IMG/VR virus record: IMGVR_UViG_3300009108_000751 | Coordinates: 124,001 to 188,000 of that record | Reading direction: 5' to 3' (one strand) | DNA: 64,000 bases | Part shown: positions 1 to 64,000 of the stretch, piece after piece | Layout: each line of letters begins with the position of its first letter | Numbering within the stretch: the first letter of the stretch is position 1 | Notes under the pieces: generated by a model | Databases searched by the model: none | What the model was told of the DNA's origin: nothing | The model's input: only the letters and a program-made list of their open reading frames with translations | Program-made: the position numbers and the translations under genes

Positions 1-1
1 T

Positions 2-514
2 AAGTTGAATGACAGCTTATCTGCAGGTCCTCGTTTCACAGGCACAGTTCGCGAATGGTACGAGACCCTGGTCGAGTCCGTTATCGATGTTGCTAACACC
101 ATCCACCGCAAGACACTCCGTGGTTCCGCGAACTTCGTGGTCACCTCTCCGGATGTCTGCACAATGTTCGAAGCTTCAGTGATGTATCGCCCAAGCCTCA
201 GCATTGACAGCGAAGGTCAGGTTTCCTCCCCATTCAGCCTCGGTGCTGAAAAGGTTGGTACCTTGAGCAACCGCTTTACGGTCTACAAGGACCCATACTT
301 CCCTCGCAACAAGATTCTTGTTGGTTATAAGGGTGGTAGCTACCTTGAGACAGGATACGTTTATGCTCCGTATGTTCCGCTGATCGTCACACCAACGATC
401 TTCGCGCCAGAAGACTTCACCCCTCGTAAGGGCGTGATGACTCGCTACGGCAAGAAGATGGTTCGCGCTGACTTCTACGGTACCGTTACGGTTGCTGACT
501 TGAACGTCATCTAA
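2..514 (+). CDS. Major capsid protein, C-terminal part (T4 gp23-like), truncated by window start
   Basis: Motifs 'RGSANFVVTSP', 'VYKDPYF', 'VGYKG..YLETGYVYAPYVPL', 'F.P.KGVMTRYG' match the gp23 C-terminus; frame is open from position 2. Confidence 0.93.
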   Translation, partial: KLNDSLSAGPRFTGTVREWYETLVESVIDVANTIHRKTLRGSANFVVTSPDVCTMFEASVMYRPSLSIDSEGQVSSPFSLGAEKVGTLSNRFTVYKDPYFPRNKILVGYKGGSYLETGYVYAPYVPLIVTPTIFAPEDFTPRKGVMTRYGKKMVRADFYGTVTVADLNVI

Positions 515-523
515 GCGACAATA

Positions 524-570
524 GAAACTTCGGTTTCATGAAGGGGAGTCCGAAAGGGCTCCCCTTTTTT
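524..570 (+). terminator. C(UUCG)G hairpin followed by an intrinsic terminator after the capsid gene
   Basis: gaaac-ttcg-gtttc (524-537), then aaggggagtcc-gaaa-gggctcccctt and a T-run. Confidence 0.9.
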
Positions 571-606
571 TTGTCTCTTTATTTCCTTAAGATTCCAGCA
601 CGGGAA

Positions 607-705
607 CATATCTAATAGTAGGCCCGTCACATTGCATAAGGGTGAACTCGCCACCGTGCCGGAATCATGCGAACAAAATAAAGGAGAAAATTATGCCAAA
701 GGTTA
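607..705 (+). repeat. 99-bp direct repeat, copy 1 (late promoter, structured leader, SD and first codons)
   Basis: Identical to 1150-1248 by direct comparison. Confidence 0.97.
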
Positions 706-1061
706 TTATTTCTGATGATAAAGGTCTGAACCAAACCGCAGGTTCGGGGCTGGAGTCTAGGAGCGCTCACTATAGTAGCTACGGGACTACTACAGCTTTA
801 GCAACAGGTTCTTTCCCGCTTCTTCCTGCGGGAATAGTAAACACTGTTGACAGCACTAACAACGCACATGGTGTTAGATTGCCCAACGCTGCAGGAGCAG
901 GTCAGATCATGATCGTTAGAAATGTAGACAGTGCTCAGGACTGCGTTATTAGAAATCAAGCTGAGACAGGTGCCATCCTTGTCACGCTCGGCGAAGGTAA
1001 GACTGCTCTTTTCGTAAGTACAGCTTCTGGAAATAACTGGTCTGGAAGTCAGCTCGACTAA
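693..1061 (+). CDS. Putative capsid decoration/head-fibre-like protein, paralog A (122 aa)
   Basis: SD aaggag 681-686, ATG 693; directly after the MCP; N-terminus MPKVIISDDKGL matches paralog B; 'LP..AG.GQIMIV...LFV...W' fibre-like domain. Confidence 0.6.
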   Translation: MPKVIISDDKGLNQTAGSGLESRSAHYSSYGTTTALATGSFPLLPAGIVNTVDSTNNAHGVRLPNAAGAGQIMIVRNVDSAQDCVIRNQAETGAILVTLGEGKTALFVSTASGNNWSGSQLD

Positions 1062-1089
1062 AAGAAAACTCAAAAGTGTTATTGCAATC

Positions 1090-1116
1090 AAGGTGCTCAA
1101 TCGAGCACCTTTTTTG
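1090..1116 (+). terminator. Intrinsic terminator
   Basis: aaggtgctc-aatc-gagcacctt followed by a T-run. Confidence 0.85.
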
Positions 1117-1149
1117 TTTGAATATTTTCTTCTTTTTTAAGATCTTCCC

Positions 1150-1248
1150 CATATCTAATAGTAGGCCCGTCACATTGCATAAGGGTGAACTCGCCACCGT
1201 GCCGGAATCATGCGAACAAAATAAAGGAGAAAATTATGCCAAAGGTTA
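1150..1248 (+). repeat. 99-bp direct repeat, copy 2
   Basis: Identical to 607-705. Confidence 0.97.
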
Positions 1249-1682
1249 CGTATTCAGATTCGAAGGGGCTCGTCCAGACGTCAGGTGCTGGGATGGCTCT
1301 AACCGGCTTCATGCATGGTCAAAAATGCCCACAGAAGTCGGTAACAAGCACAGACACGCTTACTGTTGAAGACAGTGGCAAGTTAATTACCCTGACGGGA
1401 TCAGCATTTACTTTGTCGCTGCCCAGTGTCTCAGCGGCAAAAGGATGCCACTATACGATCGTTGCTGGTCAAGCTGCGAATTATGTCCTTTCTGAGCTCG
1501 TCGGAACTGACGACAACGTTTTGACGATGGTAAGCGTAAATGCGTCTGCTACTGAAAGAGATCACGCTTTTACCACAGCTACTCTGAGTGGCGGAGCTAT
1601 CGGAGACAGGTTTTACGCCGTCTCTAACGGAACTTGGTGGGTCATCACGGCCTTCGCCAATGCTGCCGTAGCCGCCGCATAA
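1236..1682 (+). CDS. Putative capsid decoration/head-fibre-like protein, paralog B (148 aa)
   Basis: SD and ATG lie within the repeat; MPKVTYSDSKGL; 'LTVEDSGKLI..TLSLP...G..YTI...SNGT.W' pattern. Confidence 0.6.
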   Translation: MPKVTYSDSKGLVQTSGAGMALTGFMHGQKCPQKSVTSTDTLTVEDSGKLITLTGSAFTLSLPSVSAAKGCHYTIVAGQAANYVLSELVGTDDNVLTMVSVNASATERDHAFTTATLSGGAIGDRFYAVSNGTWWVITAFANAAVAAA

Positions 1683-1727
1683 TATAGTGGTTGACAGCTA
1701 AGACTTAGTACTGTCACACTAGAAGAG

Positions 1728-1760
1728 AAAGGCGCCCCCAAGTGGGGCGCCTTTTTTTTT
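1728..1760 (+). terminator. Intrinsic terminator
   Basis: aaaggcgcccc-caagt-ggggcgccttt followed by a long T-run. Confidence 0.9.
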
Positions 1761-1796
1761 GTTCGTTTTTTCGTCTAGACCTAAGTCTCGTGACTT

Positions 1797-1806
1797 CATA
1801 CTTATA
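1797..1806 (+). promoter_or_regulatory. Putative late promoter (catacttata)
   Basis: ATA(T/C)TTA motif recurring upstream of virion genes. Confidence 0.6.
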
Positions 1807-1830
1807 CTGTGAGAGTTTCTGGAGAGCCTT

Positions 1831-3003
1831 GTGGCAACATTCGCTAATACAACTAACCCAACACCATTCGGTGCTTTTGATAGTGACTCAGAGTTTCAAT
1901 CTGAAGCAGACAAGATGGTTACTTTTGTTAAGAGGAAGCTCGGAGATGACATTCTGTCTGTCGAGTTGACCAAAAAGCAGATCTGGGCTTGTTTCGAAGA
2001 ATCTTTCTTCCAGTACGGGCAGATTGTTAATGAATACCAAGCTAGGTCACAATTATCGACTTTTTTAGGGACTTCAACTGGAAGCATGTCGGGATCTGAG
2101 CAAAAGTTCCCGCATGAGACACTGCAGTTCTTAGAGAGGATGGCAGAGCCCTATGCCTTTGAAGCAGGTGTAGGAGGCTCGTACGACTCAGTCTCAGGAT
2201 CGATTCAGCTAATCAAAGGCCAGCAAGATTATGACATTTACGATAAGCTACAAGATGATTCTGGAAATTTGTTGTATTCTTCGTCTCTCAATACCTACAG
2301 TTCCAAAATGAAGATTCAAGAAGTTTTCCACTTCAATCCCCAAGCAGCATATCGATTCTTCGATACAACCTCAGCTATCAATTACCTTAATAATGAATTT
2401 TCTTTTGAGTCTTTCACCCCGGAAACTATCTTTTATGTTCTCCCTGTTTTTGAAGATATCTTGAGGGCAGGGCAAATGGATGTTTCCCACCGTGTACGAA
2501 GATCTAATTATTCTTTTAAGGTGATCGGAACCAAGATAAGAATCTACCCAACGCCTTCAGGAGATCAGACTAATCGAAAACTATGGATAAGAGTGGCATT
2601 TGCACCTGACCCCCTTAACCCCTCTTACGGGGATGATACAATATACGGTGTATCCAATTTATCCAATGTTCCCTTTGGAGATCTTACTTATTCTAACGTA
2701 AATTCAATAGGTCGTCAATGGGTAAGGCAGTATGCACTTTCTCTTTCTACAGAGCTTCTGGGCCTGGTAAGATCTAAGTTCAAATCTTTACCAATACCAA
2801 ATGCAGATATCCAGCTTGATGGAGATAATCTGATATCACAGGGAAGAGAAGATAAGAAAGAGCTGGTTACAAAGCTCCGTGAGATGCTTGATTCTCTGAC
2901 GTATGATAAGATTATTGAGATGAACGCTATCAAGGCCGAGAATATACAGAAACAACTTAGAACCATTCCGATACCTAACGGTAATGCAATTACAATGGGT
3001 TAG
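1831..3003 (+). CDS. Neck/head-tail adaptor protein (T4 gp13-like)
   Basis: 'KRKLG.....VELT..QI' N-terminus and 'WVRQYAL....ELLG.VRSKF...PIP...LDG' C-terminus; position after capsid genes. Confidence 0.75.
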   Translation: MATFANTTNPTPFGAFDSDSEFQSEADKMVTFVKRKLGDDILSVELTKKQIWACFEESFFQYGQIVNEYQARSQLSTFLGTSTGSMSGSEQKFPHETLQFLERMAEPYAFEAGVGGSYDSVSGSIQLIKGQQDYDIYDKLQDDSGNLLYSSSLNTYSSKMKIQEVFHFNPQAAYRFFDTTSAINYLNNEFSFESFTPETIFYVLPVFEDILRAGQMDVSHRVRRSNYSFKVIGTKIRIYPTPSGDQTNRKLWIRVAFAPDPLNPSYGDDTIYGVSNLSNVPFGDLTYSNVNSIGRQWVRQYALSLSTELLGLVRSKFKSLPIPNADIQLDGDNLISQGREDKKELVTKLREMLDSLTYDKIIEMNAIKAENIQKQLRTIPIPNGNAITMG

Positions 3004-3013
3004 GGAGAGATAG

Positions 3014-3676
3014 TTGGGACGCCTTTTTATAACGCCAAGAGAGATTGATCTTGTAAATGATCTAACCAAAGAGATCATCAAGGATGTAGTCGGTCAAAAG
3101 ATTTACTACTACTCTATATCTGCAGCCAAAACCAAGATCAGCACGCTTTATGATGAAGCACCAGAAAAGATTTTTGAGACCCCCTTGGAGTTGGACTGCT
3201 TAGTAGATTACCAAGAACCAACTTTCAAAACTGACAAGTACGGACCAGAAAAGACCCAAAATATTGAGGTGTTTATCCAGTCTAGAGATTTACTGGATAA
3301 GGAAATTAATATTCTCGTAGGAGACTTTTTCACTTACGGGACAGTCATATTTGAAATAACGTCAGTGACGACAACAAGAAATCTTTTTGGTCAGATTGAG
3401 CACAGTGACGGAATTAAGCTTATTGGCAAGCAAAGCCGCAAGCAGGTTTTCTTCACTAAGGTGCTTGGACCAACAGATGAGGAATACTCAGATCCTGATG
3501 CTGTGCAAGATACATTTGTCCAGCAACGTGGGTTTAAAGATAATGAGCTTGGGCCTACGGGTGATGTTCGATCATTGAGAGAAAAAGGTGTCCTTGCTGA
3601 TCCTATCACAGGTCCTAAGCAGGTCTCTGAAAAGGGTGACCCGCAGGATGTGGGATCTGCTTTCTATGACGAGTAA
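3014..3676 (+). CDS. Neck/head-closure protein (gp14-like)
   Basis: 'E.I...GQKIYYY...LYDEA..K.F' and 'GDFF.YG..FEI' pattern; synteny. Confidence 0.6.
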   Translation: MGRLFITPREIDLVNDLTKEIIKDVVGQKIYYYSISAAKTKISTLYDEAPEKIFETPLELDCLVDYQEPTFKTDKYGPEKTQNIEVFIQSRDLLDKEINILVGDFFTYGTVIFEITSVTTTRNLFGQIEHSDGIKLIGKQSRKQVFFTKVLGPTDEEYSDPDAVQDTFVQQRGFKDNELGPTGDVRSLREKGVLADPITGPKQVSEKGDPQDVGSAFYDE

Positions 3677-3681
3677 ATAAA

Positions 3682-4893
3682 ATGACTGTAAGACAATCAA
3701 TTACGAATCCATCTCTCAATCCTGCGAATAAGCAGGATAGAATTAATTCTGGGCTAGAGGGACAAAACATTCCTGATGATTTTTATCTTCCTCCGTGCGG
3801 CCTAGAGGATATCGATCGAGCGCTCTTTGATCTCTTTGACAAAGAAATACAGTTTGCTATTACACAAAATAATGAAACTAGAAAAGTACCAGTAGTCTTC
3901 GCGACGGGAGAAAGATTCGCTCTTATTAAGCGGAATGAGCCAATCAGAGATGAAAACGAGGCTCTGATTTTACCCCTCATATCCATACGCAGAACTGGCA
4001 TCGACCAGGCTGCAGGCTTTGAAAGGCTTGCAGACACGGGTGACCTGGTTATTAAAAGAAGATTAAGCAAAAGAGATCCCATTTATCAAAACCTAGTAAA
4101 TCCAAAAAATATTAGAAACCAAGATAATGTGAGATCCGAGGAGCATAATGCAAATGCTACCAATCCTATCTCCGCTAAGCCGGGCACTGTTAATTCTCGA
4201 CGCCTCCCTGTAAAAACAGCCTCAGGAGGGCCAGTTCTTTCTAATTCTCTTGATTCTCATCACATCTATGAGATCATTACCATACCTTTTCCTCATTTCA
4301 TTAACGTGAGTTACGAGGTGACATTCTGGACATCTTACACTCTACATATGAATAACATGATTGAGAAGCTCGTGGGATCTTACACGGGCAACAGAAATCA
4401 ATTTAAGATAACTTCCGATAAGGGGTACTGGTTCGTAGCGTACCCAGACAATACAGTCACAAATCAAGATAACTTTGATGACTTCACCAACGATGAAAGA
4501 ATTGTAAGGTATAGCTTTAACATGCAGGTACCAGCTTACATCGTCGCATCAGAAAACTCAGGCGATATGCGACCATTCAGGAAGTTTGTATCTGCTCCTG
4601 ATCTCGCATTCGAGGTATTCACAGCAAATGCGCCAATCGTCCAACATCCTCCTGGATTACCCGATCCTACGGGCGATATCGATCAATTTATTTTAAGCGA
4701 TGTCAACAATATAAACTCTGCCGGAGATATCGTTGAGAATGATCGATTATCGTACTTAAAAGCCCAGGCTAGAATAAGAAATCCTTTCACTGACGAGGAT
4801 GAAATTGAGTATTTAAAAGTGCTCACTCAGAACCAAAGACAGGGCGAGACAGTTGTCAGCGCCCGGATAGTTACCAAGATCGAAGATCTGTAA
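3682..4893 (+). CDS. Tail terminator/sheath stabiliser (gp15-like)
   Basis: 'KVPVVFATGER', 'LILPLISI.R', 'P.P...NVSYEVTFW' pattern; lies between neck and sheath genes. Confidence 0.6.
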   Translation: MTVRQSITNPSLNPANKQDRINSGLEGQNIPDDFYLPPCGLEDIDRALFDLFDKEIQFAITQNNETRKVPVVFATGERFALIKRNEPIRDENEALILPLISIRRTGIDQAAGFERLADTGDLVIKRRLSKRDPIYQNLVNPKNIRNQDNVRSEEHNANATNPISAKPGTVNSRRLPVKTASGGPVLSNSLDSHHIYEIITIPFPHFINVSYEVTFWTSYTLHMNNMIEKLVGSYTGNRNQFKITSDKGYWFVAYPDNTVTNQDNFDDFTNDERIVRYSFNMQVPAYIVASENSGDMRPFRKFVSAPDLAFEVFTANAPIVQHPPGLPDPTGDIDQFILSDVNNINSAGDIVENDRLSYLKAQARIRNPFTDEDEIEYLKVLTQNQRQGETVVSARIVTKIEDL

Positions 4894-4915
4894 GGTGATA
4901 TTTGGCAGAAAGAAG

Positions 4916-4925
4916 CATATTTATA
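4916..4925 (+). promoter_or_regulatory. Putative late promoter (catatttata)
   Basis: ATATTTA motif upstream of sheath 1. Confidence 0.65.
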
Positions 4926-4959
4926 GGCGTGCATAAGAGTCCTGTAGGAGACTGAACAT

Positions 4960-7900
4960 ATGGCTGAACAGACTTTTAGATCTCCCGGATTCTTTGAGCA
5001 AGAGGTTGACTTAACACAGAGAGTTCAATCACCAACGGGAACTCCGGCAGGAGTAGTTGGTACTGCTCAGAGAGGTCCGGCATTTGTTCCTGTGACCGTC
5101 GGGTCTTTTGTAGATTTCCAGACTAAGTTTGGTAATCTTGATTCCAAAAGATTCGGCCCGTACGCAGTTAACGAATTTCTCAAGAATAGAGATGCTGTTA
5201 CGTACGTGCGCGTTCTCGGCGCCGGCGCAAATGATGAGACAGAAGAAATTAATACTACCCGTGTGCAAGGAAGCGTGAAAAATGCAGGCTTCAAGATCAC
5301 ACCAATTACAACAGATAAAAGGCTCGGTCTTTCTACGACACATATCCTTGCTGCTAAACACCACATTTCTGCATCAGAACAATATGGATTCCCAATTTTC
5401 ACACATAACGATTCATATAATTCATCTGCAGATGCCAATCTGGTAAGAGCAGTTATCTTCACTACAACAGACTCCAGAGTTGGTGTGTTGAGTGCATCTT
5501 TCGATGGCACCGACATGAGCGCTGCTTTTTGTAAGTCAGGCGGAGATGCTCTTGCAACGATCGGAACGTCAGGAGACTTAAAAGACAAGTTCAAGTTGTT
5601 TATCTCCTCATCTGATACTTCATTTGCAACAACCGACGGTCAACCGGGCATGAGGATTCTTACTGCTTCTCTTGATCCGAGGAACAAGAATTACATTAGA
5701 AATATTCTAAATACAGATCCTGCTCAATTCTCAACTCAAAAGCATCTTCTTTATGCTGCATTTGATGTTGAATACTGCCTGGCATCAATTTCTTCTGATG
5801 CTAATTCGGTAGGAATGCTTTCAGGATCAGCCGTGGTCTCTAATGACAATGCGGCAGGTGAAAGCTTCTTGACGGCGTTTGGTAGATACGACACCAGATA
5901 CAACACGCCAAAAACAACAGATTTTATCTCCCAGCCTTTCGGCACAACAGAGTATCCTCTCTTTAGTTTTGAAACTATTGACGACGGTGCCTTTGCTGCA
6001 GGCAAATATAAGATTTCTATAGCAAACATTCGCGGGTCCCTTGACGAGAATAATCCGTACGGAACCTTCACAGTCCAGGTCCGAGCTTACAGTGACAATG
6101 ACAAGTCGAAGGAAGTCTTGGAAGAATACCCACAATGCGATCTTAATCCTAATTCCGAGAAGTTTATAGGGAGAATGATCGGGGATAAAAAAGCATTCTT
6201 TAACTTTGATGCTGAGCTTGAATCAGAGAGAAAAGTAACTGTATCGGGCAAATACCCTAATATGTCAAACGTCGTTCGAGTCGTACTCAGCGACGATGTT
6301 GTCAACGGAAATGTCCCAGCAGAAGCCTTACCTTTTGGTTTCAAGGGAATCCCAGCCCTTAAGACGAATGATAAGCTTGATGACTTTACCTCGCAGGCTG
6401 AAGTCGGATATCGCCTTGGAGGAAGAATTGGCAACGCTGCAACAGCCCTTCTCCAGGCATCGATTCTGCCGCCTGTCCCTTACACGTTTAAGTCGACAAA
6501 CGGAGCAGTTAAAGACGGATCCGTTTTCTTCGTCGGCCAACAGGGAACCCAAGAAACAGTAGACAATAGAATCTACTGGGGTGCTAAAACAACTATGCTT
6601 GCAGCAGACAAGAGCGTCCAAAGTTCAGGTATTACGAACTCTGCCCTTAAGTCAAATGCAGGAACTTCTGTGAACCTAGGTTTAAAAGATCAAGCCAAGT
6701 TCCTCGGCATTTCGAAAATGGATGTGTTGCTGACAGGATCCCAGATCATTCCTGCCAAGGCAGGCGATCGCAAGACATTCAATAACAATAAGTTTACCCT
6801 CGCCCGCGTCGCACTTTCCCGACAGGCAGGACTTTCCGATACAGGGGCTTACACAGATACTGAGATCACAGGAACTATCGGTTCCAACATGCTTGAAGCA
6901 GCATACATTCGTGATGCCTATGTTGATCCCACCACTTACACAGTTTCTGACGGAACAAGGCTTAACAGAATTACATTCGCAACCCTGCTAAACCAGACGT
7001 CTTCTGTAACGTTTAATAAGTTCACGGATTACATGAAGTTTACTAACGTTTTCCACGGCGGATTCGATGGCCTTAACATCTTAGATAAGAACGCTACCAG
7101 AATGAACGATAAGTCGATTTCCCTTGATACGGGTGGTGGCGCTAATTCATCATTTACGTCTCCTGGCATGGCATCGAATATGGCAGGAGCAGGCAAAGAT
7201 AACAATGCCGTTCGATCTTATAGAGCTGCCATCGACGTAATGACAGATAGGTTTGCTTCTAATATTAATATTCTGTCTATTCCAGGCGTGAGAGAAACAT
7301 TTGTAACAGATCATGCAATAGACAAGGTCAAGGATTTTGGGCAAGCCCTCTACTTGATGGATATACCTGAATATGATAGCGACGGAAACAGGCTGTACGA
7401 TGATTCAACAAATCGCCCAAGCGTTTCCAAGACCATCGCGAATTTCGAGGCACGTACTATTGATAGCAATACAACGGCAACGTATTTTCCAGGTGTGATT
7501 ATCACGGATGATAGCAACGGATCAAGCGTTAATGTTCCTCCCTCTATAGCAGCCTTAGCTGCTCTAGGATTTAATGATCGGGTAAGCTTCCCGTGGTTCG
7601 CACCTGCAGGATTCAATCGAGGATCACTTGATTTTGTCCAGAATGTGGATGTTCGACTCTCTGCGGGAGACAGGGATTCGCTTTATGATGCACGAATTAA
7701 TCCTATTGCTACTTTCCCACAGCAAGGATTCGTGATCTTTGGGCAAAAAACCCTGCAGATGGCAAAATCTGCGCTGGATAGAGTTAACGTAAGAAGAATG
7801 CTTCTTGAGGTTAAACGAATAGTTTCGCAAGTGGCAAATGGATTTGTTTTTGAACAGAACACTCCTGCACTAAGAGCTAAATTTATTGCTGATGTATCAC

Positions 7901-8091
7901 CTTTGCTTGCAGTAGTTCAGGCACAGAGTGGGATTGAGCAATTCAAAGTTGTAATGGATGACTCTAACAACACCGCTGACGATATTGAGTCTAATAGGCT
8001 GAATGGACGCATTGTGATTGTCCCGACAAGAAGTATTGAGTTTATATCAATTGACTTCGTCATAACAAATGCCGGCGTAAGCTTTGAGTAG
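4960..8091 (+). CDS. Tail sheath protein 1
   Basis: N-terminal 'SPG...E.D', 'G.A.RGPAF.P'; C-terminal 'PWFAPAG..RG', 'INPI', 'GQKTLQ...ALDRVNVRR', 'PTRSIEFI..DF'. Confidence 0.95.
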   Translation: MAEQTFRSPGFFEQEVDLTQRVQSPTGTPAGVVGTAQRGPAFVPVTVGSFVDFQTKFGNLDSKRFGPYAVNEFLKNRDAVTYVRVLGAGANDETEEINTTRVQGSVKNAGFKITPITTDKRLGLSTTHILAAKHHISASEQYGFPIFTHNDSYNSSADANLVRAVIFTTTDSRVGVLSASFDGTDMSAAFCKSGGDALATIGTSGDLKDKFKLFISSSDTSFATTDGQPGMRILTASLDPRNKNYIRNILNTDPAQFSTQKHLLYAAFDVEYCLASISSDANSVGMLSGSAVVSNDNAAGESFLTAFGRYDTRYNTPKTTDFISQPFGTTEYPLFSFETIDDGAFAAGKYKISIANIRGSLDENNPYGTFTVQVRAYSDNDKSKEVLEEYPQCDLNPNSEKFIGRMIGDKKAFFNFDAELESERKVTVSGKYPNMSNVVRVVLSDDVVNGNVPAEALPFGFKGIPALKTNDKLDDFTSQAEVGYRLGGRIGNAATALLQASILPPVPYTFKSTNGAVKDGSVFFVGQQGTQETVDNRIYWGAKTTMLAADKSVQSSGITNSALKSNAGTSVNLGLKDQAKFLGISKMDVLLTGSQIIPAKAGDRKTFNNNKFTLARVALSRQAGLSDTGAYTDTEITGTIGSNMLEAAYIRDAYVDPTTYTVSDGTRLNRITFATLLNQTSSVTFNKFTDYMKFTNVFHGGFDGLNILDKNATRMNDKSISLDTGGGANSSFTSPGMASNMAGAGKDNNAVRSYRAAIDVMTDRFASNINILSIPGVRETFVTDHAIDKVKDFGQALYLMDIPEYDSDGNRLYDDSTNRPSVSKTIANFEARTIDSNTTATYFPGVIITDDSNGSSVNVPPSIAALAALGFNDRVSFPWFAPAGFNRGSLDFVQNVDVRLSAGDRDSLYDARINPIATFPQQGFVIFGQKTLQMAKSALDRVNVRRMLLEVKRIVSQVANGFVFEQNTPALRAKFIADVSPLLAVVQAQSGIEQFKVVMDDSNNTADDIESNRLNGRIVIVPTRSIEFISIDFVITNAGVSFE

Positions 8092-8127
8092 AGCATAGTT
8101 AGAAATGATGATTTGGAGATTTAGATA

Positions 8128-11100
8128 ATGGCCGAACGTACTTTTAAAAGCCCAGGCGTAAGAGCTTTTGAGATCGATAGGTCTGGGCCTACCCCAACCG
8201 GTCCAACGGGCGTTCCAGCAGGCGTAATAGGCACTGCTAAAGAAGGCCCAGCTTTCGTACCGATCACAGTTGCCGACTTCTCCGAATTTGAATCTAAGTT
8301 TGGATTTGTAGGCGGCGATGAGTTCGGACCTATCGCTGCACAAGAATGGCTCAGAAATGCTGGGTCCCTTTCTTATGTGCGAGTACTTGGAGCCGGCAAC
8401 GCGAAGAAAAGGTCTTCAAGCGATGGAACGGTTACGAACGCAGGATTTATCGTAGGCCAGAGATTACCTTTGGATTCTGGGCTTTTAGGAGACAATCCAG
8501 AAGCAAACACCGGCGGAGAAGGAGAAGGAAGAACTTACTTCCTCGGATGCTACATGTCGCAATCCGCAGGATCAACAATCTTCTCCGATGCCGGAATAGG
8601 ATCTGCTCAAAATCTTGGTACCACAGTCGCAGCTTCAGTCCTTCGTGGTGTGCTAATGGCAGCATCAGGTGTCAACCTAAGGCTTTCATGCTCAAATGGT
8701 ACGATGGGCCAGGGAAACACACCAACATCAACAATGACATCATCAATGTCAGGCCAGGGCAACCCATCCGCTGGTTTCTTAACGGGTACAATTAACTTTT
8801 CTAACGGGTCCCCTAAGTTTACCATGCTTTTGCCTGGCCACAAAGGAAAAGATTATCCTCGAGTTCTTACAGCATCTTTAAATCCTGATGACAAAGATTA
8901 CTTTGCAAACATCTTCAATAAAGATCCCCAACAAGTTCAGAAGCACGGCTACGTTCTTTACTCGCATTATGATGTATATCCAGAATATGCCGTCGTGACA
9001 GGTTCGGGAATCTTGGCAACAGGATCAAGCGTTGTGAACGGCGCAGTGTCAGGCTTATACTCAGGAAGCTCTGATGCTGTTTTCCTCCTTACAGGAACTC
9101 AAGGGAGAAACAACGGATCTGCCGCGGCGCCAAACTTCGAAGGATTCCGTGAGAGATTCCAGGCCGCTAAGACGCCATTCATTATCTCACAAGAATTTGG
9201 TGGAACCGCCAAGGATCTCTTCCGAGTGCATCTCTTAAGCGATGGTGTCATGAAGGGCAAATCTTCAGACTCAGTGGGTGCGAACACTAAATACAAGGTT
9301 TCTATTGAGAACGTAGGTAAATCTTCAGATGAACTTAACAAGTTCGGTACGTTCGATCTTGTCTTAAGAGACTTTTACGACAACGATGAGAATACATTCG
9401 TTTATGAGGCCTTCCGCGGCCTTAACCTTGATCCTGCATCGACCAATTACATCGGACGTCGAATTGGCGATACCGACATGTTCTACGATTTTGATCAGGC
9501 ACAGGGATCCCAAAAGCTTGTGATTGACGGAAAGTATGCTAACGTTTCTTCGCGCATAAGAGTTGAAATAGCATCTGATGTTGACAACGGTGAAATCGAT
9601 CCTGAATCTCTGCCCCTAGGGTTTAGAGGTCTAGATCACCTTGTAACCTCTGGATCAAATGTTCTTAGCGCACCTCCAAACGCAAACTTCAGCCTACAGA
9701 GAGACCCAAGCATGACGCTCAAATCAGTTGTGCAACCTCCTGTACCGCTTAGAGAGAACATCGCGATGGGTCTCGCGCCTAAGAAGGTGCCTAATAAGTC
9801 GCTTTACTGGGGCGTCCAATTCACGAAGAAAACCCTCTTAAATGAGCCCAACAAGAGCAGCGTTATTGATCCAAGCATAGTCAGCTTTACGAAATTCTTC
9901 ACTGATCACGCCGTATCTGACTTCAATGTATTGACAGGTTCTAATGCAGGTCAGGCTGATGAAAGCGGCGCAATTCTAGATTGTGATAGGTTTAATAACA
10001 ACAAGTTTACTTTAGAAAACCTGCAGGTCGGTACGGGATCTGATGGTCTTGCATTAACCACGGACGCAGCTCTTGTTAACAGCTGGTCATACGCACGCGA
10101 TGGAAACATCACTACGAATGCTGATGCCAAGACCCGAAGGTTTGAGGTAAACGATACAACAAGCCCGGCGGTTCGAAGGCTCTCTAAGTTTACGATGCCA
10201 TTCCAGGGTGGATTTGATGGATTTAACATCTTTAATAAAAACACCGCCTTGATGAACAACAACGCCGTTAAAGGTGAGATGGATGATTCTAACAGAGGTG
10301 GAATCAACGGCCCGACAGTTGCAGCCTTTAAGAAGGCTCTGGAAGTCATGGGTGAGAAGGCTGATGTTGAGATACAGCTCTTGGCTGTTCCTGGCATTAG
10401 AGAGGCTACCGTCACAAATGATGCTATAACGACTGTAGAGGACAGATTTGATGCACTCTACATCATGGATATCGGCGAGCGTGATAACGTAAACGCAGTG
10501 GTTACTTCCTCTGTGCAAAATGTCAATGTTTCAAATACCGTAGCATCATTCAACGACAGAGCCTTGGATTCATCCTTTGCTGCAGCATATTTCCCAGATG
10601 TTAATATGAACATCCAGGTGAAGACACTGAATCAATCAACGAAGACTGTAGTAGCAAATTCTGCAACAGTTCGGGTTCCGCCGTCAGTTGCAGTTTTAGG
10701 TGCTTTCTCGTTCAACGATGCAGTGGCGTTCCCGTGGTTCGCTCCTGCTGGATTTGCCCGAGGATCTATGAACGCTCTATCTACTGCAGTAAGCCTAAAT
10801 CAAACCAATATGGACGATTTGTACGATAAGGATATCAACCCTATCGTTTCGTTCCCTAATAGTTCTGGCCCGGTAGTTTACGGACAGAAAACTCTGCAAT
10901 CTGCAGCGTCTGCTCTTGACAGAGTCAACGTAAGAAGGCTCTTGATCGACGTAAGGCGCTCAGTTAAGCAAGTTGCACAGCAACTTATCTTCGAGCCTAA
11001 TAGAGAATCAACCCTTCAAAGATTCACTGCTTTGGTAACTCCAATCTTGAAGAGAGTTCAGGAAAACCAAGGTGTTGATCGATTTAGAGTTGTTATTGAT

Positions 11101-11232
11101 TCTAGCACAACTACGCAGGCAGACATTGAAAACAATACAGTTCGAGGGAAGATCTTCTTGCAGCCTACACGAACAGCAGAATTCATCTCGCTTGATTTCG
11201 TGGTAACAAATTCAGGAGTTGATGGACTTTAA
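8128..11232 (+). CDS. Tail sheath protein 2
   Basis: Same sheath motifs (SPGV, PWFAPAG, GQKTLQ, DRVNVRRLL, PTRTAEFI). Confidence 0.95.
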   Translation: MAERTFKSPGVRAFEIDRSGPTPTGPTGVPAGVIGTAKEGPAFVPITVADFSEFESKFGFVGGDEFGPIAAQEWLRNAGSLSYVRVLGAGNAKKRSSSDGTVTNAGFIVGQRLPLDSGLLGDNPEANTGGEGEGRTYFLGCYMSQSAGSTIFSDAGIGSAQNLGTTVAASVLRGVLMAASGVNLRLSCSNGTMGQGNTPTSTMTSSMSGQGNPSAGFLTGTINFSNGSPKFTMLLPGHKGKDYPRVLTASLNPDDKDYFANIFNKDPQQVQKHGYVLYSHYDVYPEYAVVTGSGILATGSSVVNGAVSGLYSGSSDAVFLLTGTQGRNNGSAAAPNFEGFRERFQAAKTPFIISQEFGGTAKDLFRVHLLSDGVMKGKSSDSVGANTKYKVSIENVGKSSDELNKFGTFDLVLRDFYDNDENTFVYEAFRGLNLDPASTNYIGRRIGDTDMFYDFDQAQGSQKLVIDGKYANVSSRIRVEIASDVDNGEIDPESLPLGFRGLDHLVTSGSNVLSAPPNANFSLQRDPSMTLKSVVQPPVPLRENIAMGLAPKKVPNKSLYWGVQFTKKTLLNEPNKSSVIDPSIVSFTKFFTDHAVSDFNVLTGSNAGQADESGAILDCDRFNNNKFTLENLQVGTGSDGLALTTDAALVNSWSYARDGNITTNADAKTRRFEVNDTTSPAVRRLSKFTMPFQGGFDGFNIFNKNTALMNNNAVKGEMDDSNRGGINGPTVAAFKKALEVMGEKADVEIQLLAVPGIREATVTNDAITTVEDRFDALYIMDIGERDNVNAVVTSSVQNVNVSNTVASFNDRALDSSFAAAYFPDVNMNIQVKTLNQSTKTVVANSATVRVPPSVAVLGAFSFNDAVAFPWFAPAGFARGSMNALSTAVSLNQTNMDDLYDKDINPIVSFPNSSGPVVYGQKTLQSAASALDRVNVRRLLIDVRRSVKQVAQQLIFEPNRESTLQRFTALVTPILKRVQENQGVDRFRVVIDSSTTTQADIENNTVRGKIFLQPTRTAEFISLDFVVTNSGVDGL

Positions 11233-11253
11233 GGGACGTTTTTGTTCGATGCA

Positions 11254-11263
11254 TATATTTATA
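11254..11263 (+). promoter_or_regulatory. Putative late promoter (tatatttata)
   Basis: ATATTTA motif upstream of the tube gene. Confidence 0.6.
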
Positions 11264-11286
11264 ACGTGTCACCCTAGGAGATTGTA

Positions 11287-11775
11287 ATGGCTGAGACCCT
11301 TTCTGTTGCTGAGATGCTTCCAAATAAATTTGAACCTAAGCGCCAGTTTAGGTGGGTATTTGCAATTGAAGGCATTGATGCCTTCTTGATGAAGTCAGCC
11401 GCAAGACCTACAATTTCCACTGAGTCTGTAACGCTTCCTTTTATTAATCACACTCGCTATCTTGCTGGTCGAACAACATTCGGCGACATGTCCGTGACGC
11501 TTTACGATCCAATCGCACCTTCCGGTGCGCAGCAGGTCATGGAGTGGATTAGAACTCATTTTGAATCTGTTTCTGGCCGAGCAGGCTACGCAGATTTTTA
11601 CAAGCGTGATTGCCAGATCAAGATGCTTGACCCAATTGGAACAGTTGTTGAGCTTTGGGACGTCAAAGGCGCGTTTATCACAAACGCTGAGTATGGATCT
11701 TTGAGCTATGACACTAACGATGCCGCAGAGATTTCCATGACTCTTCGCTTTGACAACTGCGTGCTTCAATACTGA
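11287..11775 (+). CDS. Tail tube protein (gp19-like)
   Basis: 162 aa after the sheaths; 'EPKRQFRW', 'Y.AGR..F..M.VTLYD', 'W...GAF.....G.L.Y'. Confidence 0.9.
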   Translation: MAETLSVAEMLPNKFEPKRQFRWVFAIEGIDAFLMKSAARPTISTESVTLPFINHTRYLAGRTTFGDMSVTLYDPIAPSGAQQVMEWIRTHFESVSGRAGYADFYKRDCQIKMLDPIGTVVELWDVKGAFITNAEYGSLSYDTNDAAEISMTLRFDNCVLQY

Positions 11776-11819
11776 TACTATCACCCTAAGATAAAGCTCT
11801 TTTAGTTCTGGTCATGCTA

Positions 11820-11848
11820 TTTAACAGATAATCTATCTGTAATACAAT
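11820..11848 (+). promoter_or_regulatory. sigma70-like promoter TTTAAC-N17-TACAAT
   Basis: Spacing counted directly; upstream of 11868. Confidence 0.45.
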
Positions 11849-11867
11849 TCCTATACGAGGAGCTTTC

Positions 11868-12707
11868 ATGTCTAGAAATGACGTATTTAGCGCTGCAAGC
11901 GCATCAGACCCCAGAGTGGCGGAAACATTAGAGCAGGCACAGCAGGATCTTGGATTCGATATCCCGATCGAGACTGTCCCTTTGCCTTCGCTAGGCAAGG
12001 CATATCCTCCGGATCACCCGCTGCATCTTAAAAACTCAGTTGACATTCGAGCGATGACAGCGAGAGAAGAAGATATCTTAACATCCAGAGCCTTTATTAA
12101 AAATGGTACTGTAATTACTAATCTGATTCGATCTTGCTTAACAGATAAGTCAATAGATCCGAGAACGCTCCTGTCAGGTGATCGAAACGCAATTCTTGTT
12201 GCCATTAGGATTACTGGCTACGGCGCAGATTATCATACTAATGTTACTTGCCCTGTATGCGGAACAGCTCAAGTGCATTCTTGCGCTCTGTCCGACTTGC
12301 CAATCAGGTCGCTTGAGTCAGACCCAGTTACTCCCGGGAGAAATGAGTTTGAAGTTGTCCTCCCGGTGTCAGGTAAGAAAGTGACCCTATCTTTCCCGAC
12401 AGGCTTGGACGAGGAAGAAGCACTAACTATCTCGGAGAGAAAACGAAAACAGGGGATCGTAGTAGATAATCTCGTTACAGAGAGGCTCTTTAGAGCTATT
12501 ACTTCCATCCAGGGTAATACAGACAAGTCTTACATCAGCAAGTTTATCCGCAACATGCCCGCTAGGGATTCCTTAGAAATCAGGAGGTTCCTAGAGAAAA
12601 GCGAGCCTACCGTTAACATGGTGACACTCTTCGCATGCGAAGCTTGTGAGCTGCAGGAGGAAATGCCCCTACCCATGGGGGCAAACTTTTTTTGGCCTGA
12701 AACCTGA
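11868..12707 (+). CDS. Tail assembly chaperone / baseplate-hub assembly protein (gp26-like, two CxxC motifs)
   Basis: 'LPS.G..Y', 'MTAREEDIL', 'GDRNAIL..IR...YG', CPVC and CEAC, ends 'FFWP'; between tube and tape measure. Confidence 0.75.
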   Translation: MSRNDVFSAASASDPRVAETLEQAQQDLGFDIPIETVPLPSLGKAYPPDHPLHLKNSVDIRAMTAREEDILTSRAFIKNGTVITNLIRSCLTDKSIDPRTLLSGDRNAILVAIRITGYGADYHTNVTCPVCGTAQVHSCALSDLPIRSLESDPVTPGRNEFEVVLPVSGKKVTLSFPTGLDEEEALTISERKRKQGIVVDNLVTERLFRAITSIQGNTDKSYISKFIRNMPARDSLEIRRFLEKSEPTVNMVTLFACEACELQEEMPLPMGANFFWPET

Positions 12708-12957
12708 GGATCGTGAGCTTTTCTTAGAACAGGCATTTTTGCTTATGTACTATGGGGGCTTCACGTATTCTGAGGCATATAAGATTCCTACTCGTTACCG
12801 CGTTTGGTTCATAGATAGAATCAATAAAGAGTTTAAAAAAGCCGCAGGGACGGGAAATGAGTCATCCCGTGCATCACACAATAATGATCCAGGAAGCAGA
12901 GCTATGAGGGGTATGTCGCGACAAACAGGCCCGTCTAGGACAAGAAGATTCACTTAG
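12688..12957 (+). CDS. Frameshift extension of the tail chaperone (G/GT-like; gp51-like segment)
   Basis: +1 frame reads 'FFGLKPEDRE..LEQAFLLMYYGGFTYSEAY.IP..YR.WFI.R' and is entered at the T7 run 12687-12693; no SD for an independent start. Confidence 0.6.
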   Translation, partial: FFGLKPEDRELFLEQAFLLMYYGGFTYSEAYKIPTRYRVWFIDRINKEFKKAAGTGNESSRASHNNDPGSRAMRGMSRQTGPSRTRRFT

Positions 12958-12959
12958 CG

Positions 12960-12969
12960 CATATTTAAT
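12960..12969 (+). promoter_or_regulatory. Putative late promoter (catatttaat)
   Basis: ATATTTA motif upstream of the tape measure gene. Confidence 0.6.
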
Positions 12970-12989
12970 CTTGACTCCCGAGAACCTCT

Positions 12990-15152
12990 ATGGCCACCAA
13001 AGAACAAATAGAATTACAAAAGCAGCTCATCAGACTGGCTGAAGAATATGAGACTATTCTGCAGCGCATCCAAAGCGGAGAGATAAAAGGCAGAGTAGAA
13101 ATAGAGGATGCTTACAAGCGTTTTTCTAAGCTCCAGAGAAAGGCGCAAGATGAGAGCAAGACTGATTACTCAAAGTTTCTCAAAGAAAATCCCAGGGTAA
13201 GAGACTCCTTTAACGAACTCAGCAAAGCGCAACAAAAAGCAACCGCGACATCGGATTCCTTGGGCAGAGGAATGAAAGGCCTAATGACCCAATTCGGCCC
13301 GGCAGGTCTTGGCATGGTCCTGGGCGGATCTGCTCTAGGGCTCACAAAACTCACTGGTGTTCTTAGAAAGGTCTCCGAGGGCTTTGACGGACTGTCCAAG
13401 CCTATCTTGATGTCTCGTGAGGCGATCACAAACGAGTTCGGGCAAGCTATAAACGACCAGGGTGAGTTGATGACTAACTTCGCCGGCGACGCCGCGAGGT
13501 CTCAAGAAAACCTTATGAATGAGCTTGCAAAGACCCCGCGGGGCCTTGCAGCAGCTGACCCTTACATGCGCAGCTTCTCTCAGAACTTTGCCAAAGCCCA
13601 GCAAGAACTTGTGCAACGGACCGCGAAGATGCGCCATGCCGTTGGCACTGAGATGGAGTTTTTGCAAGCCGCCTTTCGGTCTGACGCTAGCGTCAAGCAG
13701 ATAGATGAACTGCGATTAGCTTTGGGTATGCAGGAAGAAGACCTGGCCTCAGTTGCAGCGCAGGCGCAGATAGGCGGAACTACTCTAGTCAGGCAAATGG
13801 CAGTCTCTGCAGAAGCAACTGACAAGATGAGTAAAAGGTATGGTGTGAATTTTGGGCTTGTCAGAAAAGCTACAAACGCTCTTCGAAAAGACTTCGGCAC
13901 TTTCGGTACTTTTAGCGAGCAGCAGCTGGCAAAAGTTGCAGCCCAAGCAGTTAAGCTAGGCGTCTCTCTTGACGGCATCAAGAAGCTGACGATTCACGAT
14001 AGCTTTGATACTGCAGCAGAGAAAGCCGCGATGCTCGGCCAGTCCTTCGGTATGAATATCGACGCTTTTGACCTCTTTATGGAAGAAGATCCCGCTGAGC
14101 GCCTTCGAATGATCCAAGAGGCTGCTGAGCAAGCCGGGGTCGATGTCGCAAACATGTCACGTGTCGAGATGAAACACCTAGCTGATCTTACCGGCATGGA
14201 CGTCAAGGATACCATGAAAGCCCTGAGCGATTCCGGCCAGAACCTTCGAAGCCAGCTGGGTGTTGCAGAAGAAGGCAAGGTTGCGGCAGAAGATCGAGTG
14301 GCACAAAATAATCGAATGATAAGTGTCCAGGCTCGTTTAGCTGATATTATGGAGAAGGTTGCGCCTAATATCGCAACAATAGGTACTGATACCGGCGCAG
14401 ACATTGCCAAGGGCCAGCTTGAACTACTTGCTGCCCAAGGAAATACTTTCCAGAAAATGGGCAATGCACAAATCAACGCCGCGGCAGCCCTTACTAAAGC
14501 ATCCGGAAAATTAATTACTTTAAATCCTCTCATTCAAGAGCTGGCGAAAAATATGGGTGATTTCGCGTCTCGAAAGCTTGTGGGAGAGGGAACCAAGGCG
14601 ATCACCGGCGGCCTCGCCGCAACGGATGACATGCTCAAAAAGGTCCAGGCCCAGCGGGAAGCCGGCGGAGGTCTTAGGGACGAAGCGTTCTTGAAGTCCC
14701 TGGGAGATAAGAAGCAACAGGCCTTTGCCCTCCAGATCATTAAGGTGTTTGACACAATAGGGAACCAGGCCATCCAGACTGCAAAAAAAGCTGCAGATGC
14801 AATGTCTGCGAAAAAACCCCTTGCAGGTACAGCGGAAAACCCGAGTCACGTCACCCTACCTACACCACTTCCCGTAAAGATAGAACCCGGAACTATCCAA
14901 CAACCTCAGGCTGCAGCACGTCAAACTGCCACCGCGAATGTTCCAGTAACCGCAGACGGAGGAAAATTAAAGGCAGGAACACCCCAAGTTTCAAGCCCCA
15001 TACCTATTGACTTAACTGTGAATCTCCTCGCCAGTAATGACGTGCTTGCTACAGCCACTGCAAATGGAACCCCTGATGGGCAAGCTGCTCCCATAGGAAC
15101 CCAACTAAACAACGGTAACCGTGCTGCGAAGGCGGTGGGCGTTAGCGCTTGA
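12990..15152 (+). CDS. Tape measure protein
   Basis: Ala/Gln/Lys-rich helical 720 aa after the chaperone; 'QA.KLG.SL', 'LA..TGM.V' repeats. Confidence 0.7.
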   Translation: MATKEQIELQKQLIRLAEEYETILQRIQSGEIKGRVEIEDAYKRFSKLQRKAQDESKTDYSKFLKENPRVRDSFNELSKAQQKATATSDSLGRGMKGLMTQFGPAGLGMVLGGSALGLTKLTGVLRKVSEGFDGLSKPILMSREAITNEFGQAINDQGELMTNFAGDAARSQENLMNELAKTPRGLAAADPYMRSFSQNFAKAQQELVQRTAKMRHAVGTEMEFLQAAFRSDASVKQIDELRLALGMQEEDLASVAAQAQIGGTTLVRQMAVSAEATDKMSKRYGVNFGLVRKATNALRKDFGTFGTFSEQQLAKVAAQAVKLGVSLDGIKKLTIHDSFDTAAEKAAMLGQSFGMNIDAFDLFMEEDPAERLRMIQEAAEQAGVDVANMSRVEMKHLADLTGMDVKDTMKALSDSGQNLRSQLGVAEEGKVAAEDRVAQNNRMISVQARLADIMEKVAPNIATIGTDTGADIAKGQLELLAAQGNTFQKMGNAQINAAAALTKASGKLITLNPLIQELAKNMGDFASRKLVGEGTKAITGGLAATDDMLKKVQAQREAGGGLRDEAFLKSLGDKKQQAFALQIIKVFDTIGNQAIQTAKKAADAMSAKKPLAGTAENPSHVTLPTPLPVKIEPGTIQQPQAAARQTATANVPVTADGGKLKAGTPQVSSPIPIDLTVNLLASNDVLATATANGTPDGQAAPIGTQLNNGNRAAKAVGVSA

Positions 15153-15165
15153 TAGGGAGTAGAAG

Positions 15166-15387
15166 TTGTCCAAGAAGATACCTATAAAGGCGCAGCAGTG
15201 GAGTCCTGCTCACGATGAGATCATGAACTCTCCAGAGATTACGAGAATCTTACGAGAACTACCTGAAGAGAGCAGGGCTCAAGTTGAGAAGCACCTTCGA
15301 GATTATGTATCTGTCCTCGGCGGCGTGATCACGACTATGAGCAACTTCAAAACCGCGGCCCAGCAGCAGGAGGACAAAGATGGCTGA
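15166..15387 (+). CDS. Hypothetical protein
   Basis: SD gggag upstream, fills the gap and overlaps the next start. Confidence 0.55.
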   Translation: MSKKIPIKAQQWSPAHDEIMNSPEITRILRELPEESRAQVEKHLRDYVSVLGGVITTMSNFKTAAQQQEDKDG

Positions 15388-18300
15388 TGATACAAAAAAG
15401 GTCCTTATACCCAAGGATAGAAATGGTGATGACCAGCTGGGTAATGACTTCACAGCTGCCAATGCCAACTATGCCGCGCTGCCGGGCTTTGGGAACGCAG
15501 GCCAAGATGATCTGCCACTAGAATCTCCCCAGCCTCTAGACAACGTACAGCAGGTAAGCTTAGGTTCTGCAAGGCAAAAGGTTTTAGATGACACCAGAAT
15601 TAATCCTCGTCAACCTGGCGTAACTGATACGCTTGATTCGACATCACAGTTTCTACCAGATGAGCTTGCGCACTCCACAGTGGACAGACCGAGCACGCTT
15701 ACGTTGGGCAGCATGTTCAACAAGGGCTTGCCTGGAATTAGGAAGTCACCCGCTGTCCCACGAGCCGGCGATGCACTAAGAGATATCAGCACTGATTCGC
15801 AGTCTTTGGATCCGCAAAACGCGCCACAGGGTCGAACAGTGGCCGGAACTCCGGGGCCCGCATACGGCAACCCCGATGAACAATCCGGCGCCGGCCCAGT
15901 TGTGCAGCGCACAGTATCAGCAGTGCTCACTAGAAATCGCTTTGCTGGCATGCACAAAAGAGTTTATGCTCCGGCCAACTCAAACCCCGATGATCAAGTC
16001 GTTGGCTCTTTTCAATCTCAGGTAGGAGCTTACGATTCTGAGGCTCCCACGAATGAGCCGACTCAAGCAGGATATGCCTTCACCCTTGAGGATCTTAAGG
16101 GCACAGCCGCTCAATTAATCAGTCAAGCTGCAGGGTTTTCTACCCAGAGCAGAGAGACAAATCAAGATCAGCGATATGCTAGTGAAGGTGTCGCAGTCTC
16201 TTCTGTTCGCCCTAGGAATCTCCAGGAGGGCGATATTACCAATGATGCCTTCATCAAGTCTAAAGCATCCACGGGAGAGTTTGATGAGCCCAATGACGGA
16301 GAGCCAATAGAAACTTTCGGACAGCTTAACACCCCAGATTCACCTTACGCTGGAATGAATCCAGTCCAGATGAAAAGTCTTGCAGATGCTATTATTGCTG
16401 CGACAGTGCTGGCTTTGGATACGGGTGCAGAGAGATCTTTTATAGATCTGCTCACTTCTAATGCAAGTCAAGGATCTGCCCCGGGTAGCCGACCCTACAC
16501 TAAGGGCAAGTTCATCGAGAATAATACATGGGGCAAACCCGCTCTTAGGTCTGACTTAGGGTTCGCACACACTTCTTTCCCTTATGACAAGGCAATTGAT
16601 GCGGGTAAGTCTTTAGTCTTTGGAATTGAGGACACTGCGATAGCTACGTCTGACATTGGTGAAAGAGCTAATCTTACTGGAAACGCCCGGGCGACCAGGG
16701 GTAATATAGCTAATAATCCCGGATTTTATGTTGTTTTCTGCAGGGCGGTCTTAAGAGACTCGCAGAATCTTCGGCAGAAGTTTGCAGAATTAGGATCCAT
16801 AGCCTCGGGCGCCTCGCAGGAATCATTAGTCGCATCAGCAACGCTAGTTGAATCTTTTAGATCTTCAAAACTAGTTGCTTGCATGAACGTCTTGGCGATG
16901 ACGGGAGATTCTATTTTATCCCGGGCCCAAAGCCCATACAAAGTTGACCAAATAAAGTCCTCAGGGGACCCAGCGTTCTCTGCATTTGGTAGACCCTTAG
17001 AAGTGGGCAAAATACATTACAGGCCTTCTTCTCACGCTATGAAAAGCAGAGATAGCGAAATTGAACCAGGTGTAAGCCCAGCTTCTATGCGTCTTGCCTG
17101 GAGGAATGCTTCTGTCCCCAGCATGTACTTGCTACCTGCAGAGATCGAGTATGGGAGTGTCCAGAACGCCCTTTCTACTCTTAGTAATGATTCACCAGCA
17201 GGTGCACACATCAGCATGGAGGGTATTACGAAAGCTGAGTCTAACGGCCGCCTGCCACAAGAGTTTGTCGAAAATCACGAGCGAACCCTCGACGCTGAAT
17301 ACGTTCCCTTCTATTTTCACGACCTTCGCACAGGAGAGATAATAGCTTTTCACGCTTTCTTAGACAACCTAAGCGATAGTTTCTCAGCACGCTATAACGG
17401 TCAAAAAGCAATTGGTAGAGCAGAGGAAGTCCAGATTTATGACTCAACTTCAAGAGATATCGGATTTTCTTTCTACGTTGCTGCAACATCCCGTGAAGAT
17501 TTTAATGAGATGTGGTTTAAGATCAATAAGCTCGTAACGATGCTCTACCCACAATACACGCAGGGAAGAGGTACAGGAGATCAATCTTTCCAGCCAAAGA
17601 GAAATCCCATTGATTTCCTGGCAGGGCTTTCCGGTGAAAACTTCATTATGCCGTTCTCGCAAGTCCAATCGGCATCTCCAATGATCCGCCTCCGGATTGG
17701 CGATGTTGTGAAAACTAACTTTTCTAAGTTTAACCTGTCTCGCCTGTTTGGGCTAGGGACTGAGCAGTTTTCTCCTGTCCCGGGTGCTTCGATAGCAAAC
17801 GCAGCTACTCTGAATATCATGCGACTTCTTTTCCAAGGATTGGGACTTTTGCACAATAATCGAGGCTCTTCAGCTGGGGCTCAAGCCGGATCAAGCGCAG
17901 TTCTTTCATCACCAGCAACTTCAATTAACTTCTTAGAGATAATGAGGCTTCTTCGGCAAAGAGCACGCCAAAAACCTGAGGGTGTAGGTACGTTCTGGAG
18001 CAGAAGAAGCGGACTTAAAATAGGGGATGTAGTGAGAATTAGCTTTCCAAGCGTGAGGACTCTTAATAGAGTTGACGGTTCCGGAAAGCTGTTTATTCCT
18101 TTTAAAGATGTGTATGCTAAGATTGTAACTGATCCCGTCAATAAAGATGGCGAGCTTTCGATTGATCCGAACGGAGATGTCTTCTACAAGGTGCAAGTTG
18201 CATCTTCAGCAGACATGGCCCGACTTGGAATTTATGACGTCGGTGGCGACGCGACGTACTTGATGAATCATCATGATGCATCGCTGATACCCATGGGCCT

Positions 18301-18793
18301 ATTCAAGGAGTTCGCGGCTGTTAATGTCGTGAGAATTGTAGCAGGCACCGGTGCTTACCTCGCAGGCGCTTTCTCAAGCCAGCTCTTTCTCTCTAACTTT
18401 AATAATGCAGTTGCTAGATCGTTCGATCAATCCAGCGGCAAGGGTCTTCCTGGATTTATCACACAGATGTCATTTGACTGGATTGGGAACGATGTAACGT
18501 GGGAAGTTGATCAAGGAGCAAGAGCGCCCAAGCTCGCAAAGATAACGTGCCGATTTAAACCTGTTCACGACATTGCTCCTGGTATTGATCACTTGGGCTA
18601 TAACAGAGCACCAGTATACCCAGTAGGCGATGTGATGAACGATATCGTCGGAACCTCAGGTGATATACTAGATTCCCAGCTAGCTCAAGCAGCTGGTGAT
18701 GCTATCGCGCATGGGACGTCAGTCGGGGTTAACGGAGCCACTGATGGCTTAACCAAGGATATCTTGGGAATGAAGCTCGGAGATGAGTCATGA
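15380..18793 (+). CDS. Large baseplate / tube-initiator-like structural protein
   Basis: Tube-fold-like segment 'F.AFL..LSDSFS..Y......GR.E....Y..TSR.I.FSF' and C-terminal 'GFI..MSFDW...WE...G.RAP'; synteny. Confidence 0.55.
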   Translation: MADDTKKVLIPKDRNGDDQLGNDFTAANANYAALPGFGNAGQDDLPLESPQPLDNVQQVSLGSARQKVLDDTRINPRQPGVTDTLDSTSQFLPDELAHSTVDRPSTLTLGSMFNKGLPGIRKSPAVPRAGDALRDISTDSQSLDPQNAPQGRTVAGTPGPAYGNPDEQSGAGPVVQRTVSAVLTRNRFAGMHKRVYAPANSNPDDQVVGSFQSQVGAYDSEAPTNEPTQAGYAFTLEDLKGTAAQLISQAAGFSTQSRETNQDQRYASEGVAVSSVRPRNLQEGDITNDAFIKSKASTGEFDEPNDGEPIETFGQLNTPDSPYAGMNPVQMKSLADAIIAATVLALDTGAERSFIDLLTSNASQGSAPGSRPYTKGKFIENNTWGKPALRSDLGFAHTSFPYDKAIDAGKSLVFGIEDTAIATSDIGERANLTGNARATRGNIANNPGFYVVFCRAVLRDSQNLRQKFAELGSIASGASQESLVASATLVESFRSSKLVACMNVLAMTGDSILSRAQSPYKVDQIKSSGDPAFSAFGRPLEVGKIHYRPSSHAMKSRDSEIEPGVSPASMRLAWRNASVPSMYLLPAEIEYGSVQNALSTLSNDSPAGAHISMEGITKAESNGRLPQEFVENHERTLDAEYVPFYFHDLRTGEIIAFHAFLDNLSDSFSARYNGQKAIGRAEEVQIYDSTSRDIGFSFYVAATSREDFNEMWFKINKLVTMLYPQYTQGRGTGDQSFQPKRNPIDFLAGLSGENFIMPFSQVQSASPMIRLRIGDVVKTNFSKFNLSRLFGLGTEQFSPVPGASIANAATLNIMRLLFQGLGLLHNNRGSSAGAQAGSSAVLSSPATSINFLEIMRLLRQRARQKPEGVGTFWSRRSGLKIGDVVRISFPSVRTLNRVDGSGKLFIPFKDVYAKIVTDPVNKDGELSIDPNGDVFYKVQVASSADMARLGIYDVGGDATYLMNHHDASLIPMGLFKEFAAVNVVRIVAGTGAYLAGAFSSQLFLSNFNNAVARSFDQSSGKGLPGFITQMSFDWIGNDVTWEVDQGARAPKLAKITCRFKPVHDIAPGIDHLGYNRAPVYPVGDVMNDIVGTSGDILDSQLAQAAGDAIAHGTSVGVNGATDGLTKDILGMKLGDES

Positions 18794-19086
18794 CAATTTC
18801 TCGATACTCTAGAGACGATATCATTAGCAGGGGAAAAGCTTACGGTTCTGCAGAGGGTGTCATGAGAATACGCGAAGCAGTTCGCCAGAACCGTCTTGCA
18901 GTGTCAGAAACTGTTCTTGAGCAAGCTTCGAGGCTGGATGTCATGGCCGGCCAAAAATATGGAGATGCCTCTCTGTGGTGGGTCATCGCAGCAGCCAGTA
19001 ATATAGGCTGGGGCTTGCAAGTTCCTGCGGGAACAAGAGTCTTAATCCCTAGCAGTATTGAGCAAATTGCGGAAATCGTGGAATGA
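18790..19086 (+). CDS. Baseplate wedge LysM-like protein (gp53/gpX-like)
   Basis: 'RLD.MA...YGD.SLWWVIA.A.NI....VPAG....IP'. Confidence 0.8.
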   Translation: MTISRYSRDDIISRGKAYGSAEGVMRIREAVRQNRLAVSETVLEQASRLDVMAGQKYGDASLWWVIAAASNIGWGLQVPAGTRVLIPSSIEQIAEIVE

Positions 19087-21956
19087 GCCGACTCAAAAAC
19101 AGAAGGCTCCGAGTTGCTGCCAACGAAATTCGTAAAGGATCCGGTATAGGCGGAATGTCCCGTGCCCTCGGAGGGAAACTTAGCCCCGTCTCCCAGTATC
19201 AAGAGGATTTAAACCAGAACATTCTTCGGCTATCAAGAGAGATCTTAGAGAATCTTGATGGAGCCCTCTTGGGGAAAGACATAAAGGTCAAGGCAGACAA
19301 GTTGTTTTCCGCCCCGGGCCAGGCCGAAGCCATAAAAAAAGGAGAGCAAAGAGCGTTTACTGCAGATAATCCCTTTAAGAGTAACTTTAATCTTTACAAT
19401 GAGAATAAGGATGACTCTAGCGGAGAAGTCGCTAGCAATTTCCAATGCTCTGATTTTGCTCCAAAAATTAGTGTGAATGTAAAGGAGCTTGGAAGCACGG
19501 GAAAAGAGAGCGAACCTGAGTATACAGTCACAGGCCTGTCATCCCAGGCAATAAAACCTCAGGATGCCCGACTCAGCGTTTTAACTGCTAAGCATTTCGA
19601 GTTTTGTCCTACGAATGCCCTGACTTCTGAAATAGAAGTTTTTGCCAATGCGATTCCAACACATGAGCTGTCGAGATGTGTGCCCTATCTGGATGTAACT
19701 TTCTTTACTGCTGCTCCCCCTACGAAGGATAAAAAACCGTTCTCCCTCAGCTTAGCCAAGGCTCTCGTAGGGGATAGCGACGTCTCAAATGAGTCAGGTA
19801 CCAAGCAGCTGGCACAGTCTTATAAGGGGCCACAGGGTGAGGAGATGACCCAGTTCGGAATGGAGCTTTTCACTCTTCCTCAAACTGTTACTCCGCTCAA
19901 CAGGAAAGGTCGTACAGTTCCTATACTTGACCCATTCCGCCCTCTAATGTCAATTACAAGTTTTGATGTTTCAGTTGTACCTGCTGCAGGCTTAATGGAG
20001 AAAAAGAAGGCAAAGCTTTCTATTACACTTCACGACAGATCTCGTCTGCATGAAGTAGCAGAATTCGTTAGACCTCAAAACTATGCGGGATTAGAGCTAC
20101 TGATTGAGTACGGGTGGTCTCACCCAGATTCTAGTGGCCGCAACGCTTACGGTGAGTTTCTTAACGCGATGAGAAAGAAAGAGAAATACAGGCTTTATAA
20201 CTCATCCTTCTCCCTGCAGAATAACGGTGAGGTTAGCATAACTCTTGAGCTGATAGCATTAGGTGTAATTCACACAGAGGATACTTCTATTCTCAATAAT
20301 AACACGATGAAACCTATTGGACAAGCTGTTGGTAATATCCGCGCCAAAGTTCAAGCTCAATTAAAGAAGCTGGCCAAGGGTAAAGTAAGAAAAGATATCA
20401 AGCCCCTGATATCTCTCGATGAAGGTCTTCTTAGCAATGCGACTGTATACACTGAGGACAACCCTATTTTTGATAAACCCTTTAGTAAAAAATCTATAGG
20501 TAAAATTGCAGGTGCCACCAGCGATGACGTTGATGCCCTTGTTAAAAATCTAGAAAGCCTTAAACAATCCAGGAATCAGTTTAATACGCAGAAGAAAGTC
20601 TTAATTGAAGGTATTAAAACAACTTTGTTTAACGAAACTGACGATCCGTTTTATCCAGAGAAACCAGATAAATTTGGCGGCGCAATTCGCCGAACAAAGG
20701 CGGCCAAGGGAGATGAGGGAAGCAGGCCTGAATACATTACTCTTGGAAAGCTTTTCTCTTTCTTTGTAGGGCGTCCCCTTGCTTCCACTAATAACTTCTC
20801 AGAAGTCCAGTTGTTTTTCTACGCATTTAGCACAGAAAGTGGATTTCAAGGAGAAGCTGTTAAAGATAATCCTCTATCGAACTACACGATCGACCAGTTT
20901 CTTATAAAGAAAGAAGATGTAGTTCAGGTATTAGATAGAATGATGCAGAACTTAGGTACTGCAGAGATCCCGATAGAAACCTTTATGAACTACATCATAA
21001 AGACATTTGTCGTGTATCCTTTTGCACCACTCACTAAGCCCGACATGGTCGACGACGAAGTAGTGCAGGCAACTCTCGTAAAAAATGGACAGAGAAGCAA
21101 CATCAGTGCTGACGCTAAAGATCCAATCCGAGAAAAGTATAAAGCAGCTACGGAAGGATTTAGGCCCCCAAAGATCCAGGTTATGTTCGACGCTATGCCT
21201 CTTGATCCTACCAGTTCTCCCTCTAGATCAGCGGCAAATGAAGCCACAGTTTTGAGGGTGCACATATTTGACAATCACACAGGGCGACATGCCACAATTG
21301 TTAATGGACTCAAAGCTGGAAGTGATACTTTAGATCTTTTAAAGCAAGCAAACAAAGCGCACTCAAGTGCGCTAAGATCAGGAGAAGCTGCAAAATCCGA
21401 TCCCGCACAAGCTAAAAATAAATTCATGAGAGATCTGGAAGCTGCAGGCGTAAAGCTAAAGGCGATCAAGACTGGAGGCGTCCTCGATGGGTATATGTTG
21501 GATACCAGCTTTGAAAAACTTAAGAAAGTTATAAAGCGCGGTTTCCCTTCTTTGACCTACGGGGCTGATGGCTCTGTGATCACGTCGGCGCGCTTTAGCT
21601 CCTTGCAGAGTAGCGGGTACAAAAACACGATGATGAAAAGAGCAGGAAGAAACACTGAGATGACAGCTAGGGGTACACAGCCAAATGGCCTACCCCTTCA
21701 AATTCAACCTGCAGACGCTAGCATCTCCATGCTAGGGTGCCCAATAATCAGATATGCGCAACACTTTTTCGTGGATTTTGGAACAGGGACTTCAATGGAC
21801 GACCTCTACTTCGTAAAGACCATAAATCACAAGATCTCCCCTGGAACATTTACAACTTCTTTAACTCTAGCGAACAGAGACGGCGATGCAGCATTCCAGA
21901 GCATGTTCAACCTTCTTAACAAGTCAATCGAGATGATCAAGGGGGCAGGTGGCTGA
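19083..21956 (+). CDS. Baseplate hub protein (gp27/late control D-like)
   Basis: 'LLIEYGWS' and C-terminal 'ISMLGCP.I....F.VDF.......Y.V..INHKI.PG.FTT.L'. Confidence 0.6.
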   Translation: MSRLKNRRLRVAANEIRKGSGIGGMSRALGGKLSPVSQYQEDLNQNILRLSREILENLDGALLGKDIKVKADKLFSAPGQAEAIKKGEQRAFTADNPFKSNFNLYNENKDDSSGEVASNFQCSDFAPKISVNVKELGSTGKESEPEYTVTGLSSQAIKPQDARLSVLTAKHFEFCPTNALTSEIEVFANAIPTHELSRCVPYLDVTFFTAAPPTKDKKPFSLSLAKALVGDSDVSNESGTKQLAQSYKGPQGEEMTQFGMELFTLPQTVTPLNRKGRTVPILDPFRPLMSITSFDVSVVPAAGLMEKKKAKLSITLHDRSRLHEVAEFVRPQNYAGLELLIEYGWSHPDSSGRNAYGEFLNAMRKKEKYRLYNSSFSLQNNGEVSITLELIALGVIHTEDTSILNNNTMKPIGQAVGNIRAKVQAQLKKLAKGKVRKDIKPLISLDEGLLSNATVYTEDNPIFDKPFSKKSIGKIAGATSDDVDALVKNLESLKQSRNQFNTQKKVLIEGIKTTLFNETDDPFYPEKPDKFGGAIRRTKAAKGDEGSRPEYITLGKLFSFFVGRPLASTNNFSEVQLFFYAFSTESGFQGEAVKDNPLSNYTIDQFLIKKEDVVQVLDRMMQNLGTAEIPIETFMNYIIKTFVVYPFAPLTKPDMVDDEVVQATLVKNGQRSNISADAKDPIREKYKAATEGFRPPKIQVMFDAMPLDPTSSPSRSAANEATVLRVHIFDNHTGRHATIVNGLKAGSDTLDLLKQANKAHSSALRSGEAAKSDPAQAKNKFMRDLEAAGVKLKAIKTGGVLDGYMLDTSFEKLKKVIKRGFPSLTYGADGSVITSARFSSLQSSGYKNTMMKRAGRNTEMTARGTQPNGLPLQIQPADASISMLGCPIIRYAQHFFVDFGTGTSMDDLYFVKTINHKISPGTFTTSLTLANRDGDAAFQSMFNLLNKSIEMIKGAGG

Positions 21957-21986
21957 GTTATTGAAACTGCATCCGGCCTAGTAAGA

Positions 21987-22015
21987 GTGTAAATCTTGAG
22001 CTGAGTCCATATAAT
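21987..22015 (+). promoter_or_regulatory. sigma70-like early/middle promoter GTGTAA-N17-TATAAT
   Basis: Same GTGTAA...TATAAT layout at 44184 and 48940. Confidence 0.65.
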
Positions 22016-22020
22016 AGCGT

Positions 22021-23211
22021 GTGAAAGTTTGCATCAACCAGAGTATCCTAGGATCCGAACAGCACCTAGTAACTGATTTTAAGTCAGGTGCATCTTGGGT
22101 TAATGAGCCACCCGAAGATGCACTTACGGTGGGATTCAGTGACAGCGAAGAGCTTCAAGTAATATCACGCCTTTCAGGAATCTCAATACCCCGCCACCCC
22201 GACCCTAAGTTTGCAGGCCCTTTTAAGACATTTGGAATTAAAAATATACTCTGGTCGCAAGCTTTGCCTAGGAGTGTGTACAAGAAGTACTTTCAGAATA
22301 TCCAGGATGCTATCAGATTGAACGCGGACTCTGATCAATACGATTACTTTAAAGAGAGGGTTTCAAGGCAACAGAAGCTAATCTCGTCATTGCAGCCTGC
22401 CCACATCGATGAAAAGATCTTTGCTCGAAGGTACGGAGATCCTGCTACTGTTAATAAGTCGGTCTTGACTTCCTTCATGCCTATGAAGGGTGTGACTAAG
22501 AAAGTAGGCTACAATCTTACCGGCACCAACACAGGACGACTCACGATATCAGAAGGCCCCCAGATTCTTACGCTTAAGGCGGAGATGAGGGATATCTTGA
22601 CCTCTCGCTATGAAGGGGGAAAGATCATGCAGTTCGATTACGTAAGCCTGGAGCCTCGCGTTGCACTCATCCTCTCCGGCCAGGATCCTATCAAAGATAT
22701 CTACACTGACCTCTGCGACAAAGTTCTGGACAGCCAGCACGGTCGACAAACTGCAAAGTTGCTGACCATTGCCACGCTGTATGGCATGGGTGTTCGCCGG
22801 GTCAAAGAGTTGATCGGGGTGAGCAAGCACACAGCGCTGGATGTTCTCAAGAATCTGGAGATCTTCTTCGGGGTGGGTGAGGTAAAAGCTCACTTGGAGG
22901 AAGAAGCAAAGTCTGGTTTTATCAAGAATCACTTTGGTAGAAACATCCGAGTTCGCAATAATGCGTCACACGTGCTCTACAACAACTATATACAATCCTC
23001 AGCGATGGATGCAGCACTCGAAGGCTTTTATCAGATTGTGCAAGGTGTAGAGAAGGAAGGCCACAAGTGTGTTCCGCTCTTTCTTTTGCATGATGCGATT
23101 ATTTTTGACTGCCACCCTGAGTGCTTTGACAAGCTTGAGGATATAATGGCACCAGGGCAACAAATACCTGCTTTTAAATCGCGGCTCTACATGGGCGCGG
23201 AGGAACTATAA
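22021..23211 (+). CDS. Minimal family-A DNA polymerase-like protein (no exonuclease domain)
   Basis: 'TGRL', motif A 'DYVSLEPR', motif B 'RQTAK....TLYGMG', 'NYIQS', motif C 'LHDA'. Confidence 0.8.
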   Translation: MKVCINQSILGSEQHLVTDFKSGASWVNEPPEDALTVGFSDSEELQVISRLSGISIPRHPDPKFAGPFKTFGIKNILWSQALPRSVYKKYFQNIQDAIRLNADSDQYDYFKERVSRQQKLISSLQPAHIDEKIFARRYGDPATVNKSVLTSFMPMKGVTKKVGYNLTGTNTGRLTISEGPQILTLKAEMRDILTSRYEGGKIMQFDYVSLEPRVALILSGQDPIKDIYTDLCDKVLDSQHGRQTAKLLTIATLYGMGVRRVKELIGVSKHTALDVLKNLEIFFGVGEVKAHLEEEAKSGFIKNHFGRNIRVRNNASHVLYNNYIQSSAMDAALEGFYQIVQGVEKEGHKCVPLFLLHDAIIFDCHPECFDKLEDIMAPGQQIPAFKSRLYMGAEEL

Positions 23212-23813
23212 TGGATTTAGATATCGAAAAGATGCAAGCTGATTATGAGAAGTTTAAAGCTCTCACTGGAAAGACAGGCAAGCGGGCTAAACAGCTTAAT
23301 GCACTGATCGATAAGCTTGGAGAACGCCTTGTGATGGCTCCCTCTTCAGAGCGCAACGAGTATTTTAACTCTTTCCCTGGGGGTCTGCTAGATCATGCAC
23401 TTAAGATCCTGGAGGCTAGCTACAAGGTTGCTAAGGGATGTGGCATCGAGGTGTCCAACGAGTCTGTGATCTTGTGTTCTTTGTTTTGTCTGATTGGGAA
23501 GGTAGGGGATGATAATCAAGATCTTTATCTACCCCAAGACAACAAGTGGCGAAAGGACAACCTTGGTGAGAACTACAAGTTCAATGATAAACTTCGCCAC
23601 ATGCGAACCACACACCGAAGCCTCTACTTGCTTCAAAAGTTTGGTGTTGGGTTAAACTACGATGAGTGGATGGCTATTCTGCTTGCTGATGGTTTGACAG
23701 ACGACACGCGCCTTTACTCTATGAGAGAGCCCTCACTAGCGCTCGTAATTTCCTCGGCAAACAAGCTTGTTCAGGCACGTTCTCGAGAAGATAGTATTCC
23801 AGTTCCGTTTTAA
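23211..23813 (+). CDS. HD-domain (YhaM-like) protein with a degenerate active site
   Basis: 'APSS....SFPGGLLDH' and 'LFCLIGK' where HD-family proteins have 'LHDIGK'. Confidence 0.65.
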   Translation: MDLDIEKMQADYEKFKALTGKTGKRAKQLNALIDKLGERLVMAPSSERNEYFNSFPGGLLDHALKILEASYKVAKGCGIEVSNESVILCSLFCLIGKVGDDNQDLYLPQDNKWRKDNLGENYKFNDKLRHMRTTHRSLYLLQKFGVGLNYDEWMAILLADGLTDDTRLYSMREPSLALVISSANKLVQARSREDSIPVPF

Positions 23814-23816
23814 GTC

Positions 23817-23826
23817 AATACTTATC
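23817..23826 (+). promoter_or_regulatory. Putative late promoter (aatacttatc), probably leaderless transcript
   Basis: ATACTTA a few nt before ATG 23830; no SD. Confidence 0.5.
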
Positions 23827-23829
23827 TAC

Positions 23830-24495
23830 ATGGCTAAAGTAGTAAAGAGATTTAGACCGAAATACGTGAAGCGTCTGAGAGACCGCCCGTCAGGCATAGG
23901 ACAGACGGGTGCTAGCGCAACTTCAGATCGTCAAAATCCACCAGACATTCATCGTCTAGGTTGGGCCCCAAGGCCCTTTCCAAGATCGGGAATGACAGGC
24001 GAGCCTAATAGTTCGATTATGGGCAGAATGGGATCTGGCACACTCTCAGCATACACTGATACTGATCGAGAAGAGTTTGAAGATCAGTCTGGCATGCCTG
24101 GAAAAGGCGGGAACTATAAGAGTGATATGACAAGACAGTATATTAGCAAACTAAAGGCGCGCCCAGTAATTGGATTACCTGTAGGCCCTATCGGAGAATC
24201 AGAGCTTCGCGAAGTAATACGAGGAATGATAGCCGATCTCAACGAAGACCCCATGGGAAGAGAAGCTTTCAATTATGAGATGCTTAGAAGCCAAGAAGAA
24301 GACGACGAAGAAGAGGACGACGAAGATGATCTTGATGAGTTCTCTGGGGCAGGTGCAGTCGCGGGATTTACACTACCTTTAGGCGCTTCCAATCACCCGT
24401 CTACCCTGAAATCTCGAGGAGATTTTACTGCCAAAATGTACGGCGGAGAGCGTGTGAGAACTATTAAATTACAGCGAATGAAATTGACTGATTAA
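23830..24495 (+). CDS. Hypothetical late protein, probably head-internal
   Basis: Carries 'ESELREVIRGMI' helix, an acidic tract and 'LDEFSGAGAVAG..LPLG'. Confidence 0.6.
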   Translation: MAKVVKRFRPKYVKRLRDRPSGIGQTGASATSDRQNPPDIHRLGWAPRPFPRSGMTGEPNSSIMGRMGSGTLSAYTDTDREEFEDQSGMPGKGGNYKSDMTRQYISKLKARPVIGLPVGPIGESELREVIRGMIADLNEDPMGREAFNYEMLRSQEEDDEEEDDEDDLDEFSGAGAVAGFTLPLGASNHPSTLKSRGDFTAKMYGGERVRTIKLQRMKLTD

Positions 24496-24498
24496 TCA

Positions 24499-24527
24499 TT
24501 GAACATCCTTGCATGCTAGGTTAGAAT
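24499..24527 (+). promoter_or_regulatory. sigma70-like promoter TTGAAC-N17-TAGAAT
   Basis: Spacing counted; upstream of SSB. Confidence 0.7.
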
Positions 24528-24559
24528 ACACCTGACCATCAAGCTACAAGGAGAAAAAG

Positions 24560-25366
24560 ATGGCTATTGATTTTGATGCGATTCGTCGCAAGGTTGCTCA
24601 ACTTTCTGGCAACGGACGTCGAGGCTCTGCCTTTTGGCGCCCAGAAGAGGGTGAGCACACCGTTCGGATTGTGCCCTTCACCGATAACGACGGGCAACCT
24701 TTTAAAGAGCGTTGGTTCTACTACAATGTAGGTGAGAACCGCGGCATTCTGGCACCGAAGCAGTTCGGCAAGCCCGATCCCATTCAGGAGCTGATCAACA
24801 AGCTTCGTGATGAAGGCTCGCCCGAGTCGGCTGAGCTCTGCAAGCGCCTCTATCCCAAGATGCGTGCATACGCTCCGGTTGTTGTCCGCGGCGAAGAAGA
24901 CAAGGGCACCCAGCTCTGGTCGTTCGGCAAGATGGTCTACCAGGACATCCTCAACATTATGCTTGACCCCGACTACGGTGATATCACGGATCCTCTAGAA
25001 GGTCGTGACATCAAGGTGACCCTGTCCAAGCAGCCTGGTCAAAACTGGGCCAAGACGTCAGTCATGCCTCGAGGTAAAGCAACTAAGCTTTCCGGTGACG
25101 ACGACAAGATTAAAACGTGGACTTCTACCATTCCTAACTTGGATGAGATCTATTCTCTTGAGTCGTATGAAGAGATTGAAAAGAAAGTCAATGACTGGCT
25201 TAACGGCTCTTCAGCGGCAGACGACGACGGCATGACCGGCGGGTCCTCCACCAAGACTACAACTACAAGTGCTCCCACTACTGAAAGCACTACCAAAACC
25301 ACCACTGAGTCGAAGTCATACACTTCACTCGATGACGCGTTCGCTGATCTACTCGGCGACGACTAG
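24560..25366 (+). CDS. Single-stranded DNA-binding protein (T4 gp32-like)
   Basis: 'FWRP..G...VRIVP', 'LWSFGK', 'DITDP.EGRDI', acidic tail 'DDAFADLLGDD'. Confidence 0.85.
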   Translation: MAIDFDAIRRKVAQLSGNGRRGSAFWRPEEGEHTVRIVPFTDNDGQPFKERWFYYNVGENRGILAPKQFGKPDPIQELINKLRDEGSPESAELCKRLYPKMRAYAPVVVRGEEDKGTQLWSFGKMVYQDILNIMLDPDYGDITDPLEGRDIKVTLSKQPGQNWAKTSVMPRGKATKLSGDDDKIKTWTSTIPNLDEIYSLESYEEIEKKVNDWLNGSSAADDDGMTGGSSTKTTTTSAPTTESTTKTTTESKSYTSLDDAFADLLGDD

Positions 25367-25374
25367 GAGAAGAG

Positions 25375-26562
25375 ATGGCAAAGAAAGCCGCAGGAAGAAA
25401 GTCAAAAGGTTCTGACGACTTCACAGCGGATCTCATCAAGTCACTGAATAAAGATCACGGAAGCAGAATTGCTTACAATCTCAGTGTTGATGAGTCGCCA
25501 ACTCACGTGAAGGCTTGGGTGTCGACAGGCATCCGACAGCTGGATTACATTGTTGCTAATCGTAAGGGAGGCGGACTTCCTTGTGGCAGGATCGTAGAAA
25601 TCTTCGGCCCTCCTTCGATCGGTAAATCACATATCGCCCTACAAATCGCCCGCAATACGCAGGCGATGGGCGGTGTTGTGGTTTATATCGACACAGAAAA
25701 CGGCACCTCAGTGGAAAACCTGGGGCTGCTAGGTATCGATGTTTCCAAGCGTTTCGTCTTCATTGAAACTGCTTGCACTGAAGAAGTATTTGCTGTTGCT
25801 GAGTCCACAATCGCCAAGGCAAGGGGCTTAAATAAAAAAGTTCCTATCACCATTGTGTGGGATTCAGTCGCTGCATCTTCTCCCAAAGCGGAGCTTGTAG
25901 GTGACTATGATAAGGACTCCATAGGTCTGCAAGCTCGCGCCATCTCGAAGGGTATGCGCAAGATCACACAGGTGATTGGAAACACGAACACGCTCTTTAT
26001 CGCTTTGAACCAGACGAGAACGAAGATCGGTGTAATGTATGGAGATCCTACAACTACACCGGGTGGTATGGCACTTCCTTTTCACTCGTCTGTACGAATT
26101 AAGCTCGGTGCCGGCTCCCCTATCAAAAACAAAGACGGCGATGTTGTCGGTATTAACGTGTCAGCAAAATCTATCAAGAACAAGGTAGCGCCACCGTTCA
26201 GGACTTGCCAGTTTGAGATCCACTTCGGCGTGGGTGTCAAAGAGCATGAGCAAGTCACCGATTTACTGCGATCTTCTGAAGATGTAACTGTAGATGGAAA
26301 GACATACTCAGTTGAAGGTTCAGGTGCCTGGAAGACGCTGGCGGTCTCTGATGAAAAGACCGGAGAAGTCTTAGTAGAGAAGAAGTTCACCAAGAGCGGC
26401 ATGGAAGATCTACTTAAGAGCCCTGAATATAGCCCACATATTGAGTTGATGCTGGAACACATCTTGGTAAAGAAGTTTCAGGGCAATCCTGACTTTGATA
26501 CCGACTCTTACGAGGAAGTTCGAGCAGTTGCAATGGATTTGGCGGAGAATGATCTAAGTTGA
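25375..26562 (+). CDS. recA: RecA/UvsX recombinase
   Basis: 'GLPCGRIVEIFGPPSIGKS', 'YIDTE', 'DSVA', 'NQ.R.KIG.MYG.P.TTPGG.AL.F', 'KNKVAPPFR'. Confidence 0.95.
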   Translation: MAKKAAGRKSKGSDDFTADLIKSLNKDHGSRIAYNLSVDESPTHVKAWVSTGIRQLDYIVANRKGGGLPCGRIVEIFGPPSIGKSHIALQIARNTQAMGGVVVYIDTENGTSVENLGLLGIDVSKRFVFIETACTEEVFAVAESTIAKARGLNKKVPITIVWDSVAASSPKAELVGDYDKDSIGLQARAISKGMRKITQVIGNTNTLFIALNQTRTKIGVMYGDPTTTPGGMALPFHSSVRIKLGAGSPIKNKDGDVVGINVSAKSIKNKVAPPFRTCQFEIHFGVGVKEHEQVTDLLRSSEDVTVDGKTYSVEGSGAWKTLAVSDEKTGEVLVEKKFTKSGMEDLLKSPEYSPHIELMLEHILVKKFQGNPDFDTDSYEEVRAVAMDLAENDLS

Positions 26563-27023
26563 GCCTATACATCAAAGTAAAAAAGACACATCCGGACGCA
26601 GTAATCCCGCGCCAAAAAGTTGGTGATGTGGGGTGGGACCTTACCGCAGTCGAAGATGGAACCATTCAGCCTGGAAAAGTTGCAGTAGCACCCACAGGCT
26701 TGATGTTAGCTGAGAATCCTTTTGCTAACGATATTCACAACCAGATCTTGCTTAAGATCGAGGGTCGAAGCGGCCTAGCTAGCAAGCACTGTGTTTTCCC
26801 AGTAGGAGGCATAATCGACCCCAGCTACCGCGGAGAGATGGGTGTGATGCTCTACAATGGTGGAGATACTCCTTACGAGTTCAAGAAGGGTGACAGAGTT
26901 GCTCAGATTGTCGTTTATGAGGTCCATGCAAAAACTATGAGCAATAAAACATGCTTCATGGAAGCAGACACTGTACGCACATCTGAGCGAGGTAGTAAAG
27001 GTTTTGGCTCCTCTGGAAGATAG
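26559..27023 (+). CDS. dut: Trimeric dUTPase
   Basis: 'GWDL', 'GRSGLA', 'GIIDPSYRGE', 'GDRVAQ', 'RG.KGFGSSG'. Confidence 0.93.
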   Translation: MSLYIKVKKTHPDAVIPRQKVGDVGWDLTAVEDGTIQPGKVAVAPTGLMLAENPFANDIHNQILLKIEGRSGLASKHCVFPVGGIIDPSYRGEMGVMLYNGGDTPYEFKKGDRVAQIVVYEVHAKTMSNKTCFMEADTVRTSERGSKGFGSSGR

Positions 27024-27960
27024 ACCTGTCCTCATCTTCGACGCGATGAACCTGTTTCTACGTGTCTATTCGGCAAACCCGTCGATTAGCAAGCACGGTC
27101 ATCACGTCGGAGGTGTGGTCGGTTTCTTAAAGTCGATGCGCAACATCATAGATCGCTTTAGCCCTAGGCAGATCTATGTTGTGTGGGAAGGCGGAGGTTC
27201 TTCTAGGAGAAGATCCATCTACCCGGAATATAAGAAGGGTAAAAAGCCAGCTCGAATGAACAAGTTTTATGAGCAGGACATTCCCGACACTCAGCAGAAT
27301 CGAAATAAGCAGATTGCTAGCTTAATTAGCATGATGAAAAAGATGCCCATCTGCCAGCTCTACGTCGGTGACTGTGAGGGCGACGACGTCATTGGTTATC
27401 TCTGCAAGTATAAATTACGTGATCTGCCCAAGGTGATAGTGTCCTCAGATCAGGATTATTACCAGCTCTTAAATGATAATACAAGAATCTTTCGCCTGGG
27501 GCGCAAAGAGATCGTAACTCGCGATCACATTCCTGATCTTTTAGGTGTGAGCGCTAATAACTACTGTGTTGCTAAAGCGGCAGTCGGTGACAGCTCCGAC
27601 AACATCGCCGGGATCAAAGGTGCCGGCTACAAGACAATGGCTAAAAGATTTTCTTTCCTTGCTGACGATGAAGAAGCTGACATACAAAAAATATTTGAGT
27701 ATGCTTCTGCACACGCAGAGGGAAAAATTAAAATCTACCGAGAGATAGCGGACAACTTTGACATCTTGGAACGTAACTGGCGCCTGACATATTTAGATTC
27801 GCGAAATTTAGCGGCGGGCCAAGTGAATCAAATCGAACAAATCGTAGATACATTTGAACCAAAGAGGAATAAGATCGGGATGATGAGAGATCTGATTGCT
27901 GAAGGCATCCAAAACTTTGACGTCGAATCGCTTTTCCTTAGCTTTACTTACCTAGATTAA
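27004..27960 (+). CDS. 5'-3' exonuclease / flap endonuclease (T4 RNase H, PolI N-terminal-like)
   Basis: 'LIFDAMN', 'YPEYK', 'EGDDVI', 'SSDQD', 'GDSSDNI.GIKGAG.KT'. Confidence 0.92.
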   Translation: MAPLEDRPVLIFDAMNLFLRVYSANPSISKHGHHVGGVVGFLKSMRNIIDRFSPRQIYVVWEGGGSSRRRSIYPEYKKGKKPARMNKFYEQDIPDTQQNRNKQIASLISMMKKMPICQLYVGDCEGDDVIGYLCKYKLRDLPKVIVSSDQDYYQLLNDNTRIFRLGRKEIVTRDHIPDLLGVSANNYCVAKAAVGDSSDNIAGIKGAGYKTMAKRFSFLADDEEADIQKIFEYASAHAEGKIKIYREIADNFDILERNWRLTYLDSRNLAAGQVNQIEQIVDTFEPKRNKIGMMRDLIAEGIQNFDVESLFLSFTYLD

Positions 27961-27970
27961 GAGGTTCTAC

Positions 27971-29395
27971 GTGACACAAGAGTCCGGCATATCATTCGCG
28001 TCTTATGGAAAAGACTTCCAAGAAAAAATCGTTCAAGGACTCCTTACAGACAGCATGTGGGCAGAACAAATGGCTGAGGTTATCGACACTCAGTTCTTTG
28101 ACCTGAAGTATCTCAGGTTCCTGGCAGATCGATACTTCACTTACCACCAGAAATACAAGGATTTTCCAACTCTTCCGCTTCTTGTCTCTATCATTCGTGA
28201 CGACCTGAAGACGGGTAATGATACAATCCTCCGCGACCAGATCGTTGAGTATCTCCAGCGCATCCGCCACAATCCCAACATGGGAGATTTGGAATATGTC
28301 AAGGATAAAGCACTCGACTTCTGTCGCAAGCAAGCTTTCCGAGGCGCCCTGGAAGAAGCTGTTGATCTTATTCAGGTTGACAAGTTCGACTCGGTGATGG
28401 ATCTGATGAGAAACGCCCTGTCAGTTGGTACCACACCCTCCGTTGGCCACGATTTCTTTGAAGATATGGAAGCTCGCTTCGTTCGAGTTAGTCGATCACC
28501 CATTCCAACGGGCATTGACAAGATTGATGCAAAAGATATCCTCAACGGTGGTCTAGGCAAAGGCGAGATCGGTGTCATCACAGCACCTACAGGAGTTGGC
28601 AAGTCACACATGCTGGTAAATCTTGGATGCTCAGCTTTAAAAGCAGGATTTAACGTAATACACTATACCTTTGAGCTTACCGAGACAGGTACAGGCCTTC
28701 GTTACGATTCCAATCTTTGCCAGATCCCTAGCAACGAAGTTCAGGATCGCAAGGATGAAGTTATCGAATACTACAAGGAAAAAGGTGATCAGCTCGGAAA
28801 ACTGATGATCAAGGAGTATCCTACGGGAACTGCTACCGTACAAACCCTCAGAGCGCATATAGAAAAATTAAGCTTAAAAGGATTTATTCCGCAAGTGCTG
28901 ATTATCGATTACGCAGACATTATGAGATCATCCCGACAGTATGATTCAATGAGGCATGAGCTAAAGAAGGTGTATGAGGATCTCCGAAATTTAGCAATGG
29001 AAAAGAACATGCCCATCTGGACAGCGTCCCAATCTAATAGAGACTCAGCTAACTCTGATATCGTGGGATTGGAAAACATGTCAGAATCTTACGGAAAAGC
29101 ACAAGTTGCCGATGTTGTGATCTCCATATCTCGGAAGCCCGCAGAGAAATCCGAGGGTTTCGGGCGCCTGTATATTGCTAAGAACCGAGCAGGTCGGGAC
29201 GGAATCGTGTTTCCTGTAAAACTCAATACAGCAATGAGCAGGTTCAGCATACTAGAAAATTCAGAAGAAATGTCCTTTATGGACGCAAAGAAAAAGAATG
29301 AAGGTGACCTGAAACATCTCTTGCAACAAAAGTGGAAACAAGTAAGCAAAGTTGAAGTAAAAGATAATAAGGTAAAGGAAGAAGGTAAGACGTAG
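27971..29395 (+). CDS. Replicative DnaB-like helicase (gp41-like)
   Basis: Walker A 'APTGVGKS', 'IIDYAD', 'WTASQ.NR', 'KNRAG'. Confidence 0.92.
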   Translation: MTQESGISFASYGKDFQEKIVQGLLTDSMWAEQMAEVIDTQFFDLKYLRFLADRYFTYHQKYKDFPTLPLLVSIIRDDLKTGNDTILRDQIVEYLQRIRHNPNMGDLEYVKDKALDFCRKQAFRGALEEAVDLIQVDKFDSVMDLMRNALSVGTTPSVGHDFFEDMEARFVRVSRSPIPTGIDKIDAKDILNGGLGKGEIGVITAPTGVGKSHMLVNLGCSALKAGFNVIHYTFELTETGTGLRYDSNLCQIPSNEVQDRKDEVIEYYKEKGDQLGKLMIKEYPTGTATVQTLRAHIEKLSLKGFIPQVLIIDYADIMRSSRQYDSMRHELKKVYEDLRNLAMEKNMPIWTASQSNRDSANSDIVGLENMSESYGKAQVADVVISISRKPAEKSEGFGRLYIAKNRAGRDGIVFPVKLNTAMSRFSILENSEEMSFMDAKKKNEGDLKHLLQQKWKQVSKVEVKDNKVKEEGKT

Positions 29396-29398
29396 AAG

Positions 29399-31867
29399 AT
29401 GGCAACCTATGATGACGTTTTCTCGGAGAGTTTAGAATATTTTGATGGCGACGAGCTGGCAGCCTCAGTATTCGCCACCAAGTACGCATTGCAAGATACC
29501 GAAGGTAATTTCCTAGAATCAAACCCTGATCAGATGCACCGCAGGCTCGCACGTGAGTTCGCTCGCGTTGAGGCTAAGTATGATAATCCCATGACTGAAG
29601 AGGAGGTTTACAACCTTCTAAAGGGCTTTAAGTATGTAGTCCCACAAGGATCACCAATGTCAGGTATTGGCAACTCTCACCAGATCCAGTCTCTATCTAA
29701 CTGCTTTGTAGTCGATAACCCACAAGATTCGTACGGGGGCATTCTTAAGACTGATCAAGAGCAAGTTCAGATTATGAAACGACGCGGAGGCGTAGGGTTC
29801 GATATCTCTACCATCCGTCCGCAGGGGCTGAGAACATCTAATGCTGCTAAGACAACTGACGGCATCGGTGTTTTTATGGAGCGCTTTTCTAACTCCTGTC
29901 GTGAGGTGGCGCAAGGCGGTCGCAGAGGTGCACTCATGCTCACCATCTCAGTTCATCACCCTGATATTGAGACATTCATCAACATCAAGCGCGATCTGTC
30001 CAAAGTGACAGGGGCTAATATTTCAATTCGACTGACTGATGAGTTTATGCAAGCTGTCGAGAACGACGCTGATTACGAGTTGCGCTTCCCGGTAGAACCC
30101 GAAGAAGAAAGAGTTGTAACTCAGCAAGCTTCTGCATCTAATATTTGGGATCAGATCATCGAGTCAGCACACGGGTCAGCAGAGCCAGGTTTGCTCTTCT
30201 GGGATAATGTTCTCAATTATACACCTGCGCAGATCTACAAGGACCAGGGATTTCACACCATTAGCACCAATCCGTGCAGTGAGATCACGCTGTCAGCTTA
30301 CGATAGCTGCAGACTTCTTCTCCTCAACCTGACTTCTTTTGTTGAAAATCCCTTCCAGGATAGCGCTCGTTTCGATTACGAGCTTTTTAGCGAATGCACC
30401 CAGAAGGCACAAAGATTAATGGACGATCTTATTGATCTTGAGATTGAGTGCGTTGATCGAATTATTAAAAAGATCAAGAAAGATCCGGAGTCAAAGGATG
30501 CAAAGCGTGTTGAGCTTGAACTCTGGCAGAAGATCCGCAAGGCAGCCCTCGACGGCCGCCGAACCGGCCTCGGTGTGACAGGCTTGGGTGATACCCTCGC
30601 GATGCTCAATCTCAACTACGGTTCTCCCGATAGCATTCAAGAGACAGAGGACATCTACCGCACGCTTTCCATCGCTGCTTACAAGAGCTCATGTCAGCTT
30701 GCAGCTGAACGAGGTGCCTTCCCTGTCTACAGCTACGAGCAAGAGGAGGGGCACCCCTTTATGGAGCGCCTCTTTAAAGCCTACCCACAGTTACGACATT
30801 TACACCGAGAGCACGGAAGGCGTAACATTGCCTTAACCACCACTGCTCCGTGCGGAAGCGTTTCTACGTTAACGCAGACAACGTCAGGTATCGAACCTGC
30901 ATTCATGCTCAAGTACACGAGGCGCAAGAAGATCAATCCGAATGATCCTGATGCTCAAGTTGATTTCGTGGACGATCTCGGTGATAAGTGGCAGGAGTTT
31001 GATGTCTATCACCACAACTTCAAGAAGTGGATGGACGTCACTGGTAAAGCTGAGATCAATGATAGCCCATACGCAGGATCGACCGCCAACGAGATCGTAT
31101 GGGAGTCAGCAGTAGATATCCAGGCTGCAGCACAGCTCTGGGTGTGCCATGCGATCAGCAAGACGATCAATCTACCCGGGGATGTTTCTGTTGACGATGT
31201 TAAGAAAGTGTATTGGCGTGGGTGGAAGAAGGGCCTGAAGGGAGTCACAGTATATCGCGACGGTTCCCGCTCAGGTGTATTAGTATCTGATGATGCTGCA
31301 GCAAAAAACCAAGACGGTTTTTATGAGACTCCTGCCCCAAAACGCCCAGAAACTTTGACATGTGAGATTCATCACGCCTCTATCAGGGGTGAGAAATGGA
31401 CCATTGTCATGGGATTGATGGACGGAAAGCCATACGAGATCTTTGGGGGAATGGCTAACAAGATTGAGATTCCTCGATACTATAAGAAGGGAACACTCAC
31501 TAAGCGCCCACGAAAGACAAAGAACTCTATTTATGATCTTCGTTTCGGTCATGAAGGAGATGAGTTTTGCATCAAGGACGTGGTTGAAGTATTTGATAAT
31601 CCAAACTACTCAGCATTCACTCGAACTATCTCACTGGCTTTGCGCCACGGAGCTCCTGTTTCCTTTATGGTCGAGCAGCTCCAGAAAGACAAAGAAGCAG
31701 ATATGTTCTCTTTTTCTCGAGTCATCGCTCGAGTTCTCAAGAACTACATCAAAGATGGAACTAAAGCCTCTGAAAAGACGTGCGAAAATTGTGGAGCTGA
31801 AGGGACATTAATCTATCAAGAAGGTTGTGTTACTTGCCTAAGCTGCGGCACTGGCAAGTGCGGTTAA
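29399..31867 (+). CDS. nrdJ: Class II (B12-dependent) ribonucleotide reductase with C-terminal Zn-ribbon
   Basis: 'LSNCFV', 'GGVG', 'RRGALM', 'TNPCSEI', 'TAPCGS', 'KGVTVYRDG', C-terminal 'C..CG...EGC..C..CG..KC'; no beta subunit nearby. Confidence 0.9.
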   Translation: MATYDDVFSESLEYFDGDELAASVFATKYALQDTEGNFLESNPDQMHRRLAREFARVEAKYDNPMTEEEVYNLLKGFKYVVPQGSPMSGIGNSHQIQSLSNCFVVDNPQDSYGGILKTDQEQVQIMKRRGGVGFDISTIRPQGLRTSNAAKTTDGIGVFMERFSNSCREVAQGGRRGALMLTISVHHPDIETFINIKRDLSKVTGANISIRLTDEFMQAVENDADYELRFPVEPEEERVVTQQASASNIWDQIIESAHGSAEPGLLFWDNVLNYTPAQIYKDQGFHTISTNPCSEITLSAYDSCRLLLLNLTSFVENPFQDSARFDYELFSECTQKAQRLMDDLIDLEIECVDRIIKKIKKDPESKDAKRVELELWQKIRKAALDGRRTGLGVTGLGDTLAMLNLNYGSPDSIQETEDIYRTLSIAAYKSSCQLAAERGAFPVYSYEQEEGHPFMERLFKAYPQLRHLHREHGRRNIALTTTAPCGSVSTLTQTTSGIEPAFMLKYTRRKKINPNDPDAQVDFVDDLGDKWQEFDVYHHNFKKWMDVTGKAEINDSPYAGSTANEIVWESAVDIQAAAQLWVCHAISKTINLPGDVSVDDVKKVYWRGWKKGLKGVTVYRDGSRSGVLVSDDAAAKNQDGFYETPAPKRPETLTCEIHHASIRGEKWTIVMGLMDGKPYEIFGGMANKIEIPRYYKKGTLTKRPRKTKNSIYDLRFGHEGDEFCIKDVVEVFDNPNYSAFTRTISLALRHGAPVSFMVEQLQKDKEADMFSFSRVIARVLKNYIKDGTKASEKTCENCGAEGTLIYQEGCVTCLSCGTGKCG

Positions 31868-31887
31868 TTTAATTAAAAGAGGTAAAA

Positions 31888-32490
31888 TTGAAGAAGCAGG
31901 TTAAAGTTGATGGACGAATTAGCGAAGTAAAGCTAATGAACAATCCTATTGTGGTTCGGGTTAATAAATTTAATGAAGATGGTGCTAAGAAGTTCACGCA
32001 GGATATGGCGTCAGCTCATAACTCTGGTCAAAGCATCATTCCTATCGTGATCGACTCCTACGGAGGTCAAGTTTACTCTTTGATGTCAATGATCTCAGAC
32101 ATCAAGTGTGCAGACTTACCTGTTGCTACCATAGTGGAAGGTAAGGCTATGTCTTGCGGAGCTGTTCTTTTCACGTTTGGAGAAGACGGTCATCGATACA
32201 TGGCACCTGATGCTACGGTGATGATTCACGACGTGAGCAGCGGCGGTTTTGGCAAAGTGGAGGAACTTAAAGCTGATGCAGCCGAAGCCGATCGATTAGA
32301 CCAAAAGATCTTCTCGATGATGTCACAAAACTGCGGTAAGAAAGACGACTACTTCAAGAAGATCGTCCATAAGAAAGGTCACGCCGACTGGTTCCTGGAT
32401 GCTGATGAGTGCAAGAAACATAACATCTGCAATCACATTCGTGTTCCGTCATTTACGGTTAGCATCGACGTGAATATGGAACTTGACTAG
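31888..32490 (+). CDS. clpP: ClpP-like protease
   Basis: 'IDSYGG', 'GKAMSCG' (Ser), 'MIHD' (His), 'DWFLDA.E'. Confidence 0.85.
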   Translation: MKKQVKVDGRISEVKLMNNPIVVRVNKFNEDGAKKFTQDMASAHNSGQSIIPIVIDSYGGQVYSLMSMISDIKCADLPVATIVEGKAMSCGAVLFTFGEDGHRYMAPDATVMIHDVSSGGFGKVEELKADAAEADRLDQKIFSMMSQNCGKKDDYFKKIVHKKGHADWFLDADECKKHNICNHIRVPSFTVSIDVNMELD

Positions 32491-33112
32491 CAAGCGACTA
32501 GTACTCATTGGATTTTTTCTTTTGGGGTGCGAACCAGAAGAGCACGTAGTTGATTATCCGGATCACGGCGCTCACCCCATCAAGGTTACGAGCATAGAAG
32601 AAGGTATCCAGGCTTTCTCTCTAGACGATGACTTTGTGCTAGGAAAGCTATCAGACAATCAGCTTGTTAACGTTGTCACGATTATGGATGTTGCTAAAAA
32701 GCAAAAATTTGATGAGTTTACGCTGCTGGCTATTGCATTCCGAGAATCATCTTTCAAGACGGGACTAATATCCAGACAGGGAGATGTAGGAGTCTTCCAG
32801 ATCAACGGTCGCTGGTGGTGGAAGAAACTAGGATACACAAGTCGGGCAGACTTTACTGCAAAAAACCAAGACGTAGCTACCAGCGCAAGAAACGCGATCA
32901 TTATTATAAAAAAATTTAAGAGATTCAAGACCTGTCGAGGAGATAAGGTTTTTGCCTGCTATAACGGCGGGCCAGGATGGCAACTCTCCAAGAACGTTGA
33001 AAAGATCAAAGCTTACCAGAAACGTGTTATTCGTGCCCGATACTTAATTTCGCGCCACATGAAGCGTTGGAAGCAGGAGATCAAAGGTGAGCGATCCCAA
33101 CCATCCCCGTAA
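32483..33112 (+). CDS. Lytic transglycosylase (SLT), predicted lipoprotein
   Basis: Lipobox LLGC; 'AIAFRESSF', 'GVFQIN', 'YNGG'. Confidence 0.8.
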   Translation: MTSKRLVLIGFFLLGCEPEEHVVDYPDHGAHPIKVTSIEEGIQAFSLDDDFVLGKLSDNQLVNVVTIMDVAKKQKFDEFTLLAIAFRESSFKTGLISRQGDVGVFQINGRWWWKKLGYTSRADFTAKNQDVATSARNAIIIIKKFKRFKTCRGDKVFACYNGGPGWQLSKNVEKIKAYQKRVIRARYLISRHMKRWKQEIKGERSQPSP

Positions 33113-33374
33113 GTTCGGTGGGGGAAAGTTTCGTATCCACCATGTTGTGGATGACTGGGATCTTGGGTTCTATGATGGAAGCGCAGTCAAGCTCATTCTC
33201 GAGGCAAAATTTGGCGAGCAAGAGATACAAGATATAGAAAAAGCGATAGAGTATCTTAGGCACCAAATTAGGTCGAGGGGTGAAGAGATTGAACGAGCAA
33301 ATGAGGAACAGACTGCGACTTGGCGCCCTGGCTGTGGTAATTACATCGTTAGTGATACCGAATCCGACGATTGA
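33087..33374 (+). CDS. DUF3310-like protein
   Basis: 'NHP..F', 'GF..GSAVK.I', 'QDIEKAIEYL'. Confidence 0.6.
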   Translation: MSDPNHPRKFGGGKFRIHHVVDDWDLGFYDGSAVKLILEAKFGEQEIQDIEKAIEYLRHQIRSRGEEIERANEEQTATWRPGCGNYIVSDTESDD

Positions 33375-33476
33375 CGCCCTCTCTCGCATAGCCCTTATCG
33401 GACTTTTTGCCGACTGGGCATATCAGCTATATAAACGTTCATAAAACTTAGTATAATACGTCATTGGAGCTTTGAA

Positions 33477-33713
33477 ATGGCAAAGAAGATTTATCGTCTT
33501 GATGATGAAGTGGTCGCAGAAGTGGCCCGTTCCCTACAGCGCGCCCTGCTTACAGGCACTGACATTGTTGATCACATTCGCGCTATTGAACTTAACGTTG
33601 CTCGAGGGTCAAACATGATCGTATTAAGCCCAGAGTATCTTGAAAGAACCCAGACAAATGACCAACGCATGGTCGACGAAGCTGAAGAATTATCTTTCGA
33701 GGGTGAAAAATAA
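33477..33713 (+). CDS. Hypothetical protein
   Basis: SD ggag; 'LQRALLTGTDIVDH.R'. Confidence 0.7.
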   Translation: MAKKIYRLDDEVVAEVARSLQRALLTGTDIVDHIRAIELNVARGSNMIVLSPEYLERTQTNDQRMVDEAEELSFEGEK

Positions 33714-33714
33714 A

Positions 33715-34083
33715 TTGGATCGTCTTGAGCAGATATTCTGGCTGCAAGAATCATTTATGAAGGTGCTCTCCGACAACAAGGAGAAGCTTCCAGAATGGCC
33801 TGTGGATCCTTCTGACAAGAAAGCCCAGCAGTTTATAAGGGATATTATCCATCGAGGCACAGAGGAGGCTTTCGAAGCTCTCCTCCACCTTAAGAACTGG
33901 AAGCCTCATAAGCACACCGAGGTCAAAGAGTTTGACAGAGATGCTTTTCTCGAGGAAATGGTAGATGATTTCACCTATAAGCTCGAAGCTCTTATTCTAA
34001 TGGGGTTTACACCCGAAGACTTCTTTAAGTCATTCTGCTTGAAAAACGGCAAGAATGTTAATCGTGTAAGAGGTGATTATTAA
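33715..34083 (+). CDS. All-alpha NTP pyrophosphatase (dimeric dUTPase/dCTPase, MazG-like)
   Basis: 'EEAFEAL...NWKPHK', 'LEEMVD', 'KN..N..R'; start at TTG 33715 or GTG 33703. Confidence 0.75.
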   Translation: MDRLEQIFWLQESFMKVLSDNKEKLPEWPVDPSDKKAQQFIRDIIHRGTEEAFEALLHLKNWKPHKHTEVKEFDRDAFLEEMVDDFTYKLEALILMGFTPEDFFKSFCLKNGKNVNRVRGDY

Positions 34084-34092
34084 GTCTTAAGT

Positions 34093-34102
34093 GATATTTA
34101 GT
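34093..34102 (+). promoter_or_regulatory. Putative late promoter (gatatttagt)
   Basis: ATATTTA upstream of the fibre cassette. Confidence 0.6.
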
Positions 34103-34118
34103 ATTGCGAGAGACTATA

Positions 34119-35426
34119 ATGCCCCTTACTCGAATCCGAACAGACGATCTACTGTCAGGTTCTGTAGCTAACGGAACTTTAAATGCGACTGCGATCACCG
34201 GACAAGCTGCTGCAACGTCAGCAGATGACGCTGACTTAGTCCTAATATACGACAACGGCGCTTCTGCTCTTAAAAAGATGACGCGTGCTAATTTTACCGC
34301 AGGCCTCTCAACCACGCTTTCCGGTGCATATGACGCAGGCAGATTTATCACTGCTTCTAATGGCGCCGTTGATATTCAAGTTTCAAGTAATACAAACGCT
34401 CCAACTGAACTGCTCAGGCTTGTAGTATCAGGTAATGTAAGCGGCACCGACTCCGGGCCAAGATTATCTTTCCATGTACCGTACTCAGACACCGCTTACA
34501 TAGGTGCAGCGATTGACGGAATTAAAAGTCAGACGTCAGAGAATAACTCTACAACTGAGTTCCAGTTCTCCACGTCAGATAATAATCAAACCCTTTCGCA
34601 TAACGTAACAATAAATACAAACGGCCTAGCAGTCGCAGGCACCTCGGCCACAGTTCCCACCCTCGGCAGCGAACCTCATGCATTTTATGTCGCGACCACC
34701 GGTGACGGTAGTGCGCTGACTGTTAAAAATAGCAATGGTTACGTAGGCATAGGTGAGACAAGCCCAGATTATAATCTTCACATATCTTCTACAGGAGATG
34801 CGGCGATCTTTATCGAAGCAGACACTGACAATTCAGGCGAGGCGGATAATCCCTTTATAAAGCTTTCGCAAGACAACACAGCAGTGCAATCTATCATAGG
34901 TCTTTGCGGCGCTACTGACAAGGATCCTGAGAATAACACTTACACAGGTGTTGTTAATAACAACATGCTGATAGGAACCACGACAAACTACGGTTTACAG
35001 ATTGGCACCAACGATAACGTAAGGATAACAGTTGAGAACGATGGTGACATTAAGCTAGTATCAACTAAAGACGACACAACATCTTCCTCTGCTAACTTGT
35101 TTATAAATTCAAGCACGGGATTCCTTGCAAGGTCAACCTCGGACAGGCGTCAAAAGAAAGATATAACTGCTATTTCAAGTTCTCTTGATGATCTCTGTAG
35201 GCTTTCTCCTAGGCATTTTTACGACGTCAATGACGAAAACAACGAAGTTAGAATTGCGGGCTTTGTTGCTGATGAAGTTCAACCTGTTTTCCCCGAGCTT
35301 GTACCTGAGAGAGAGCTACCAGAGGAGATCTACAGGTCAGTAGCTTACGATCGACTTGGTGCATATATAGTTAGCGCGATTAAAGAGATAAAGCAGCGAT
35401 TAGAAGCTTTAGAAGGCGGGAGTTAA
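34119..35426 (+). CDS. Tail fibre/spike with C-terminal intramolecular chaperone (peptidase S74)
   Basis: 'SDRRQKKDI', 'GFVADEV..VFPELV', 'VAYD.L...IVSAIKE' coiled coil; 'VGIG...P..LHI' repeat. Confidence 0.85.
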   Translation: MPLTRIRTDDLLSGSVANGTLNATAITGQAAATSADDADLVLIYDNGASALKKMTRANFTAGLSTTLSGAYDAGRFITASNGAVDIQVSSNTNAPTELLRLVVSGNVSGTDSGPRLSFHVPYSDTAYIGAAIDGIKSQTSENNSTTEFQFSTSDNNQTLSHNVTINTNGLAVAGTSATVPTLGSEPHAFYVATTGDGSALTVKNSNGYVGIGETSPDYNLHISSTGDAAIFIEADTDNSGEADNPFIKLSQDNTAVQSIIGLCGATDKDPENNTYTGVVNNNMLIGTTTNYGLQIGTNDNVRITVENDGDIKLVSTKDDTTSSSANLFINSSTGFLARSTSDRRQKKDITAISSSLDDLCRLSPRHFYDVNDENNEVRIAGFVADEVQPVFPELVPERELPEEIYRSVAYDRLGAYIVSAIKEIKQRLEALEGGS

Positions 35427-35428
35427 TA

Positions 35429-37777
35429 ATGGGCACAACAGGAATACGCGGAACACAGATTAAAGACGAGACGGTGAAGTCCATCGACATAGCGTCGGGA
35501 TCCATCAAGAAGGGCGAAGTCAGCTCGCAAGTGATATCAAGCCAGGCGACCATAGACTCGGTTGACACTTCCAACGACATGCTCCTTATTTACGATGCTA
35601 ACAATGATGCACTTAAGAAAGTGGCACCTACCAACCTAGGCGTAGGCGGATCCGGATCTCCTGGTGGGTCTGATACTCAAGTTCAATACAATAATGGCGG
35701 CTCCTTTGGCGGTGCCACACAGCTTATATACGATGATTCAAACCATCGGTTAGGCATAGGATCAACTAGTGCTCCCGACTACACACTAGATGTAGCCGGA
35801 AACATTGGAGTAGATCAATACATCTATCACAATGGAGATGGCAACACGCTCATCAATTTTACTGATGATAAAATAATCCTCAAGGCTGGCGGCAAAGCCA
35901 TGATTACTATGGAGGAAAAAGGTTCTGCACCCCACGAAATTACGCTTAACGATGGAGGCAACAATATTGACTTTGTTGTCAAGGGTAACGGCTCCAATGC
36001 AGGAAACCCCGCATTTAAGGTGGACGCTTCTAACAATAGGGTGGGGATTAACGGGGTGGGCGACCCCAGCGTGGAGTTGGACGTCAGTGGCGATGTTAAC
36101 TTTGATGGTGCTGCCGTGTTCAACGAATCAAGCGCAGACAAAGATTTTCGTGTAGAGAGCAATGGCAATGCTAACATGCTTTTCGTCAACGGCGGCACCG
36201 ATCGGGTTGGTATCGGAACTGATACACCTCTAACTACATTGCATATAAGTGGAGCCGCGGCAACCGATTCTTGCATTACTATTCAAGGTCAGGCCGACGC
36301 CGGCATACGTCTTGCAGCGGATAAAGCCAACGGTGATGAAGGCAACAACCCCTATATCGACTGGTATCAAGACGGTCAAAACCCGACAAGTAGAAACAAT
36401 AGAGTGGCAGTGATTGCTATGGAAGGTGACGCCGGCACCGCCTTTACAGGATCCTTGGCGAACTCTCTTTTCGTCGACACTTTCTGCCCTAATTCACAGC
36501 AGTCAAATGTAAGAAGATTCCAGATCGCCACTGATTGCTCCTCCTCATCGGACGGTGCAAACCACAGCGCTAGATTAACCATTGAGGGAGGCCACGGTTA
36601 TGTCGGGCTTCACACGAATGCTGCAACATCTCCTCTCCACGTCTACTCAAATGAAAGTGGAAACTTCGCCGCACTGATCGACAATGATAACGGTTCATCT
36701 GGGCACGGCTTAAAAGTTACAAGCGACGGCACAGGCACCGGAACTAACCTTCTCGATGTTGAGGCAGCTTCAACTACGGTATTCCGAGTTAGAGGCGACG
36801 GTCGCGTTGGTATCGGCAAGGTATCATCGCTGCCGGCAGCTGTTCTCACGGTTTCCAGCAGTAATACAGACGGCGATATCGCTGTAGCACACAAGATACA
36901 ACACATTGGTGACTCGGATACCTACATTGAGTTTGCTGACGATGAAATTGCACTGGCCGCCGGCGGCAGAACATTCATAAAAATAGAAGAAGCCAGCACA
37001 GATAAATTGATAATAAATAACGGCGGTTTAGACATTGATTTAAAAGTAAGTGGTGAAAATCTAGCCAATCTTATTCGAACCGACGCCGCGAATGATCGGG
37101 TTGGCATAGGAACAAGCAGTCCGGACGGTATCCTTCACATCGATAACGGAACCTCCAACACCGAGGTCATCATCGAGAAAGACGCAGGCACTTCAGGTAG
37201 CATCGTGTTCCACAACGCTGGAACCCGAGAAGCAGACATCGCCTTCTCTACCAACGAGGACATTGAGATCACCAACTGGGTGGCCGACAAGGACATCACG
37301 CTTAATATTGTCTCCGGAAGTACAGAAGCAGCAGCACTTACAATAGATGCTAGCACAGGTGCACTCATCGCTAATAAGCAGTTCGCTCGAGGAGTTGCTT
37401 CGCTCAATCTGGGCAGCGGCACAACTTCAACTATAGATCCCTCAGTGGAAGGTGCTGGAACTATTCTAGTAACCTGTTCTTCGATCACTGTTCCCACCAG
37501 TGAGCCAAACGAAAGCCAACACATTTGCTCCATTCCTGACGGCAAGATCGCCGGCCAAATATTGACCGTCTGCCTCATCACAGATTGCCTAGATGGTTCA
37601 ACCGGTCTCGATAGCATGGGCGCATTAATTTTTGGAATGGACACTCCCATACCGTCGTCCAGGGCACTCACGACCATGGGCTCAGCGCTGGGTGGCACAC
37701 CGCAAGGTGCCAGCTTTACCTTATTGTGGACTGGGAGCGGATGGATGGTATTGTCCACGTTCGGCGGCATATCCTGA
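35429..37777 (+). CDS. Long fibre-like virion protein with repeated beta modules
   Basis: Repeated 'RVGIG...P...L.V' units, 'PGGSDTQVQYN.GG.FGG', internal duplications. Confidence 0.75.
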   Translation: MGTTGIRGTQIKDETVKSIDIASGSIKKGEVSSQVISSQATIDSVDTSNDMLLIYDANNDALKKVAPTNLGVGGSGSPGGSDTQVQYNNGGSFGGATQLIYDDSNHRLGIGSTSAPDYTLDVAGNIGVDQYIYHNGDGNTLINFTDDKIILKAGGKAMITMEEKGSAPHEITLNDGGNNIDFVVKGNGSNAGNPAFKVDASNNRVGINGVGDPSVELDVSGDVNFDGAAVFNESSADKDFRVESNGNANMLFVNGGTDRVGIGTDTPLTTLHISGAAATDSCITIQGQADAGIRLAADKANGDEGNNPYIDWYQDGQNPTSRNNRVAVIAMEGDAGTAFTGSLANSLFVDTFCPNSQQSNVRRFQIATDCSSSSDGANHSARLTIEGGHGYVGLHTNAATSPLHVYSNESGNFAALIDNDNGSSGHGLKVTSDGTGTGTNLLDVEAASTTVFRVRGDGRVGIGKVSSLPAAVLTVSSSNTDGDIAVAHKIQHIGDSDTYIEFADDEIALAAGGRTFIKIEEASTDKLIINNGGLDIDLKVSGENLANLIRTDAANDRVGIGTSSPDGILHIDNGTSNTEVIIEKDAGTSGSIVFHNAGTREADIAFSTNEDIEITNWVADKDITLNIVSGSTEAAALTIDASTGALIANKQFARGVASLNLGSGTTSTIDPSVEGAGTILVTCSSITVPTSEPNESQHICSIPDGKIAGQILTVCLITDCLDGSTGLDSMGALIFGMDTPIPSSRALTTMGSALGGTPQGASFTLLWTGSGWMVLSTFGGIS

Positions 37778-37787
37778 TCTTCCTGGC

Positions 37788-37816
37788 TTGAACAATATGA
37801 AAATAGTGCATACAAT
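37788..37816 (+). promoter_or_regulatory. sigma70-like promoter TTGAAC-N17-TACAAT
   Basis: Spacing counted; ATG 37823 follows closely. Confidence 0.7.
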
Positions 37817-37822
37817 GCTTAT

Positions 37823-38779
37823 ATGAAAACGCTACCACAGTTGTTCCAGATCCAGGACCAGTTCTCAGAACTATTCCAAAAGAAGGATGACCTTTCCTTG
37901 GAGGAGAGGGAGCGGCTAACACAGGAGTTCTCTCTAGCACTCCACAGTGAGGTGTCAGCCCTGATCAGTGAGATCAACTTTAAGAACCATCATCAGGATC
38001 GTAAGCAGGTGGTGGAGAACAGCATCCTTTTCGAGGGCGTTGATGTCTTCCGATATCTCTTAGCTATCTTAAATCTCTGGGGCTTCAGTGCAGAGGATTT
38101 CTCGCAGGCTTTCGACGACAAGGAGAACTACCTCCAGGTCAAGTATGTCAAGAACGCGCAGAAGTGGCAAGGCCAACCGGTCATCCTCGTGGATGCCGAC
38201 GATGTGATTGTGGAGTTCCGGAAGGGCTACAGTGAGTATCTTAATGCTATGGAAGGCATCGATGTTGACGTCAACTCCAAAGAATATTATTTCACCAACG
38301 GCATTCCAAAGGACCGCTACAATCCTGAGCAACTATTCCAGGATTTCATCGATCAGCGACGCCTCAGAGATTTAGAGCCTATCACGCCCACAATTCAAGC
38401 AATCAACGACTTGTACGACCAGGGCTATTGGATCCAGATTCTTACAGCTAGACCTGACTGGAACAAAACATGCCAGTATGACACTTATACTTGGCTTGAA
38501 AATAGCGGCCTAAAATTCCACAAAATTGACTTTTCGCCTGAGAAGATGATTTGGGCTGCAAATAGTGAGTATTACGATTCTGAGTCGATTGTGTGCGCTA
38601 TTGATGATAGTTCCAAGCACACTATGGAATATGCTAAGCATGGGATCAAAGTGGCATCGCCAGTCACGCCTTATAACGAGGAGTTGCGAGGGGTAGAGAA
38701 CGTCATTATGTTCGAGACAAAGCAAGAACTTGCTGATATCATTAAACAGTTCTCACTCCGGCGCATATTTAGCGTATGA
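37823..38779 (+). CDS. Fusion of an all-alpha NTP-PPase (MazG-like) and a HAD 5'(3')-deoxyribonucleotidase
   Basis: N-terminal 'SEVSAL....NFK.H', 'FEGVDVFRY'; C-terminal 'LVDADDVI', 'ILTARP', 'T..WL', 'AIDDS'. Confidence 0.75.
   Translation: MKTLPQLFQIQDQFSELFQKKDDLSLEERERLTQEFSLALHSEVSALISEINFKNHHQDRKQVVENSILFEGVDVFRYLLAILNLWGFSAEDFSQAFDDKENYLQVKYVKNAQKWQGQPVILVDADDVIVEFRKGYSEYLNAMEGIDVDVNSKEYYFTNGIPKDRYNPEQLFQDFIDQRRLRDLEPITPTIQAINDLYDQGYWIQILTARPDWNKTCQYDTYTWLENSGLKFHKIDFSPEKMIWAANSEYYDSESIVCAIDDSSKHTMEYAKHGIKVASPVTPYNEELRGVENVIMFETKQELADIIKQFSLRRIFSV
38764..38773 (+). promoter_or_regulatory. Putative late promoter (catatttagc)
   Basis: ATATTTA immediately before the start of 38776. Confidence 0.55.
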
Positions 38780-39447
38780 TGCGTATTACAGTTGGACAAT
38801 TACGAACCCTTATAAAGGAAGCAATGCAGGAGCTGAATCCTGATCTTGACCCAGATTGCAAGAGCTTTGCAGTATTTGATTTCGATGAGACGCTGGCACT
38901 GACGGATTCGAAAATTTTGATAACAGATGACCAGGGAAAAAAGATCCGATCTCTTACCCCCGCGCAGTATGCTCTTTATGTTCCCGAGCCGGGAGAGAAC
39001 TTTGACTTTAGTGAATTTGAAATTGTCAAAGACGGTAAACCAACTGCTTTGATGGATGTTCTGCGAGATGTGGCTGCCTGCGGAACCACCGCCGCGGCCA
39101 TTTTAACAGCTCGAGGCCCTAAATCACAAGACCCTATTAGAGAGTTTCTTGCAGACATGGGGGTAAAATTGCAGATAATCGACACTGTAAACACCTCAGA
39201 TCCCCAAGCCAAAGCCCGGAAGATAAAAGGCTACGTTAGATCTTATAGCCCACAAGTCTTGCACTTTTTTGAGGATTCACCTAAGAATCTCGCTGCAGTA
39301 AAGAAGATGGCAGAGTCTGATCGTGAATTTGAGAACGTAGATGTGATTTTGCATAAGATGGTGGATGGCAACAAGGTAGACGTCGAGCACGTCGTGTATA
39401 AAGGATTAAGCGCAATCGCAGCTCCTGAAGATTCAAAACACATTTGA
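38776..39447 (+). CDS. HAD-family phosphatase with N-terminal 'LRTLIKE' tag
   Basis: 'VFDFDETL', 'ILTARG', 'K', 'FFEDSPKN'. Confidence 0.8.
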   Translation: MMRITVGQLRTLIKEAMQELNPDLDPDCKSFAVFDFDETLALTDSKILITDDQGKKIRSLTPAQYALYVPEPGENFDFSEFEIVKDGKPTALMDVLRDVAACGTTAAAILTARGPKSQDPIREFLADMGVKLQIIDTVNTSDPQAKARKIKGYVRSYSPQVLHFFEDSPKNLAAVKKMAESDREFENVDVILHKMVDGNKVDVEHVVYKGLSAIAAPEDSKHI

Positions 39448-39472
39448 ACAACTAGCTTACTCAACATATAAT
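39444..39472 (+). promoter_or_regulatory. sigma70-like promoter TTGAAC-N17-TATAAT
   Basis: Spacing counted; upstream of the ThyX-like gene. Confidence 0.75.
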
Positions 39473-39501
39473 AACTTATAACTTCACACAAGGAGGCAGT
39501 T

Positions 39502-40485
39502 TTGCCACAGAACCTTAGTCTTGAGCCCGTTACCCTTCCTATGCCCCTTCGCTTCGGCGAGGAACCACAGACCGAGTTTGTCAATGATCTTGACGCACTG
39601 CGTGTTGAGCTTGTCGATAGTCCAACAGCTGAGCAGATGCGTCATGTGGCATATCGCTACGTGAAGGCAACGTGGGCCGACGCGCCCGAAGATACTGATC
39701 CGATGAATGCAACTCAAAAAGAGTTGTCAGAAACTCTTGAGGACGTGATGCAGTTTCGAGCACTCCCAGCCGGAATGGAGGCTATGAGCTTTACATTCTT
39801 AATCGGCGGGATCGATCTGCAGACCGTCACTCACCTAATCCGTCACCGTGCCGGCACCTTTGCAGCACAATGCACCGGTGATCGCTGGCAGTCGCATAGC
39901 CGAGTACTGGCACCTGCTGCTGTTCAAAACAGCCCGGAAATCTATGGCCGCTGGAAGGACCACATTGAAGCAGGCAAGAAGCTTTACGCAGATATGATCG
40001 ATACTAGGCAGATCAGCATTATGGACGCACGGACCATTCTGCCCCGTGCTATCGAAACCTTCTACTACGCGCGTTTCAACCTGAAAGATCTGATCGGTTT
40101 CATCCGCCAGCGATGTGACAAGCAGATCCAGCCCGCAGCAGACAACCTGATGGCTGCCAAGATGGCTCTGGAAGTTTGCAAGGTTATTCCTGAGGCTGCA
40201 GCCTGCATCGGTACTCGGACCCTTACTGCGCCTGCCATGCACTACGTTCGCAACATGCGCACTGGCACCGGAACCAACCTCTACTGGCCTGATGCCGACA
40301 CCGATGCACACATTGAGTATCACCCCAACGACACCATCTATCAAGCTGAGCGTGATGATGTTAATGGCACCAACCCTCCGCCTGATGAGGCAGGTGAGAA
40401 TAGTAAGTTTCGGCAGCACTGGAATGCGCTTCTCGCACAGATCAGTGACATCGAGATGGAATACAAGGATAAAATGGGTCGCTAA
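39502..40485 (+). CDS. Divergent ThyX-family flavin-dependent enzyme
   Basis: 'E.MSFTF.I.G', 'THLIRHR', 'DAR.ILP', 'F...R'; canonical S-x-R-Y replaced by 'CTGDR'. Confidence 0.8.
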   Translation: MPQNLSLEPVTLPMPLRFGEEPQTEFVNDLDALRVELVDSPTAEQMRHVAYRYVKATWADAPEDTDPMNATQKELSETLEDVMQFRALPAGMEAMSFTFLIGGIDLQTVTHLIRHRAGTFAAQCTGDRWQSHSRVLAPAAVQNSPEIYGRWKDHIEAGKKLYADMIDTRQISIMDARTILPRAIETFYYARFNLKDLIGFIRQRCDKQIQPAADNLMAAKMALEVCKVIPEAAACIGTRTLTAPAMHYVRNMRTGTGTNLYWPDADTDAHIEYHPNDTIYQAERDDVNGTNPPPDEAGENSKFRQHWNALLAQISDIEMEYKDKMGR

Positions 40486-40486
40486 C

Positions 40487-40759
40487 TTGCCTTTCTCTAA
40501 TCCAAACACAGCACGAAGGCGCCGGGCCATTTACCGGTGCTTTCACTTAGGTCTCACTTACTTTTCGATTAATGAGGCTCTTAATAATCAGGACGAAAAA
40601 CCCTTGTCGATCGAAGATTATAAAGTTTGGAAATCTCTGCTTTACCCAATCTCAGCGGGAGATACCCTTATGAAGAAAGCTATTATCGAAGAGGGTAAAT
40701 CCCTGTCTTGGGTTGCGAAACAGATAAATAAGAGGCGACAAACCCAGACGCTATCATGA
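40487..40759 (+). CDS. Hypothetical protein
   Basis: 3' part of ORF 40292-40759; TTG directly after the ThyX stop, stop overlaps the next ATG. Confidence 0.5.
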   Translation: MPFSNPNTARRRRAIYRCFHLGLTYFSINEALNNQDEKPLSIEDYKVWKSLLYPISAGDTLMKKAIIEEGKSLSWVAKQINKRRQTQTLS

Positions 40760-40965
40760 AAGAGCTAGATTTGCACGGTCTCACTCACGATCGAATAAGG
40801 GATATCGTCACAAGTTGGGTTCACAGCAACCCTCCTCCTTGCAAGATTATCACAGGAAATAGTGCTGCTATGGAGAAGCTGGTTCGAGAAGCTCTTGACA
40901 AGCACTATCGCTGTGAGTATGAAAGCTATCACAATCTAGGAGCACTCATTGTCACAAGAAGATGA
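40756..40965 (+). CDS. Stand-alone Smr-domain protein
   Basis: 'LDLHGL', 'IITG', 'N.GAL.V'. Confidence 0.8.
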   Translation: MKELDLHGLTHDRIRDIVTSWVHSNPPPCKIITGNSAAMEKLVREALDKHYRCEYESYHNLGALIVTRR

Positions 40966-41173
40966 AGAAAAAGTAGTCGAATTACCCGAAGAGTTTGCGG
41001 GCCTCGACCTGTACACAAAATCAGAATATGAAGCTGGAAGAGCGCTAATCATGGGGCTTATCCATTCCCTTCAAATTGAACAATCTAAAGCTCAGCTGTA
41101 TTTTATGCTCATACCACTAGCGTTTTCAGTCGGATTACTGCTAGGTTACTACATTTCATTTATTAACCTTTGA
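40949..41173 (+). CDS. Small membrane protein
   Basis: C-terminal hydrophobic helix. Confidence 0.55.
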   Translation: MSQEDEEKVVELPEEFAGLDLYTKSEYEAGRALIMGLIHSLQIEQSKAQLYFMLIPLAFSVGLLLGYYISFINL

Positions 41174-41186
41174 GAGGATATCACAA

Positions 41187-41624
41187 ATGAAGGTTTATAT
41201 CGCATCCCCGTTCTTTAACCCCAAGCAAGTTGAGCAAGTTGAGTTTCTTAAAGAAGCCCTCACTGCAGCAGGTCATGAATACTTTAGCCCAAAGGATTTC
41301 TTTGTGCTCAAGCCTAATGCTACGCAAGAGGATCGCACACGTATCTTTGATGTGAACTGCGAGAAGATCCAGTGGGCTGACTTTGTCCTGTGCAACACGG
41401 AAGCCAAGGATCTTGGCACTATTTGGGAGGCAGGTTATGCTTACGGCATCGAAAAGCCGGTCGTCTTCTTTGCTGAGGGCTTGCCCGATGGTAAGTTTAA
41501 CGTGATGCTTAGTGAAGCCGGCAAGTCAGTCAACACCACGCGTGAGCAGATGCAAGACTACCTTAGTCGTGTTTCCGACGCAGGGGAGCTCATCTTCGAA
41601 CAATATTCAGGATTTACTCAGTAG
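41187..41624 (+). CDS. Nucleoside 2-deoxyribosyltransferase / N-glycosidase family (NDT, MilB, DNPH1-like)
   Basis: 'VYIASPFF', 'FSP', 'DLGTIWEAGYA' (catalytic Glu), 'KPVV', 'NVML'. Confidence 0.88.
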   Translation: MKVYIASPFFNPKQVEQVEFLKEALTAAGHEYFSPKDFFVLKPNATQEDRTRIFDVNCEKIQWADFVLCNTEAKDLGTIWEAGYAYGIEKPVVFFAEGLPDGKFNVMLSEAGKSVNTTREQMQDYLSRVSDAGELIFEQYSGFTQ

Positions 41625-41758
41625 TGAGAAAGACCCTACTGTTACTCTTTGCTTTTGGTTTAATGGCATCGTGTGTTCATAAGCCTAGGGTTACTATCCA
41701 AGGGTGGCGTCTAGTGCTTGATTGCGACCCCCAGGAACCTGCTTGCGAAGAGTTTTAA
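41624..41758 (+). CDS. 44-aa predicted lipoprotein (below ORF-track cutoff)
   Basis: GTG overlaps the upstream TAG; MRKTLLLLFAFGLMAS-C lipobox; translated by hand. Confidence 0.6.
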   Translation: MRKTLLLLFAFGLMASCVHKPRVTIQGWRLVLDCDPQEPACEEF

Positions 41759-41778
41759 GATTTAACAGGAGAAATAAA

Positions 41779-42336
41779 ATGAAATTCTTAAAAAATACAA
41801 TCACACACCTTGCACTAGCTTTTATGATTTTAGCTGGTGCTCCATCAACAGCAATGGCCGATGACCATGCTGTTGATATCACCGGAGACAGCGCGGACTG
41901 GAAAAAGCGTTCAGGCCTTCGGTTTGGGTATAACTACCTTAGTAACGGAGATAAACCCACTAATGGTGAAGAGGCAAAGCTTCGTAGCCCGCATATGTTT
42001 GCCATAGGCTATGAGCTTCAACAGACTATGTCAGGCGGCGACTGGTTAGACATCTTGTTTATCCAGAACGTTACCATTAGCGGCCTAGAGCAGAGTGTCA
42101 TTGCACCTTCTGCAAATGTTTTGGTGGGCTTTGAGATTAATGACACGCTTCAGCTAGCTGTAGGTGGCAACCTCTCGGTCTATGACCCATCTCCGGACGG
42201 AAACTATATCCACCTTGTAACTGCTTTGGGCTTTACAGCTGCCGCAGGAAAGCTGAGTGTTCCACTTCATCTTGTGTATGTTCCTGACGTTAACGGGTTC
42301 TGGCGGTTTGCGATCACCACCGGCGTGAACTGGTAG
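41779..42336 (+). CDS. Secreted outer-membrane beta-barrel-like protein 1
   Basis: SD aggag, signal peptide ending AMA, alternating beta-strands, C-terminal 'TTGVNW'. Confidence 0.6.
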   Translation: MKFLKNTITHLALAFMILAGAPSTAMADDHAVDITGDSADWKKRSGLRFGYNYLSNGDKPTNGEEAKLRSPHMFAIGYELQQTMSGGDWLDILFIQNVTISGLEQSVIAPSANVLVGFEINDTLQLAVGGNLSVYDPSPDGNYIHLVTALGFTAAAGKLSVPLHLVYVPDVNGFWRFAITTGVNW

Positions 42337-42346
42337 GAGAAGAACG

Positions 42347-42874
42347 ATGAGATATCTGTTAATTTTTAGTTTATTGCTACCTGCAGCTGCCCAAGCGGAT
42401 GAGCAACGGATCGGTTTCGTTGCTGGCTCTACACACGGCGTAGGCTTAGGATACAGTAGGCAGCATAAGGACGGAACGGGCTGGCAAGTCTCAGCTCTTC
42501 CGATTGTTGAGGATGACTTTGATGCCACCGTTTTTCTCGGGGGAACCTACTTCAAGACTCTAAACTCCACAAGCTGGGGTCGTGCATACTGGTCATTAGG
42601 AATGGCTGCTTTTTACAATCGGAATACTGACGAGCAGTTTGAGTGGGTTTGCGACGCTAATGATGAGAACTGTCGCGACGTAAGTCAGGGATCACGCTTG
42701 GATGAAGGCCTTATGCTTTCCTTTGGTCCGGGCGTAGGCTTGGAACGACGCTGGAAGCAGTTCGCTGTGTCTCTAGAGCTTCCCCTTGCAGTCCAGATCG
42801 GCTATGTCGAGCACAAGGTCCAGTTCTTGGGTATGCACCCAATTCCGAACTTCTCTCTAATGTATTTCTGGTAG
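42347..42874 (+). CDS. Secreted outer-membrane beta-barrel-like protein 2
   Basis: Signal peptide ending AQA, 'GLGY', 'GPGVGLE', C-terminal 'LMYFW'. Confidence 0.65.
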   Translation: MRYLLIFSLLLPAAAQADEQRIGFVAGSTHGVGLGYSRQHKDGTGWQVSALPIVEDDFDATVFLGGTYFKTLNSTSWGRAYWSLGMAAFYNRNTDEQFEWVCDANDENCRDVSQGSRLDEGLMLSFGPGVGLERRWKQFAVSLELPLAVQIGYVEHKVQFLGMHPIPNFSLMYFW

Positions 42875-42888
42875 GAGATTGCAGGTAG

Positions 42889-43215
42889 ATGCGCTTCGAG
42901 CTTATCACTGAAGAAAACCTTGACGACTATACCGACAACGGTGAGTTTCCTAACTTTGTTCATTATCCCATGAAGAAACTAAGAGAAGATTTCTATGATG
43001 TTAAGAAGAAAGATACACTCATCTTCTGGGGCGCCGAAGGTCACAATATAAAATCGAAGAATGTCACGTTAAAATCCATCGGAAAGTTTGACGGGACGCT
43101 AGAAGAAGCATTAGATGTCTTGAAATCTTCTTTGCCGCCAAGCCAGGTGATGCTTGTTCATACTGAGCACGGTGAGATATACAGAGCAATTGTTCCTCGA
43201 AGGAGAATGAGATGA
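42889..43215 (+). CDS. Hypothetical protein
   Basis: SD, stop overlaps the SDR start. Confidence 0.65.
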   Translation: MRFELITEENLDDYTDNGEFPNFVHYPMKKLREDFYDVKKKDTLIFWGAEGHNIKSKNVTLKSIGKFDGTLEEALDVLKSSLPPSQVMLVHTEHGEIYRAIVPRRRMR

Positions 43216-44180
43216 AATTTGTTATTACAGGTGAAGCCGGTTTTATCGGGCGCAACCTCCCTCTAGCATTTGAGAAGCACGGTCACACGTTTGTTTCACT
43301 ACTTAATCATTCAGCTTTTGTTTGTCTCCCTACAGGTGAGCCCTGTGTGCATCGCAACTCAGAAGATCGCTGGTTCTCTGTCCTGGAAGAGAATGATATC
43401 GACCTGGTGATCCACAATGCAGCCTTGGTAGGCACGGATGTGGTGGCACTAAACCCAAACGAAGCATCCCTAACTAACGTCTCAGGCACACACATCATCT
43501 GTCGTGCAGCAGAACGAGCTGGAGCTGCCGTCTCCTATATGGGCACCACAGTGATCTACAATACTGCGCTTTACCAGCGCATTAAGATCCATGAACGATC
43601 TGAGCATCTACCTAAGACGCTTTACGGCTCTCAAAAGCTTGCGTCAGAATACATCGTTCAGAGTGCATGCACCCGCTGGAATGTTGTTCGCCCGCTCTTC
43701 GCTTACGGCGGCGTGGGTGACATGAACTCTCTGATTGCCAAAACCCTCTACGCTTCTCGTGATGGTCGTGATAGCATCAATATGTTCCTGGATCCGATGA
43801 AGGTGAAAGATTACATGCACGTTACCGACTACTGCGATGCCGTTGCCCTATCCTGCCACCTGCAGATGTGGGGTAGCGACTACAATGTCGCAGCTGAGAA
43901 CCCTTATAACACTCGTGAGATCGTGGAGATGATGTCCGAGGTCTCGGGCCGCGACCTAGAAGAGGTGATCAAATGGCACCCGCACACCGACTACCTCGGA
44001 AACCATCGCCTTCTTTCCAAGAAGTTTAGAGATGCCACGGGATGGGAGCCGAAATACACACTCCTCCAAGGCATTCAGGAATCCTGGGAGTCAATCTTGG
44101 AAGATAGAAGCGGCTACAATCCCCTCGTGTACCTGGATGAAGCAGATAAGCGCGGATTAGATCTCACGCAGTTCTACTAG
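43212..44180 (+). CDS. Divergent NAD-dependent epimerase/dehydratase (extended SDR)
   Basis: 'ITGEAGFIG', 'HNAA', 'YGSQK', 'KDYMHV.D'. Confidence 0.88.
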   Translation: MKFVITGEAGFIGRNLPLAFEKHGHTFVSLLNHSAFVCLPTGEPCVHRNSEDRWFSVLEENDIDLVIHNAALVGTDVVALNPNEASLTNVSGTHIICRAAERAGAAVSYMGTTVIYNTALYQRIKIHERSEHLPKTLYGSQKLASEYIVQSACTRWNVVRPLFAYGGVGDMNSLIAKTLYASRDGRDSINMFLDPMKVKDYMHVTDYCDAVALSCHLQMWGSDYNVAAENPYNTREIVEMMSEVSGRDLEEVIKWHPHTDYLGNHRLLSKKFRDATGWEPKYTLLQGIQESWESILEDRSGYNPLVYLDEADKRGLDLTQFY

Positions 44181-44183
44181 GCT

Positions 44184-44212
44184 GTGTAAATCTCTTACTT
44201 ATAGAATATAAT
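44184..44212 (+). promoter_or_regulatory. sigma70-like promoter GTGTAA-N17-TATAAT
   Basis: Spacing counted; upstream of the helicase. Confidence 0.7.
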
Positions 44213-44233
44213 AGGGCGCAAGGAGAACCTCAC

Positions 44234-45859
44234 TTGTCACTTCAAGACGCCTTTCCATTTGACGAACCACGTCAGGCACAGATCGATGCCATCGCTTTCA
44301 CTATTAATACTTTCTTAAAAAGTGATAAACGCTTCTGTATCATCGAGGCAGGAACCGGCGTAGGTAAGTCTGCTATCGGTGTCACCATCGGACGAGTTCT
44401 TAACTCTAAGTACGAGCAGTTTACCGACCAGGATCCTGTCAAAGGTACATACTTTGTCACCACGCAGAAGATCTTGCAAGACCAGTACGTCAAGGATTTC
44501 GGTGGCTACGGTAAGAAGATGAAATCTATCGCTTCCTCTGCTAACTACCCATGTAGATATCATAAGGGCAATAGCTGCGGTGAGTCAAAGCAACTCCTCA
44601 GAACAGCCGAGAGATCTAGTAAGTTCTTCAAAGTTTGCACGATGAACTGCAACTACAATCAGGCGAAGGACGAGTTTATTAACTCGCCCGAGTCAGTGGT
44701 CAACTTTCCCTACCTGCTCACCGAGGCAACCTACAGCGGCAAGCTTAAACCGCGTCACTTGCTGGTGCTAGACGAGGCACACAATATCGAGTCACAGCTT
44801 AGTCGCTTCATCGAGGTGTCAGTTTCGGAGTGGTTCTCTAAAAAGACACTCAAAGCAGGTTGGACGAAGGCAGAAACTCAGTTTCAAGCACATAAGTGGA
44901 TCAGCGAAGTTTACTACACCAAAGTTTGCGACCGACTCAAGCACATCGAAAAGATGATGAGCAAATACGGCGGGCTAAAAGACAAGCTAGATGAGATGAT
45001 GGGTTTCGCCAAGCAGTTGGACATGTTGCGCTCTCATGTTGATCGGCTCCGCATGTTTCTCAAGCACTACGACAAGGAAAACTGGATCGTGGAGTTCGAG
45101 AACTACAAAGGTCGAGGCAAACGCCGCATTACCTTCAAACCTGTGGATGTGTCCAAATTTGGGCAGGATTACCTTTTTAGGCTAGGGACCAAGGTTTTAA
45201 TGATGTCGGCGACGATCCTTGACAGAGAAGCATTCTGTCAATCTCTGGGTATCTCTGCGGGTGATGTGGAGTTTCTTTCTCTGCCTTCACCCTTTCCGAC
45301 GGAAAATCGACCTATCATCGAACTACCGGTGGGGCCAATGAATGCCAAAGAGATCGACAACACCCTGCCCAAGATGGCGAAGGTCGTGGAGGAGTTATTG
45401 GAAGCACATCCCGACGAGAAAGGGATTGTCCACTGCCACACGTTCAAGATTGCCAACTACCTAAAAGACAACATCAATTCCAAGCGCCTGCTCATTCACG
45501 AGACATCAAATCGGGAGGAGATGCTGCAAAAGCACATGCAGTCAAACAAACCAACGGTTCTGCTTAGTCCGTCAATGTCAGAGGGTGTGGATCTACGTGA
45601 TGACTGCTCACGCTTCCAGATTATCTGCAAGATCCCGTATCCCTACTTGGGTGACAAGGTGGTGAAGAAGCGCATGAACAAGTGGCCCGGCTGGTATCCC
45701 CTCCAAACCGCGAAATCCATCGTCCAGGCAGTAGGGCGCAGTATCCGGTCTGTAGACGATCACGCAGTGACTTACATTTTAGATGGCCAGTGGCGTAGCT
45801 TTTACGGAAGGAACAAGAAGTTCTTTCCTGATGATTTTCAAAAATGCATTAAGAGGTGA
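44234..45859 (+). CDS. DinG/XPD-family helicase
   Basis: Q-motif 'PR..Q', 'AGTGVGKS', Cys cluster, 'DEAH', 'SAT', 'EGVD', 'QAVGRSIR...D'. Confidence 0.92.
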   Translation: MSLQDAFPFDEPRQAQIDAIAFTINTFLKSDKRFCIIEAGTGVGKSAIGVTIGRVLNSKYEQFTDQDPVKGTYFVTTQKILQDQYVKDFGGYGKKMKSIASSANYPCRYHKGNSCGESKQLLRTAERSSKFFKVCTMNCNYNQAKDEFINSPESVVNFPYLLTEATYSGKLKPRHLLVLDEAHNIESQLSRFIEVSVSEWFSKKTLKAGWTKAETQFQAHKWISEVYYTKVCDRLKHIEKMMSKYGGLKDKLDEMMGFAKQLDMLRSHVDRLRMFLKHYDKENWIVEFENYKGRGKRRITFKPVDVSKFGQDYLFRLGTKVLMMSATILDREAFCQSLGISAGDVEFLSLPSPFPTENRPIIELPVGPMNAKEIDNTLPKMAKVVEELLEAHPDEKGIVHCHTFKIANYLKDNINSKRLLIHETSNREEMLQKHMQSNKPTVLLSPSMSEGVDLRDDCSRFQIICKIPYPYLGDKVVKKRMNKWPGWYPLQTAKSIVQAVGRSIRSVDDHAVTYILDGQWRSFYGRNKKFFPDDFQKCIKR

Positions 45860-46623
45860 TCATGAGCGAAGACGAAGAAAATAAGCTTGGTAAAGTCATT
45901 GAGTTTCCTTATCATAAGCTTAGGAAAAACTCTGCACCTACCGAAGAAAAATATGTCAATGCGCTTGACCGTTTTGACCCGTCAGAGATGGAAGATGCCA
46001 CGCTGGTAGCTACTTTGCAATCTTGCCCGCTCTATGTGATCGGAGACGTGTTTGATCCTCGCTGGTGGGCTCGACGCGTCGCCTGGATGATGAGGCTTGG
46101 AATGTCAACTAATCATCCTGTTGTTGGAGACGTTTTTCCAGAGATCAAGCACTGCACTTTAATCGAATACAGTTTTCCCAAGCTCGATTTATGCTGGTTC
46201 GACCAAGATACGATGCTCTCTGCAATTAAGATTGTGACAGATAAGTCGATCAAGCAGAATGACATCGATGTTGCAGAGAGATCCTTAGATCGAAAAGGCC
46301 ACAATCCCAAGAAGTATCTACTAAGTTTCTTTGAGCCTAACCCAAAGATTAACACGTCAGATTGGGAAGTTATTCCTATGGCGGATTTCTCATATACGCT
46401 CCACGACATGGCAGATGCCTTAGGTGAAAACCTTGATATGGCTCGGAGCTTAGATGATTGCGGTTCGTGGATGCTTCTGCTGGACGAGTTTACTACACGT
46501 TACCTGTCATATTACAACAGAAACGATGCCAACAACACAGCCATGATGCGCTACTTCGCACAGCAGTTAGGCCTAGACAAGATACTGGATAAAGTGGCCA
46601 AACAGGGCACTGGATTATTTTAA
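45856..46623 (+). CDS. Hypothetical protein
   Basis: 255-aa ORF coupled to the helicase. Confidence 0.7.
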   Translation: MIMSEDEENKLGKVIEFPYHKLRKNSAPTEEKYVNALDRFDPSEMEDATLVATLQSCPLYVIGDVFDPRWWARRVAWMMRLGMSTNHPVVGDVFPEIKHCTLIEYSFPKLDLCWFDQDTMLSAIKIVTDKSIKQNDIDVAERSLDRKGHNPKKYLLSFFEPNPKINTSDWEVIPMADFSYTLHDMADALGENLDMARSLDDCGSWMLLLDEFTTRYLSYYNRNDANNTAMMRYFAQQLGLDKILDKVAKQGTGLF

Positions 46624-46625
46624 AG

Positions 46626-46635
46626 CATATTTAGA
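46626..46635 (+). promoter_or_regulatory. Putative late promoter (catatttaga)
   Basis: ATATTTA upstream of 46650. Confidence 0.65.
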
Positions 46636-46649
46636 AACAGGAGAAAATA

Positions 46650-47783
46650 ATGGGCGGTGCAGCTGGACATATGGCACATCCTTTCGATCTTCCCGCAGTT
46701 CGAAATGGAAAAGACCTGATCAAGTTCTTTGACGACGCGTCAGAATACCTTGCCAATAATGAGTCGAGCGTAAAGATCGACGGCGTCAATGTAAGCTTTA
46801 AGCTCGTCGACGGGCCGAACGGCAAAGAGTTCGCGATGGATCGTGGAAGCTTAAGCCCGCTGGATATCGGTGGCATCACTCGAGCGAAACTTGACCAACG
46901 CTTTCCAGAGGGTCACGGTATGATCGCGGCAGGAAACGAGATGCTCGATCTGCTTAACACTGCACTCCCGGACATTCAATCAGAGCTTGAAGAGCTCGGA
47001 ATGTACGACGATCCGACAATGTTCCTAAACACGGAGTATGTTTCAGGCAAGACCAATGTGACAGATTACGACCAGAAGTTTCTGGCCATTCACGGTCTCA
47101 ACCAGTTCTACGAGAAGATATCACGCATCAAGAGTAAAGCGCGTCGACCAGGCGCTCCACGACCGGAAGGGGTAAAAGCTCCTAGTGCGGAAGTAGCATA
47201 TGACAAATCCGTCATGAAGCGTCTTATTGACAAGCTTGGAGCTGCAGCCAAGAAGCAAGGCTTCGAGGTTTACGGTGATGTCCCGGCTGCTCTCAAAGGA
47301 GATGCTCAGACTGCTGATTTCTCCGGCACTCTCTCGTCGCCGTTTGAGGTGGTGAGGTCCGAGGGCGAAGCGGAAACTAAACCCTTGTCCCAATGGCTTC
47401 AGGCAGCAAACCACCCGGGAGTTGAAAAGATAACTTTAGGTAGCGGCAAGAAGGTGAATGCTCTCAGCAAAGAGGTCTATATGTCCATTATCGATGGAGT
47501 GCCCGTTGATGAGCTTGTCCCAGACTCAGGCCAACAGCAGACTGCCATTGACGCAGCAGTCATCTACCATGCTACTCGAATGCTAGGAAACGATATCCTT
47601 GATGTGCTTACCTCACCAATGGGCGATGTTCGCGCTCACGAAGGTGTGGTTCTCCGAGACGAGCGCTTTGGTTCACGCCCAGTAAAGATCACGGGTGATT
47701 TTATCGTAGGTGGCTTGGAATCTGCGTTCCAGAAGAACGAAAGCCTTCTCAGGAACTACGTTAAAGCTATTCTTAAATCTTAA
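46650..47783 (+). CDS. Ligase-like covalent nucleotidyltransferase-fold protein (DUF6267-like) with C-terminal tag
   Basis: 'GHMAHPFD', motif I 'VKIDG.N', 'NTEYV', 'HEGVVLR', 'PVKITG'; ends 'ESLLRNYVKAIL'. Confidence 0.6.
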   Translation: MGGAAGHMAHPFDLPAVRNGKDLIKFFDDASEYLANNESSVKIDGVNVSFKLVDGPNGKEFAMDRGSLSPLDIGGITRAKLDQRFPEGHGMIAAGNEMLDLLNTALPDIQSELEELGMYDDPTMFLNTEYVSGKTNVTDYDQKFLAIHGLNQFYEKISRIKSKARRPGAPRPEGVKAPSAEVAYDKSVMKRLIDKLGAAAKKQGFEVYGDVPAALKGDAQTADFSGTLSSPFEVVRSEGEAETKPLSQWLQAANHPGVEKITLGSGKKVNALSKEVYMSIIDGVPVDELVPDSGQQQTAIDAAVIYHATRMLGNDILDVLTSPMGDVRAHEGVVLRDERFGSRPVKITGDFIVGGLESAFQKNESLLRNYVKAILKS

Positions 47784-48451
47784 TCGATCGCGGTTCGGAT
47801 GAACGCGCGCAACAGGCTTTCCTGTAAAGCTTTCCCAGATAGGATGTCAAAGATCGCCTGCTTTGAAGCATCACTCAGCTGGAAGGGAAGCATGTCTTTA
47901 AATGCCTCTTCATTCCCGTCAACCAGGTGGCGCCGCATATCGGTGCCGCTTACTGGGACAGTTTCATTGCGATCAAGGGCGACTTTGTCCAGCTTCTCAA
48001 GTACGAAATCTTGATCCAAATACCTCAGCAACTGTTCTTCGCTGTAGTTGTTTTCGATATCAACTGGGTCCGAGTAGATAGTAAAGTGATCTTCAGAGTT
48101 TTGCTCAGAGGAATTCTGTAGAAGCTCATACGCTTTGCGAATAGGCGCGCCCCCGGTGCCTAGAAGATGAAGCGTGACGTTGCTAGGTAGTATTTTGCCT
48201 AGATGATCCTCCCAGACTTTTCGCATGTCATCTCCGTAGATCGGGTGCACCCCGGGCTTCGGTACTTCGATTTTTCTTGCGCCCTGCTTGACCGTCCGCG
48301 TGTCGCTTGGATCTTTAATCTTTCTAACGCCCCTGCTAGACAGAGAGACGAAGAGCTCCACTTTGTCGTTTTCCTTTGCAGCCTTTTCGACCATAGCATG
48401 ATGCCCGGCGTGATAAGGCTTAAAACTACCTGCGACTATTCCGACTTTCAT
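47780..48451 (-). CDS. HIGH-type nucleotidyltransferase (cytidylyltransferase-like) with C-terminal tag
   Basis: 'GSFKPYHAGH', 'VSGT.MR'; ends 'ESLLRAFIRTAID'; the only clear minus-strand gene. Confidence 0.85.
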   Translation of the reverse strand: MKVGIVAGSFKPYHAGHHAMVEKAAKENDKVELFVSLSSRGVRKIKDPSDTRTVKQGARKIEVPKPGVHPIYGDDMRKVWEDHLGKILPSNVTLHLLGTGGAPIRKAYELLQNSSEQNSEDHFTIYSDPVDIENNYSEEQLLRYLDQDFVLEKLDKVALDRNETVPVSGTDMRRHLVDGNEEAFKDMLPFQLSDASKQAIFDILSGKALQESLLRAFIRTAID

Positions 48452-48465
48452 AATGAAACTCCAGG

Positions 48466-48475
48466 CATAAATATT
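48466..48475 (-). promoter_or_regulatory. Putative late promoter on the minus strand (aatatttatg)
   Basis: Reverse complement has ATATTTA upstream of the SD and ATG at 48451. Confidence 0.6.
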
Positions 48476-48535
48476 GAATCGAATTTATTATAACACACGT
48501 ATGTAGATTTACACGGTCCGGGGTAGTATTAATAC

Positions 48536-48772
48536 ATGTCTAAAAAGAGAAGATTTAAACCGGGTGACATGGTCCAGGTTTTGTCTGGGGATGATCATGA
48601 AAAATACAAGAAAGACGATGTAGGCTTAGTGCTCCCCGGGAAAATGGCGTGGCCCTTGTCAAGGGCACACTCAAACGGAAAAAGAACCCTTATGTATTCA
48701 GTCTTAATATTCGGAACTAAGCACTGGATAGATGGAAAAGCACTTCGATTGATTGAGAAGGTAAATGGATAG
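48536..48772 (+). CDS. Small SH3/KOW-like hypothetical protein
   Basis: 'FKPGDMVQV...G.V...Y.VL....W....L.LI'. Confidence 0.6.
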   Translation: MSKKRRFKPGDMVQVLSGDDHEKYKKDDVGLVLPGKMAWPLSRAHSNGKRTLMYSVLIFGTKHWIDGKALRLIEKVNG

Positions 48773-48956
48773 AGATCTCACTTATCTAAGAGAAGGAGAT
48801 CTAGTCTGTATTCCCATGCAGGAACCGCCCGTCGTAGGATTCGTTGCCAGAACTCCACCCCCAACTGCCACTTTTGTCCGGATCCTTGTTGACGGGAAGC
48901 TTGACTGGTGGCACATAACCGACTGCGATATTATAAGTTGTGTAAATCCAGAATAG
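48765..48956 (+). CDS. Small SH3/KOW-like hypothetical protein
   Basis: 'GDLV....GFV....RILVDG..W'. Confidence 0.55.
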   Translation: MDRDLTYLREGDLVCIPMQEPPVVGFVARTPPPTATFVRILVDGKLDWWHITDCDIISCVNPE

Positions 48957-48968
48957 GTGTTTTATAAT
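48940..48968 (+). promoter_or_regulatory. sigma70-like promoter GTGTAA-N17-TATAAT
   Basis: Spacing counted; upstream of dnaE. Confidence 0.7.
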
Positions 48969-48988
48969 CTTAGCACCGGAGATAAAAA

Positions 48989-51900
48989 GTGTCATTTGAC
49001 GATTTCAAGAAACCTAATCGATTCGTAGGCATGCACGGCCACGATGGTTATTCCACTTACGATGGCCTAGGATACCCAGCAGATCACCTGGACTTTGTCT
49101 TGGAGAACGGCATGGATGCCCTCTCTATTACCAACCACGGTAACTGCAACTCCCTCCCTTTCCTCTGGAAGCACGGCGAGAAACTACGCAAGCAAGGTCG
49201 AAATGTTAGAACCATCTCAGGATGTGAGTTCTATTTTGTTCCATCGCTTAAGGAGTGGGAGAAGCAGTATCAAAACCATCGAGATCGAGTAAAGGCGGAA
49301 CGGGATGCTAAAAAGCAAGAAGCCCTATCTAAGATCGATGTCAATAAAGATGCCGAGGATGATGAGGCTCAGGGGGGCCACGTTATTGAGGATGAGGAAG
49401 CCAGCAAGACTTACGACCCCGACGCCTTGGATTGGAAGCGCCGGTATCACTTAGTTGTCACAGCGCGGAACTTGACCGGCCTGCAAAACCTCTTCAGGTT
49501 AATCAAGCGCTCGTACAAGGAAGGGTTTTATCGGTTTCCACGCATTGACTTTGAAATGTTGAAGGAGCACGGGGAAGGGCTCCAGGTGTCGTCTGCCTGT
49601 CTGGCAGGCATCGCCACTGGAACCGTCTTTAAGGGGCAGGCTCACAAGAAAGATTTTGAGGAGATCATGCGGGATCTCGGTAATCTCACAGATCGCTTTC
49701 ATGATGCGCTAAGTCCGGATCGTTTCTTCTGGGAGATCCAGTTCAACTCCTTGGACGCACAACACACCACAAATCACTACCTGCTAGAGATGGCCAAACG
49801 CCACAACCTTCCTCTCATCGCCACCGCAGACAGTCACTATCCACGACCGGACCTGTGGGAAGCCCGGGAGCTCTACAAGAAGCTCGGCTGGATGCGTGAT
49901 AAGCCCACCCCTCTCCCCACCTTCGACGAGCTCAAGTGTGAGCTTTATCCCAAGAACGCGGAACAGATGTGGGAGGAGTACGGAAGGCATTACACTCAGC
50001 ACGACTTCTACAATGGCACCGAAGACATGGTCCGGCAAGCAATCGAGCGTACACATGACCTGACCTGGAACGAGTTCGAGGACGTCTGGATCGACAGCAA
50101 AGCCAAGCTGCCTAACTACGCCAATCCCCAGCGTTCACACGCGTGCTATCCCGAGCCGCCTGAGGACACCCCGTTCCAGCAGCTAGCTAAGCTGGTCAAG
50201 GCGGCGATGATCCGCGAGGGCCTAGGTGACAAGCCCGAGTACGTCGCGCGTGTCAAGGAGGAGATGGACGACATCAAGTTCCTGGGCTTCGAGAACTACT
50301 TCCTGACCATGTATGACGTGTTCCATCTCGCAGAGAAGAAGACGCTGTTCGGGCCGGCCCGTGGTTCGGGTGGTGGCTCGCTGGTCAACTACCTGCTGGG
50401 CATCACGCAGATCGACCCCCTCCCGTTTGGCCTGCTGTGGTCGCGCTTCCTGGGCCGCCACCGCACGTCCTGGCCTGACATCGACTCTGACGCGGGAGAC
50501 CGCGACGCGCTGATCGATGCAGCTCGAGTCCTCTTTGGAGAGGATGCGGTCATTCCCGTGTCCAACTTCAACACGCTGAAACTCAAGTCCATCGTTAAGG
50601 ATGTGGCCAAGTTCTACCAGATCGACTTCGCCGAAGTGAACCGGATCACTGGTCCCCTCCAGGGTGAGGTGGAACCCTTCGCCCGAGATGCCAACACCGA
50701 GAAGTCCGTCTTTGTGCTCAAGCACGACGACTGTATGAAGTACTCCGATAACTACCGGACCTTTATGGAGAAGTATCCGCACGTGGAGAAGCACGTGAGC
50801 ACGTTGTTTATGGAACAACGAGCCATCGGCCGACATGCTGGGGGCGTCCTCATCGCTGATGAGAATGAGTTAGCCGAGACCATGCCCCTGATCGGTGTGC
50901 GTGGTGAGCTCCAGACCCCCTGGACCGAGGGTATGAACTTCCGGAACCTGGAAGACAACGGTTTCATCAAGTTCGACTTCCTCGGCCTAACCCTAATGAA
51001 GGATGTGGAGAACTGCATCAAGCGCGTCCTGCGGACGCCTGACAATCCTCAGCCTAGCTTTGCGCAGATTAAAGAGTATTTTGACGAGCATCTTAACTGC
51101 CGATATGTCAAGCAGGATGACCCTAAGGTGTGGGAGCACTCCTATCACCATCAGAATTTCGCCCCGGGCCTCTTTCAGTTTACGGCTCAGGGAGCTCGCA
51201 ACTTCTGTCAGCAGGCTAAACCCGATAACATTGAGGAACTAGCGGCCATTACTGCTATCTATCGCCCGGGCCCACTCAAGGCTAATGTCCACATCAAGTA
51301 CGTGGAAGCCAAGAACGACCGGGACAACATTGTCTACGACCACCCCGTGATCGAGCGCGTCCTCGGCCCCACCTGCGGTTTCATCACCTTTCAGGAGCAG
51401 TTCATGACCCTGGCAGTCGAGCTCGCAGGGTTTACTCCCGGTGAGTCTGACAAGATGCGTAAGACGCTGGTGAAGAAGTCCTTAGACACCATCGGTAAGA
51501 AGGGTTCCGAACGTGACCAGCTGCGTAAGCAATTCGTGGAAGGTGCTCAACGCCTCCATGACCTAGATCCCAAGATCACTCACGCGCTTTTCGATAAGAT
51601 CGAGTTCTTCTCCCTTTATGGTTTCAATAAGTCGCACGCCGTGGCTTACGCCATCGATAGCTACTACGCCGCCTGGCTCTACACCTACCATCCCAAGGAG
51701 TGGATCGCTACTGTGCTCCAGTCAGAGAACAACTCCCCTAACGGTCTGGCTAAGACCATCCGGGAGGTCAAGGTCCTGGGTTACAAGTTTGCACCATCGG
51801 ATATCAACTACTCCGGTGAGGAGTGGGATTATAATCCTGAGCGAAAAGCCTTTGTACCTCCCCTGTCTTCTATTAAAGGTGTTGGTGGTAAAGCGATGGA

Positions 51901-52879
51901 GGAGATCATCGAGCATCGTCCTTTCCGCAATCTACGCGAGCTCTTCTTTAATGAGGAGGGTAAGTGGCGTCACTCCAAGGTAAATAAGACCTGCTTCGGT
52001 GCGCTCTGTCAGATTGAGGCTTTCACCTCGCTGCAGGAGTTCCAAGACGGTGACCTTGACAACCATCGCCAGCTCTACCACTTGATCGTTGATAACTACG
52101 AGCAGATCCGAAAGTCGGATGAAGGTAAGAAGAAGTGGTTGGATAAGCTAGAAGCCATCGGTGACAAGAACCGCGAGGAGGTCGATAAGATCATCTCCGT
52201 CTACACCAAGACCAAGATGCCTGAGATGGAGGAAGCCGCTCGATCTCTCGTCCTTGATGCTAATGTGATGGACTGGACTTACATCGATCACTTAGTAGAT
52301 TCCCTCAAGACTATCGAGCACCCTAAACCTCGACGACAGCTCCAGATCGATCGCTGCTTCGAACGGATTGCAAAGAACGGCGATCGTCGTGAAAAGATCC
52401 TTGAGCGCATCGATGCTTTCTTCGATCTAGACGAGGCAATGGGTTCTGTTGCGCACATTGAAGACTGGTCGCGTGATGAGAAGATTCGTCTCTACCAGGA
52501 GATCACGTCTGCTATCAATAATGCGTTGGTCTTTCCTGCCGAGGTGATGAAGCGAATCACCAAGACTGATATGCCCTCTGTCTGTGAGATCCCTGGCGGG
52601 GAGAAGGCTGTTGCTTGGGGTTGCGCCGCCGAGATCCAGAAGAAGACCACCAAGAAGGGTAAAGAGTTCTATCGCCTTCGAATGATCGATGACCAGAACA
52701 GATCTTGCTGGCTTCGAGTATGGGGTAAGTTCTTCGAGTGGGGTGAGGAGCGCGGACAAAAGCTCTACTACGAACCACCCGATTTCTCCTACTGGTTGAT
52801 GGAGGTGGATGTAGATCCTAACTGGGGCGCTTCCACCGCAGCCTTTAAGATGCGCAGGATCCCCCTAGCCGATGATTAA
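48989..52879 (+). CDS. dnaE: DNA polymerase III alpha subunit (family C)
   Basis: PHP 'H.H..YS..DG', 'DSHY'; 'GPARGSGGGSLV.YLLGIT', 'PDIDSD', 'HAGG', 'KFDFLGL', 'YRPGP', 'YGFNKSHA'. Confidence 0.96.
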   Translation: MSFDDFKKPNRFVGMHGHDGYSTYDGLGYPADHLDFVLENGMDALSITNHGNCNSLPFLWKHGEKLRKQGRNVRTISGCEFYFVPSLKEWEKQYQNHRDRVKAERDAKKQEALSKIDVNKDAEDDEAQGGHVIEDEEASKTYDPDALDWKRRYHLVVTARNLTGLQNLFRLIKRSYKEGFYRFPRIDFEMLKEHGEGLQVSSACLAGIATGTVFKGQAHKKDFEEIMRDLGNLTDRFHDALSPDRFFWEIQFNSLDAQHTTNHYLLEMAKRHNLPLIATADSHYPRPDLWEARELYKKLGWMRDKPTPLPTFDELKCELYPKNAEQMWEEYGRHYTQHDFYNGTEDMVRQAIERTHDLTWNEFEDVWIDSKAKLPNYANPQRSHACYPEPPEDTPFQQLAKLVKAAMIREGLGDKPEYVARVKEEMDDIKFLGFENYFLTMYDVFHLAEKKTLFGPARGSGGGSLVNYLLGITQIDPLPFGLLWSRFLGRHRTSWPDIDSDAGDRDALIDAARVLFGEDAVIPVSNFNTLKLKSIVKDVAKFYQIDFAEVNRITGPLQGEVEPFARDANTEKSVFVLKHDDCMKYSDNYRTFMEKYPHVEKHVSTLFMEQRAIGRHAGGVLIADENELAETMPLIGVRGELQTPWTEGMNFRNLEDNGFIKFDFLGLTLMKDVENCIKRVLRTPDNPQPSFAQIKEYFDEHLNCRYVKQDDPKVWEHSYHHQNFAPGLFQFTAQGARNFCQQAKPDNIEELAAITAIYRPGPLKANVHIKYVEAKNDRDNIVYDHPVIERVLGPTCGFITFQEQFMTLAVELAGFTPGESDKMRKTLVKKSLDTIGKKGSERDQLRKQFVEGAQRLHDLDPKITHALFDKIEFFSLYGFNKSHAVAYAIDSYYAAWLYTYHPKEWIATVLQSENNSPNGLAKTIREVKVLGYKFAPSDINYSGEEWDYNPERKAFVPPLSSIKGVGGKAMEEIIEHRPFRNLRELFFNEEGKWRHSKVNKTCFGALCQIEAFTSLQEFQDGDLDNHRQLYHLIVDNYEQIRKSDEGKKKWLDKLEAIGDKNREEVDKIISVYTKTKMPEMEEAARSLVLDANVMDWTYIDHLVDSLKTIEHPKPRRQLQIDRCFERIAKNGDRREKILERIDAFFDLDEAMGSVAHIEDWSRDEKIRLYQEITSAINNALVFPAEVMKRITKTDMPSVCEIPGGEKAVAWGCAAEIQKKTTKKGKEFYRLRMIDDQNRSCWLRVWGKFFEWGEERGQKLYYEPPDFSYWLMEVDVDPNWGASTAAFKMRRIPLADD

Positions 52880-53075
52880 TCCGGGACAACTTGTCAGAAT
52901 CACAAAGACAGCTGTGCAGGACAGTCGCCATCTAAATAAGTTGGGTGTCTTGCTGAAGGATAATGGTGTGGACGATTGTGGCATTCCAGAAGTATATATT
53001 TTAGTCGATGGTGATAGAATATGGGTATACCCAGACGGATATGAGGTGATTGATGATCAAGTTTCCGATCTCTAA
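52872..53075 (+). CDS. Small SH3/KOW-like hypothetical protein
   Basis: 'PGQLVRI...LGVL...ILVDG..W'; resembles 48765. Confidence 0.55.
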   Translation: MINPGQLVRITKTAVQDSRHLNKLGVLLKDNGVDDCGIPEVYILVDGDRIWVYPDGYEVIDDQVSDL

Positions 53076-53961
53076 GGTCGTTCTAGAGGGTTGCGACCTA
53101 AGTGGCAAGACCTCGCTCTATAACTCCATTCATAAGCGATCTGGATTCCGATGGAACATTGATGATAGGTCATCTTTGTCAATGTGCGTCTACGCTAATC
53201 AATATGATCGGGATGATTACTACCTTAGAAAGAACCTCACGATGGAGCTATCTAACCTGAACAATCACTTTGTTCTTCTCCATCCTGACCTGGACGTGAT
53301 TCATAACAGATATCTCGACCGAGGAGATGAGTTCCAGGATGTCGACTCTCTGATCGACCTGCACACAAGGTTCAGCAAGGAGTTTGAAAAGATCTGCATG
53401 TTACCTAACGTTCATGCCTTCACTTCAGGGACGCTGAAGGACCAGGCCGATCGATTGATGAGTAACTTCTCTGACTGGGAAGCAAGGACACCTGAACAGA
53501 TCGGTCGTTTGGCCTATGAGTTCGCCAAGTTCAGCCCGAACCGTGAGTGCACAACGATGCAGTTCCACTTCTACGATGACGGAACCTTTGAGGAGGTGAA
53601 TGACAATATTGAATTTACTCCTGGCGAGGAAGTGTACTACGCTCGAATCAGAGGCAAACTGATCGGAAAGATAGAAGATGAGCTTCGCGGCCGAAACCCT
53701 TATAAGCGCAAGGAGACAGACCAGTCACGAAGGTTTGTGTTCTCCGGAGAGGAATGCATCTCCTTCATCCAGGTTCTCGTTCGGGATGGTTTGATGGATG
53801 TCCACGCTGTATTTCGAAGTTCTGATACAGAGCGCAAGACAGCCACCGACATTCAGCTAATCCATTACCTAGGCAGAGAGGCCTTTAGGTTGCTCAGATT
53901 GAACCCAGATGAATATAAAGTTCGCTTCCGGTTTAACATAAACAGTGCTCACGTACTTTAA
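53053..53961 (+). CDS. Fusion of a dNMP kinase (P-loop) and a thymidylate-synthase/dCMP-hydroxymethylase fold
   Basis: N-terminal 'LEGCDLSGKTSL', 'DR...S..VY'; C-terminal 'SRR', 'CISFIQ', 'FRSSD.......D', 'NINSAHV'. Confidence 0.8.
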   Translation: MIKFPISKVVLEGCDLSGKTSLYNSIHKRSGFRWNIDDRSSLSMCVYANQYDRDDYYLRKNLTMELSNLNNHFVLLHPDLDVIHNRYLDRGDEFQDVDSLIDLHTRFSKEFEKICMLPNVHAFTSGTLKDQADRLMSNFSDWEARTPEQIGRLAYEFAKFSPNRECTTMQFHFYDDGTFEEVNDNIEFTPGEEVYYARIRGKLIGKIEDELRGRNPYKRKETDQSRRFVFSGEECISFIQVLVRDGLMDVHAVFRSSDTERKTATDIQLIHYLGREAFRLLRLNPDEYKVRFRFNINSAHVL

Positions 53962-53963
53962 TC

Positions 53964-53992
53964 TTAAACAAATCAAAATTTTTATCTAGAAT
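53964..53992 (+). promoter_or_regulatory. sigma70-like promoter TTAAAC-N17-TAGAAT
   Basis: Spacing counted. Confidence 0.55.
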
Positions 53993-54037
53993 ACCTTATC
54001 ATTAACTTACGTTCAAGGCACAGAAAGGAAAATAATA

Positions 54038-54382
54038 ATGCGCCTAGCACTAGTAACAATGTTCGCAATCGGTCTGATGGGTTGTCCCGACGACAAGGCA
54101 GCCACCACGGCTGCTGCAACCACCACAACCGGTACCGCCACAATGGCAACTGGTAATGAAGGTACGACTAATACGGAGACCACTGAGGGAACCGAAACGA
54201 ATACCGAAAATACCAACAACACTGGTAGCACCACCAATACAGAAGGTGCTGCTACTGAGACCAATGCAGCCGCGGCCAACGAAGCTGCTGCAGCAGCACC
54301 AACCACGGCAACGGAGGAAACTCCTGCCGCAACGAACACCAACACCGATGAGACGAAAACTACTAACAATAGTAACGACTAA
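54038..54382 (+). CDS. Thr/Asn/Ala/Glu-rich lipoprotein
   Basis: Lipobox 'LMG-C', low-complexity mature part, own promoter and terminator. Confidence 0.75.
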   Translation: MRLALVTMFAIGLMGCPDDKAATTAAATTTTGTATMATGNEGTTNTETTEGTETNTENTNNTGSTTNTEGAATETNAAAANEAAAAAPTTATEETPAATNTNTDETKTTNNSND

Positions 54383-54404
54383 TCAAATCGATTTTGGTAA
54401 TCGT

Positions 54405-54435
54405 GAAGGGGGCCTCTGTGCCCCCTTCTTTATTT
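54405..54435 (+). terminator. Intrinsic terminator
   Basis: gaagggggc-ctctgt-gcccccttc followed by tttattt. Confidence 0.8.
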
Positions 54436-54445
54436 GGAGACAAAA

Positions 54446-55375
54446 ATGACAAGACATGCGCTGGTGACGGGAGCCGCTGGGTTTATAGGATCTAATCTTT
54501 GCCGCAAGCTTTTGCAAGAAGGCTGGAAGGTTACAGGAGTAGACGATCTGAGCAGCGGCCATCTTGAGCTTGTCCAGGGATTAAAAGGGCTGACATTGGT
54601 CGTAAATGACTTCGCTTCTGAACCCATTGTAGAAGCTGTGGAGTCAGGAGACTTTGACGTAGTATTTCACGTCGCCGCAGTGCCACGCGTAAGCTATTCA
54701 GTCGAAAATCCATCAGATACAACTCTTAATAACGTGGCTAAGACAGTAAAGTTAATGGAGTCTTGCAGGGGAAAGATCGATAGGTTTGTATTCTCTTCGT
54801 CTTCGTCAGTCTACGGGGGCGCCGAAGTAATGCCCACACCTATAGATCAGCCTCGAGATCCAAAGTCTCCTTATGCTTGGCAGAAGTCTTCTGTAGAAGA
54901 TCTGCTTAGAATGTTTGGTAATCTATACGATTTCGACTCCGTGTGCCTGCGCTACTTTAATGTGTTTGGACCTAATCAATACGGTGACTCACCCTACTCC
55001 ACAGCCATCTCCGCATGGTGTCACGCTGTAAAAGAAGGATTACCTCTTCGAAAAGACGGCACAGGTGAACAGAGTCGTGATATGTGCTATGTTGACAATG
55101 TTGTAGATGTTAATATACGAGCAGCCAACCACGAAGGTGCACTTAAAGGTGAGGCTTTCAACGTCGCATGCGGTGATCGAACTAGCAACAATGAGATCTT
55201 GGCTGCTTTCGAGTCCCGATTTGGAGATATCGACGTAAAGCAGGCTCCATTTCGACCCGGAGATGTCATGCACACTCAGGCAGATATTTCCGAGACAGAA
55301 AGAGTATTTGGTTACAAGCCCCTTGTAAGATTTTGGGACGGTCTTGAAAAGACGTTTGACTGGTGGGGAATATAG
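54446..55375 (+). CDS. NDP-sugar epimerase/dehydratase (WbpP/GalE-like SDR)
   Basis: 'TGAAGFIG', 'VDDLSSG', 'SSSSVYG', 'PYAWQK', 'LRYFNVFGP', 'RPGDV'. Confidence 0.92.
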   Translation: MTRHALVTGAAGFIGSNLCRKLLQEGWKVTGVDDLSSGHLELVQGLKGLTLVVNDFASEPIVEAVESGDFDVVFHVAAVPRVSYSVENPSDTTLNNVAKTVKLMESCRGKIDRFVFSSSSSVYGGAEVMPTPIDQPRDPKSPYAWQKSSVEDLLRMFGNLYDFDSVCLRYFNVFGPNQYGDSPYSTAISAWCHAVKEGLPLRKDGTGEQSRDMCYVDNVVDVNIRAANHEGALKGEAFNVACGDRTSNNEILAAFESRFGDIDVKQAPFRPGDVMHTQADISETERVFGYKPLVRFWDGLEKTFDWWGI

Positions 55376-55386
55376 CAGTAGACCAT

Positions 55387-55396
55387 CATATTTATT
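55387..55396 (+). promoter_or_regulatory. Putative late promoter (catatttatt)
   Basis: ATATTTA upstream of 55423. Confidence 0.65.
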
Positions 55397-55410
55397 CCTG
55401 ATAGTGCACC

Positions 55411-55462
55411 CGGAGTGTTTTTATGAATCTCACTGAAAATGATTTACGCCTTCTGGTTCGCA
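55411..55462 (+). repeat. 52-bp RBS plus N-terminal tag module, copy 1
   Basis: 49/52 nt identical to 56098-56149. Confidence 0.9.
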
Positions 55463-56049
55463 GTATTCTACGGGAAGAATCAGCAAAACCTGGCCCGTCC
55501 AGCGTGAACAAAGCAGATTTTTATCAGAAGCTCCCTGTGGAGAAGCAAGATGATCTGCAAAAAGCTGTCGATAAGTTTGCTAAAGCACAAGTCCCCACGC
55601 TTGTCAATGTCGCAAAAAACATGTCAGGAAAGTCAGGTAAAAAAAGCTCAGAAGTACTCGCATCTTTTCTAAAAAATCCTACGCTTAAAATTCCTCCAAT
55701 GAAGCTAGGAAGAAATTTAAAACTAGGTGGTGAGTTTGGAGCTGGTAATAATTCAAAAGTAAAAGCTGTCGTTGAAAAGGGAAAGCTCAAAGGGTTTACG
55801 TTCTCAGGCGAGCTTGGCCCAGGCTTGGAAATTAAAAATGTTTTCGTACAGACCCCTACGATCTCTCTCAGCAAAGAAGCGACAGCCGAGCTAGACATGG
55901 GTCTAACGCAGGACATGGCTAGCGCAAAAGCAGGCCTAAACTATAAGATTCCAGGCGGATCTATAACAGGTGCAGCAGCAGGAAATATAGCTCTCGATTC
56001 ATCCAAGTCCGATTATGAATTCTCTATTGGCTTAAGCAAGAAGTTCTAA
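55423..56049 (+). CDS. Late hypothetical protein, N-terminal tag and beta-rich C-terminus
   Basis: 'MNLTENDLRLLVRSILREE'; ends 'EFSIGLSKKF'. Confidence 0.7.
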   Translation: MNLTENDLRLLVRSILREESAKPGPSSVNKADFYQKLPVEKQDDLQKAVDKFAKAQVPTLVNVAKNMSGKSGKKSSEVLASFLKNPTLKIPPMKLGRNLKLGGEFGAGNNSKVKAVVEKGKLKGFTFSGELGPGLEIKNVFVQTPTISLSKEATAELDMGLTQDMASAKAGLNYKIPGGSITGAAAGNIALDSSKSDYEFSIGLSKKF

Positions 56050-56097
56050 AATGAGAAAATCTACAGGAATTTGTTGCATATCTATTAAAATAGATCA

Positions 56098-56149
56098 CGG
56101 AGTGTTTTTATGAAGCTCACTGAAAACGATTTACGCCTTCTGATTCGCA
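56098..56149 (+). repeat. 52-bp RBS plus N-terminal tag module, copy 2
   Basis: See 55411-55462; preceded by the late-type motif catatctatt at 56077. Confidence 0.9.
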
Positions 56150-57516
56150 ACATCCTGCGCGAGCAGGACGAAGAAGAAGTTGAAGAAGAAACCGAAGAAG
56201 AGGCTGAGGCCGAAGAAGCGGTCGTTGAACCCGAAGTCAAAGAACCCGAGGTTGATCCTGAGCTCCAGTCCCTAGCAAAGGAATATGAAGACGCAAGTTC
56301 ATTTAAAGCGAAAGCTGAGGCTATAGCTAATATCTTGCGTCGCCCTGAGTTCTTTGGAACTGATATCGTAGGGCCCACCAAAGGGAAGCAGGTAAAAGGC
56401 AAGAATTCCATGCGGTTCGGAGTAGGTGCAGGTGCAAAAGACAAGCATGATTTTAAAGACATCGCTGATAAGATCTATGCTGTCTTGGCTCCAGAAAAAG
56501 TAAATCCAGTTCGCGTGTTCGGTCCCGATACTGGCCCCAATGAGAGCGGAACTTACACATCTTATGTTCTTCCTGACCTGGACAACCTAATGTTCACGTT
56601 CGGAGGAGCAGGTGAGACATCTGGACAACGCAAAGGTGGCTACGAATATGAGATGAACGTGATCTTCCCGAACCTGAAGGATGCAGGTTTAGAAGCAGAG
56701 CTTGGCGCAGATAATACAATCTCAGATGTTTACGTTGTGACTAAGGATGGCAAGCTTGGTATTGAGGTAAAACTCCCTGACGCACAGCTCGGTGAACCCA
56801 CACTCAAGTATAATATTAAAGATAAATCTTTCTTCCCGTCAGTTGAGAAGGGCATTAACGTAGATGTAGCTAATCTGATCAATGCTGACGACACAAGCAC
56901 AGACGCTTATAACCGAATGGTGATTATTCGTGATAAGGTCAACACACAAAGATCAGCTGACGGAGAAGATTCTGAGCTTTCACCCTTCCAGGACATTATC
57001 GATAAGATCACTAGAGCCGAGTATGACCAGATTGTTAAGCCTGCCCTGCGCGCAGACACAGAAGCAGGAAGTGATATCAGCGGAGTGAAGATCGGTGAGT
57101 TTAAGATCGGTTCTGACCGCATGAGGGACTACTACCTTGGAAAGAAAGCAGGCCTAGTTCAAGTGAAGGGTAAGGGACTCTATCATTTGCATCCGGATTT
57201 TGAGATCAAGATTAAAGACGAGGATGGCAACGAGAAGAGAACCATCCTCTTCGACTTCAGTGATCAAGTCTCAGGCGGAGTCCAGTTTCGAAACATGAAG
57301 GGCAACCGATATGGCATCAGATCAGACACAAGAAGTGCTCCTCTTAAAAAGATCCGACAGTCCCCCATCGATCTTGACAGCGAAGCTGACAGAGAGGCAT
57401 TCGCAGCAGTTGTGCCTGACATGACCTTTCCAGATCCAAAATCTTTGATGGATGACAAATCCCTAGCAGAGTCAGTTCAAAACCGCTGGCAACTTTTGGC
57501 CGGCATAAAAGAATAA
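56110..57516 (+). CDS. Late protein with a putative PD-(D/E)XK nuclease domain, tagged at both termini
   Basis: 'MKLTENDLRLLIRNILRE', acidic tract, 'G.EYE', 'SDVYV.......IEVK', C-terminal 'ES..NRWQLLAGIKE'. Confidence 0.6.
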   Translation: MKLTENDLRLLIRNILREQDEEEVEEETEEEAEAEEAVVEPEVKEPEVDPELQSLAKEYEDASSFKAKAEAIANILRRPEFFGTDIVGPTKGKQVKGKNSMRFGVGAGAKDKHDFKDIADKIYAVLAPEKVNPVRVFGPDTGPNESGTYTSYVLPDLDNLMFTFGGAGETSGQRKGGYEYEMNVIFPNLKDAGLEAELGADNTISDVYVVTKDGKLGIEVKLPDAQLGEPTLKYNIKDKSFFPSVEKGINVDVANLINADDTSTDAYNRMVIIRDKVNTQRSADGEDSELSPFQDIIDKITRAEYDQIVKPALRADTEAGSDISGVKIGEFKIGSDRMRDYYLGKKAGLVQVKGKGLYHLHPDFEIKIKDEDGNEKRTILFDFSDQVSGGVQFRNMKGNRYGIRSDTRSAPLKKIRQSPIDLDSEADREAFAAVVPDMTFPDPKSLMDDKSLAESVQNRWQLLAGIKE

Positions 57517-57562
57517 ATTTCACCGCGTTGTGTTATAATCCATAGTAAGCAACGGAGAGAGC

Positions 57563-58588
57563 GTGAAGATCCCTGAAACACTATCCTACGACGACGTGCT
57601 ACTGGTTCCGCAATACAGCGAAATCAGATCCCGCGAGGAGTGCGACACTTCCACAGTGCTCGGACCTGGTGTGGAGCTAAAGATACCGATCATCTCATCC
57701 TGCATGGACACTGTGACAGAGGCAGAGATGGCAGCGGTACTGGCTAGGATGGGTGGATTAGGCATCATTCACCGCTACAACACACCCAAAGATCAGGCTG
57801 AGCTCGTGAGGAGAGCAGTTGAGCATGCAGAGGGTGGCCCCGTTGCTGCAGCTATTGGAGTGACAGGTGACTATTTCAAACGCGCAAGCTTACTACTGGA
57901 TGCTGGAGCCTCTGCTCTTTGTGTCGATGTGGCACACGGCCACCATATCCTTGTGAAAGAGGTGCTGGAGGAGCTACGTGCAACTCACGGAGAAGAGCTC
58001 TGCATCATCGCAGGAAACGTGGCAACCAAGCAAGGCATTAATGACTTAGCAGATTGGGGAGCAAATGCCGTACGATGCAACATTGGTGGAGGCTCTATAT
58101 GCAGCACTCGAATCCAAACGGGACACGGTGTTCCGGGCTTTGAGACGATTTTACGATGCTACCAGACAGACCGGAACGTAGCGATCATTGCTGATGGCGG
58201 CATTCGAAACAGCGGCGATATCGTTAAGTCCATTGCTGCAGGATCTGACTGCGTGATGCTAGGCTCTCTTCTTTCTGGAACTGATGAGTCACCCGGTGAT
58301 TTCGTGTATGTTAACGGAGAAAAGCGCAAGGTCTATAGAGGCATGGCTAGCCAAGAAGCACAGTTCGACTGGCGAGGAAGAGCTAGCAGTCTAGAAGGTG
58401 TATCCGCCACTGTACCTTACAAAGGATCTGCCGATTTAATACTTAATAATCTGGTGCAAGGTTTGCGGAGCGGCATGTCTTATTCCGGGGCAAGAACTCT
58501 CAAGGAGTTGCAGCACCGCGCACAATTTATCAAGCAGACTTCTGCAGGAGAGACCGAAAGTGGAACGCATATTCTCTCTAATCGTTAA
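57563..58588 (+). CDS. guaB: IMP dehydrogenase / GMP reductase family (no CBS domains)
   Basis: 'YDDVLLVP', 'MDTVTE', 'DVAHGH', 'GNVAT', '[14 protein letters not shown]', 'ADGGI', 'YRGMAS', 'GMSY.GA'. Confidence 0.88.
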
Positions 58589-59291
58589 AGTAATCTTGCA
58601 AGCACTGGGTTCAAGCATGAAGCCCACACCTGATCCGGAGCCTGAAGAACCCGTACAGGTAAAGGAAGAACTCACGCCTGAACCCGTCAAGGAGAAGAAA
58701 GTGACACATCAAAAGAAGTATTTGTGGCTGTTAGACAATGGACACGGAGAGACAACGCCCGGTAAGAGATCACCGAAGTTCGATGATGGAACGCGGATGT
58801 TTGAATACGAGTTCAATCGTGCTGTTGTGGCAAGGATTAAGAATCGACTTGATGAGATAGGTGTGGCTTACCTCGACCTTGTTCCAGGGGACAGCGACGT
58901 ATCTCTGAGTGACCGTGTGTCCCTAGCTAAATCTTGTGATGATCAAGGCCTTGAAAAGGTTTACATCTCAGTGCACGGCAATGCAGCAACTGATGATTGG
59001 TCATCTGCGAATGGCATCGAAACCTTCTGTTACCCAGGATCTACCACGGGTCATAGGCTTGGTGATGTGTTCCAGAAACACTTGATCGACCAGACGGGGT
59101 GGAGAGATAGAGGGGTAAAAGAAGCCAAGTTCTATGTGCTTCGAAAAACTACTATGCCAGCTATCTTAACTGAAAACGGATTCTTTAGCAATAAACAACA
59201 ATGTGAACAAATGCTCTCGGCAGAGTATAGAGATAAGATAGCCGAAGCACACGTTCAAGCTATCCTCGAAATAGAAAAGGACAGTATCTAA
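58560..59291 (+). CDS. N-acetylmuramoyl-L-alanine amidase (Amidase_3), probable endolysin
   Basis: 'LDNGHG', 'E.EFN', 'ISVHGNA', 'VLR.T.MPAILTENGF'. Confidence 0.92.
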   Translation: MERIFSLIVKVILQALGSSMKPTPDPEPEEPVQVKEELTPEPVKEKKVTHQKKYLWLLDNGHGETTPGKRSPKFDDGTRMFEYEFNRAVVARIKNRLDEIGVAYLDLVPGDSDVSLSDRVSLAKSCDDQGLEKVYISVHGNAATDDWSSANGIETFCYPGSTTGHRLGDVFQKHLIDQTGWRDRGVKEAKFYVLRKTTMPAILTENGFFSNKQQCEQMLSAEYRDKIAEAHVQAILEIEKDSI

Positions 59292-59485
59292 TGATCGAGA
59301 TCGACAATGTAAACATCCTGCGGATCGCTATTGCCAAGTTTTTGGCAGGCTTTCCTGAGAAGACGATTAATCTTCACTCGCACGCAGCGATAAAGATCCT
59401 CTCCGGTGAACTTTCTGAGCATCTAAAATCTGAGTTCAGCTCCGATAGCGTCGAGCAGCTCCAGTTTGATTTTGACGGTGAGTAG
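59291..59485 (+). CDS. Hypothetical protein
   Basis: Translationally coupled on both sides. Confidence 0.55.
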   Translation: MIEIDNVNILRIAIAKFLAGFPEKTINLHSHAAIKILSGELSEHLKSEFSSDSVEQLQFDFDGE

Positions 59486-60058
59486 ATGCCCACACCGGAG
59501 TTTAAGATATACTGCGGTCCAATGTTTGGATCTAAAACAACACGCCTAATGGCTGCTGTTGACAGGTATCGATACCAGAATCGAAATGTTATAGCTTTCA
59601 AACCTAGGCTAGACGATCGATATGATGAATCAGATATTGTCACTCATAACGGGGGCAAGATCCCTGCAGTAACAGTTTTCGACGCGGAAGATATCTATAA
59701 ACATCTGGCCGAGTCCGACGAAGTCTATGACGTCGTTGCTGTGGATGAAGCCTTTCTCATCGAGGGTGTGTCCGATGTGCTCCGGTGGCTGTATAGCAAA
59801 GGAGTGACTATCGTGGTATCTACGCTAGATCTTTCTGCTGCTTGCAATCCTTTTGATGAAGTACAACAAATGATGCCTTGGGCAACCCATGTTGAGAAGT
59901 GCCCAGCCGTTTGTCCCGTCTGCAGTAAGGATGCCTACTACACTTACAAGAAGAATGATGACGGAATTGAGATCGCGATCGGGGGAGCCGAGCTTTATGA
60001 GCCTCGCTGCTTTGATCATCACCCTTTAATGAACCAGCGAGAAGCTCATGATTCCTAA
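59486..60058 (+). CDS. tdk: Thymidine kinase
   Basis: 'GPMFGSKTT', 'KP..D.RY', 'VDEA', 'C.VC', 'IGG.E.YEPRC'. Confidence 0.92.
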   Translation: MPTPEFKIYCGPMFGSKTTRLMAAVDRYRYQNRNVIAFKPRLDDRYDESDIVTHNGGKIPAVTVFDAEDIYKHLAESDEVYDVVAVDEAFLIEGVSDVLRWLYSKGVTIVVSTLDLSAACNPFDEVQQMMPWATHVEKCPAVCPVCSKDAYYTYKKNDDGIEIAIGGAELYEPRCFDHHPLMNQREAHDS

Positions 60059-60941
60059 TCCGCGCGACGTAGATCTCGTCATCTACCATAAAAATTGCAC
60101 TGATGGATTTGGTGCTGCATATTCAGCATGGAGACTTCTAGGCAATAGAGCCGAGTATCTTGCATGCTCTCACGGTGAAGATCCACCCAATGTTAAAGGC
60201 AAGAATGTTGCCATCTGCGACTTTTCATTTAAAAATGACGTCACAAAGAAGATGATCGAGGACGCTGACTCCCTGGTTATTCTTGACCACCACAAATCAG
60301 CAATGGTCGAGTTGCACGATATTCCTGACGCCATCTTCAATATGGAGAAATCAGGAGCTGTGATTACCTGGGAGTTTTTCCATCCGGGCAAGGACGTTCC
60401 AAAGTTTGTCCAGTATATTGAGGATAGAGATTTGTGGAAGTGGGAGCTTCCTTACTCACGTGAGTTCGCTGCAGCATTTGATATGGTCCAGTTTAACTTC
60501 GAAGATTTCGACAAATTCGTTGACGATTCTGTCTTTGACGATGCAGTGAAACGTGGATCTTACATTCTCGCTTATTCAAAGACTGTTGTGAAGAAGATTG
60601 CAGCAAAGGCTATCCCACGAAAACTTGCCGGACACGAAGCCCTCGTGGTCAATGCATCACATTGGATGTCTGAGGTTGGAAATGCGCTGTCTCCTCATTG
60701 TGATCTTGCGATGATCTGGTTTCACGATCACGAGGATAAGAAGATCAAGGTAAGCCTAAGAGCTTTCCACGACAACATCGACGCGTCAGAGATTGCCAAG
60801 AAGTACGGCGGCGGAGGTCACAAGTCAGCAGCAGGGTTTACTTGGGAAAAAGGTATCGAGGAGCTATTTGACAAGCCAAAACCGAAGCGCAAAAGATCTA
60901 CTAAAAAGACTGATTCTGCAAAATCAAAAGACAGCTCATGA
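60048..60941 (+). CDS. DHH/DHHA1 phosphoesterase
   Basis: 'YH..C.DG', 'DFS', 'LDHH', 'D.DLW', 'SLR', 'GGGH..AAG'. Confidence 0.92.
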   Translation: MIPNPRDVDLVIYHKNCTDGFGAAYSAWRLLGNRAEYLACSHGEDPPNVKGKNVAICDFSFKNDVTKKMIEDADSLVILDHHKSAMVELHDIPDAIFNMEKSGAVITWEFFHPGKDVPKFVQYIEDRDLWKWELPYSREFAAAFDMVQFNFEDFDKFVDDSVFDDAVKRGSYILAYSKTVVKKIAAKAIPRKLAGHEALVVNASHWMSEVGNALSPHCDLAMIWFHDHEDKKIKVSLRAFHDNIDASEIAKKYGGGGHKSAAGFTWEKGIEELFDKPKPKRKRSTKKTDSAKSKDSS

Positions 60942-61420
60942 TCGACGTTGAATGCGGAAATTGTGGATGCAACACCACGCCAGCATGCCCTGAGCATGAA
61001 AAAGATGGTAGGCCTTCCTGGGACAAAGTTTGGATGCGTGTGGCGCATACTATTGCTGAGAGGTCTGTCGATCCTCGACACCAGGTGGGAACAATCATCG
61101 TGACGGAGGATAACACCCAGCTTCTTTCTCTAGGCTATAATGGCAACTACAAAGGTGGGCCAAACAAAGTAGAATCAGAGGTCCCTGGCCAATCTGGTCT
61201 CATTCACGCAGAGCAGAACGCATTAATAAAACTAGATTACAATAATCCCAAGAAAAAGAAGATGTATGTGACATTGTCACCTTGCAGTCACTGTGCTAAG
61301 ATGATAGTTAACGCAAACGTAAATGAAGTGATTTATGATGATCTATACAGAGATTCCACAGGAATAGAAATCATGAAGTCCGCAGGATTAACTGTTAGAA
61401 GATTTTCTCAGCCTAAGTAA
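60938..61420 (+). CDS. dCMP deaminase
   Basis: 'RPSWD', 'GYNG', 'HAEQNA', 'SPCSHC'. Confidence 0.92.
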   Translation: MIDVECGNCGCNTTPACPEHEKDGRPSWDKVWMRVAHTIAERSVDPRHQVGTIIVTEDNTQLLSLGYNGNYKGGPNKVESEVPGQSGLIHAEQNALIKLDYNNPKKKKMYVTLSPCSHCAKMIVNANVNEVIYDDLYRDSTGIEIMKSAGLTVRRFSQPK

Positions 61421-61435
61421 TAAGCTGAAAGAGTT

Positions 61436-61445
61436 CATATTTATT
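61436..61445 (+). promoter_or_regulatory. Putative late promoter (catatttatt)
   Basis: ATATTTA upstream of the 61464-63064 cluster. Confidence 0.65.
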
Positions 61446-61463
61446 ACAGCATGGGAGTGCTCT

Positions 61464-61748
61464 ATGTCTAATCCGCTTACTCACGAAAAAGTTTTGGCAA
61501 TCATCGCCGAGGAAAGACAAAAGATACAAGATGATCTTTGCAATAGCAAGAAGCACTCCCTAGGAAAGAAGGCAGATCTAATCAGCAAAGGATTACGAGT
61601 CTGCTGCAAGAAATCTAATAAGGATTACTACGTTGCCAAAAGGAAAAAAGTAGGCAAAAACATGATGTTCATACTGGTAGACCCAGAGGGAAATAGCCTA
61701 GATCCCATGCCAGCTGAACAACTTTTAAAAGGTTATAGGTTAGATTAA
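61464..61748 (+). CDS. Late hypothetical protein
   Basis: N-terminal 'LTHEKVLAIIAEE' helix. Confidence 0.65.
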   Translation: MSNPLTHEKVLAIIAEERQKIQDDLCNSKKHSLGKKADLISKGLRVCCKKSNKDYYVAKRKKVGKNMMFILVDPEGNSLDPMPAEQLLKGYRLD

Positions 61749-61749
61749 T

Positions 61750-62436
61750 ATGAAGAAGAAAGATGTGGCAAAAAATATCCGTGAATCTTTGGGTATGAGA
61801 AATACTGAGAGCCTCGATGAGGCGCTAGTAGTTCAAGCAAAGCCGTTTGCTATTCCAACAGAAGCCCTCTCAGGCGAAAACATTAGAAATCATTACAGCC
61901 TGTACGAGACTTACGCAAAAGATTTTAACAAAATAAGCGCAGAACTCGATGGTGCAGACAGATCTAATGCTTCATCAAATCACTCAGCGTTTAGAAGCTT
62001 GAAAATAGATGAAGTCTACAATTTAAATGCCACGTATTTGCACGAGCTTTACTTTGCTAACATCGGTGATTTGCAGAGCGAAATTACAATGGATACGCTT
62101 TCTTTCATGCGCCTTGAAAGAGACTTCGGTTCTTTTGACGCATGGCAAATGGATTTTCTTGCTTGCGCAAAGTCATCTCGCTGCGGCTGGGTTATCACTG
62201 GATTTAATGTTTTTACTCACACTTACATGAACTATGTTGTTGATCTTCATTCTCTTAACATGCCCGTTGGTGTCATTCCCGTAATTGTTCTGGATGTCTG
62301 GCAGCATGCTTACTACAAGGACTACTTAAAGGATGTATCTGCATATACAGTCAACATGATGAAGGAATTAAACTGGAACGTGATTGAGCAGAGGTTTGGG
62401 CGAACTGATAAGATCGCCCAGGTTATGAGAGGTTAA
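61750..62436 (+). CDS. Fe/Mn superoxide dismutase-like protein
   Basis: 'NHYSLY..Y', 'N...LHELYF', 'DFGSF..W', 'GW', 'LDVWQHAYY.DY'. Confidence 0.85.
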   Translation: MKKKDVAKNIRESLGMRNTESLDEALVVQAKPFAIPTEALSGENIRNHYSLYETYAKDFNKISAELDGADRSNASSNHSAFRSLKIDEVYNLNATYLHELYFANIGDLQSEITMDTLSFMRLERDFGSFDAWQMDFLACAKSSRCGWVITGFNVFTHTYMNYVVDLHSLNMPVGVIPVIVLDVWQHAYYKDYLKDVSAYTVNMMKELNWNVIEQRFGRTDKIAQVMRG

Positions 62437-62437
62437 G

Positions 62438-63064
62438 ATGAACGACAAAGATCTAAGAAAATTGATTGCAGAGGAATTTGCTGCAATAATATCAGAACAA
62501 GAAACTCAAGAAGTGCCTACAGGTGATGAACCTGATGTGCCTGCCCCAGATTCAGTAGATGTCCAGATTGATGAGCTTTTGCTGCAATATGAAAAGCTTT
62601 CTCTTCCTGACGAAGAAGAGGTTCTTGAAGAAGTTTTGACTACTACTTCTCTTCGGTTTATTTTAGAACAAGAAGAAGTTGATGTTGAAGTCGACGTCGA
62701 AGAAGAGGGCGAAGAAGAAGGCGACGATGAGGGTGGAGAAGAAGCTGAAGCTGAAGAGGAAGATGAAGAAGTAGAGGTTGAGGAAAAAATGCCTAAGCTT
62801 GACGTCATTACTTTTGCAACTAAAGTGGCACGCCTCGCAGAGATCCCTGAGAAGGTTTTAGATCTAAAAGACGCGATCATCAATCGCGCTATACATTATC
62901 TTCAGACAAATTACGATGAGAATGTCGCAAAAGAATTTGAGACTGCTCTAATGGACAAGTTTCAGCTGGCCGTGCCGGAAGAAGAAGTTGAAAAGCTTGT
63001 TGCTTCTGATTTACCCGCACCTCCAGCAGTTGGAGCAGGCCCAGGAGGCGGCGCCGGAGGCTGA
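62438..63064 (+). CDS. Acidic late protein, possibly head-internal or scaffold-like
   Basis: 'DLRKLIAEE', 'SVD.QID..L..YE', long Glu tract. Confidence 0.65.
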   Translation: MNDKDLRKLIAEEFAAIISEQETQEVPTGDEPDVPAPDSVDVQIDELLLQYEKLSLPDEEEVLEEVLTTTSLRFILEQEEVDVEVDVEEEGEEEGDDEGGEEAEAEEEDEEVEVEEKMPKLDVITFATKVARLAEIPEKVLDLKDAIINRAIHYLQTNYDENVAKEFETALMDKFQLAVPEEEVEKLVASDLPAPPAVGAGPGGGAGG

Positions 63065-63346
63065 GTGGCTAAGTACAAGGACTTTGATCGACGCAAGTCT
63101 ATCCATGTAAAGCTTTATACCGAGACTCATGCAGCATTCAGAGTTGAACTCATGAAAAAGAAGCTGTCTATGCAGGAAGTCTTTGAGGATTTTGCTCAAA
63201 GGGTTGTGTCTGGAGACGGTTTTGCCCATCGGGTCCTAGAGACAATTGAGAAAAGAAAGAGAAATCGGGAGATTGAAAAGCTTTCTGAGACAGACGTTGA
63301 ATCTCTTTTTGATGCAATAGAAGATAATCAAAGTTATGAGGGATGA
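63065..63346 (+). CDS. Ribbon-helix-helix-like DNA-binding protein
   Basis: 'KSIHVKL..ETH..FR.......SMQEV.E.F'. Confidence 0.6.
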   Translation: MAKYKDFDRRKSIHVKLYTETHAAFRVELMKKKLSMQEVFEDFAQRVVSGDGFAHRVLETIEKRKRNREIEKLSETDVESLFDAIEDNQSYEG

Positions 63347-63570
63347 TGTTTAGAAACGCTAGGAAGATAAAAGATCTTGAAGCTGAAGTGAGAGACCTAA
63401 AGCTGCTTTGCACTCAACTAACCAACAACGCTATTTCTCTAATGAAAGAGCAGGCGATGCTTGCAGATGTTTTAAAAAAAGTACTTGAACATCAAAAAGT
63501 CATTGATAGGCTTATAAATACTAAATACACGATCACTACGGCGAACGACGATGATGACATCATCCACTAG
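63343..63570 (+). CDS. Coiled-coil hypothetical protein
   Basis: Coupled ORF ending 'DDDIIH'. Confidence 0.6.
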   Translation: MMFRNARKIKDLEAEVRDLKLLCTQLTNNAISLMKEQAMLADVLKKVLEHQKVIDRLINTKYTITTANDDDDIIH

Positions 63571-63578
63571 GGCGAAAA

Positions 63579-63767
63579 ATGGTACAATCACTTCTAGACT
63601 CAAAGCTTAAAAAATTCATCTCACGAAAGTTTCTTGTGTGGCTTTCTTCTACTTCCTTGCTAATGTATGGCAAAATCACCGGTGAACAGTGGGTTTACAT
63701 CTCAATGATTTATATTGGAACGCAGGCGGTCATCGACTCCTTCCTCCAGTGGAAAGGTAAATCCTAG
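63579..63767 (+). CDS. Holin-like membrane protein
   Basis: 'SRKFLV', two hydrophobic segments, 'W..I..IYIG.QA..D'. Confidence 0.6.
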   Translation: MVQSLLDSKLKKFISRKFLVWLSSTSLLMYGKITGEQWVYISMIYIGTQAVIDSFLQWKGKS

Positions 63768-64000
63768 TGATTTTTCTCTCTAAGGCATGGGCGTGGATCA
63801 AAAAGTCCTGGAAGTTGGTTGTCGGTCTCATTGTAGGATTCCTCGCCGCATTTTTTGCGCTAAGGGAAGGTCCTGTCTCCGAGGGTTTCAGGGCACTCAT
63901 GAAGATACGCAAGGACGAAGAAGAGCTAGAAGAAAAGATTGAAGATGAACTTTCATCTCAATCTGAAAAAGAAAAGAGAATCGACGAGGAAACACAAAAG
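63767..64000 (+). CDS. Partial membrane-anchored coiled-coil protein (i-spanin-like), truncated by window end
   Basis: GTG overlapping the holin TAG; MIFLSKAWAWIKKSWKLVVGLIVGFLAAFFAL then a charged coiled coil; translated by hand. Confidence 0.55.
   Translation, partial: MIFLSKAWAWIKKSWKLVVGLIVGFLAAFFALREGPVSEGFRALMKIRKDEEELEEKIEDELSSQSEKEKRIDEETQK

Follow-up and report, generated by a model that had tools for sequence, protein, structure and literature searches.

A gene of marine jumbo phages fusing a reduced thymidylate-kinase-like domain to a minimal thymidylate-synthase-type domain, with a possible role in dCMP modification

Within the window, i.e., the whole 64-kb stretch of DNA analyzed, a gene encoding a fusion of a kinase and a thymidylate synthase (TS)-type domain was located at positions 53053–53961 on the plus strand, which also encodes the domains and motifs and the two flanking conserved neighbors described below. 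The deduced protein comprises 302 amino acids when translated from the ATG at 53053. This codon likely represents the start of the gene, as judged from the Shine-Dalgarno-like motif GAGGTGA read 5' of it (53042–53048) and from the N-terminus MIKFP with which homologues begin; the initial annotation had also placed the start at 53053. The mechanically predicted open reading frame covers 53050–53961 (303 codons, starting with TTG at 53050), and the stop codon occupies 53959–53961. Residue numbers of the fusion protein were counted from 53050, so that numbering from the ATG is lower by one.

The gene is embedded in a conserved neighborhood. A DnaE-type DNA polymerase III alpha subunit is encoded upstream (48989–52879) and was found on the same strand in all 80 IMG/VR loci, and a gene for an SDR protein resembling nucleotide-sugar epimerases/dehydratases follows downstream (54434–55375). 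The latter occurs within 2 kb in 67 of the 72 loci featuring enough downstream sequence, at a median gap of 58 nt. A zinc dCMP deaminase belongs to the same gene module; the dTTP route of the phage comprises dCMP deaminase, ThyX and TK, and dTMP synthesis is covered by ThyX. Since no other ThyA, gp42 or AfhB homologue was detected within 10 kb in the 80 loci, the fusion would represent the sole TS-fold enzyme of the module; ThyA, gp42 and AfhB were likewise looked for in the window, with a negative result. Neither the window nor its neighbors revealed a further thymidylate kinase. Dedicated folate enzymes (DHFR, canonical ThyA) were not found in the vicinity, an absence consistent with the non-folate donor discussed below. 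DNA glycosyltransferase genes were found neither in the 64-kb window nor in the 80 loci of about 20 kb, and a T4 gp56-type dCTPase was not found in these loci. Within the window, the sole trace of a dCTPase was a MazG-like domain weakly matching gp56. The open reading frame at 46650–47783, considered as a candidate due to its size, encodes a DUF6267 ligase-like protein instead. Palindrome avoidance within the window was unremarkable and therefore uninformative on DNA modification.

Members of the fusion family were encountered on 125 IMG/VR contigs, and a set of 185,579 species genomes yielded only two MAG contigs. The family is essentially confined to viruses, and this distribution, like the synteny, is established directly. 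The fusion is a core gene of an uncultured marine jumbo T4-like phage lineage with contigs of up to 284 kb; since a tblastn search of the fusion protein against 50,697 phage records returned nothing, the lineage has no cultured representative. The case checked as a possible stand-alone minimal TS domain (P0245) turned out to be a split copy with the kinase half encoded just upstream. The distant members P0255 and P0230 are located on contigs of 1–2 kb and have no gene context.

The N-terminal domain (residues 1–145; 53050–53484) is a reduced P-loop kinase of the thymidylate kinase family, as recognized by profile searches and by a structural search of BFVD, which returned Tmk matches. Pfam matches to AAA_28 and Thymidylate_kin were weak (PF02223 E-value 0.046, under the cut-off), and precomputed PF02223 matches are carried by many family members. 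Furthermore, phrog_761 was matched by the fusion protein (E-value 4.9e-6) and by 35 of 36 family members, and YorR was the best PDB sequence match of the family profile (E-value 2.8e-7). The EGxDxxGKT P-loop (EGCDLSGKTS, 53086–53115), the DRS motif D39-R40-S41 (53164–53172), known as DR(Y/S) from TMPK and dNK kinases, and the LID-like RGDE motif R91-G92-D93-E94 (53320–53331, with R87 upstream) are invariant; residue by residue, full or near invariance was observed for E13, G14, D16, G19, K20, D39, R40, R87, R91, G92 and D93. The NMP-binding segment that would connect strand 2 to the DR motif is missing, leaving positions 28–81 of the TMPK profile unmatched. K20 and R40 are separated by only 20 residues, as compared to a distance of about 50 in YorR and in the kinase of Mosigvirus. 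The domain is devoid of roughly 30–50 residues (strand 2 and the NMP-binding helices) of TMPK, YorR and the RB69-type kinase.

The C-terminal domain (residues 146–303; 53485–53958) consists of 158 amino acids and is the smallest thymidylate-synthase-type domain among those found. The full-length fusion was modelled by AlphaFold with a pLDDT of 93.9 and a pTM of 0.89, and the C-terminal domain alone by AF2 with a pLDDT of 97.3; its elements follow the order helix, strand, long helix, three strands, helix, strand. Based on these models, a TS fold can be confidently predicted: the top 50 Foldseek PDB matches of the domain were all TS-fold structures (probability 1.00, TMq 0.50–0.64), which is far above chance, and the full-length model gave the same TS-family outcome. 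AfhB (9iqu, E-value 3.7e-8, TMq 0.63; also 9iqc) ranked at the top, followed by ThyA, T4 dCMP hydroxymethylase (dCH) and MilA. Searching the PDB with the domain profile (hmmsearch) retrieved T4 dCH (E-value 0.0037) and AfhB (E-value 0.022) with the Cys, RS, Asp and SAH positions aligned. Moreover, hhalign probabilities reached 96.6% (E-value 4.8e-10) against a mixed TS alignment and 96.3% (E-value 1.9e-9) against 120 AfhB-family proteins.

From these alignments the register of the domain was deduced; like the fold, it is established directly. S226-R227-R228-F229 (SRRF, 53725–53736) corresponds to E. coli TS S125/R126/R127, with the phosphate-binding arginines that one TS subunit contributes to the other in the dimer, Cys236 (tgc, 53755–53757) to the catalytic nucleophile (Cys146 in TS, Cys148 in T4 dCH), R256-S257-S258-D259 (RSSD, 53815–53826) to R166-S167-C168-D169, and S299-A300-H301 (SAH, 53944–53952) to D205-T206-H207. 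Asp267 (gac, 53848–53850) is placed at the pyrimidine-specificity residue, i.e., E. coli Asn177 and T4 Asp179. Arg256 and Asp267 are 11 residues apart, as are E. coli Arg166 and Asn177, and chain 6l18 of the T4 D179N mutant departs from the wild type exactly at the column aligned with Asp267. An Asp at the N177 site is established to select dCMP (PMC13326640, its refs 46, 58, 60).

The initial annotation had described a kinase fused to a minimal TS fold carrying the cytosine-specifying Asp, and structure, register and kinase profiles bear this description out. The two points on which it hinged were checked: the TS fold is present according to Foldseek, and Asp267 stands in the Asn177/Asp179 column of the profile alignments, in agreement with the residue count and the 6l18 column. 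The SRR and SAH motifs named by the annotation were read from the sequence, as were the Cys (53755) and the Asp (53848–53850) at the positions it had given. Its remarks on a missing Gly after RSxD and on an early end of the protein also hold, with Lys263 standing at the G173 position and two residues following H301. Likewise, the 'NINSAHV' motif is indeed closer to 'NVGSLHVY' of T4 and 'TMVSAHVF' of AfhB than to 'GGDTHLY' of E. coli. Its functional proposal, a bifunctional dCMP-C5 modifier and kinase using a non-folate donor, agrees with several results set out below but stays tentative; the flavin-dependent AfhB, nearest among solved structures, did not figure in it.

In order to evaluate conservation, 192 full-length homologues were aligned, of which 185 passed a filter requiring both Cys236 and the P-loop Lys. 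Cys236, being one of the two filter criteria, is present in 185 of 192 aligned homologues. Among the filtered sequences (25–40% identity), R227, R256, S257 and D267 are each found in 185 of 185, H301 in 183 and R245 (53782–53784) in 179; R245 is common to T4 dCH, AfhB and Xp15 ('IRD') and is replaced by Ala in E. coli ThyA. The conservation of catalytic residues is thereby observed directly. Interpretation of the domain as a decayed ThyA relic was rejected, since these residues are invariant across homologues. The phosphate clamp R126/R127 and R166/S167 of TS is present as R227/R228 and R256/S257. Position 259, equivalent to D169, is variable among the 185 homologues (D in 76, N in 63, E in 41 and H in 4). 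Nearly invariant are also E193 and E211 as well as Y196, Y197 and Y218, among them the E193-x-x-Y196-Y197 motif (53626–53640), and these residues are candidates for the roles of E58 and Y94. The equivalents were left unnamed, since hhalign found no significant alignment for the N-terminal half of the TS-like domain and placed the long helix in two conflicting ways, either at helix B or at the helix preceding the arginine pair, neither of which was adopted. A conserved basic counterpart of R21 (Lys28 in T4 dCH) was not found in loop 160–169, where the alignment is of low confidence; E166 of this loop is conserved, also in T4, AfhB and Xp15.

Thus, the 158-residue TS domain keeps the nucleotide-side catalytic residues and has lost most of the cofactor side. 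The W80/W83 folate-wall segment is absent, the long helix 194–213 being joined to SRR via a 12-residue loop, and the C-terminal lid is absent along with all TS sequence after His207. The loop preceding the catalytic Cys is shortened (SGEEC here, TDDSC as family consensus), and the equivalence to L143, the position at which an acidic residue is expected in T4-type dCMP hydroxymethylases, is only nominal. Standard annotation by Pfam and NCBIfam overlooks the minimal TS domain altogether: the fusion protein did not match PF00303 at the gathering threshold, the TS-like domain was not detected by NCBIfam, and scans of the fusion protein against both collections gave weak P-loop matches or none. Within the family, PF00303 was matched by 3 of 50 domains (best E-value 0.031) and PHROG 160 'thymidylate synthase' by 13 of 36 members.

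The most likely function of the fusion would be C5 modification of dCMP combined with phosphorylation. Bifunctional dCMP modification irrespective of the donor is considered reasonably probable, and a bifunctional dCMP modifier and kinase using a non-folate donor is proposed tentatively, at somewhat below an even chance. A non-folate C5 donor is plausible, and it is favored because the domain lacks both the folate-wall segment and the C-terminal lid, because the D169-equivalent varies, and because the nearest solved structure is that of a flavin enzyme, in which the flavin is loosely bound (PMC13326640). Concerning the chemistry, our guess is AfhB-type non-folate C5 oxidation as first choice and folate-dependent hydroxymethylation as second.

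Regarding substrate, catalysis and product, we infer the following course. The fusion enzyme would make a modified cytosine nucleotide ahead of DNA replication. The minimal TS domain probably dimerizes like all TS enzymes, and the phosphate of dCMP would be held by Arg256 and Ser257 as well as by the Arg227/Arg228 pair reaching over from the partner subunit, with Asp267 reading the N3/N4 edge of cytosine. Attack of Cys236 on C6 would render C5 nucleophilic, a substituent would be added at C5, and the Cys would be released; in the AfhB-type option, flavin and O2 would yield 5-hydroxy-dCMP. Subsequently, the fused thymidylate-kinase-like domain may phosphorylate the modified dCMP to the diphosphate, bypassing host kinases. 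A nucleoside-diphosphate kinase of the host and the DnaE-type polymerase of the phage would provide the last steps into DNA. The fusion would thus be the covalent counterpart of T4 gp42 and gp1 or of the RB69 gp48 and kinase pair. For the lineage as a whole, the intact catalytic Cys and cytosine-selecting Asp suggest the synthesis of chemically modified cytosine for its DNA by a route undescribed so far.

Several features weigh against a bifunctional modifier with a non-folate donor. The parts of the TS fold walling the folate or flavin pocket are missing, rendering any cofactor binding putative. D169N, the proposed signature of 5hodCMP synthases (PMC13326640), is not seen in the present protein, which has Asp259, and the position is mixed in the family; furthermore, the kinase lacks the usual acceptor-binding segment, and neither a DNA glycosyltransferase nor a clear dCTPase was found in the window and the 80 loci. 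Given the full dTTP route, the kinase could simply be the thymidylate kinase of the phage. Accordingly, the kinase may act as thymidylate or general dNMP kinase, with the TS-like domain being a nucleotide-binding module that does not modify C5. Such a module would have a regulatory role, channel nucleotides from dCMP deaminase or ThyX, or take the place of the NMP-binding part that the kinase lacks. This reading, which we regard as rather improbable, would account for a module making dTMP by three routes (dCMP deaminase, ThyX, TK), for the lack of another thymidylate kinase in the window or its neighbors, for the missing NMP-binding segment, and for the glycosyltransferase and dCTPase results. 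However, retention of the nucleophilic Cys, His301, the Tyr/Glu set and Asp267 at 25–40% identity is unexpected for mere binding, Asp267 indicates cytosine and not thymine or uracil, and TS clamps the phosphate with four side chains at the dimer interface, a poor geometry for handover to a kinase.

The cofactor is the point at which the remaining readings diverge. The enzyme may be a compact version of gp42 and gp1, i.e., a dCMP hydroxymethylase (or dCMP methylase) that depends on folate and is joined to its dNMP kinase, in which CH2-THF would be bound via the retained 169–177 loop and helix and the pocket wall would be replaced by the kinase domain or the dimer partner. T4 dCH as the best PDB match by sequence profile (E-value 0.0037), Asp259 at the D169 position as in folate enzymes, and acidic residues before the Cys, as in the rule for hydroxymethylases (an acidic residue before the catalytic Cys; PMC13326640), speak for folate. 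Moreover, a hydroxymethylase yields THF and does not need DHFR, fitting its absence, and ThyX in the same module shows CH2-THF use during infection. Folate dependence is nevertheless deemed unlikely: the W80/W83 segment and the entire folate-closing lid are missing, the D169-equivalent, invariant in folate-dependent TS, is D, N, E or H across syntenic orthologues, and a flavin enzyme was the top Foldseek match. Little probability is likewise assigned to a stripped TS core that, maybe together with the kinase and the SDR protein, modifies cytosine at C5 or elsewhere without folate or a known flavin route. In its strict form, minimal TS core chemistry without folate or flavin would lead to a cytosine derivative undescribed so far, for example by deamination of dCMP or exchange at its C4/C5, driven by the Cys adduct, or by capture of a new electrophile, possibly ATP-coupled through the fused kinase. 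Loss of cofactor-side elements with a variable D169 position, invariant polar residues lacking an assigned role (E166, E193, Y196, Y197, K207, E211, N216 and Y218), the predicted fixed packing of the two domains (pTM 0.89) and the tightly linked downstream SDR gene point in this direction. Its basis, however, consists of absences only, the module already has a zinc dCMP deaminase, and the TS superfamily offers, to our knowledge, no example of such a reaction; we consider this strict form very improbable.

Almost all pre-replicative modifications known for the pyrimidines of phage DNA start from TS-superfamily enzymes. The switch of the superfamily from folate to flavin and its minimal pocket were raised as a question previously (PMC13326640), and the 158-residue domain bears on both. 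Following the logic of fused genes, the kinase-TS fusion connects the TS step with the orphan 'nucleotide kinases' of the RB69, DLP3 and RL38J1 clusters and suggests that these kinases act on modified dCMP. Marine jumbo phages of the lineage may carry modified cytosine, which would bear on evasion of restriction and CRISPR and on the behavior of their DNA in sequencing. If the route used neither folate nor a known flavin, widespread uncultured marine jumbo phages would possess an undescribed DNA base, and the TS superfamily would have its minimal catalytic unit in this domain.

Among known systems, AfhB of phage HY126 (9iqu, 9iqc), a recently solved flavin-dependent dCMP 5-hydroxylase with loosely bound flavin (PMC13326640), is the best structural match, with T4 dCH close behind. 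AfhB and the other 5-hydroxy-dCMP synthases (RB69 gp48, DLP3 gp80), a group of phage genes adjoining a phrog_761 kinase, share with the fusion the SRR pair, the Cys, the 'IRD' Arg, RS, the Asp at the N177 site, the 'SAHV' motif and the short C-terminus. Unlike the 158-residue domain, AfhB-type enzymes measure 217–238 amino acids, possess a middle segment with Y94, match PF00303 and carry the D169N signature (Asp259 here, mixed across the fusion family); their kinase is encoded separately, and arabinose or glycosyltransferase genes were not found near the fusion gene. In the Mosigvirus (RB69-type) 5-hydroxycytosine cluster, a phrog_761 kinase (E-value 2e-45) is encoded two genes from the phrog_160 5hodCMP synthase, and the two halves of the fusion fall in the same two PHROGs. 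Pairwise BLASTP of each half against these Mosigvirus proteins was uninformative, the kinship being seen only by profiles and structure.

T4 gp42 (1b5d/1b49) features Cys148, Arg168/Ser169, Asp171, Asp179 and 'SLHV' in the places of Cys236, Arg256/Ser257, Asp259, Asp267 and 'SAHV'. Together with gp1, with which it associates in the T4 dNTP-synthesizing complex, it shares the pathway logic: dCMP is modified and then phosphorylated by a phage kinase. In contrast to the fusion domain, gp42 (246 amino acids) possesses a complete folate pocket as well as an extension at the C-terminus, gp1 is encoded by a separate gene and belongs to a different kinase family, and T4 encodes a dCTPase and glucosyltransferases, for which no counterpart was found in the 80 fusion loci. 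E. coli ThyA (264 amino acids) has in common the core sheet, helix J and the equivalents of R126/R127, C146, R166/S167, D169 and H207. It differs in Asn177, in R21, W80 and W83, which are not conserved here, in the residues following H207, in a loop of 20 instead of 9 residues between arginine pair and Cys, and in its 'LGxPFN' Gly/Pro motif, absent from the fusion domain. The phrog_761 kinases of the YorR, RB69 gp45 and DLP3 gp78 type, for which no substrate was named in the case of the cluster kinases (PMC13326640), and thymidylate kinases share EGxDxxGKT, DR and the RGDE LID with the N-terminal domain, which differs in lacking about 30–50 residues between P-loop helix and DR motif and in its fusion to a TS fold. 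Finally, although its TS is full-size and its partner domain recycles the cofactor rather than phosphorylating the product, protozoan bifunctional DHFR-TS, matched by Foldseek through its TS part, provides a precedent for the fusion of TS to the enzyme of an adjacent step.

The fusion gene, a mechanical ORF of 303 codons with a TTG start (53050..53961, +), is considered to begin at ATG 53053 (gene 53053..53961, +), since a GAGGTGA box (53042-53048, +) precedes this codon and homologues begin with MIKFP. The initial annotation had delimited the gene identically, and direct reading of the sequence located each motif it quoted; Cys236 is encoded by tgc at 53755-53757 (+) and Asp267 by gac at 53848-53850 (+), residues being counted from the TTG codon. 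The encoded protein is almost invisible to standard annotation. Its sole Pfam matches, AAA_28 and Thymidylate_kin, are both sub-threshold and lie in the N-terminal third, and the NCBIfam scan returned no match. PHROGs assigned it to phrog_761 'thymidylate kinase' (E 5e-6), and the prophage nucleotide kinase YorR was the only match in the PDB sequence search. No description of a kinase-TS fusion was found in the literature searched. Two database searches recovered approximately 165-200 clusters of homologues, nearly all of about 300 aa and comprising both domains.

The two-domain AlphaFold2 model, based on a 36-sequence alignment, was confident (pLDDT 93.9, pTM 0.89), as were the C-terminal 158 residues predicted alone (pLDDT 97.3). 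The top 50 Foldseek matches to this domain in the PDB were all TS-family enzymes, in line with the TS fold that the initial annotation had proposed. The best two, 9iqu and 9iqc, represent the flavin-dependent dCMP 5-hydroxylase AfhB of phage HY126 (E 3.7e-8, query-normalised TM 0.63), followed by ThyA of many species, T4 dCMP hydroxymethylase and MilA. Matches among predicted viral structures divided into TS/dCMP-hydroxymethylase homologues and thymidylate kinases; none was a two-domain analogue. Compared with E. coli ThyA, helix A, strand i, one long helix, the arginine pair, three further strands, helix J and the His207-bearing strand are kept. The 12-residue loop 214-225 stands where approximately 50-60 residues carrying W80 and W83 sit in ThyA, and the loop leading from the arginine pair to Cys has 9 instead of 20 residues. 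Moreover, the chain terminates two residues past His301, in agreement with the earlier reading that the domain ends right after the His motif, and thus the whole C-terminal lid is missing. By sequence comparison, the long helix has two candidate counterparts, helix B and the one preceding the arginine pair, so that several invariant Glu and Tyr residues are candidate replacements for E58 and Y94. In the Atlas, a fragment of the fusion family has as structural neighbours bacterial proteins of the DUF4346 + TS type and short PF00303 proteins (about 155 aa) from archaea (Methanobacteriota), which suggests that TS folds may have been reduced in other lineages as well.

When PDB sequences were searched with a profile built from 50 C-terminal domains, T4 dCMP hydroxymethylase was recovered at E 0.0037 and AfhB at E 0.022. 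The profile aligned Cys236 with Cys148, Arg256/Ser257 with Arg168/Ser169, Asp267 with Asp179 and SAH with SLH/SAH, and the column of Asp267 is exactly where the T4 D179N mutant chain departs from wild type. Furthermore, hhalign against a mixed alignment of E. coli ThyA, T4 gp42 (dCMP hydroxymethylase), a Mosigvirus AfhB orthologue, Xp15 TS and Pikmin TS yielded 96.6% probability (E 4.8e-10), equating S226/R227/R228 with ThyA S125/R126/R127, C236 with C146, R256/S257 with R166/S167, D259 with D169, D267 with N177 and H301 with H207; comparison with 120 AfhB-family proteins gave 96.3% (E 1.9e-9). The predicted Asp at the Asn177 site was thus recovered by both approaches. Given this consistent register and the TS-only Foldseek list, the structural and profile comparison, run as a refuting check, produced neither another fold nor another placement of the Asp.

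Of 192 aligned full-length sequences, 185 possess Cys236 as well as the P-loop Lys, and residue conservation was profiled in these. R227, R256, S257 and D267 occur in 185/185 (Cys236 being a filter criterion), followed by E193 (184), H301 (183), Y197 and F229 (180 each), R228 and R245 (179 each), E211 and S238 (178 each), Y196 and G214 (175 each), N216 (168), and E166 and Y218 (164 each). Position 259, corresponding to D169, is relaxed to an unusual degree (D in 76, N in 63, E in 41 and H in 4 of the 185). The D169 position faces the pterin, and is Asn in all tested 5-hydroxy-dCMP synthases (PMC13326640). Arg245, E166 and 'SAHV' are common to the C-terminal domain, T4 gp42, AfhB and Xp15 but not ThyA, which assigns the domain to the branch of phage enzymes that modify dCMP. 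One seemingly stand-alone minimal TS-like ORF (P0245) was rejected because it belongs to a fusion gene that is split in two on a contig of low coverage (locus L011, 135-461 and 501-1073), and a protein in which the TS-like domain follows an LpxB-like N-terminus (P0265) is probably an assembly chimera.

The kinase domain has invariant motifs in the P-loop (EGCDLSGKTS), at D39-R40-S41 and at R87 plus R91-G92-D93-E94, all of which fit the thymidylate-kinase pattern; in TMPKs, the P-loop Asp touches the acceptor 3'-OH. These motifs, together with the phrog_761 and YorR matches, uphold the kinase assignment of the initial annotation. YorR was also the best solved relative in the family-profile search (E 2.8e-7). 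The domain is a reduced form: K20 and R40 are separated by only 20 residues, whereas YorR and the Mosigvirus kinase have about 50 there, and TMPK profile positions 28-81 (strand 2 and the NMP-binding helices) have no counterpart.

The window comes from a marine jumbo myovirus of the T4 superfamily, and an identical fusion gene is located on an IMG/VR contig of 235,681 bp. Structural genes encode Gp23, gp19, baseplate proteins and two giant tandem sheath paralogues, each >1000 aa (4960-8091 and 8128-11232, +), whose closest database relatives are from Far-T4-type phages (Microcystis phage Mel-JY01, Rhodothermus RM378, Flavobacterium phage immuto) and an uncultured 484-kb phage. A family A polymerase fragment was also observed (22021-23211). 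The nucleotide module around the fusion comprises a canonical trimeric dUTPase (26559-27023, +), class II RNR, a MazG/dUTPase_2 (dimeric-dUTPase-like) + HAD/NT5C 5'-nucleotidase-like fusion (37823-38779, +), ThyX, a 145-aa nucleoside 2-deoxyribosyltransferase-family protein (41187-41624, +), two SDR epimerases, GMP reductase, TK, DHH phosphoesterase and dCMP deaminase. The deoxyribosyltransferase-family protein, kept beside ThyX in relatives, may be a dNMP N-hydrolase or base-exchange enzyme of the salvage module. Pairwise comparison of the MazG-like part with T4 gp56 dCTPase gave a weak match (E 0.001); this MazG-HAD fusion, found again upstream of ThyX in relatives, could be the enzyme that depletes dCTP in a cytosine-replacement pathway.

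A DnaE-type polymerase precedes the fusion gene on the same strand in 80/80 IMG/VR loci. In the window this Pol III alpha is intact (1296 aa; 48989-52879, +); in relatives it is broken into two or three ORFs (L008 2691-7548; L009 1-5998) by intein-like or other inserted ORFs. The conserved next neighbour downstream of the fusion gene is an SDR gene, located within 2 kb in 67 of the 72 loci that extend far enough (median gap 58 nt); the window copy, nucleotide-sugar epimerase/dehydratase-like with intact GxxGxxG and YxxxK, lies at 54434-55375 (+). A small ORF between the fusion gene and this SDR gene (54038-54382, +), with a lipoprotein signal, lipobox (MRLALVTMFAIGLMGC) and Thr/Ala/Asn-rich low-complexity tail, is missing there in relatives L007-L009. 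Further downstream, TK, DHH, dCMP deaminase and SOD-like genes occur in 62-66 of 80 loci; the Fe/Mn superoxide-dismutase-like gene (61750-62436, + in the window) lies about 4.6 kb from the fusion in 64/80, and a pterin-4a-carbinolamine dehydratase gene follows a few kb beyond it in relatives. Homologues of ThyA, gp42, AfhB, T4 beta-glucosyltransferase and gp56 were not found in the 80 loci. Among 185,579 species genomes, relatives were present on only 2 MAG contigs, and the family is therefore essentially viral.

Since the folate wall and lid are lost, the D169 position is relaxed and the nearest structure is a flavin enzyme, a non-folate C5 route is favoured for the TS-like domain, with AfhB-like hydroxylation as leading candidate. 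On the same grounds a reduced folate enzyme appears less likely. A non-catalytic nucleotide-binding role is regarded as improbable for this domain, and new chemistry is given only a slim chance. Moreover, the case for T4-like full replacement of C is weakened, since neither glycosyltransferases nor a clear dCTPase were found in the window or the 80 loci.

Among known phage systems, RB69 gp48, DLP3 gp80 and RL38J1 gp216 are TS homologues that make 5-hydroxy-dCMP with loosely bound flavin, each encoded near a YorR/TMPK-like 'nucleotide kinase' for which no substrate is named (PMC13326640; Lee et al., NAR 2026). In Mosigvirus SHSML-52-1, the synthase (phrog_160, E 1e-46) is encoded two genes from the kinase (phrog_761, E 2e-45), and fusion family members match the same PHROGs (phrog_761 in 35/36, phrog_160 in 13/36). 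The fusion and this overlap suggest that kinase and TS-type enzyme work in one pathway, the overlap being supportive rather than decisive because both PHROGs are broad. The TS-like domain would modify dCMP at C5 and the fused kinase would then phosphorylate the product; in the most economical reading, the fusion would unite covalently what T-even/RB69-type phages do to dCMP, namely modification followed by phosphorylation.

What the first reader, a model, noticed from the sequence alone, without database searches (positions are those of the whole stretch)
55411..56149. DNA-level copy of the RBS plus tag module onto two unrelated genes
55411-55462 and 56098-56149 are 49/52 identical (cggagtgtttttATGAA.CTCACTGAAAA.GATTTACGCCTTCTG.TTCGCA). 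Protein similarity ends a few codons later at 'ILRE' and the bodies are unrelated. This is direct evidence that the tag moves as a cassette and may recruit new cargo by recombination.
Basis: seen in the sequence. Interest (0 to 1): 0.65.

Follow-up and report, generated by a model that had tools for sequence, protein, structure and literature searches.

The report
Phage cargo genes share leader cassette
Two neighbouring genes of an uncultured marine T4-like jumbo phage begin with the same promoter, ribosome-binding site and 18-residue tag but encode unrelated proteins, as the internal-protein genes of phage T4 do, and related phages show gene bodies being swapped in and out by recombination at this shared leader.

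Summary
55411-55462 and 56098-56149 are 49/52 identical, and 88% identical over 65 nt; no shuffle matched. Only these two DNA copies exist in 235 kb of this phage.

The repeats are the ribosome-binding site plus the first 18 codons of gene A (208 aa) and gene B (468 aa). BLASTP and a profile comparison align only residues 1-22.

The host is a T4-like jumbo phage with gp20 portal, gp21-family S77 protease and gp23 capsid protein. At least 14 otherwise unrelated proteins in it start with the same degenerate tag, mostly ending [LIM]-x-E, the gp21 cleavage motif.

In relatives, the slot between the epimerase and IMPDH genes holds B alone, A+B, C+B2, A'+C or C alone, behind the same leader. Between the window and one relative, identity is 88-100% from leader A to codon ~10 of leader B, against 60-82% upstream and 52-88% downstream. 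Synonymous divergence is 0.11 for A and 1.37 for B. So A moved recently by crossovers in or near the leaders.

B and C also end in the scaffold protein's C-terminal motif (NRW.LLAGIK).

My best reading is a T4-style capsid-targeting leader cassette; T4 ipIII/ipII share 47/47 nt in the same way. Packaging and cleavage are inferred, not shown. I rate it a new variant of a known kind.

The parts
55376..55410 (+). Upstream region U1 of gene A, with a late-promoter-like box ATATTTATT at 55388-55396
   Evidence: In the 235-kb contig the motif [AT]TAT[ATC]TAT[TA] has 9 plus-strand hits. Eight of them lie 27-50 nt upstream of an ORF start: portal, tail sheath, tail tube, A, B, two further tagged genes and a 94-aa ORF. 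In relatives that lack A, the same U1 sequence sits directly in front of B or C.
55411..55475 (+). Left copy of the repeat: RBS (GGAG 55412-55415), ATG 55423 and the tag codons of gene A
55423..56049 (+). Gene A: 208 aa, pI 9.6. It has an 18-residue tag ending ILRE, then a body found only in this phage lineage.
   Evidence: ORF list. No Pfam or PHROG family. Only 3 homolog clusters at 74% identity or more. An exhaustive search finds only its own cluster plus weak matches to repeat proteins. dN/dS is 0.2-0.3, so it is a real coding gene. pI. The AlphaFold model is unusable, pLDDT 38.
56050..56097 (+). Spacer S: a diverged second copy of U1, with the promoter-like box ATATCTATT at 56078-56086
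   Evidence: Alignment of U1 and S scores above all 2000 shuffles. The box is listed. The same spacer precedes B in L024 and L042, and precedes C in L029 and L030, whenever A is present.
56098..56162 (+). Right copy of the repeat: RBS (GGAG 56099-56102), ATG 56110 and the tag codons of gene B
   Evidence: The tract of 88-100% identity to relative L024 ends at about 56140, inside this copy.
56110..57516 (+). Gene B: 468 aa, pI 4.7. Layout: tag (residues 1-18), disordered acidic linker (19 to ~48; 56164-56253), folded body (~50-446), C-terminal tail ESVQNRWQLLAGIKE (57466-57513).
   Evidence: Model with mean pLDDT 79; helix 5-20, low confidence at 17-47 and 450-468. Residues 175-439 resemble PD-(D/E)xK nucleases (Hjc Z 7.9, HhaI Z 7.4 over 176 aa) and residues 53-167 resemble an NTase fold (Z 6-6.7). 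These scores are middling. D206, E219 and K221 are invariant in 21 homologs. The tail matches the C-terminus of the scaffold-like protein.
38776..39447 (+). Another tagged gene in the window: M-MRITVGQLRTLIKEAMQE..., a polynucleotide-kinase/HAD-like protein
   Evidence: phrog_415, E 3.8e-7.
62438..63064 (+). Another tagged gene in the window: MNDKDLRKLIAEEFAAIISE..., acidic, 208 aa

Best explanation
The window comes from an uncultured marine T4-like jumbo phage. Genes A and B are two members of a set of at least 14 accessory genes. Their products start with a short amphipathic helix, consensus M-K-[LI]-T-x-x-x-L-R-x-[LI]-I-[RK]-x-x-L-x-E.

I read this helix as the functional analogue of the T4 capsid targeting sequence. 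It would dock the protein into the scaffold core of the prohead. The gp21-family prohead protease would then cut it off after the [LI]-x-E at its end. The cargo would stay in the head and be injected with the DNA. B and the alternative cargo C carry a second address as well: a copy of the scaffold protein's C-terminal motif.

At the DNA level, each cargo gene at this locus is preceded by the same promoter + RBS + tag leader. Because the leader is repeated, homologous recombination within it inserts, deletes or replaces the cargo body between leaders. A is such an inserted cassette: A body plus spacer, flanked by the two leader copies. It was exchanged recently between phage lineages.

Shown here: the repeat, the unrelated bodies, the tag family, the locus polymorphism, and the recombinant tract bounded by the leaders. 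Inferred: capsid targeting, proteolytic removal, injection, and the function of the cargo.
For: Phage identity. The window lies in an IMG/VR contig; a 235-kb contig of the same phage is estimated 70% complete. The head module has Portal_T4, Peptidase_S77 (gp21) and Gp23.

The tag family.
- An HMM of the tags finds 10 places in 235 kb, nearly all at ORF starts.
- 13 of 30 core-motif hits lie in the first 15 residues, against 1.6 expected; 9 of these are clear tags.
- Further tags were found by eye, including a tandem array of 5-6 tagged genes.
- All-against-all BLASTP finds similarity only in the tags, except for two weak pairs.
- The Glu at tag position 18 was invariant in the first alignment of six proteins. 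Most tags end [LIM]-x-E. gp21 cuts after L/I-x-E (PMC9026906).
- The predicted maturation site of the capsid protein, LLRE|Q or LLE|N, lies near the position that aligns with the mature start of T4 gp23.
- One tagged protein is encoded inside the head module, here and in the cultured Flavobacterium phage immuto.
- A, B and two other tagged genes carry the promoter-like box also found before the portal, sheath and tube genes.

The C-terminal tail.
- The acidic scaffold-like protein next to the capsid gene ends ...NRWALLAGIK. B ends ...NRWQLLAGIKE and C ends ...NRWQLLAGVKAK.
- Immuto's scaffold homolog ends ...SRWQKLAGIIK.

Termini are uncoupled from bodies.
- B homologs with 27-35% body identity keep 83-94% tag identity and 69-85% tail identity.
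- Homologs with 42-45% body identity have 22-44% tag identity and different tails or none.

Recombination.
- Eight locus architectures were found in relatives.
- A is 95.7% nt identical to L024, while the flanking genes are 76-87% identical.
- The identity profile steps up at 55421 and down at about 56140.
- dS is 0.11 for A and 1.37 for B.

Precedent. T4 ipIII and ipII are adjacent and share RBS + CTS at 47/47 nt before their bodies diverge. T-even internal proteins are diverse and share only the CTS (PMC3012670; PMC9026906).
Against: - No proteomic or experimental datum shows that any tagged protein is in the virion or is cleaved.
- The tag has no sequence similarity to the T4 CTS (MKTYQEFIAE) and is nearly twice as long.
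- The C-type tag ends ILRV, without the terminal Glu.
- In longer B-family homologs the tag-like stretch is internal (P0018). In P0014, P0021 and P0017 a tag-like helix sits at the C-terminus. So it may be a position-independent binding helix rather than a cleaved N-terminal propeptide.
- [LI]-x-E is common in this acidic proteome (25 sites in the scaffold), so the motif alone is weak evidence.
- The complex prediction of the capsid protein with B's tail gave no answer.
- Codons 12-18 of the two leaders are saturated at synonymous sites. The A/B leader duplication itself is therefore old, and only the 5' 45 nt look recently homogenised.
- Contigs from four sequencing runs showed no A-less junction.
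- Several cargoes are enzymes of 200-640 aa, larger than classical T4 internal proteins.
Confidence: 0.6

Rival explanations
1. The tag is a generic amphipathic helix with a role unrelated to the capsid, such as oligomerisation, membrane or host-factor binding, or a degradation or regulation signal. It is shared by many accessory proteins. The leader still acts as a recombination substrate.
For: Tag-like helices occur internally and at C-termini in some B homologs. The C-type tag lacks the terminal Glu. Cargoes include ordinary-looking enzymes: PNK/HAD-like, 5'-nucleotidase + CPDase, and nuclease-like. There is no virion proteomics.
Against: This reading does not explain four things: why B and C copy the scaffold protein's C-terminus; why a tagged protein sits in the head module in two distant phages; why tagged genes carry the promoter-like box of the portal, sheath and tube genes; and why tags track the phage lineage rather than the cargo family.
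Confidence: 0.22
2. The DNA-level identity of the two leaders is kept by a constraint on the nucleotide sequence itself. Candidates are a translational operator (RegA-like) or an RNA structure around the start codon. Common descent and recombination would then not be needed.
For: The RBS GGAGTGTTT(T/C) is conserved even before the C-type leader, whose codons have diverged at synonymous sites. The best-conserved part is the RBS plus codons 1-11.
Against: The folds of the two leaders differ and are not unusually stable (z -1.05 and -1.64), and there is no Rfam match. Twelve other tagged genes use quite different RBS and codons; median leader identity is 39%. The C-type leader encodes nearly the same peptide with 59-63% nt identity. 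The step-like identity profile and the 12-fold difference in dS are signatures of recombination, not of constraint.
Confidence: 0.1
3. A and B are full-length paralogs from a tandem duplication, and their bodies have diverged beyond recognition.
For: They are adjacent, on the same strand, with the same leader. BLASTP gives weak sub-threshold alignments in the bodies (E 0.023 and 0.14). A's structure could not be modelled, so a fold comparison is missing.
Against: A's body is less than half as long as B's. The profile comparison aligns only columns 1-22. A lacks B's acidic linker, its invariant D/E-x-K residues and its C-terminal tail. Residues 127-202 of A match repeat units of unrelated beta-repeat proteins. 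Relatives 94% identical in B lack A altogether, and in others A' sits next to C, not B.
Confidence: 0.04

Closest known systems
T4 internal proteins (IPI, IPII, IPIII, Alt) with the capsid targeting sequence, and the hyperplastic IP loci of T-even phages (Mullaney & Black 1996 and Repoila et al. 1994, as cited in PMC9026906 and PMC2839356)
   Same: A short N-terminal leader is shared by otherwise unrelated proteins. The leader ends in the gp21 motif L/I-x-E. The phage has a gp20/gp21/gp22-like/gp23 head module. Adjacent genes share RBS + leader at the DNA level: T4 ipIII/ipII 47/47 nt, against 49/52 nt here. The loci vary between close relatives, and conserved promoter/RBS/leader sequences flank the variable bodies.
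   Different: There is no sequence similarity between the tags, and this one is 18 residues against 10. At least 14 proteins are tagged, against 3-4 in T4. Several are enzyme-sized (up to 639 aa) and enzyme-like. Some carry a second, C-terminal scaffold-like motif, which T4 gp22 does not have. The promoter-like box resembles a late-type element shared with structural genes, whereas the T-even IP elements are described as based on early promoters. Packaging is unproven here.
Propeptide-bearing inner-body and ejection proteins of giant phages phiKZ, 201phi2-1 and SPN3US
   Same: These are jumbo phages with a gp21-related protease that cuts after Glu in a short motif, and with many head-internal proteins that carry N-terminal propeptides.
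   Different: Those propeptides are long and are not one shared short tag. Their motif is S/A/G-x-E (from my own knowledge). No leader-cassette repeat at the DNA level has been described for them, as far as I know.
PeSL mobile regulatory cassettes of T4-type phages (Arbiol et al. 2010, PMC2839356; Comeau et al. 2014, PMC4122927)
   Same: Short conserved regulatory sequences flank variable ORFs and mediate insertion, deletion and replacement by homologous recombination. A mini-circle intermediate would give exactly the direct repeats seen around A.
   Different: PeSLs are an early promoter plus a stem-loop and are non-coding. Here the repeat contains a late-like box, the RBS and 18 codons. No significant stem-loop is present.
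Encapsulin cargo-loading peptides and scaffold C-terminal coat-binding helices (P22, 80alpha)
   Same: A short terminal peptide addresses diverse cargo to the interior of an HK97-fold shell. B and C end in the scaffold's own C-terminal motif. The comparison to these systems rests on my own knowledge.
   Different: There is no sequence relation, and the binding partner here is unknown (the complex prediction gave no answer).

Membership tests
T4-type CTS-bearing internal (injected) head proteins | A short N-terminal leader shared by proteins whose mature parts are unrelated | tested here: met
T4-type CTS-bearing internal (injected) head proteins | The leader ends in the prohead-protease site L/I-x-E | tested here: met
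   A ends ILRE|E and B ends ILRE|Q. Most other tags end [LIM]-x-E at positions 15-22. Exception: the C-type tag ends ILRV. The motif is short and common, so this is weak on its own.
T4-type CTS-bearing internal (injected) head proteins | The phage encodes a gp21-family (S77) prohead protease, a scaffold core and a gp23-type capsid | tested here: met
   PF03420 E 6.4e-25, PF07230 E 1.2e-76, PF07068 E 6.5e-75. An acidic 476-aa scaffold-like protein lies between the protease and capsid genes.
T4-type CTS-bearing internal (injected) head proteins | Sequence homology of the leader to the T4 CTS (MKTYQEFIAE) | tested here: not met
   T4 leaders were read from NC_000866. They share only the general character of an amphipathic helix ending in Glu. 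An HMM of the tags finds nothing meaningful in T4.
T4-type CTS-bearing internal (injected) head proteins | The protein is packaged in the prohead, processed by the protease and injected | not testable with these tools
   This needs virion mass spectrometry, N-terminal mapping and reporter fusions.
T4-type CTS-bearing internal (injected) head proteins | The genes lie in hyperplastic loci, with the promoter/RBS/leader repeated at the DNA level | tested here: met
   Eight locus architectures. The U1/spacer duplication. The recombinant tract bounded by the leaders.
PD-(D/E)xK nuclease superfamily (body of B) | An alpha/beta core with catalytic D...(D/E)-x-K | tested here: inconclusive
   D206, E219 and K221 are invariant in 21 homologs. 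Fold matches to Hjc, HhaI, HinP1I, I-Ssp6803I and SPARDA nucleases score Z 6.3-7.9; Foldseek gives E >= 6e-3. Such Z values are common for chance matches according to the tool's own note.
PeSL regulatory cassettes | An early sigma-70-like promoter followed by a GC-rich stem-loop | tested here: not met
   There is no sigma-70-like site or terminator-like stem-loop between the epimerase gene and B. The leader RNA folds are not unusual.

The most novel reading that the evidence does not exclude
A clade of marine T4-like phages, including this jumbo phage and the cultured Flavobacterium phage immuto, may use a two-address cargo-loading code. The first address is an N-terminal helix that is cleaved off. 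The second is a C-terminal copy of the scaffold protein's own tail. Together they would load a large, exchangeable arsenal of enzymes (nuclease-like, RNA-repair-like) into the capsid for injection. The promoter + RBS + tag leader would double as a recombination landing pad that lets the population shuffle these effectors, in effect a cassette system for injected proteins.
Probability: 0.35. Interest if true: 0.7.

Novelty: new variant of a known kind. Interest (0 to 1): 0.5.

Why it matters
If the tag is a capsid-targeting signal, it gives a simple sequence rule for listing the injected proteins of a large, uncultured group of marine phages. Such proteins are the first phage products to meet host defences. 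The candidates here include a nuclease-like protein and RNA-repair-like enzymes.

The finding also extends T4's CTS principle, which is used as a protein-delivery and vaccine platform, to a different tag and to a possible second, C-terminal address.

The population data give an unusually clean natural example of modular gene exchange whose breakpoints lie in a coding leader.

The claim is testable in a cultured relative, Flavobacterium phage immuto.

Tried and rejected
- A scan of IMG/VR with a degenerate leader pattern found only the same phage. tblastn of the 21-22-aa tags against cultured phages found nothing, because the queries are too short.
- Pfam and PHROGs gave nothing for A, B or C.
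- The AlphaFold model of A (4 sequences) has pLDDT 38.
- The Atlas look-alike search for A gave only viral hypotheticals at 0.90 and attacin/gloverin at 0.85. These are leads only, and I did not use them.
- Complex prediction of the capsid protein with B's C-terminal 44 residues gave no answer: score 0.03 against a mark of 0.34. It is no evidence either way (two earlier tries found the machine busy).
- I laid Logan contigs of four runs on 54900-57000. The A-B arrangement is present in two studies, with no junction that skips A. The extra pieces at 56166-56207 are unrelated GAA-rich repeats. Contigs cannot show rare variants, so this does not exclude polymorphism within a sample.
- An RNA structure or known RNA family in the leader is not supported.
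- I considered concerted evolution of the A and B leaders within one genome. L024's two leaders share Ser14 and Gln17, but there are too few sites to decide.
- Repoila et al. 1994 (PMC395341) is not held in the library. I relied on how later papers describe it.
- No paper on a CTS in marine T4-like phages, on Immutovirus virions or on Mel-JY01 was found.

Full report
**1. The observation**

None of 100 dinucleotide-preserving shuffles produced a match. The repeat finder extends the pair to 65 nt at 88% identity, spaced 687 nt apart. A direct comparison shows that identity collapses upstream of CGGAG and downstream of codon ~18.

Each copy holds GGAG, seven bases, ATG and 18 codons. ORF A (55423-56049, 208 aa) starts MNLTENDLRLLVRSILRE. 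ORF B (56110-57516, 468 aa) starts MKLTENDLRLLIRNILRE.

**2. Where this is**

The window is part of a 78-kb IMG/VR viral contig. The same phage is present, with this locus identical, in a 98-kb contig and in a 235-kb contig estimated 70% complete, so the genome is probably over 300 kb. I fetched the 235-kb contig in tiles and analysed it whole.

Just upstream of the window lies a T4-type head module: Portal_T4, Peptidase_S77 (the gp21 family) and Gp23. An acidic 476-aa scaffold-like protein sits between the protease and capsid genes. The capsid protein aligns with solved T4 gp23. The nearest cultured relatives by capsid protein are Flavobacterium phage immuto (45% identity) and Microcystis phage Mel-JY01. 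All genes around the finding are on the + strand. The minus-strand ORFs that overlap A and B are most likely spurious.

**3. A and B are unrelated beyond the tag**

BLASTP aligns residues 1-20 at 75% identity and nothing else of significance. A profile-profile comparison of the A family with the B family aligns columns 1-22 only.

B has a wide family (24 clusters). Its model (mean pLDDT 79) shows a tag helix (5-20), a disordered acidic linker, a folded body and a detached C-terminal helix. The body resembles an NTase-like domain (residues 53-167) followed by a PD-(D/E)xK nuclease-like domain (residues 175-439). The best matches are Hjc at Z 7.9 and HhaI at Z 7.4 over 176 residues, which are middling scores. 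D206, E219 and K221 are invariant in 21 homologs.

A is basic (pI 9.6). It has only three homolog clusters at 74% identity or more. It is under purifying selection, with dN/dS 0.2-0.3, and has no other copy in the phage. In an exhaustive search its only remote matches are repeat units of a giant cadherin/Big_9/RTX protein and of an 874-aa repeat protein on a bacterial contig.

A's structure model is unusable (pLDDT 38).

**4. The tag is a family**

A degenerate version, M-K-[LI]-T-x-x-x-L-R-x-[LI]-I-[RK]-x-x-L-x-E, heads many proteins of this phage.
- In the window: 38776 (PNK/HAD-like) and 62438.
- In the rest of the contig: a 138-aa protein inside the head module and a 604-aa protein.
- Elsewhere in the 235-kb contig: a 104-aa and a 156-aa protein; a 639-aa protein with HAD 5'-nucleotidase and tRNA-ligase CPD domains; and a tandem array of five or six tagged genes at 225.8-228.6 kb.

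The core motif is strongly N-terminal: 13 of 30 hits lie in the first 15 residues, against 1.6 expected. All-against-all BLASTP finds similarity only in the tags, apart from two weak pairs. Among all leader pairs, A/B is the most alike at the DNA level (79% over 75 nt; median 39%). A second DNA-similar group sits in the tandem array.

**5. What relatives show**

Metagenomic relatives, whose flanking genes are 75-93% nt identical to the window, keep the synteny epimerase - [slot] - IMPDH. The slot varies:
- B alone
- ORF169 + B
- ORF169 + A + B
- A + B (the window)
- ORF169 + B2, a B homolog only 33% identical
- ORF169 + C + B2
- ORF169 + A' + C
- C' directly before IMPDH (the contig starts just upstream of C')

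C is a 439-aa protein. It shares with B only the 17-residue tag and the last ~15 residues.

Where A is absent, the sequence upstream of B or C is the one found upstream of A in the window. Where A is present, B or C is preceded by the 48-nt spacer. That spacer is itself a diverged copy of the upstream region, promoter-like box included. So A body + spacer sits between two copies of a promoter + RBS + tag leader.

Relatives whose B is 94% identical to the window's lack A. A relative whose B is only 75% identical has an A that is 94% identical. The identity profile between the window and that relative is as follows:
- 60-82% in the end of the epimerase gene and the upstream region (55141-55420)
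- 88-100% from 55421 to about 56140
- 52-95% (mostly 72-88%) beyond

Synonymous divergence is 0.11 for A against 1.37 for B. A recently exchanged tract is thus bounded by the two leader copies. This is direct comparative evidence that crossovers fall in or next to the leaders.

The right-hand edge coincides with the end of the near-perfect part of the repeat: the RBS plus codons 1-11 differ at 2 positions, while codons 12-18 are saturated at synonymous sites.

**6. What the tag most likely does**

T4 gp21 cuts after L/I-x-E, and T4 internal proteins carry 10-19-residue N-terminal propeptides that dock them to the prohead core and are then removed (PMC9026906). T-even internal proteins are diverse and share only this capsid targeting sequence (PMC3012670; PMC12373910). 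The following points link the tag here to that system.
- The phage has the gp21 family protease.
- The tags mostly end [LIM]-x-E.
- The capsid protein has LLE|N and LLRE|Q close to the position that aligns with the mature start of T4 gp23.
- A tagged small protein is encoded inside the head module, both here and in phage immuto.
- A box ATAT(T/C)TAT(T/A) lies 27-50 nt upstream of the portal, sheath and tube genes and of A, B and two more tagged genes: 8 of 9 plus-strand occurrences.
- The scaffold-like protein ends ...NRWALLAGIK, B ends ...NRWQLLAGIKE and C ends ...NRWQLLAGVKAK. Immuto's scaffold homolog ends ...SRWQKLAGIIK. T4 gp22 has no such tail.

In the B family the termini follow the phage, not the cargo. 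Homologs with 27-35% body identity keep 83-94% tag identity and 69-85% tail identity. Homologs with 42-45% body identity have unrelated termini.

All this fits addresses that must match a given prohead. None of it is direct proof of packaging or cleavage.

**7. Comparison with the known**

I read the T4 genome record directly. ipIII and ipII are adjacent, and their RBS plus CTS codons are identical at 47 of 47 nt before the bodies diverge. That is the same pattern as in this finding.

Later papers describe conserved promoter/leader elements at the variable T-even IP loci as analogues of PeSL shuffling cassettes (PMC2839356). What differs here:
- an unrelated and longer tag
- many more tagged proteins, some of them enzyme-like
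- a possible second, C-terminal address copied from the scaffold
- a late-like promoter box
- a distant, uncultured marine jumbo phage as host

I found no paper describing such tags in marine T4-like phages.

**8. Rivals**

A nucleotide-level constraint, such as an operator or RNA structure, is not supported. The folds are unremarkable and differ between the two leaders, there is no Rfam hit, other tagged genes use other RBS and codons, and the C-type leader encodes almost the same peptide with 59-63% nt identity.

A capsid-unrelated role for the helix remains possible. Tag-like helices are internal or C-terminal in some homologs, and the C-type tag lacks the final Glu.

The complex prediction gave no answer. 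The laid contigs showed no A-less junction.

**9. Verdict**

The thing is best described as a T4-style leader cassette (promoter + RBS + capsid-targeting-like tag) that organises exchangeable cargo genes.

- That the leaders bound recombinational exchange: about 0.85.
- That the tag is a cleaved capsid-targeting signal: about 0.55.
- Overall confidence in the combined explanation: 0.6.
- Novelty: a new variant of a known kind.
- Interest: about 0.5.

Noticed in passing
window 607-753 and 1150-1296 (ORFs 642-1061 and 1185-1682): A second DNA-level leader copy: 147 nt at 87% identity. Two adjacent ORFs just downstream of the capsid gene both start MNSPPCRNHANKIKEKIMPKV behind an identical upstream sequence, then diverge.
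   Followed up: no
G001 225824-228584 (loci L020 16824-19584): A tandem array of five or six small genes that all start with MKIT(K/A)(R/S)KLRQII(K/R/Q)EEL-type tags. One ORF carries a second, internal tag copy (MRITVGQLREIIREAV) almost identical in peptide to the tag of the PNK-like gene 65 kb away.
   Followed up: partly
window 38776-39447; G001 223585-225504: Two tagged proteins look like RNA/DNA end-repair enzymes: one matches the PNK family phrog_415, the other has HAD 5'-nucleotidase plus tRNA-ligase CPD domains. If packaged, they would be pre-made counter-defence enzymes.
   Followed up: partly
L003 6664-8094 (G000 coordinates, upstream of the window); MW353176 gene immuto35A_203: The acidic protein before the capsid gene is probably the scaffold and ends NRWALLAGIK. 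Its homolog in phage immuto ends SRWQKLAGIIK and is annotated 'DNA polymerase phi-like protein', probably a misannotation. Immuto gene 187 starts MKKQILSEQFRRMQKLAGII, so the same motif can be N-terminal.
   Followed up: partly
window 55388-55396, 56078-56086 and seven more sites in G001: A candidate late promoter, cATAT(T/C)TAT(T/A), lies 27-50 nt upstream of the portal, sheath, tube and several tagged genes. T4's late promoter is TATAAATA (from my own knowledge).
   Followed up: partly
relatives L022, L024, L025, L026 and others, between the epimerase gene and the leader: A 169-aa untagged ORF (phrog_1128-like) is present in most relatives but missing from the window phage and from L034, L039 and L043. 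This is a second presence/absence polymorphism at the same locus.
   Followed up: partly
proteins P0015-P0020, P0014, P0017, P0021: B-family homologs of 532-816 aa are fusions behind another domain, and in most of them the tag-like stretch is internal. P0014, P0021 and P0017 (also a long fusion) end in tag-like helices (...SETLRNLIRKIL) instead of the RWQLLAG tail.
   Followed up: no
window 55801-56028 (A residues 127-202): A's C-terminal part matches repeat units of a 4917-aa cadherin/Big_9/RTX protein (26 stretches) and of an 874-aa repeat protein on a bacterial contig (36% over 77 aa, three times). It may be a captured fragment of a beta-repeat protein.
   Followed up: partly
window 4960-8091 and 8128-11232: Two adjacent paralogous tail-sheath-like genes of ~1040 aa each, with a 77-nt stretch of 71% DNA identity.
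   Followed up: no
window 48989-52879: A DnaE-type DNA polymerase III alpha subunit (PHP, DNA_pol3_alpha; 1296 aa) in a phage with a T4-type head. GC content peaks locally at 0.55.
   Followed up: no
window 56166-56207 and 62666-62797: GAA/GAG-rich acidic-linker coding repeats. In the laid runs they attract short pieces of unrelated contigs, which should not be read as variants.
   Followed up: yes
L046 1413-2051: One relative has an extra tagged gene (…MKIKVASLRKIIREELNRAILQE…) inserted between the 303-aa gene and the lipoprotein-like gene, where the window has none. This suggests that tagged cassettes also land at other loci.
   Followed up: no
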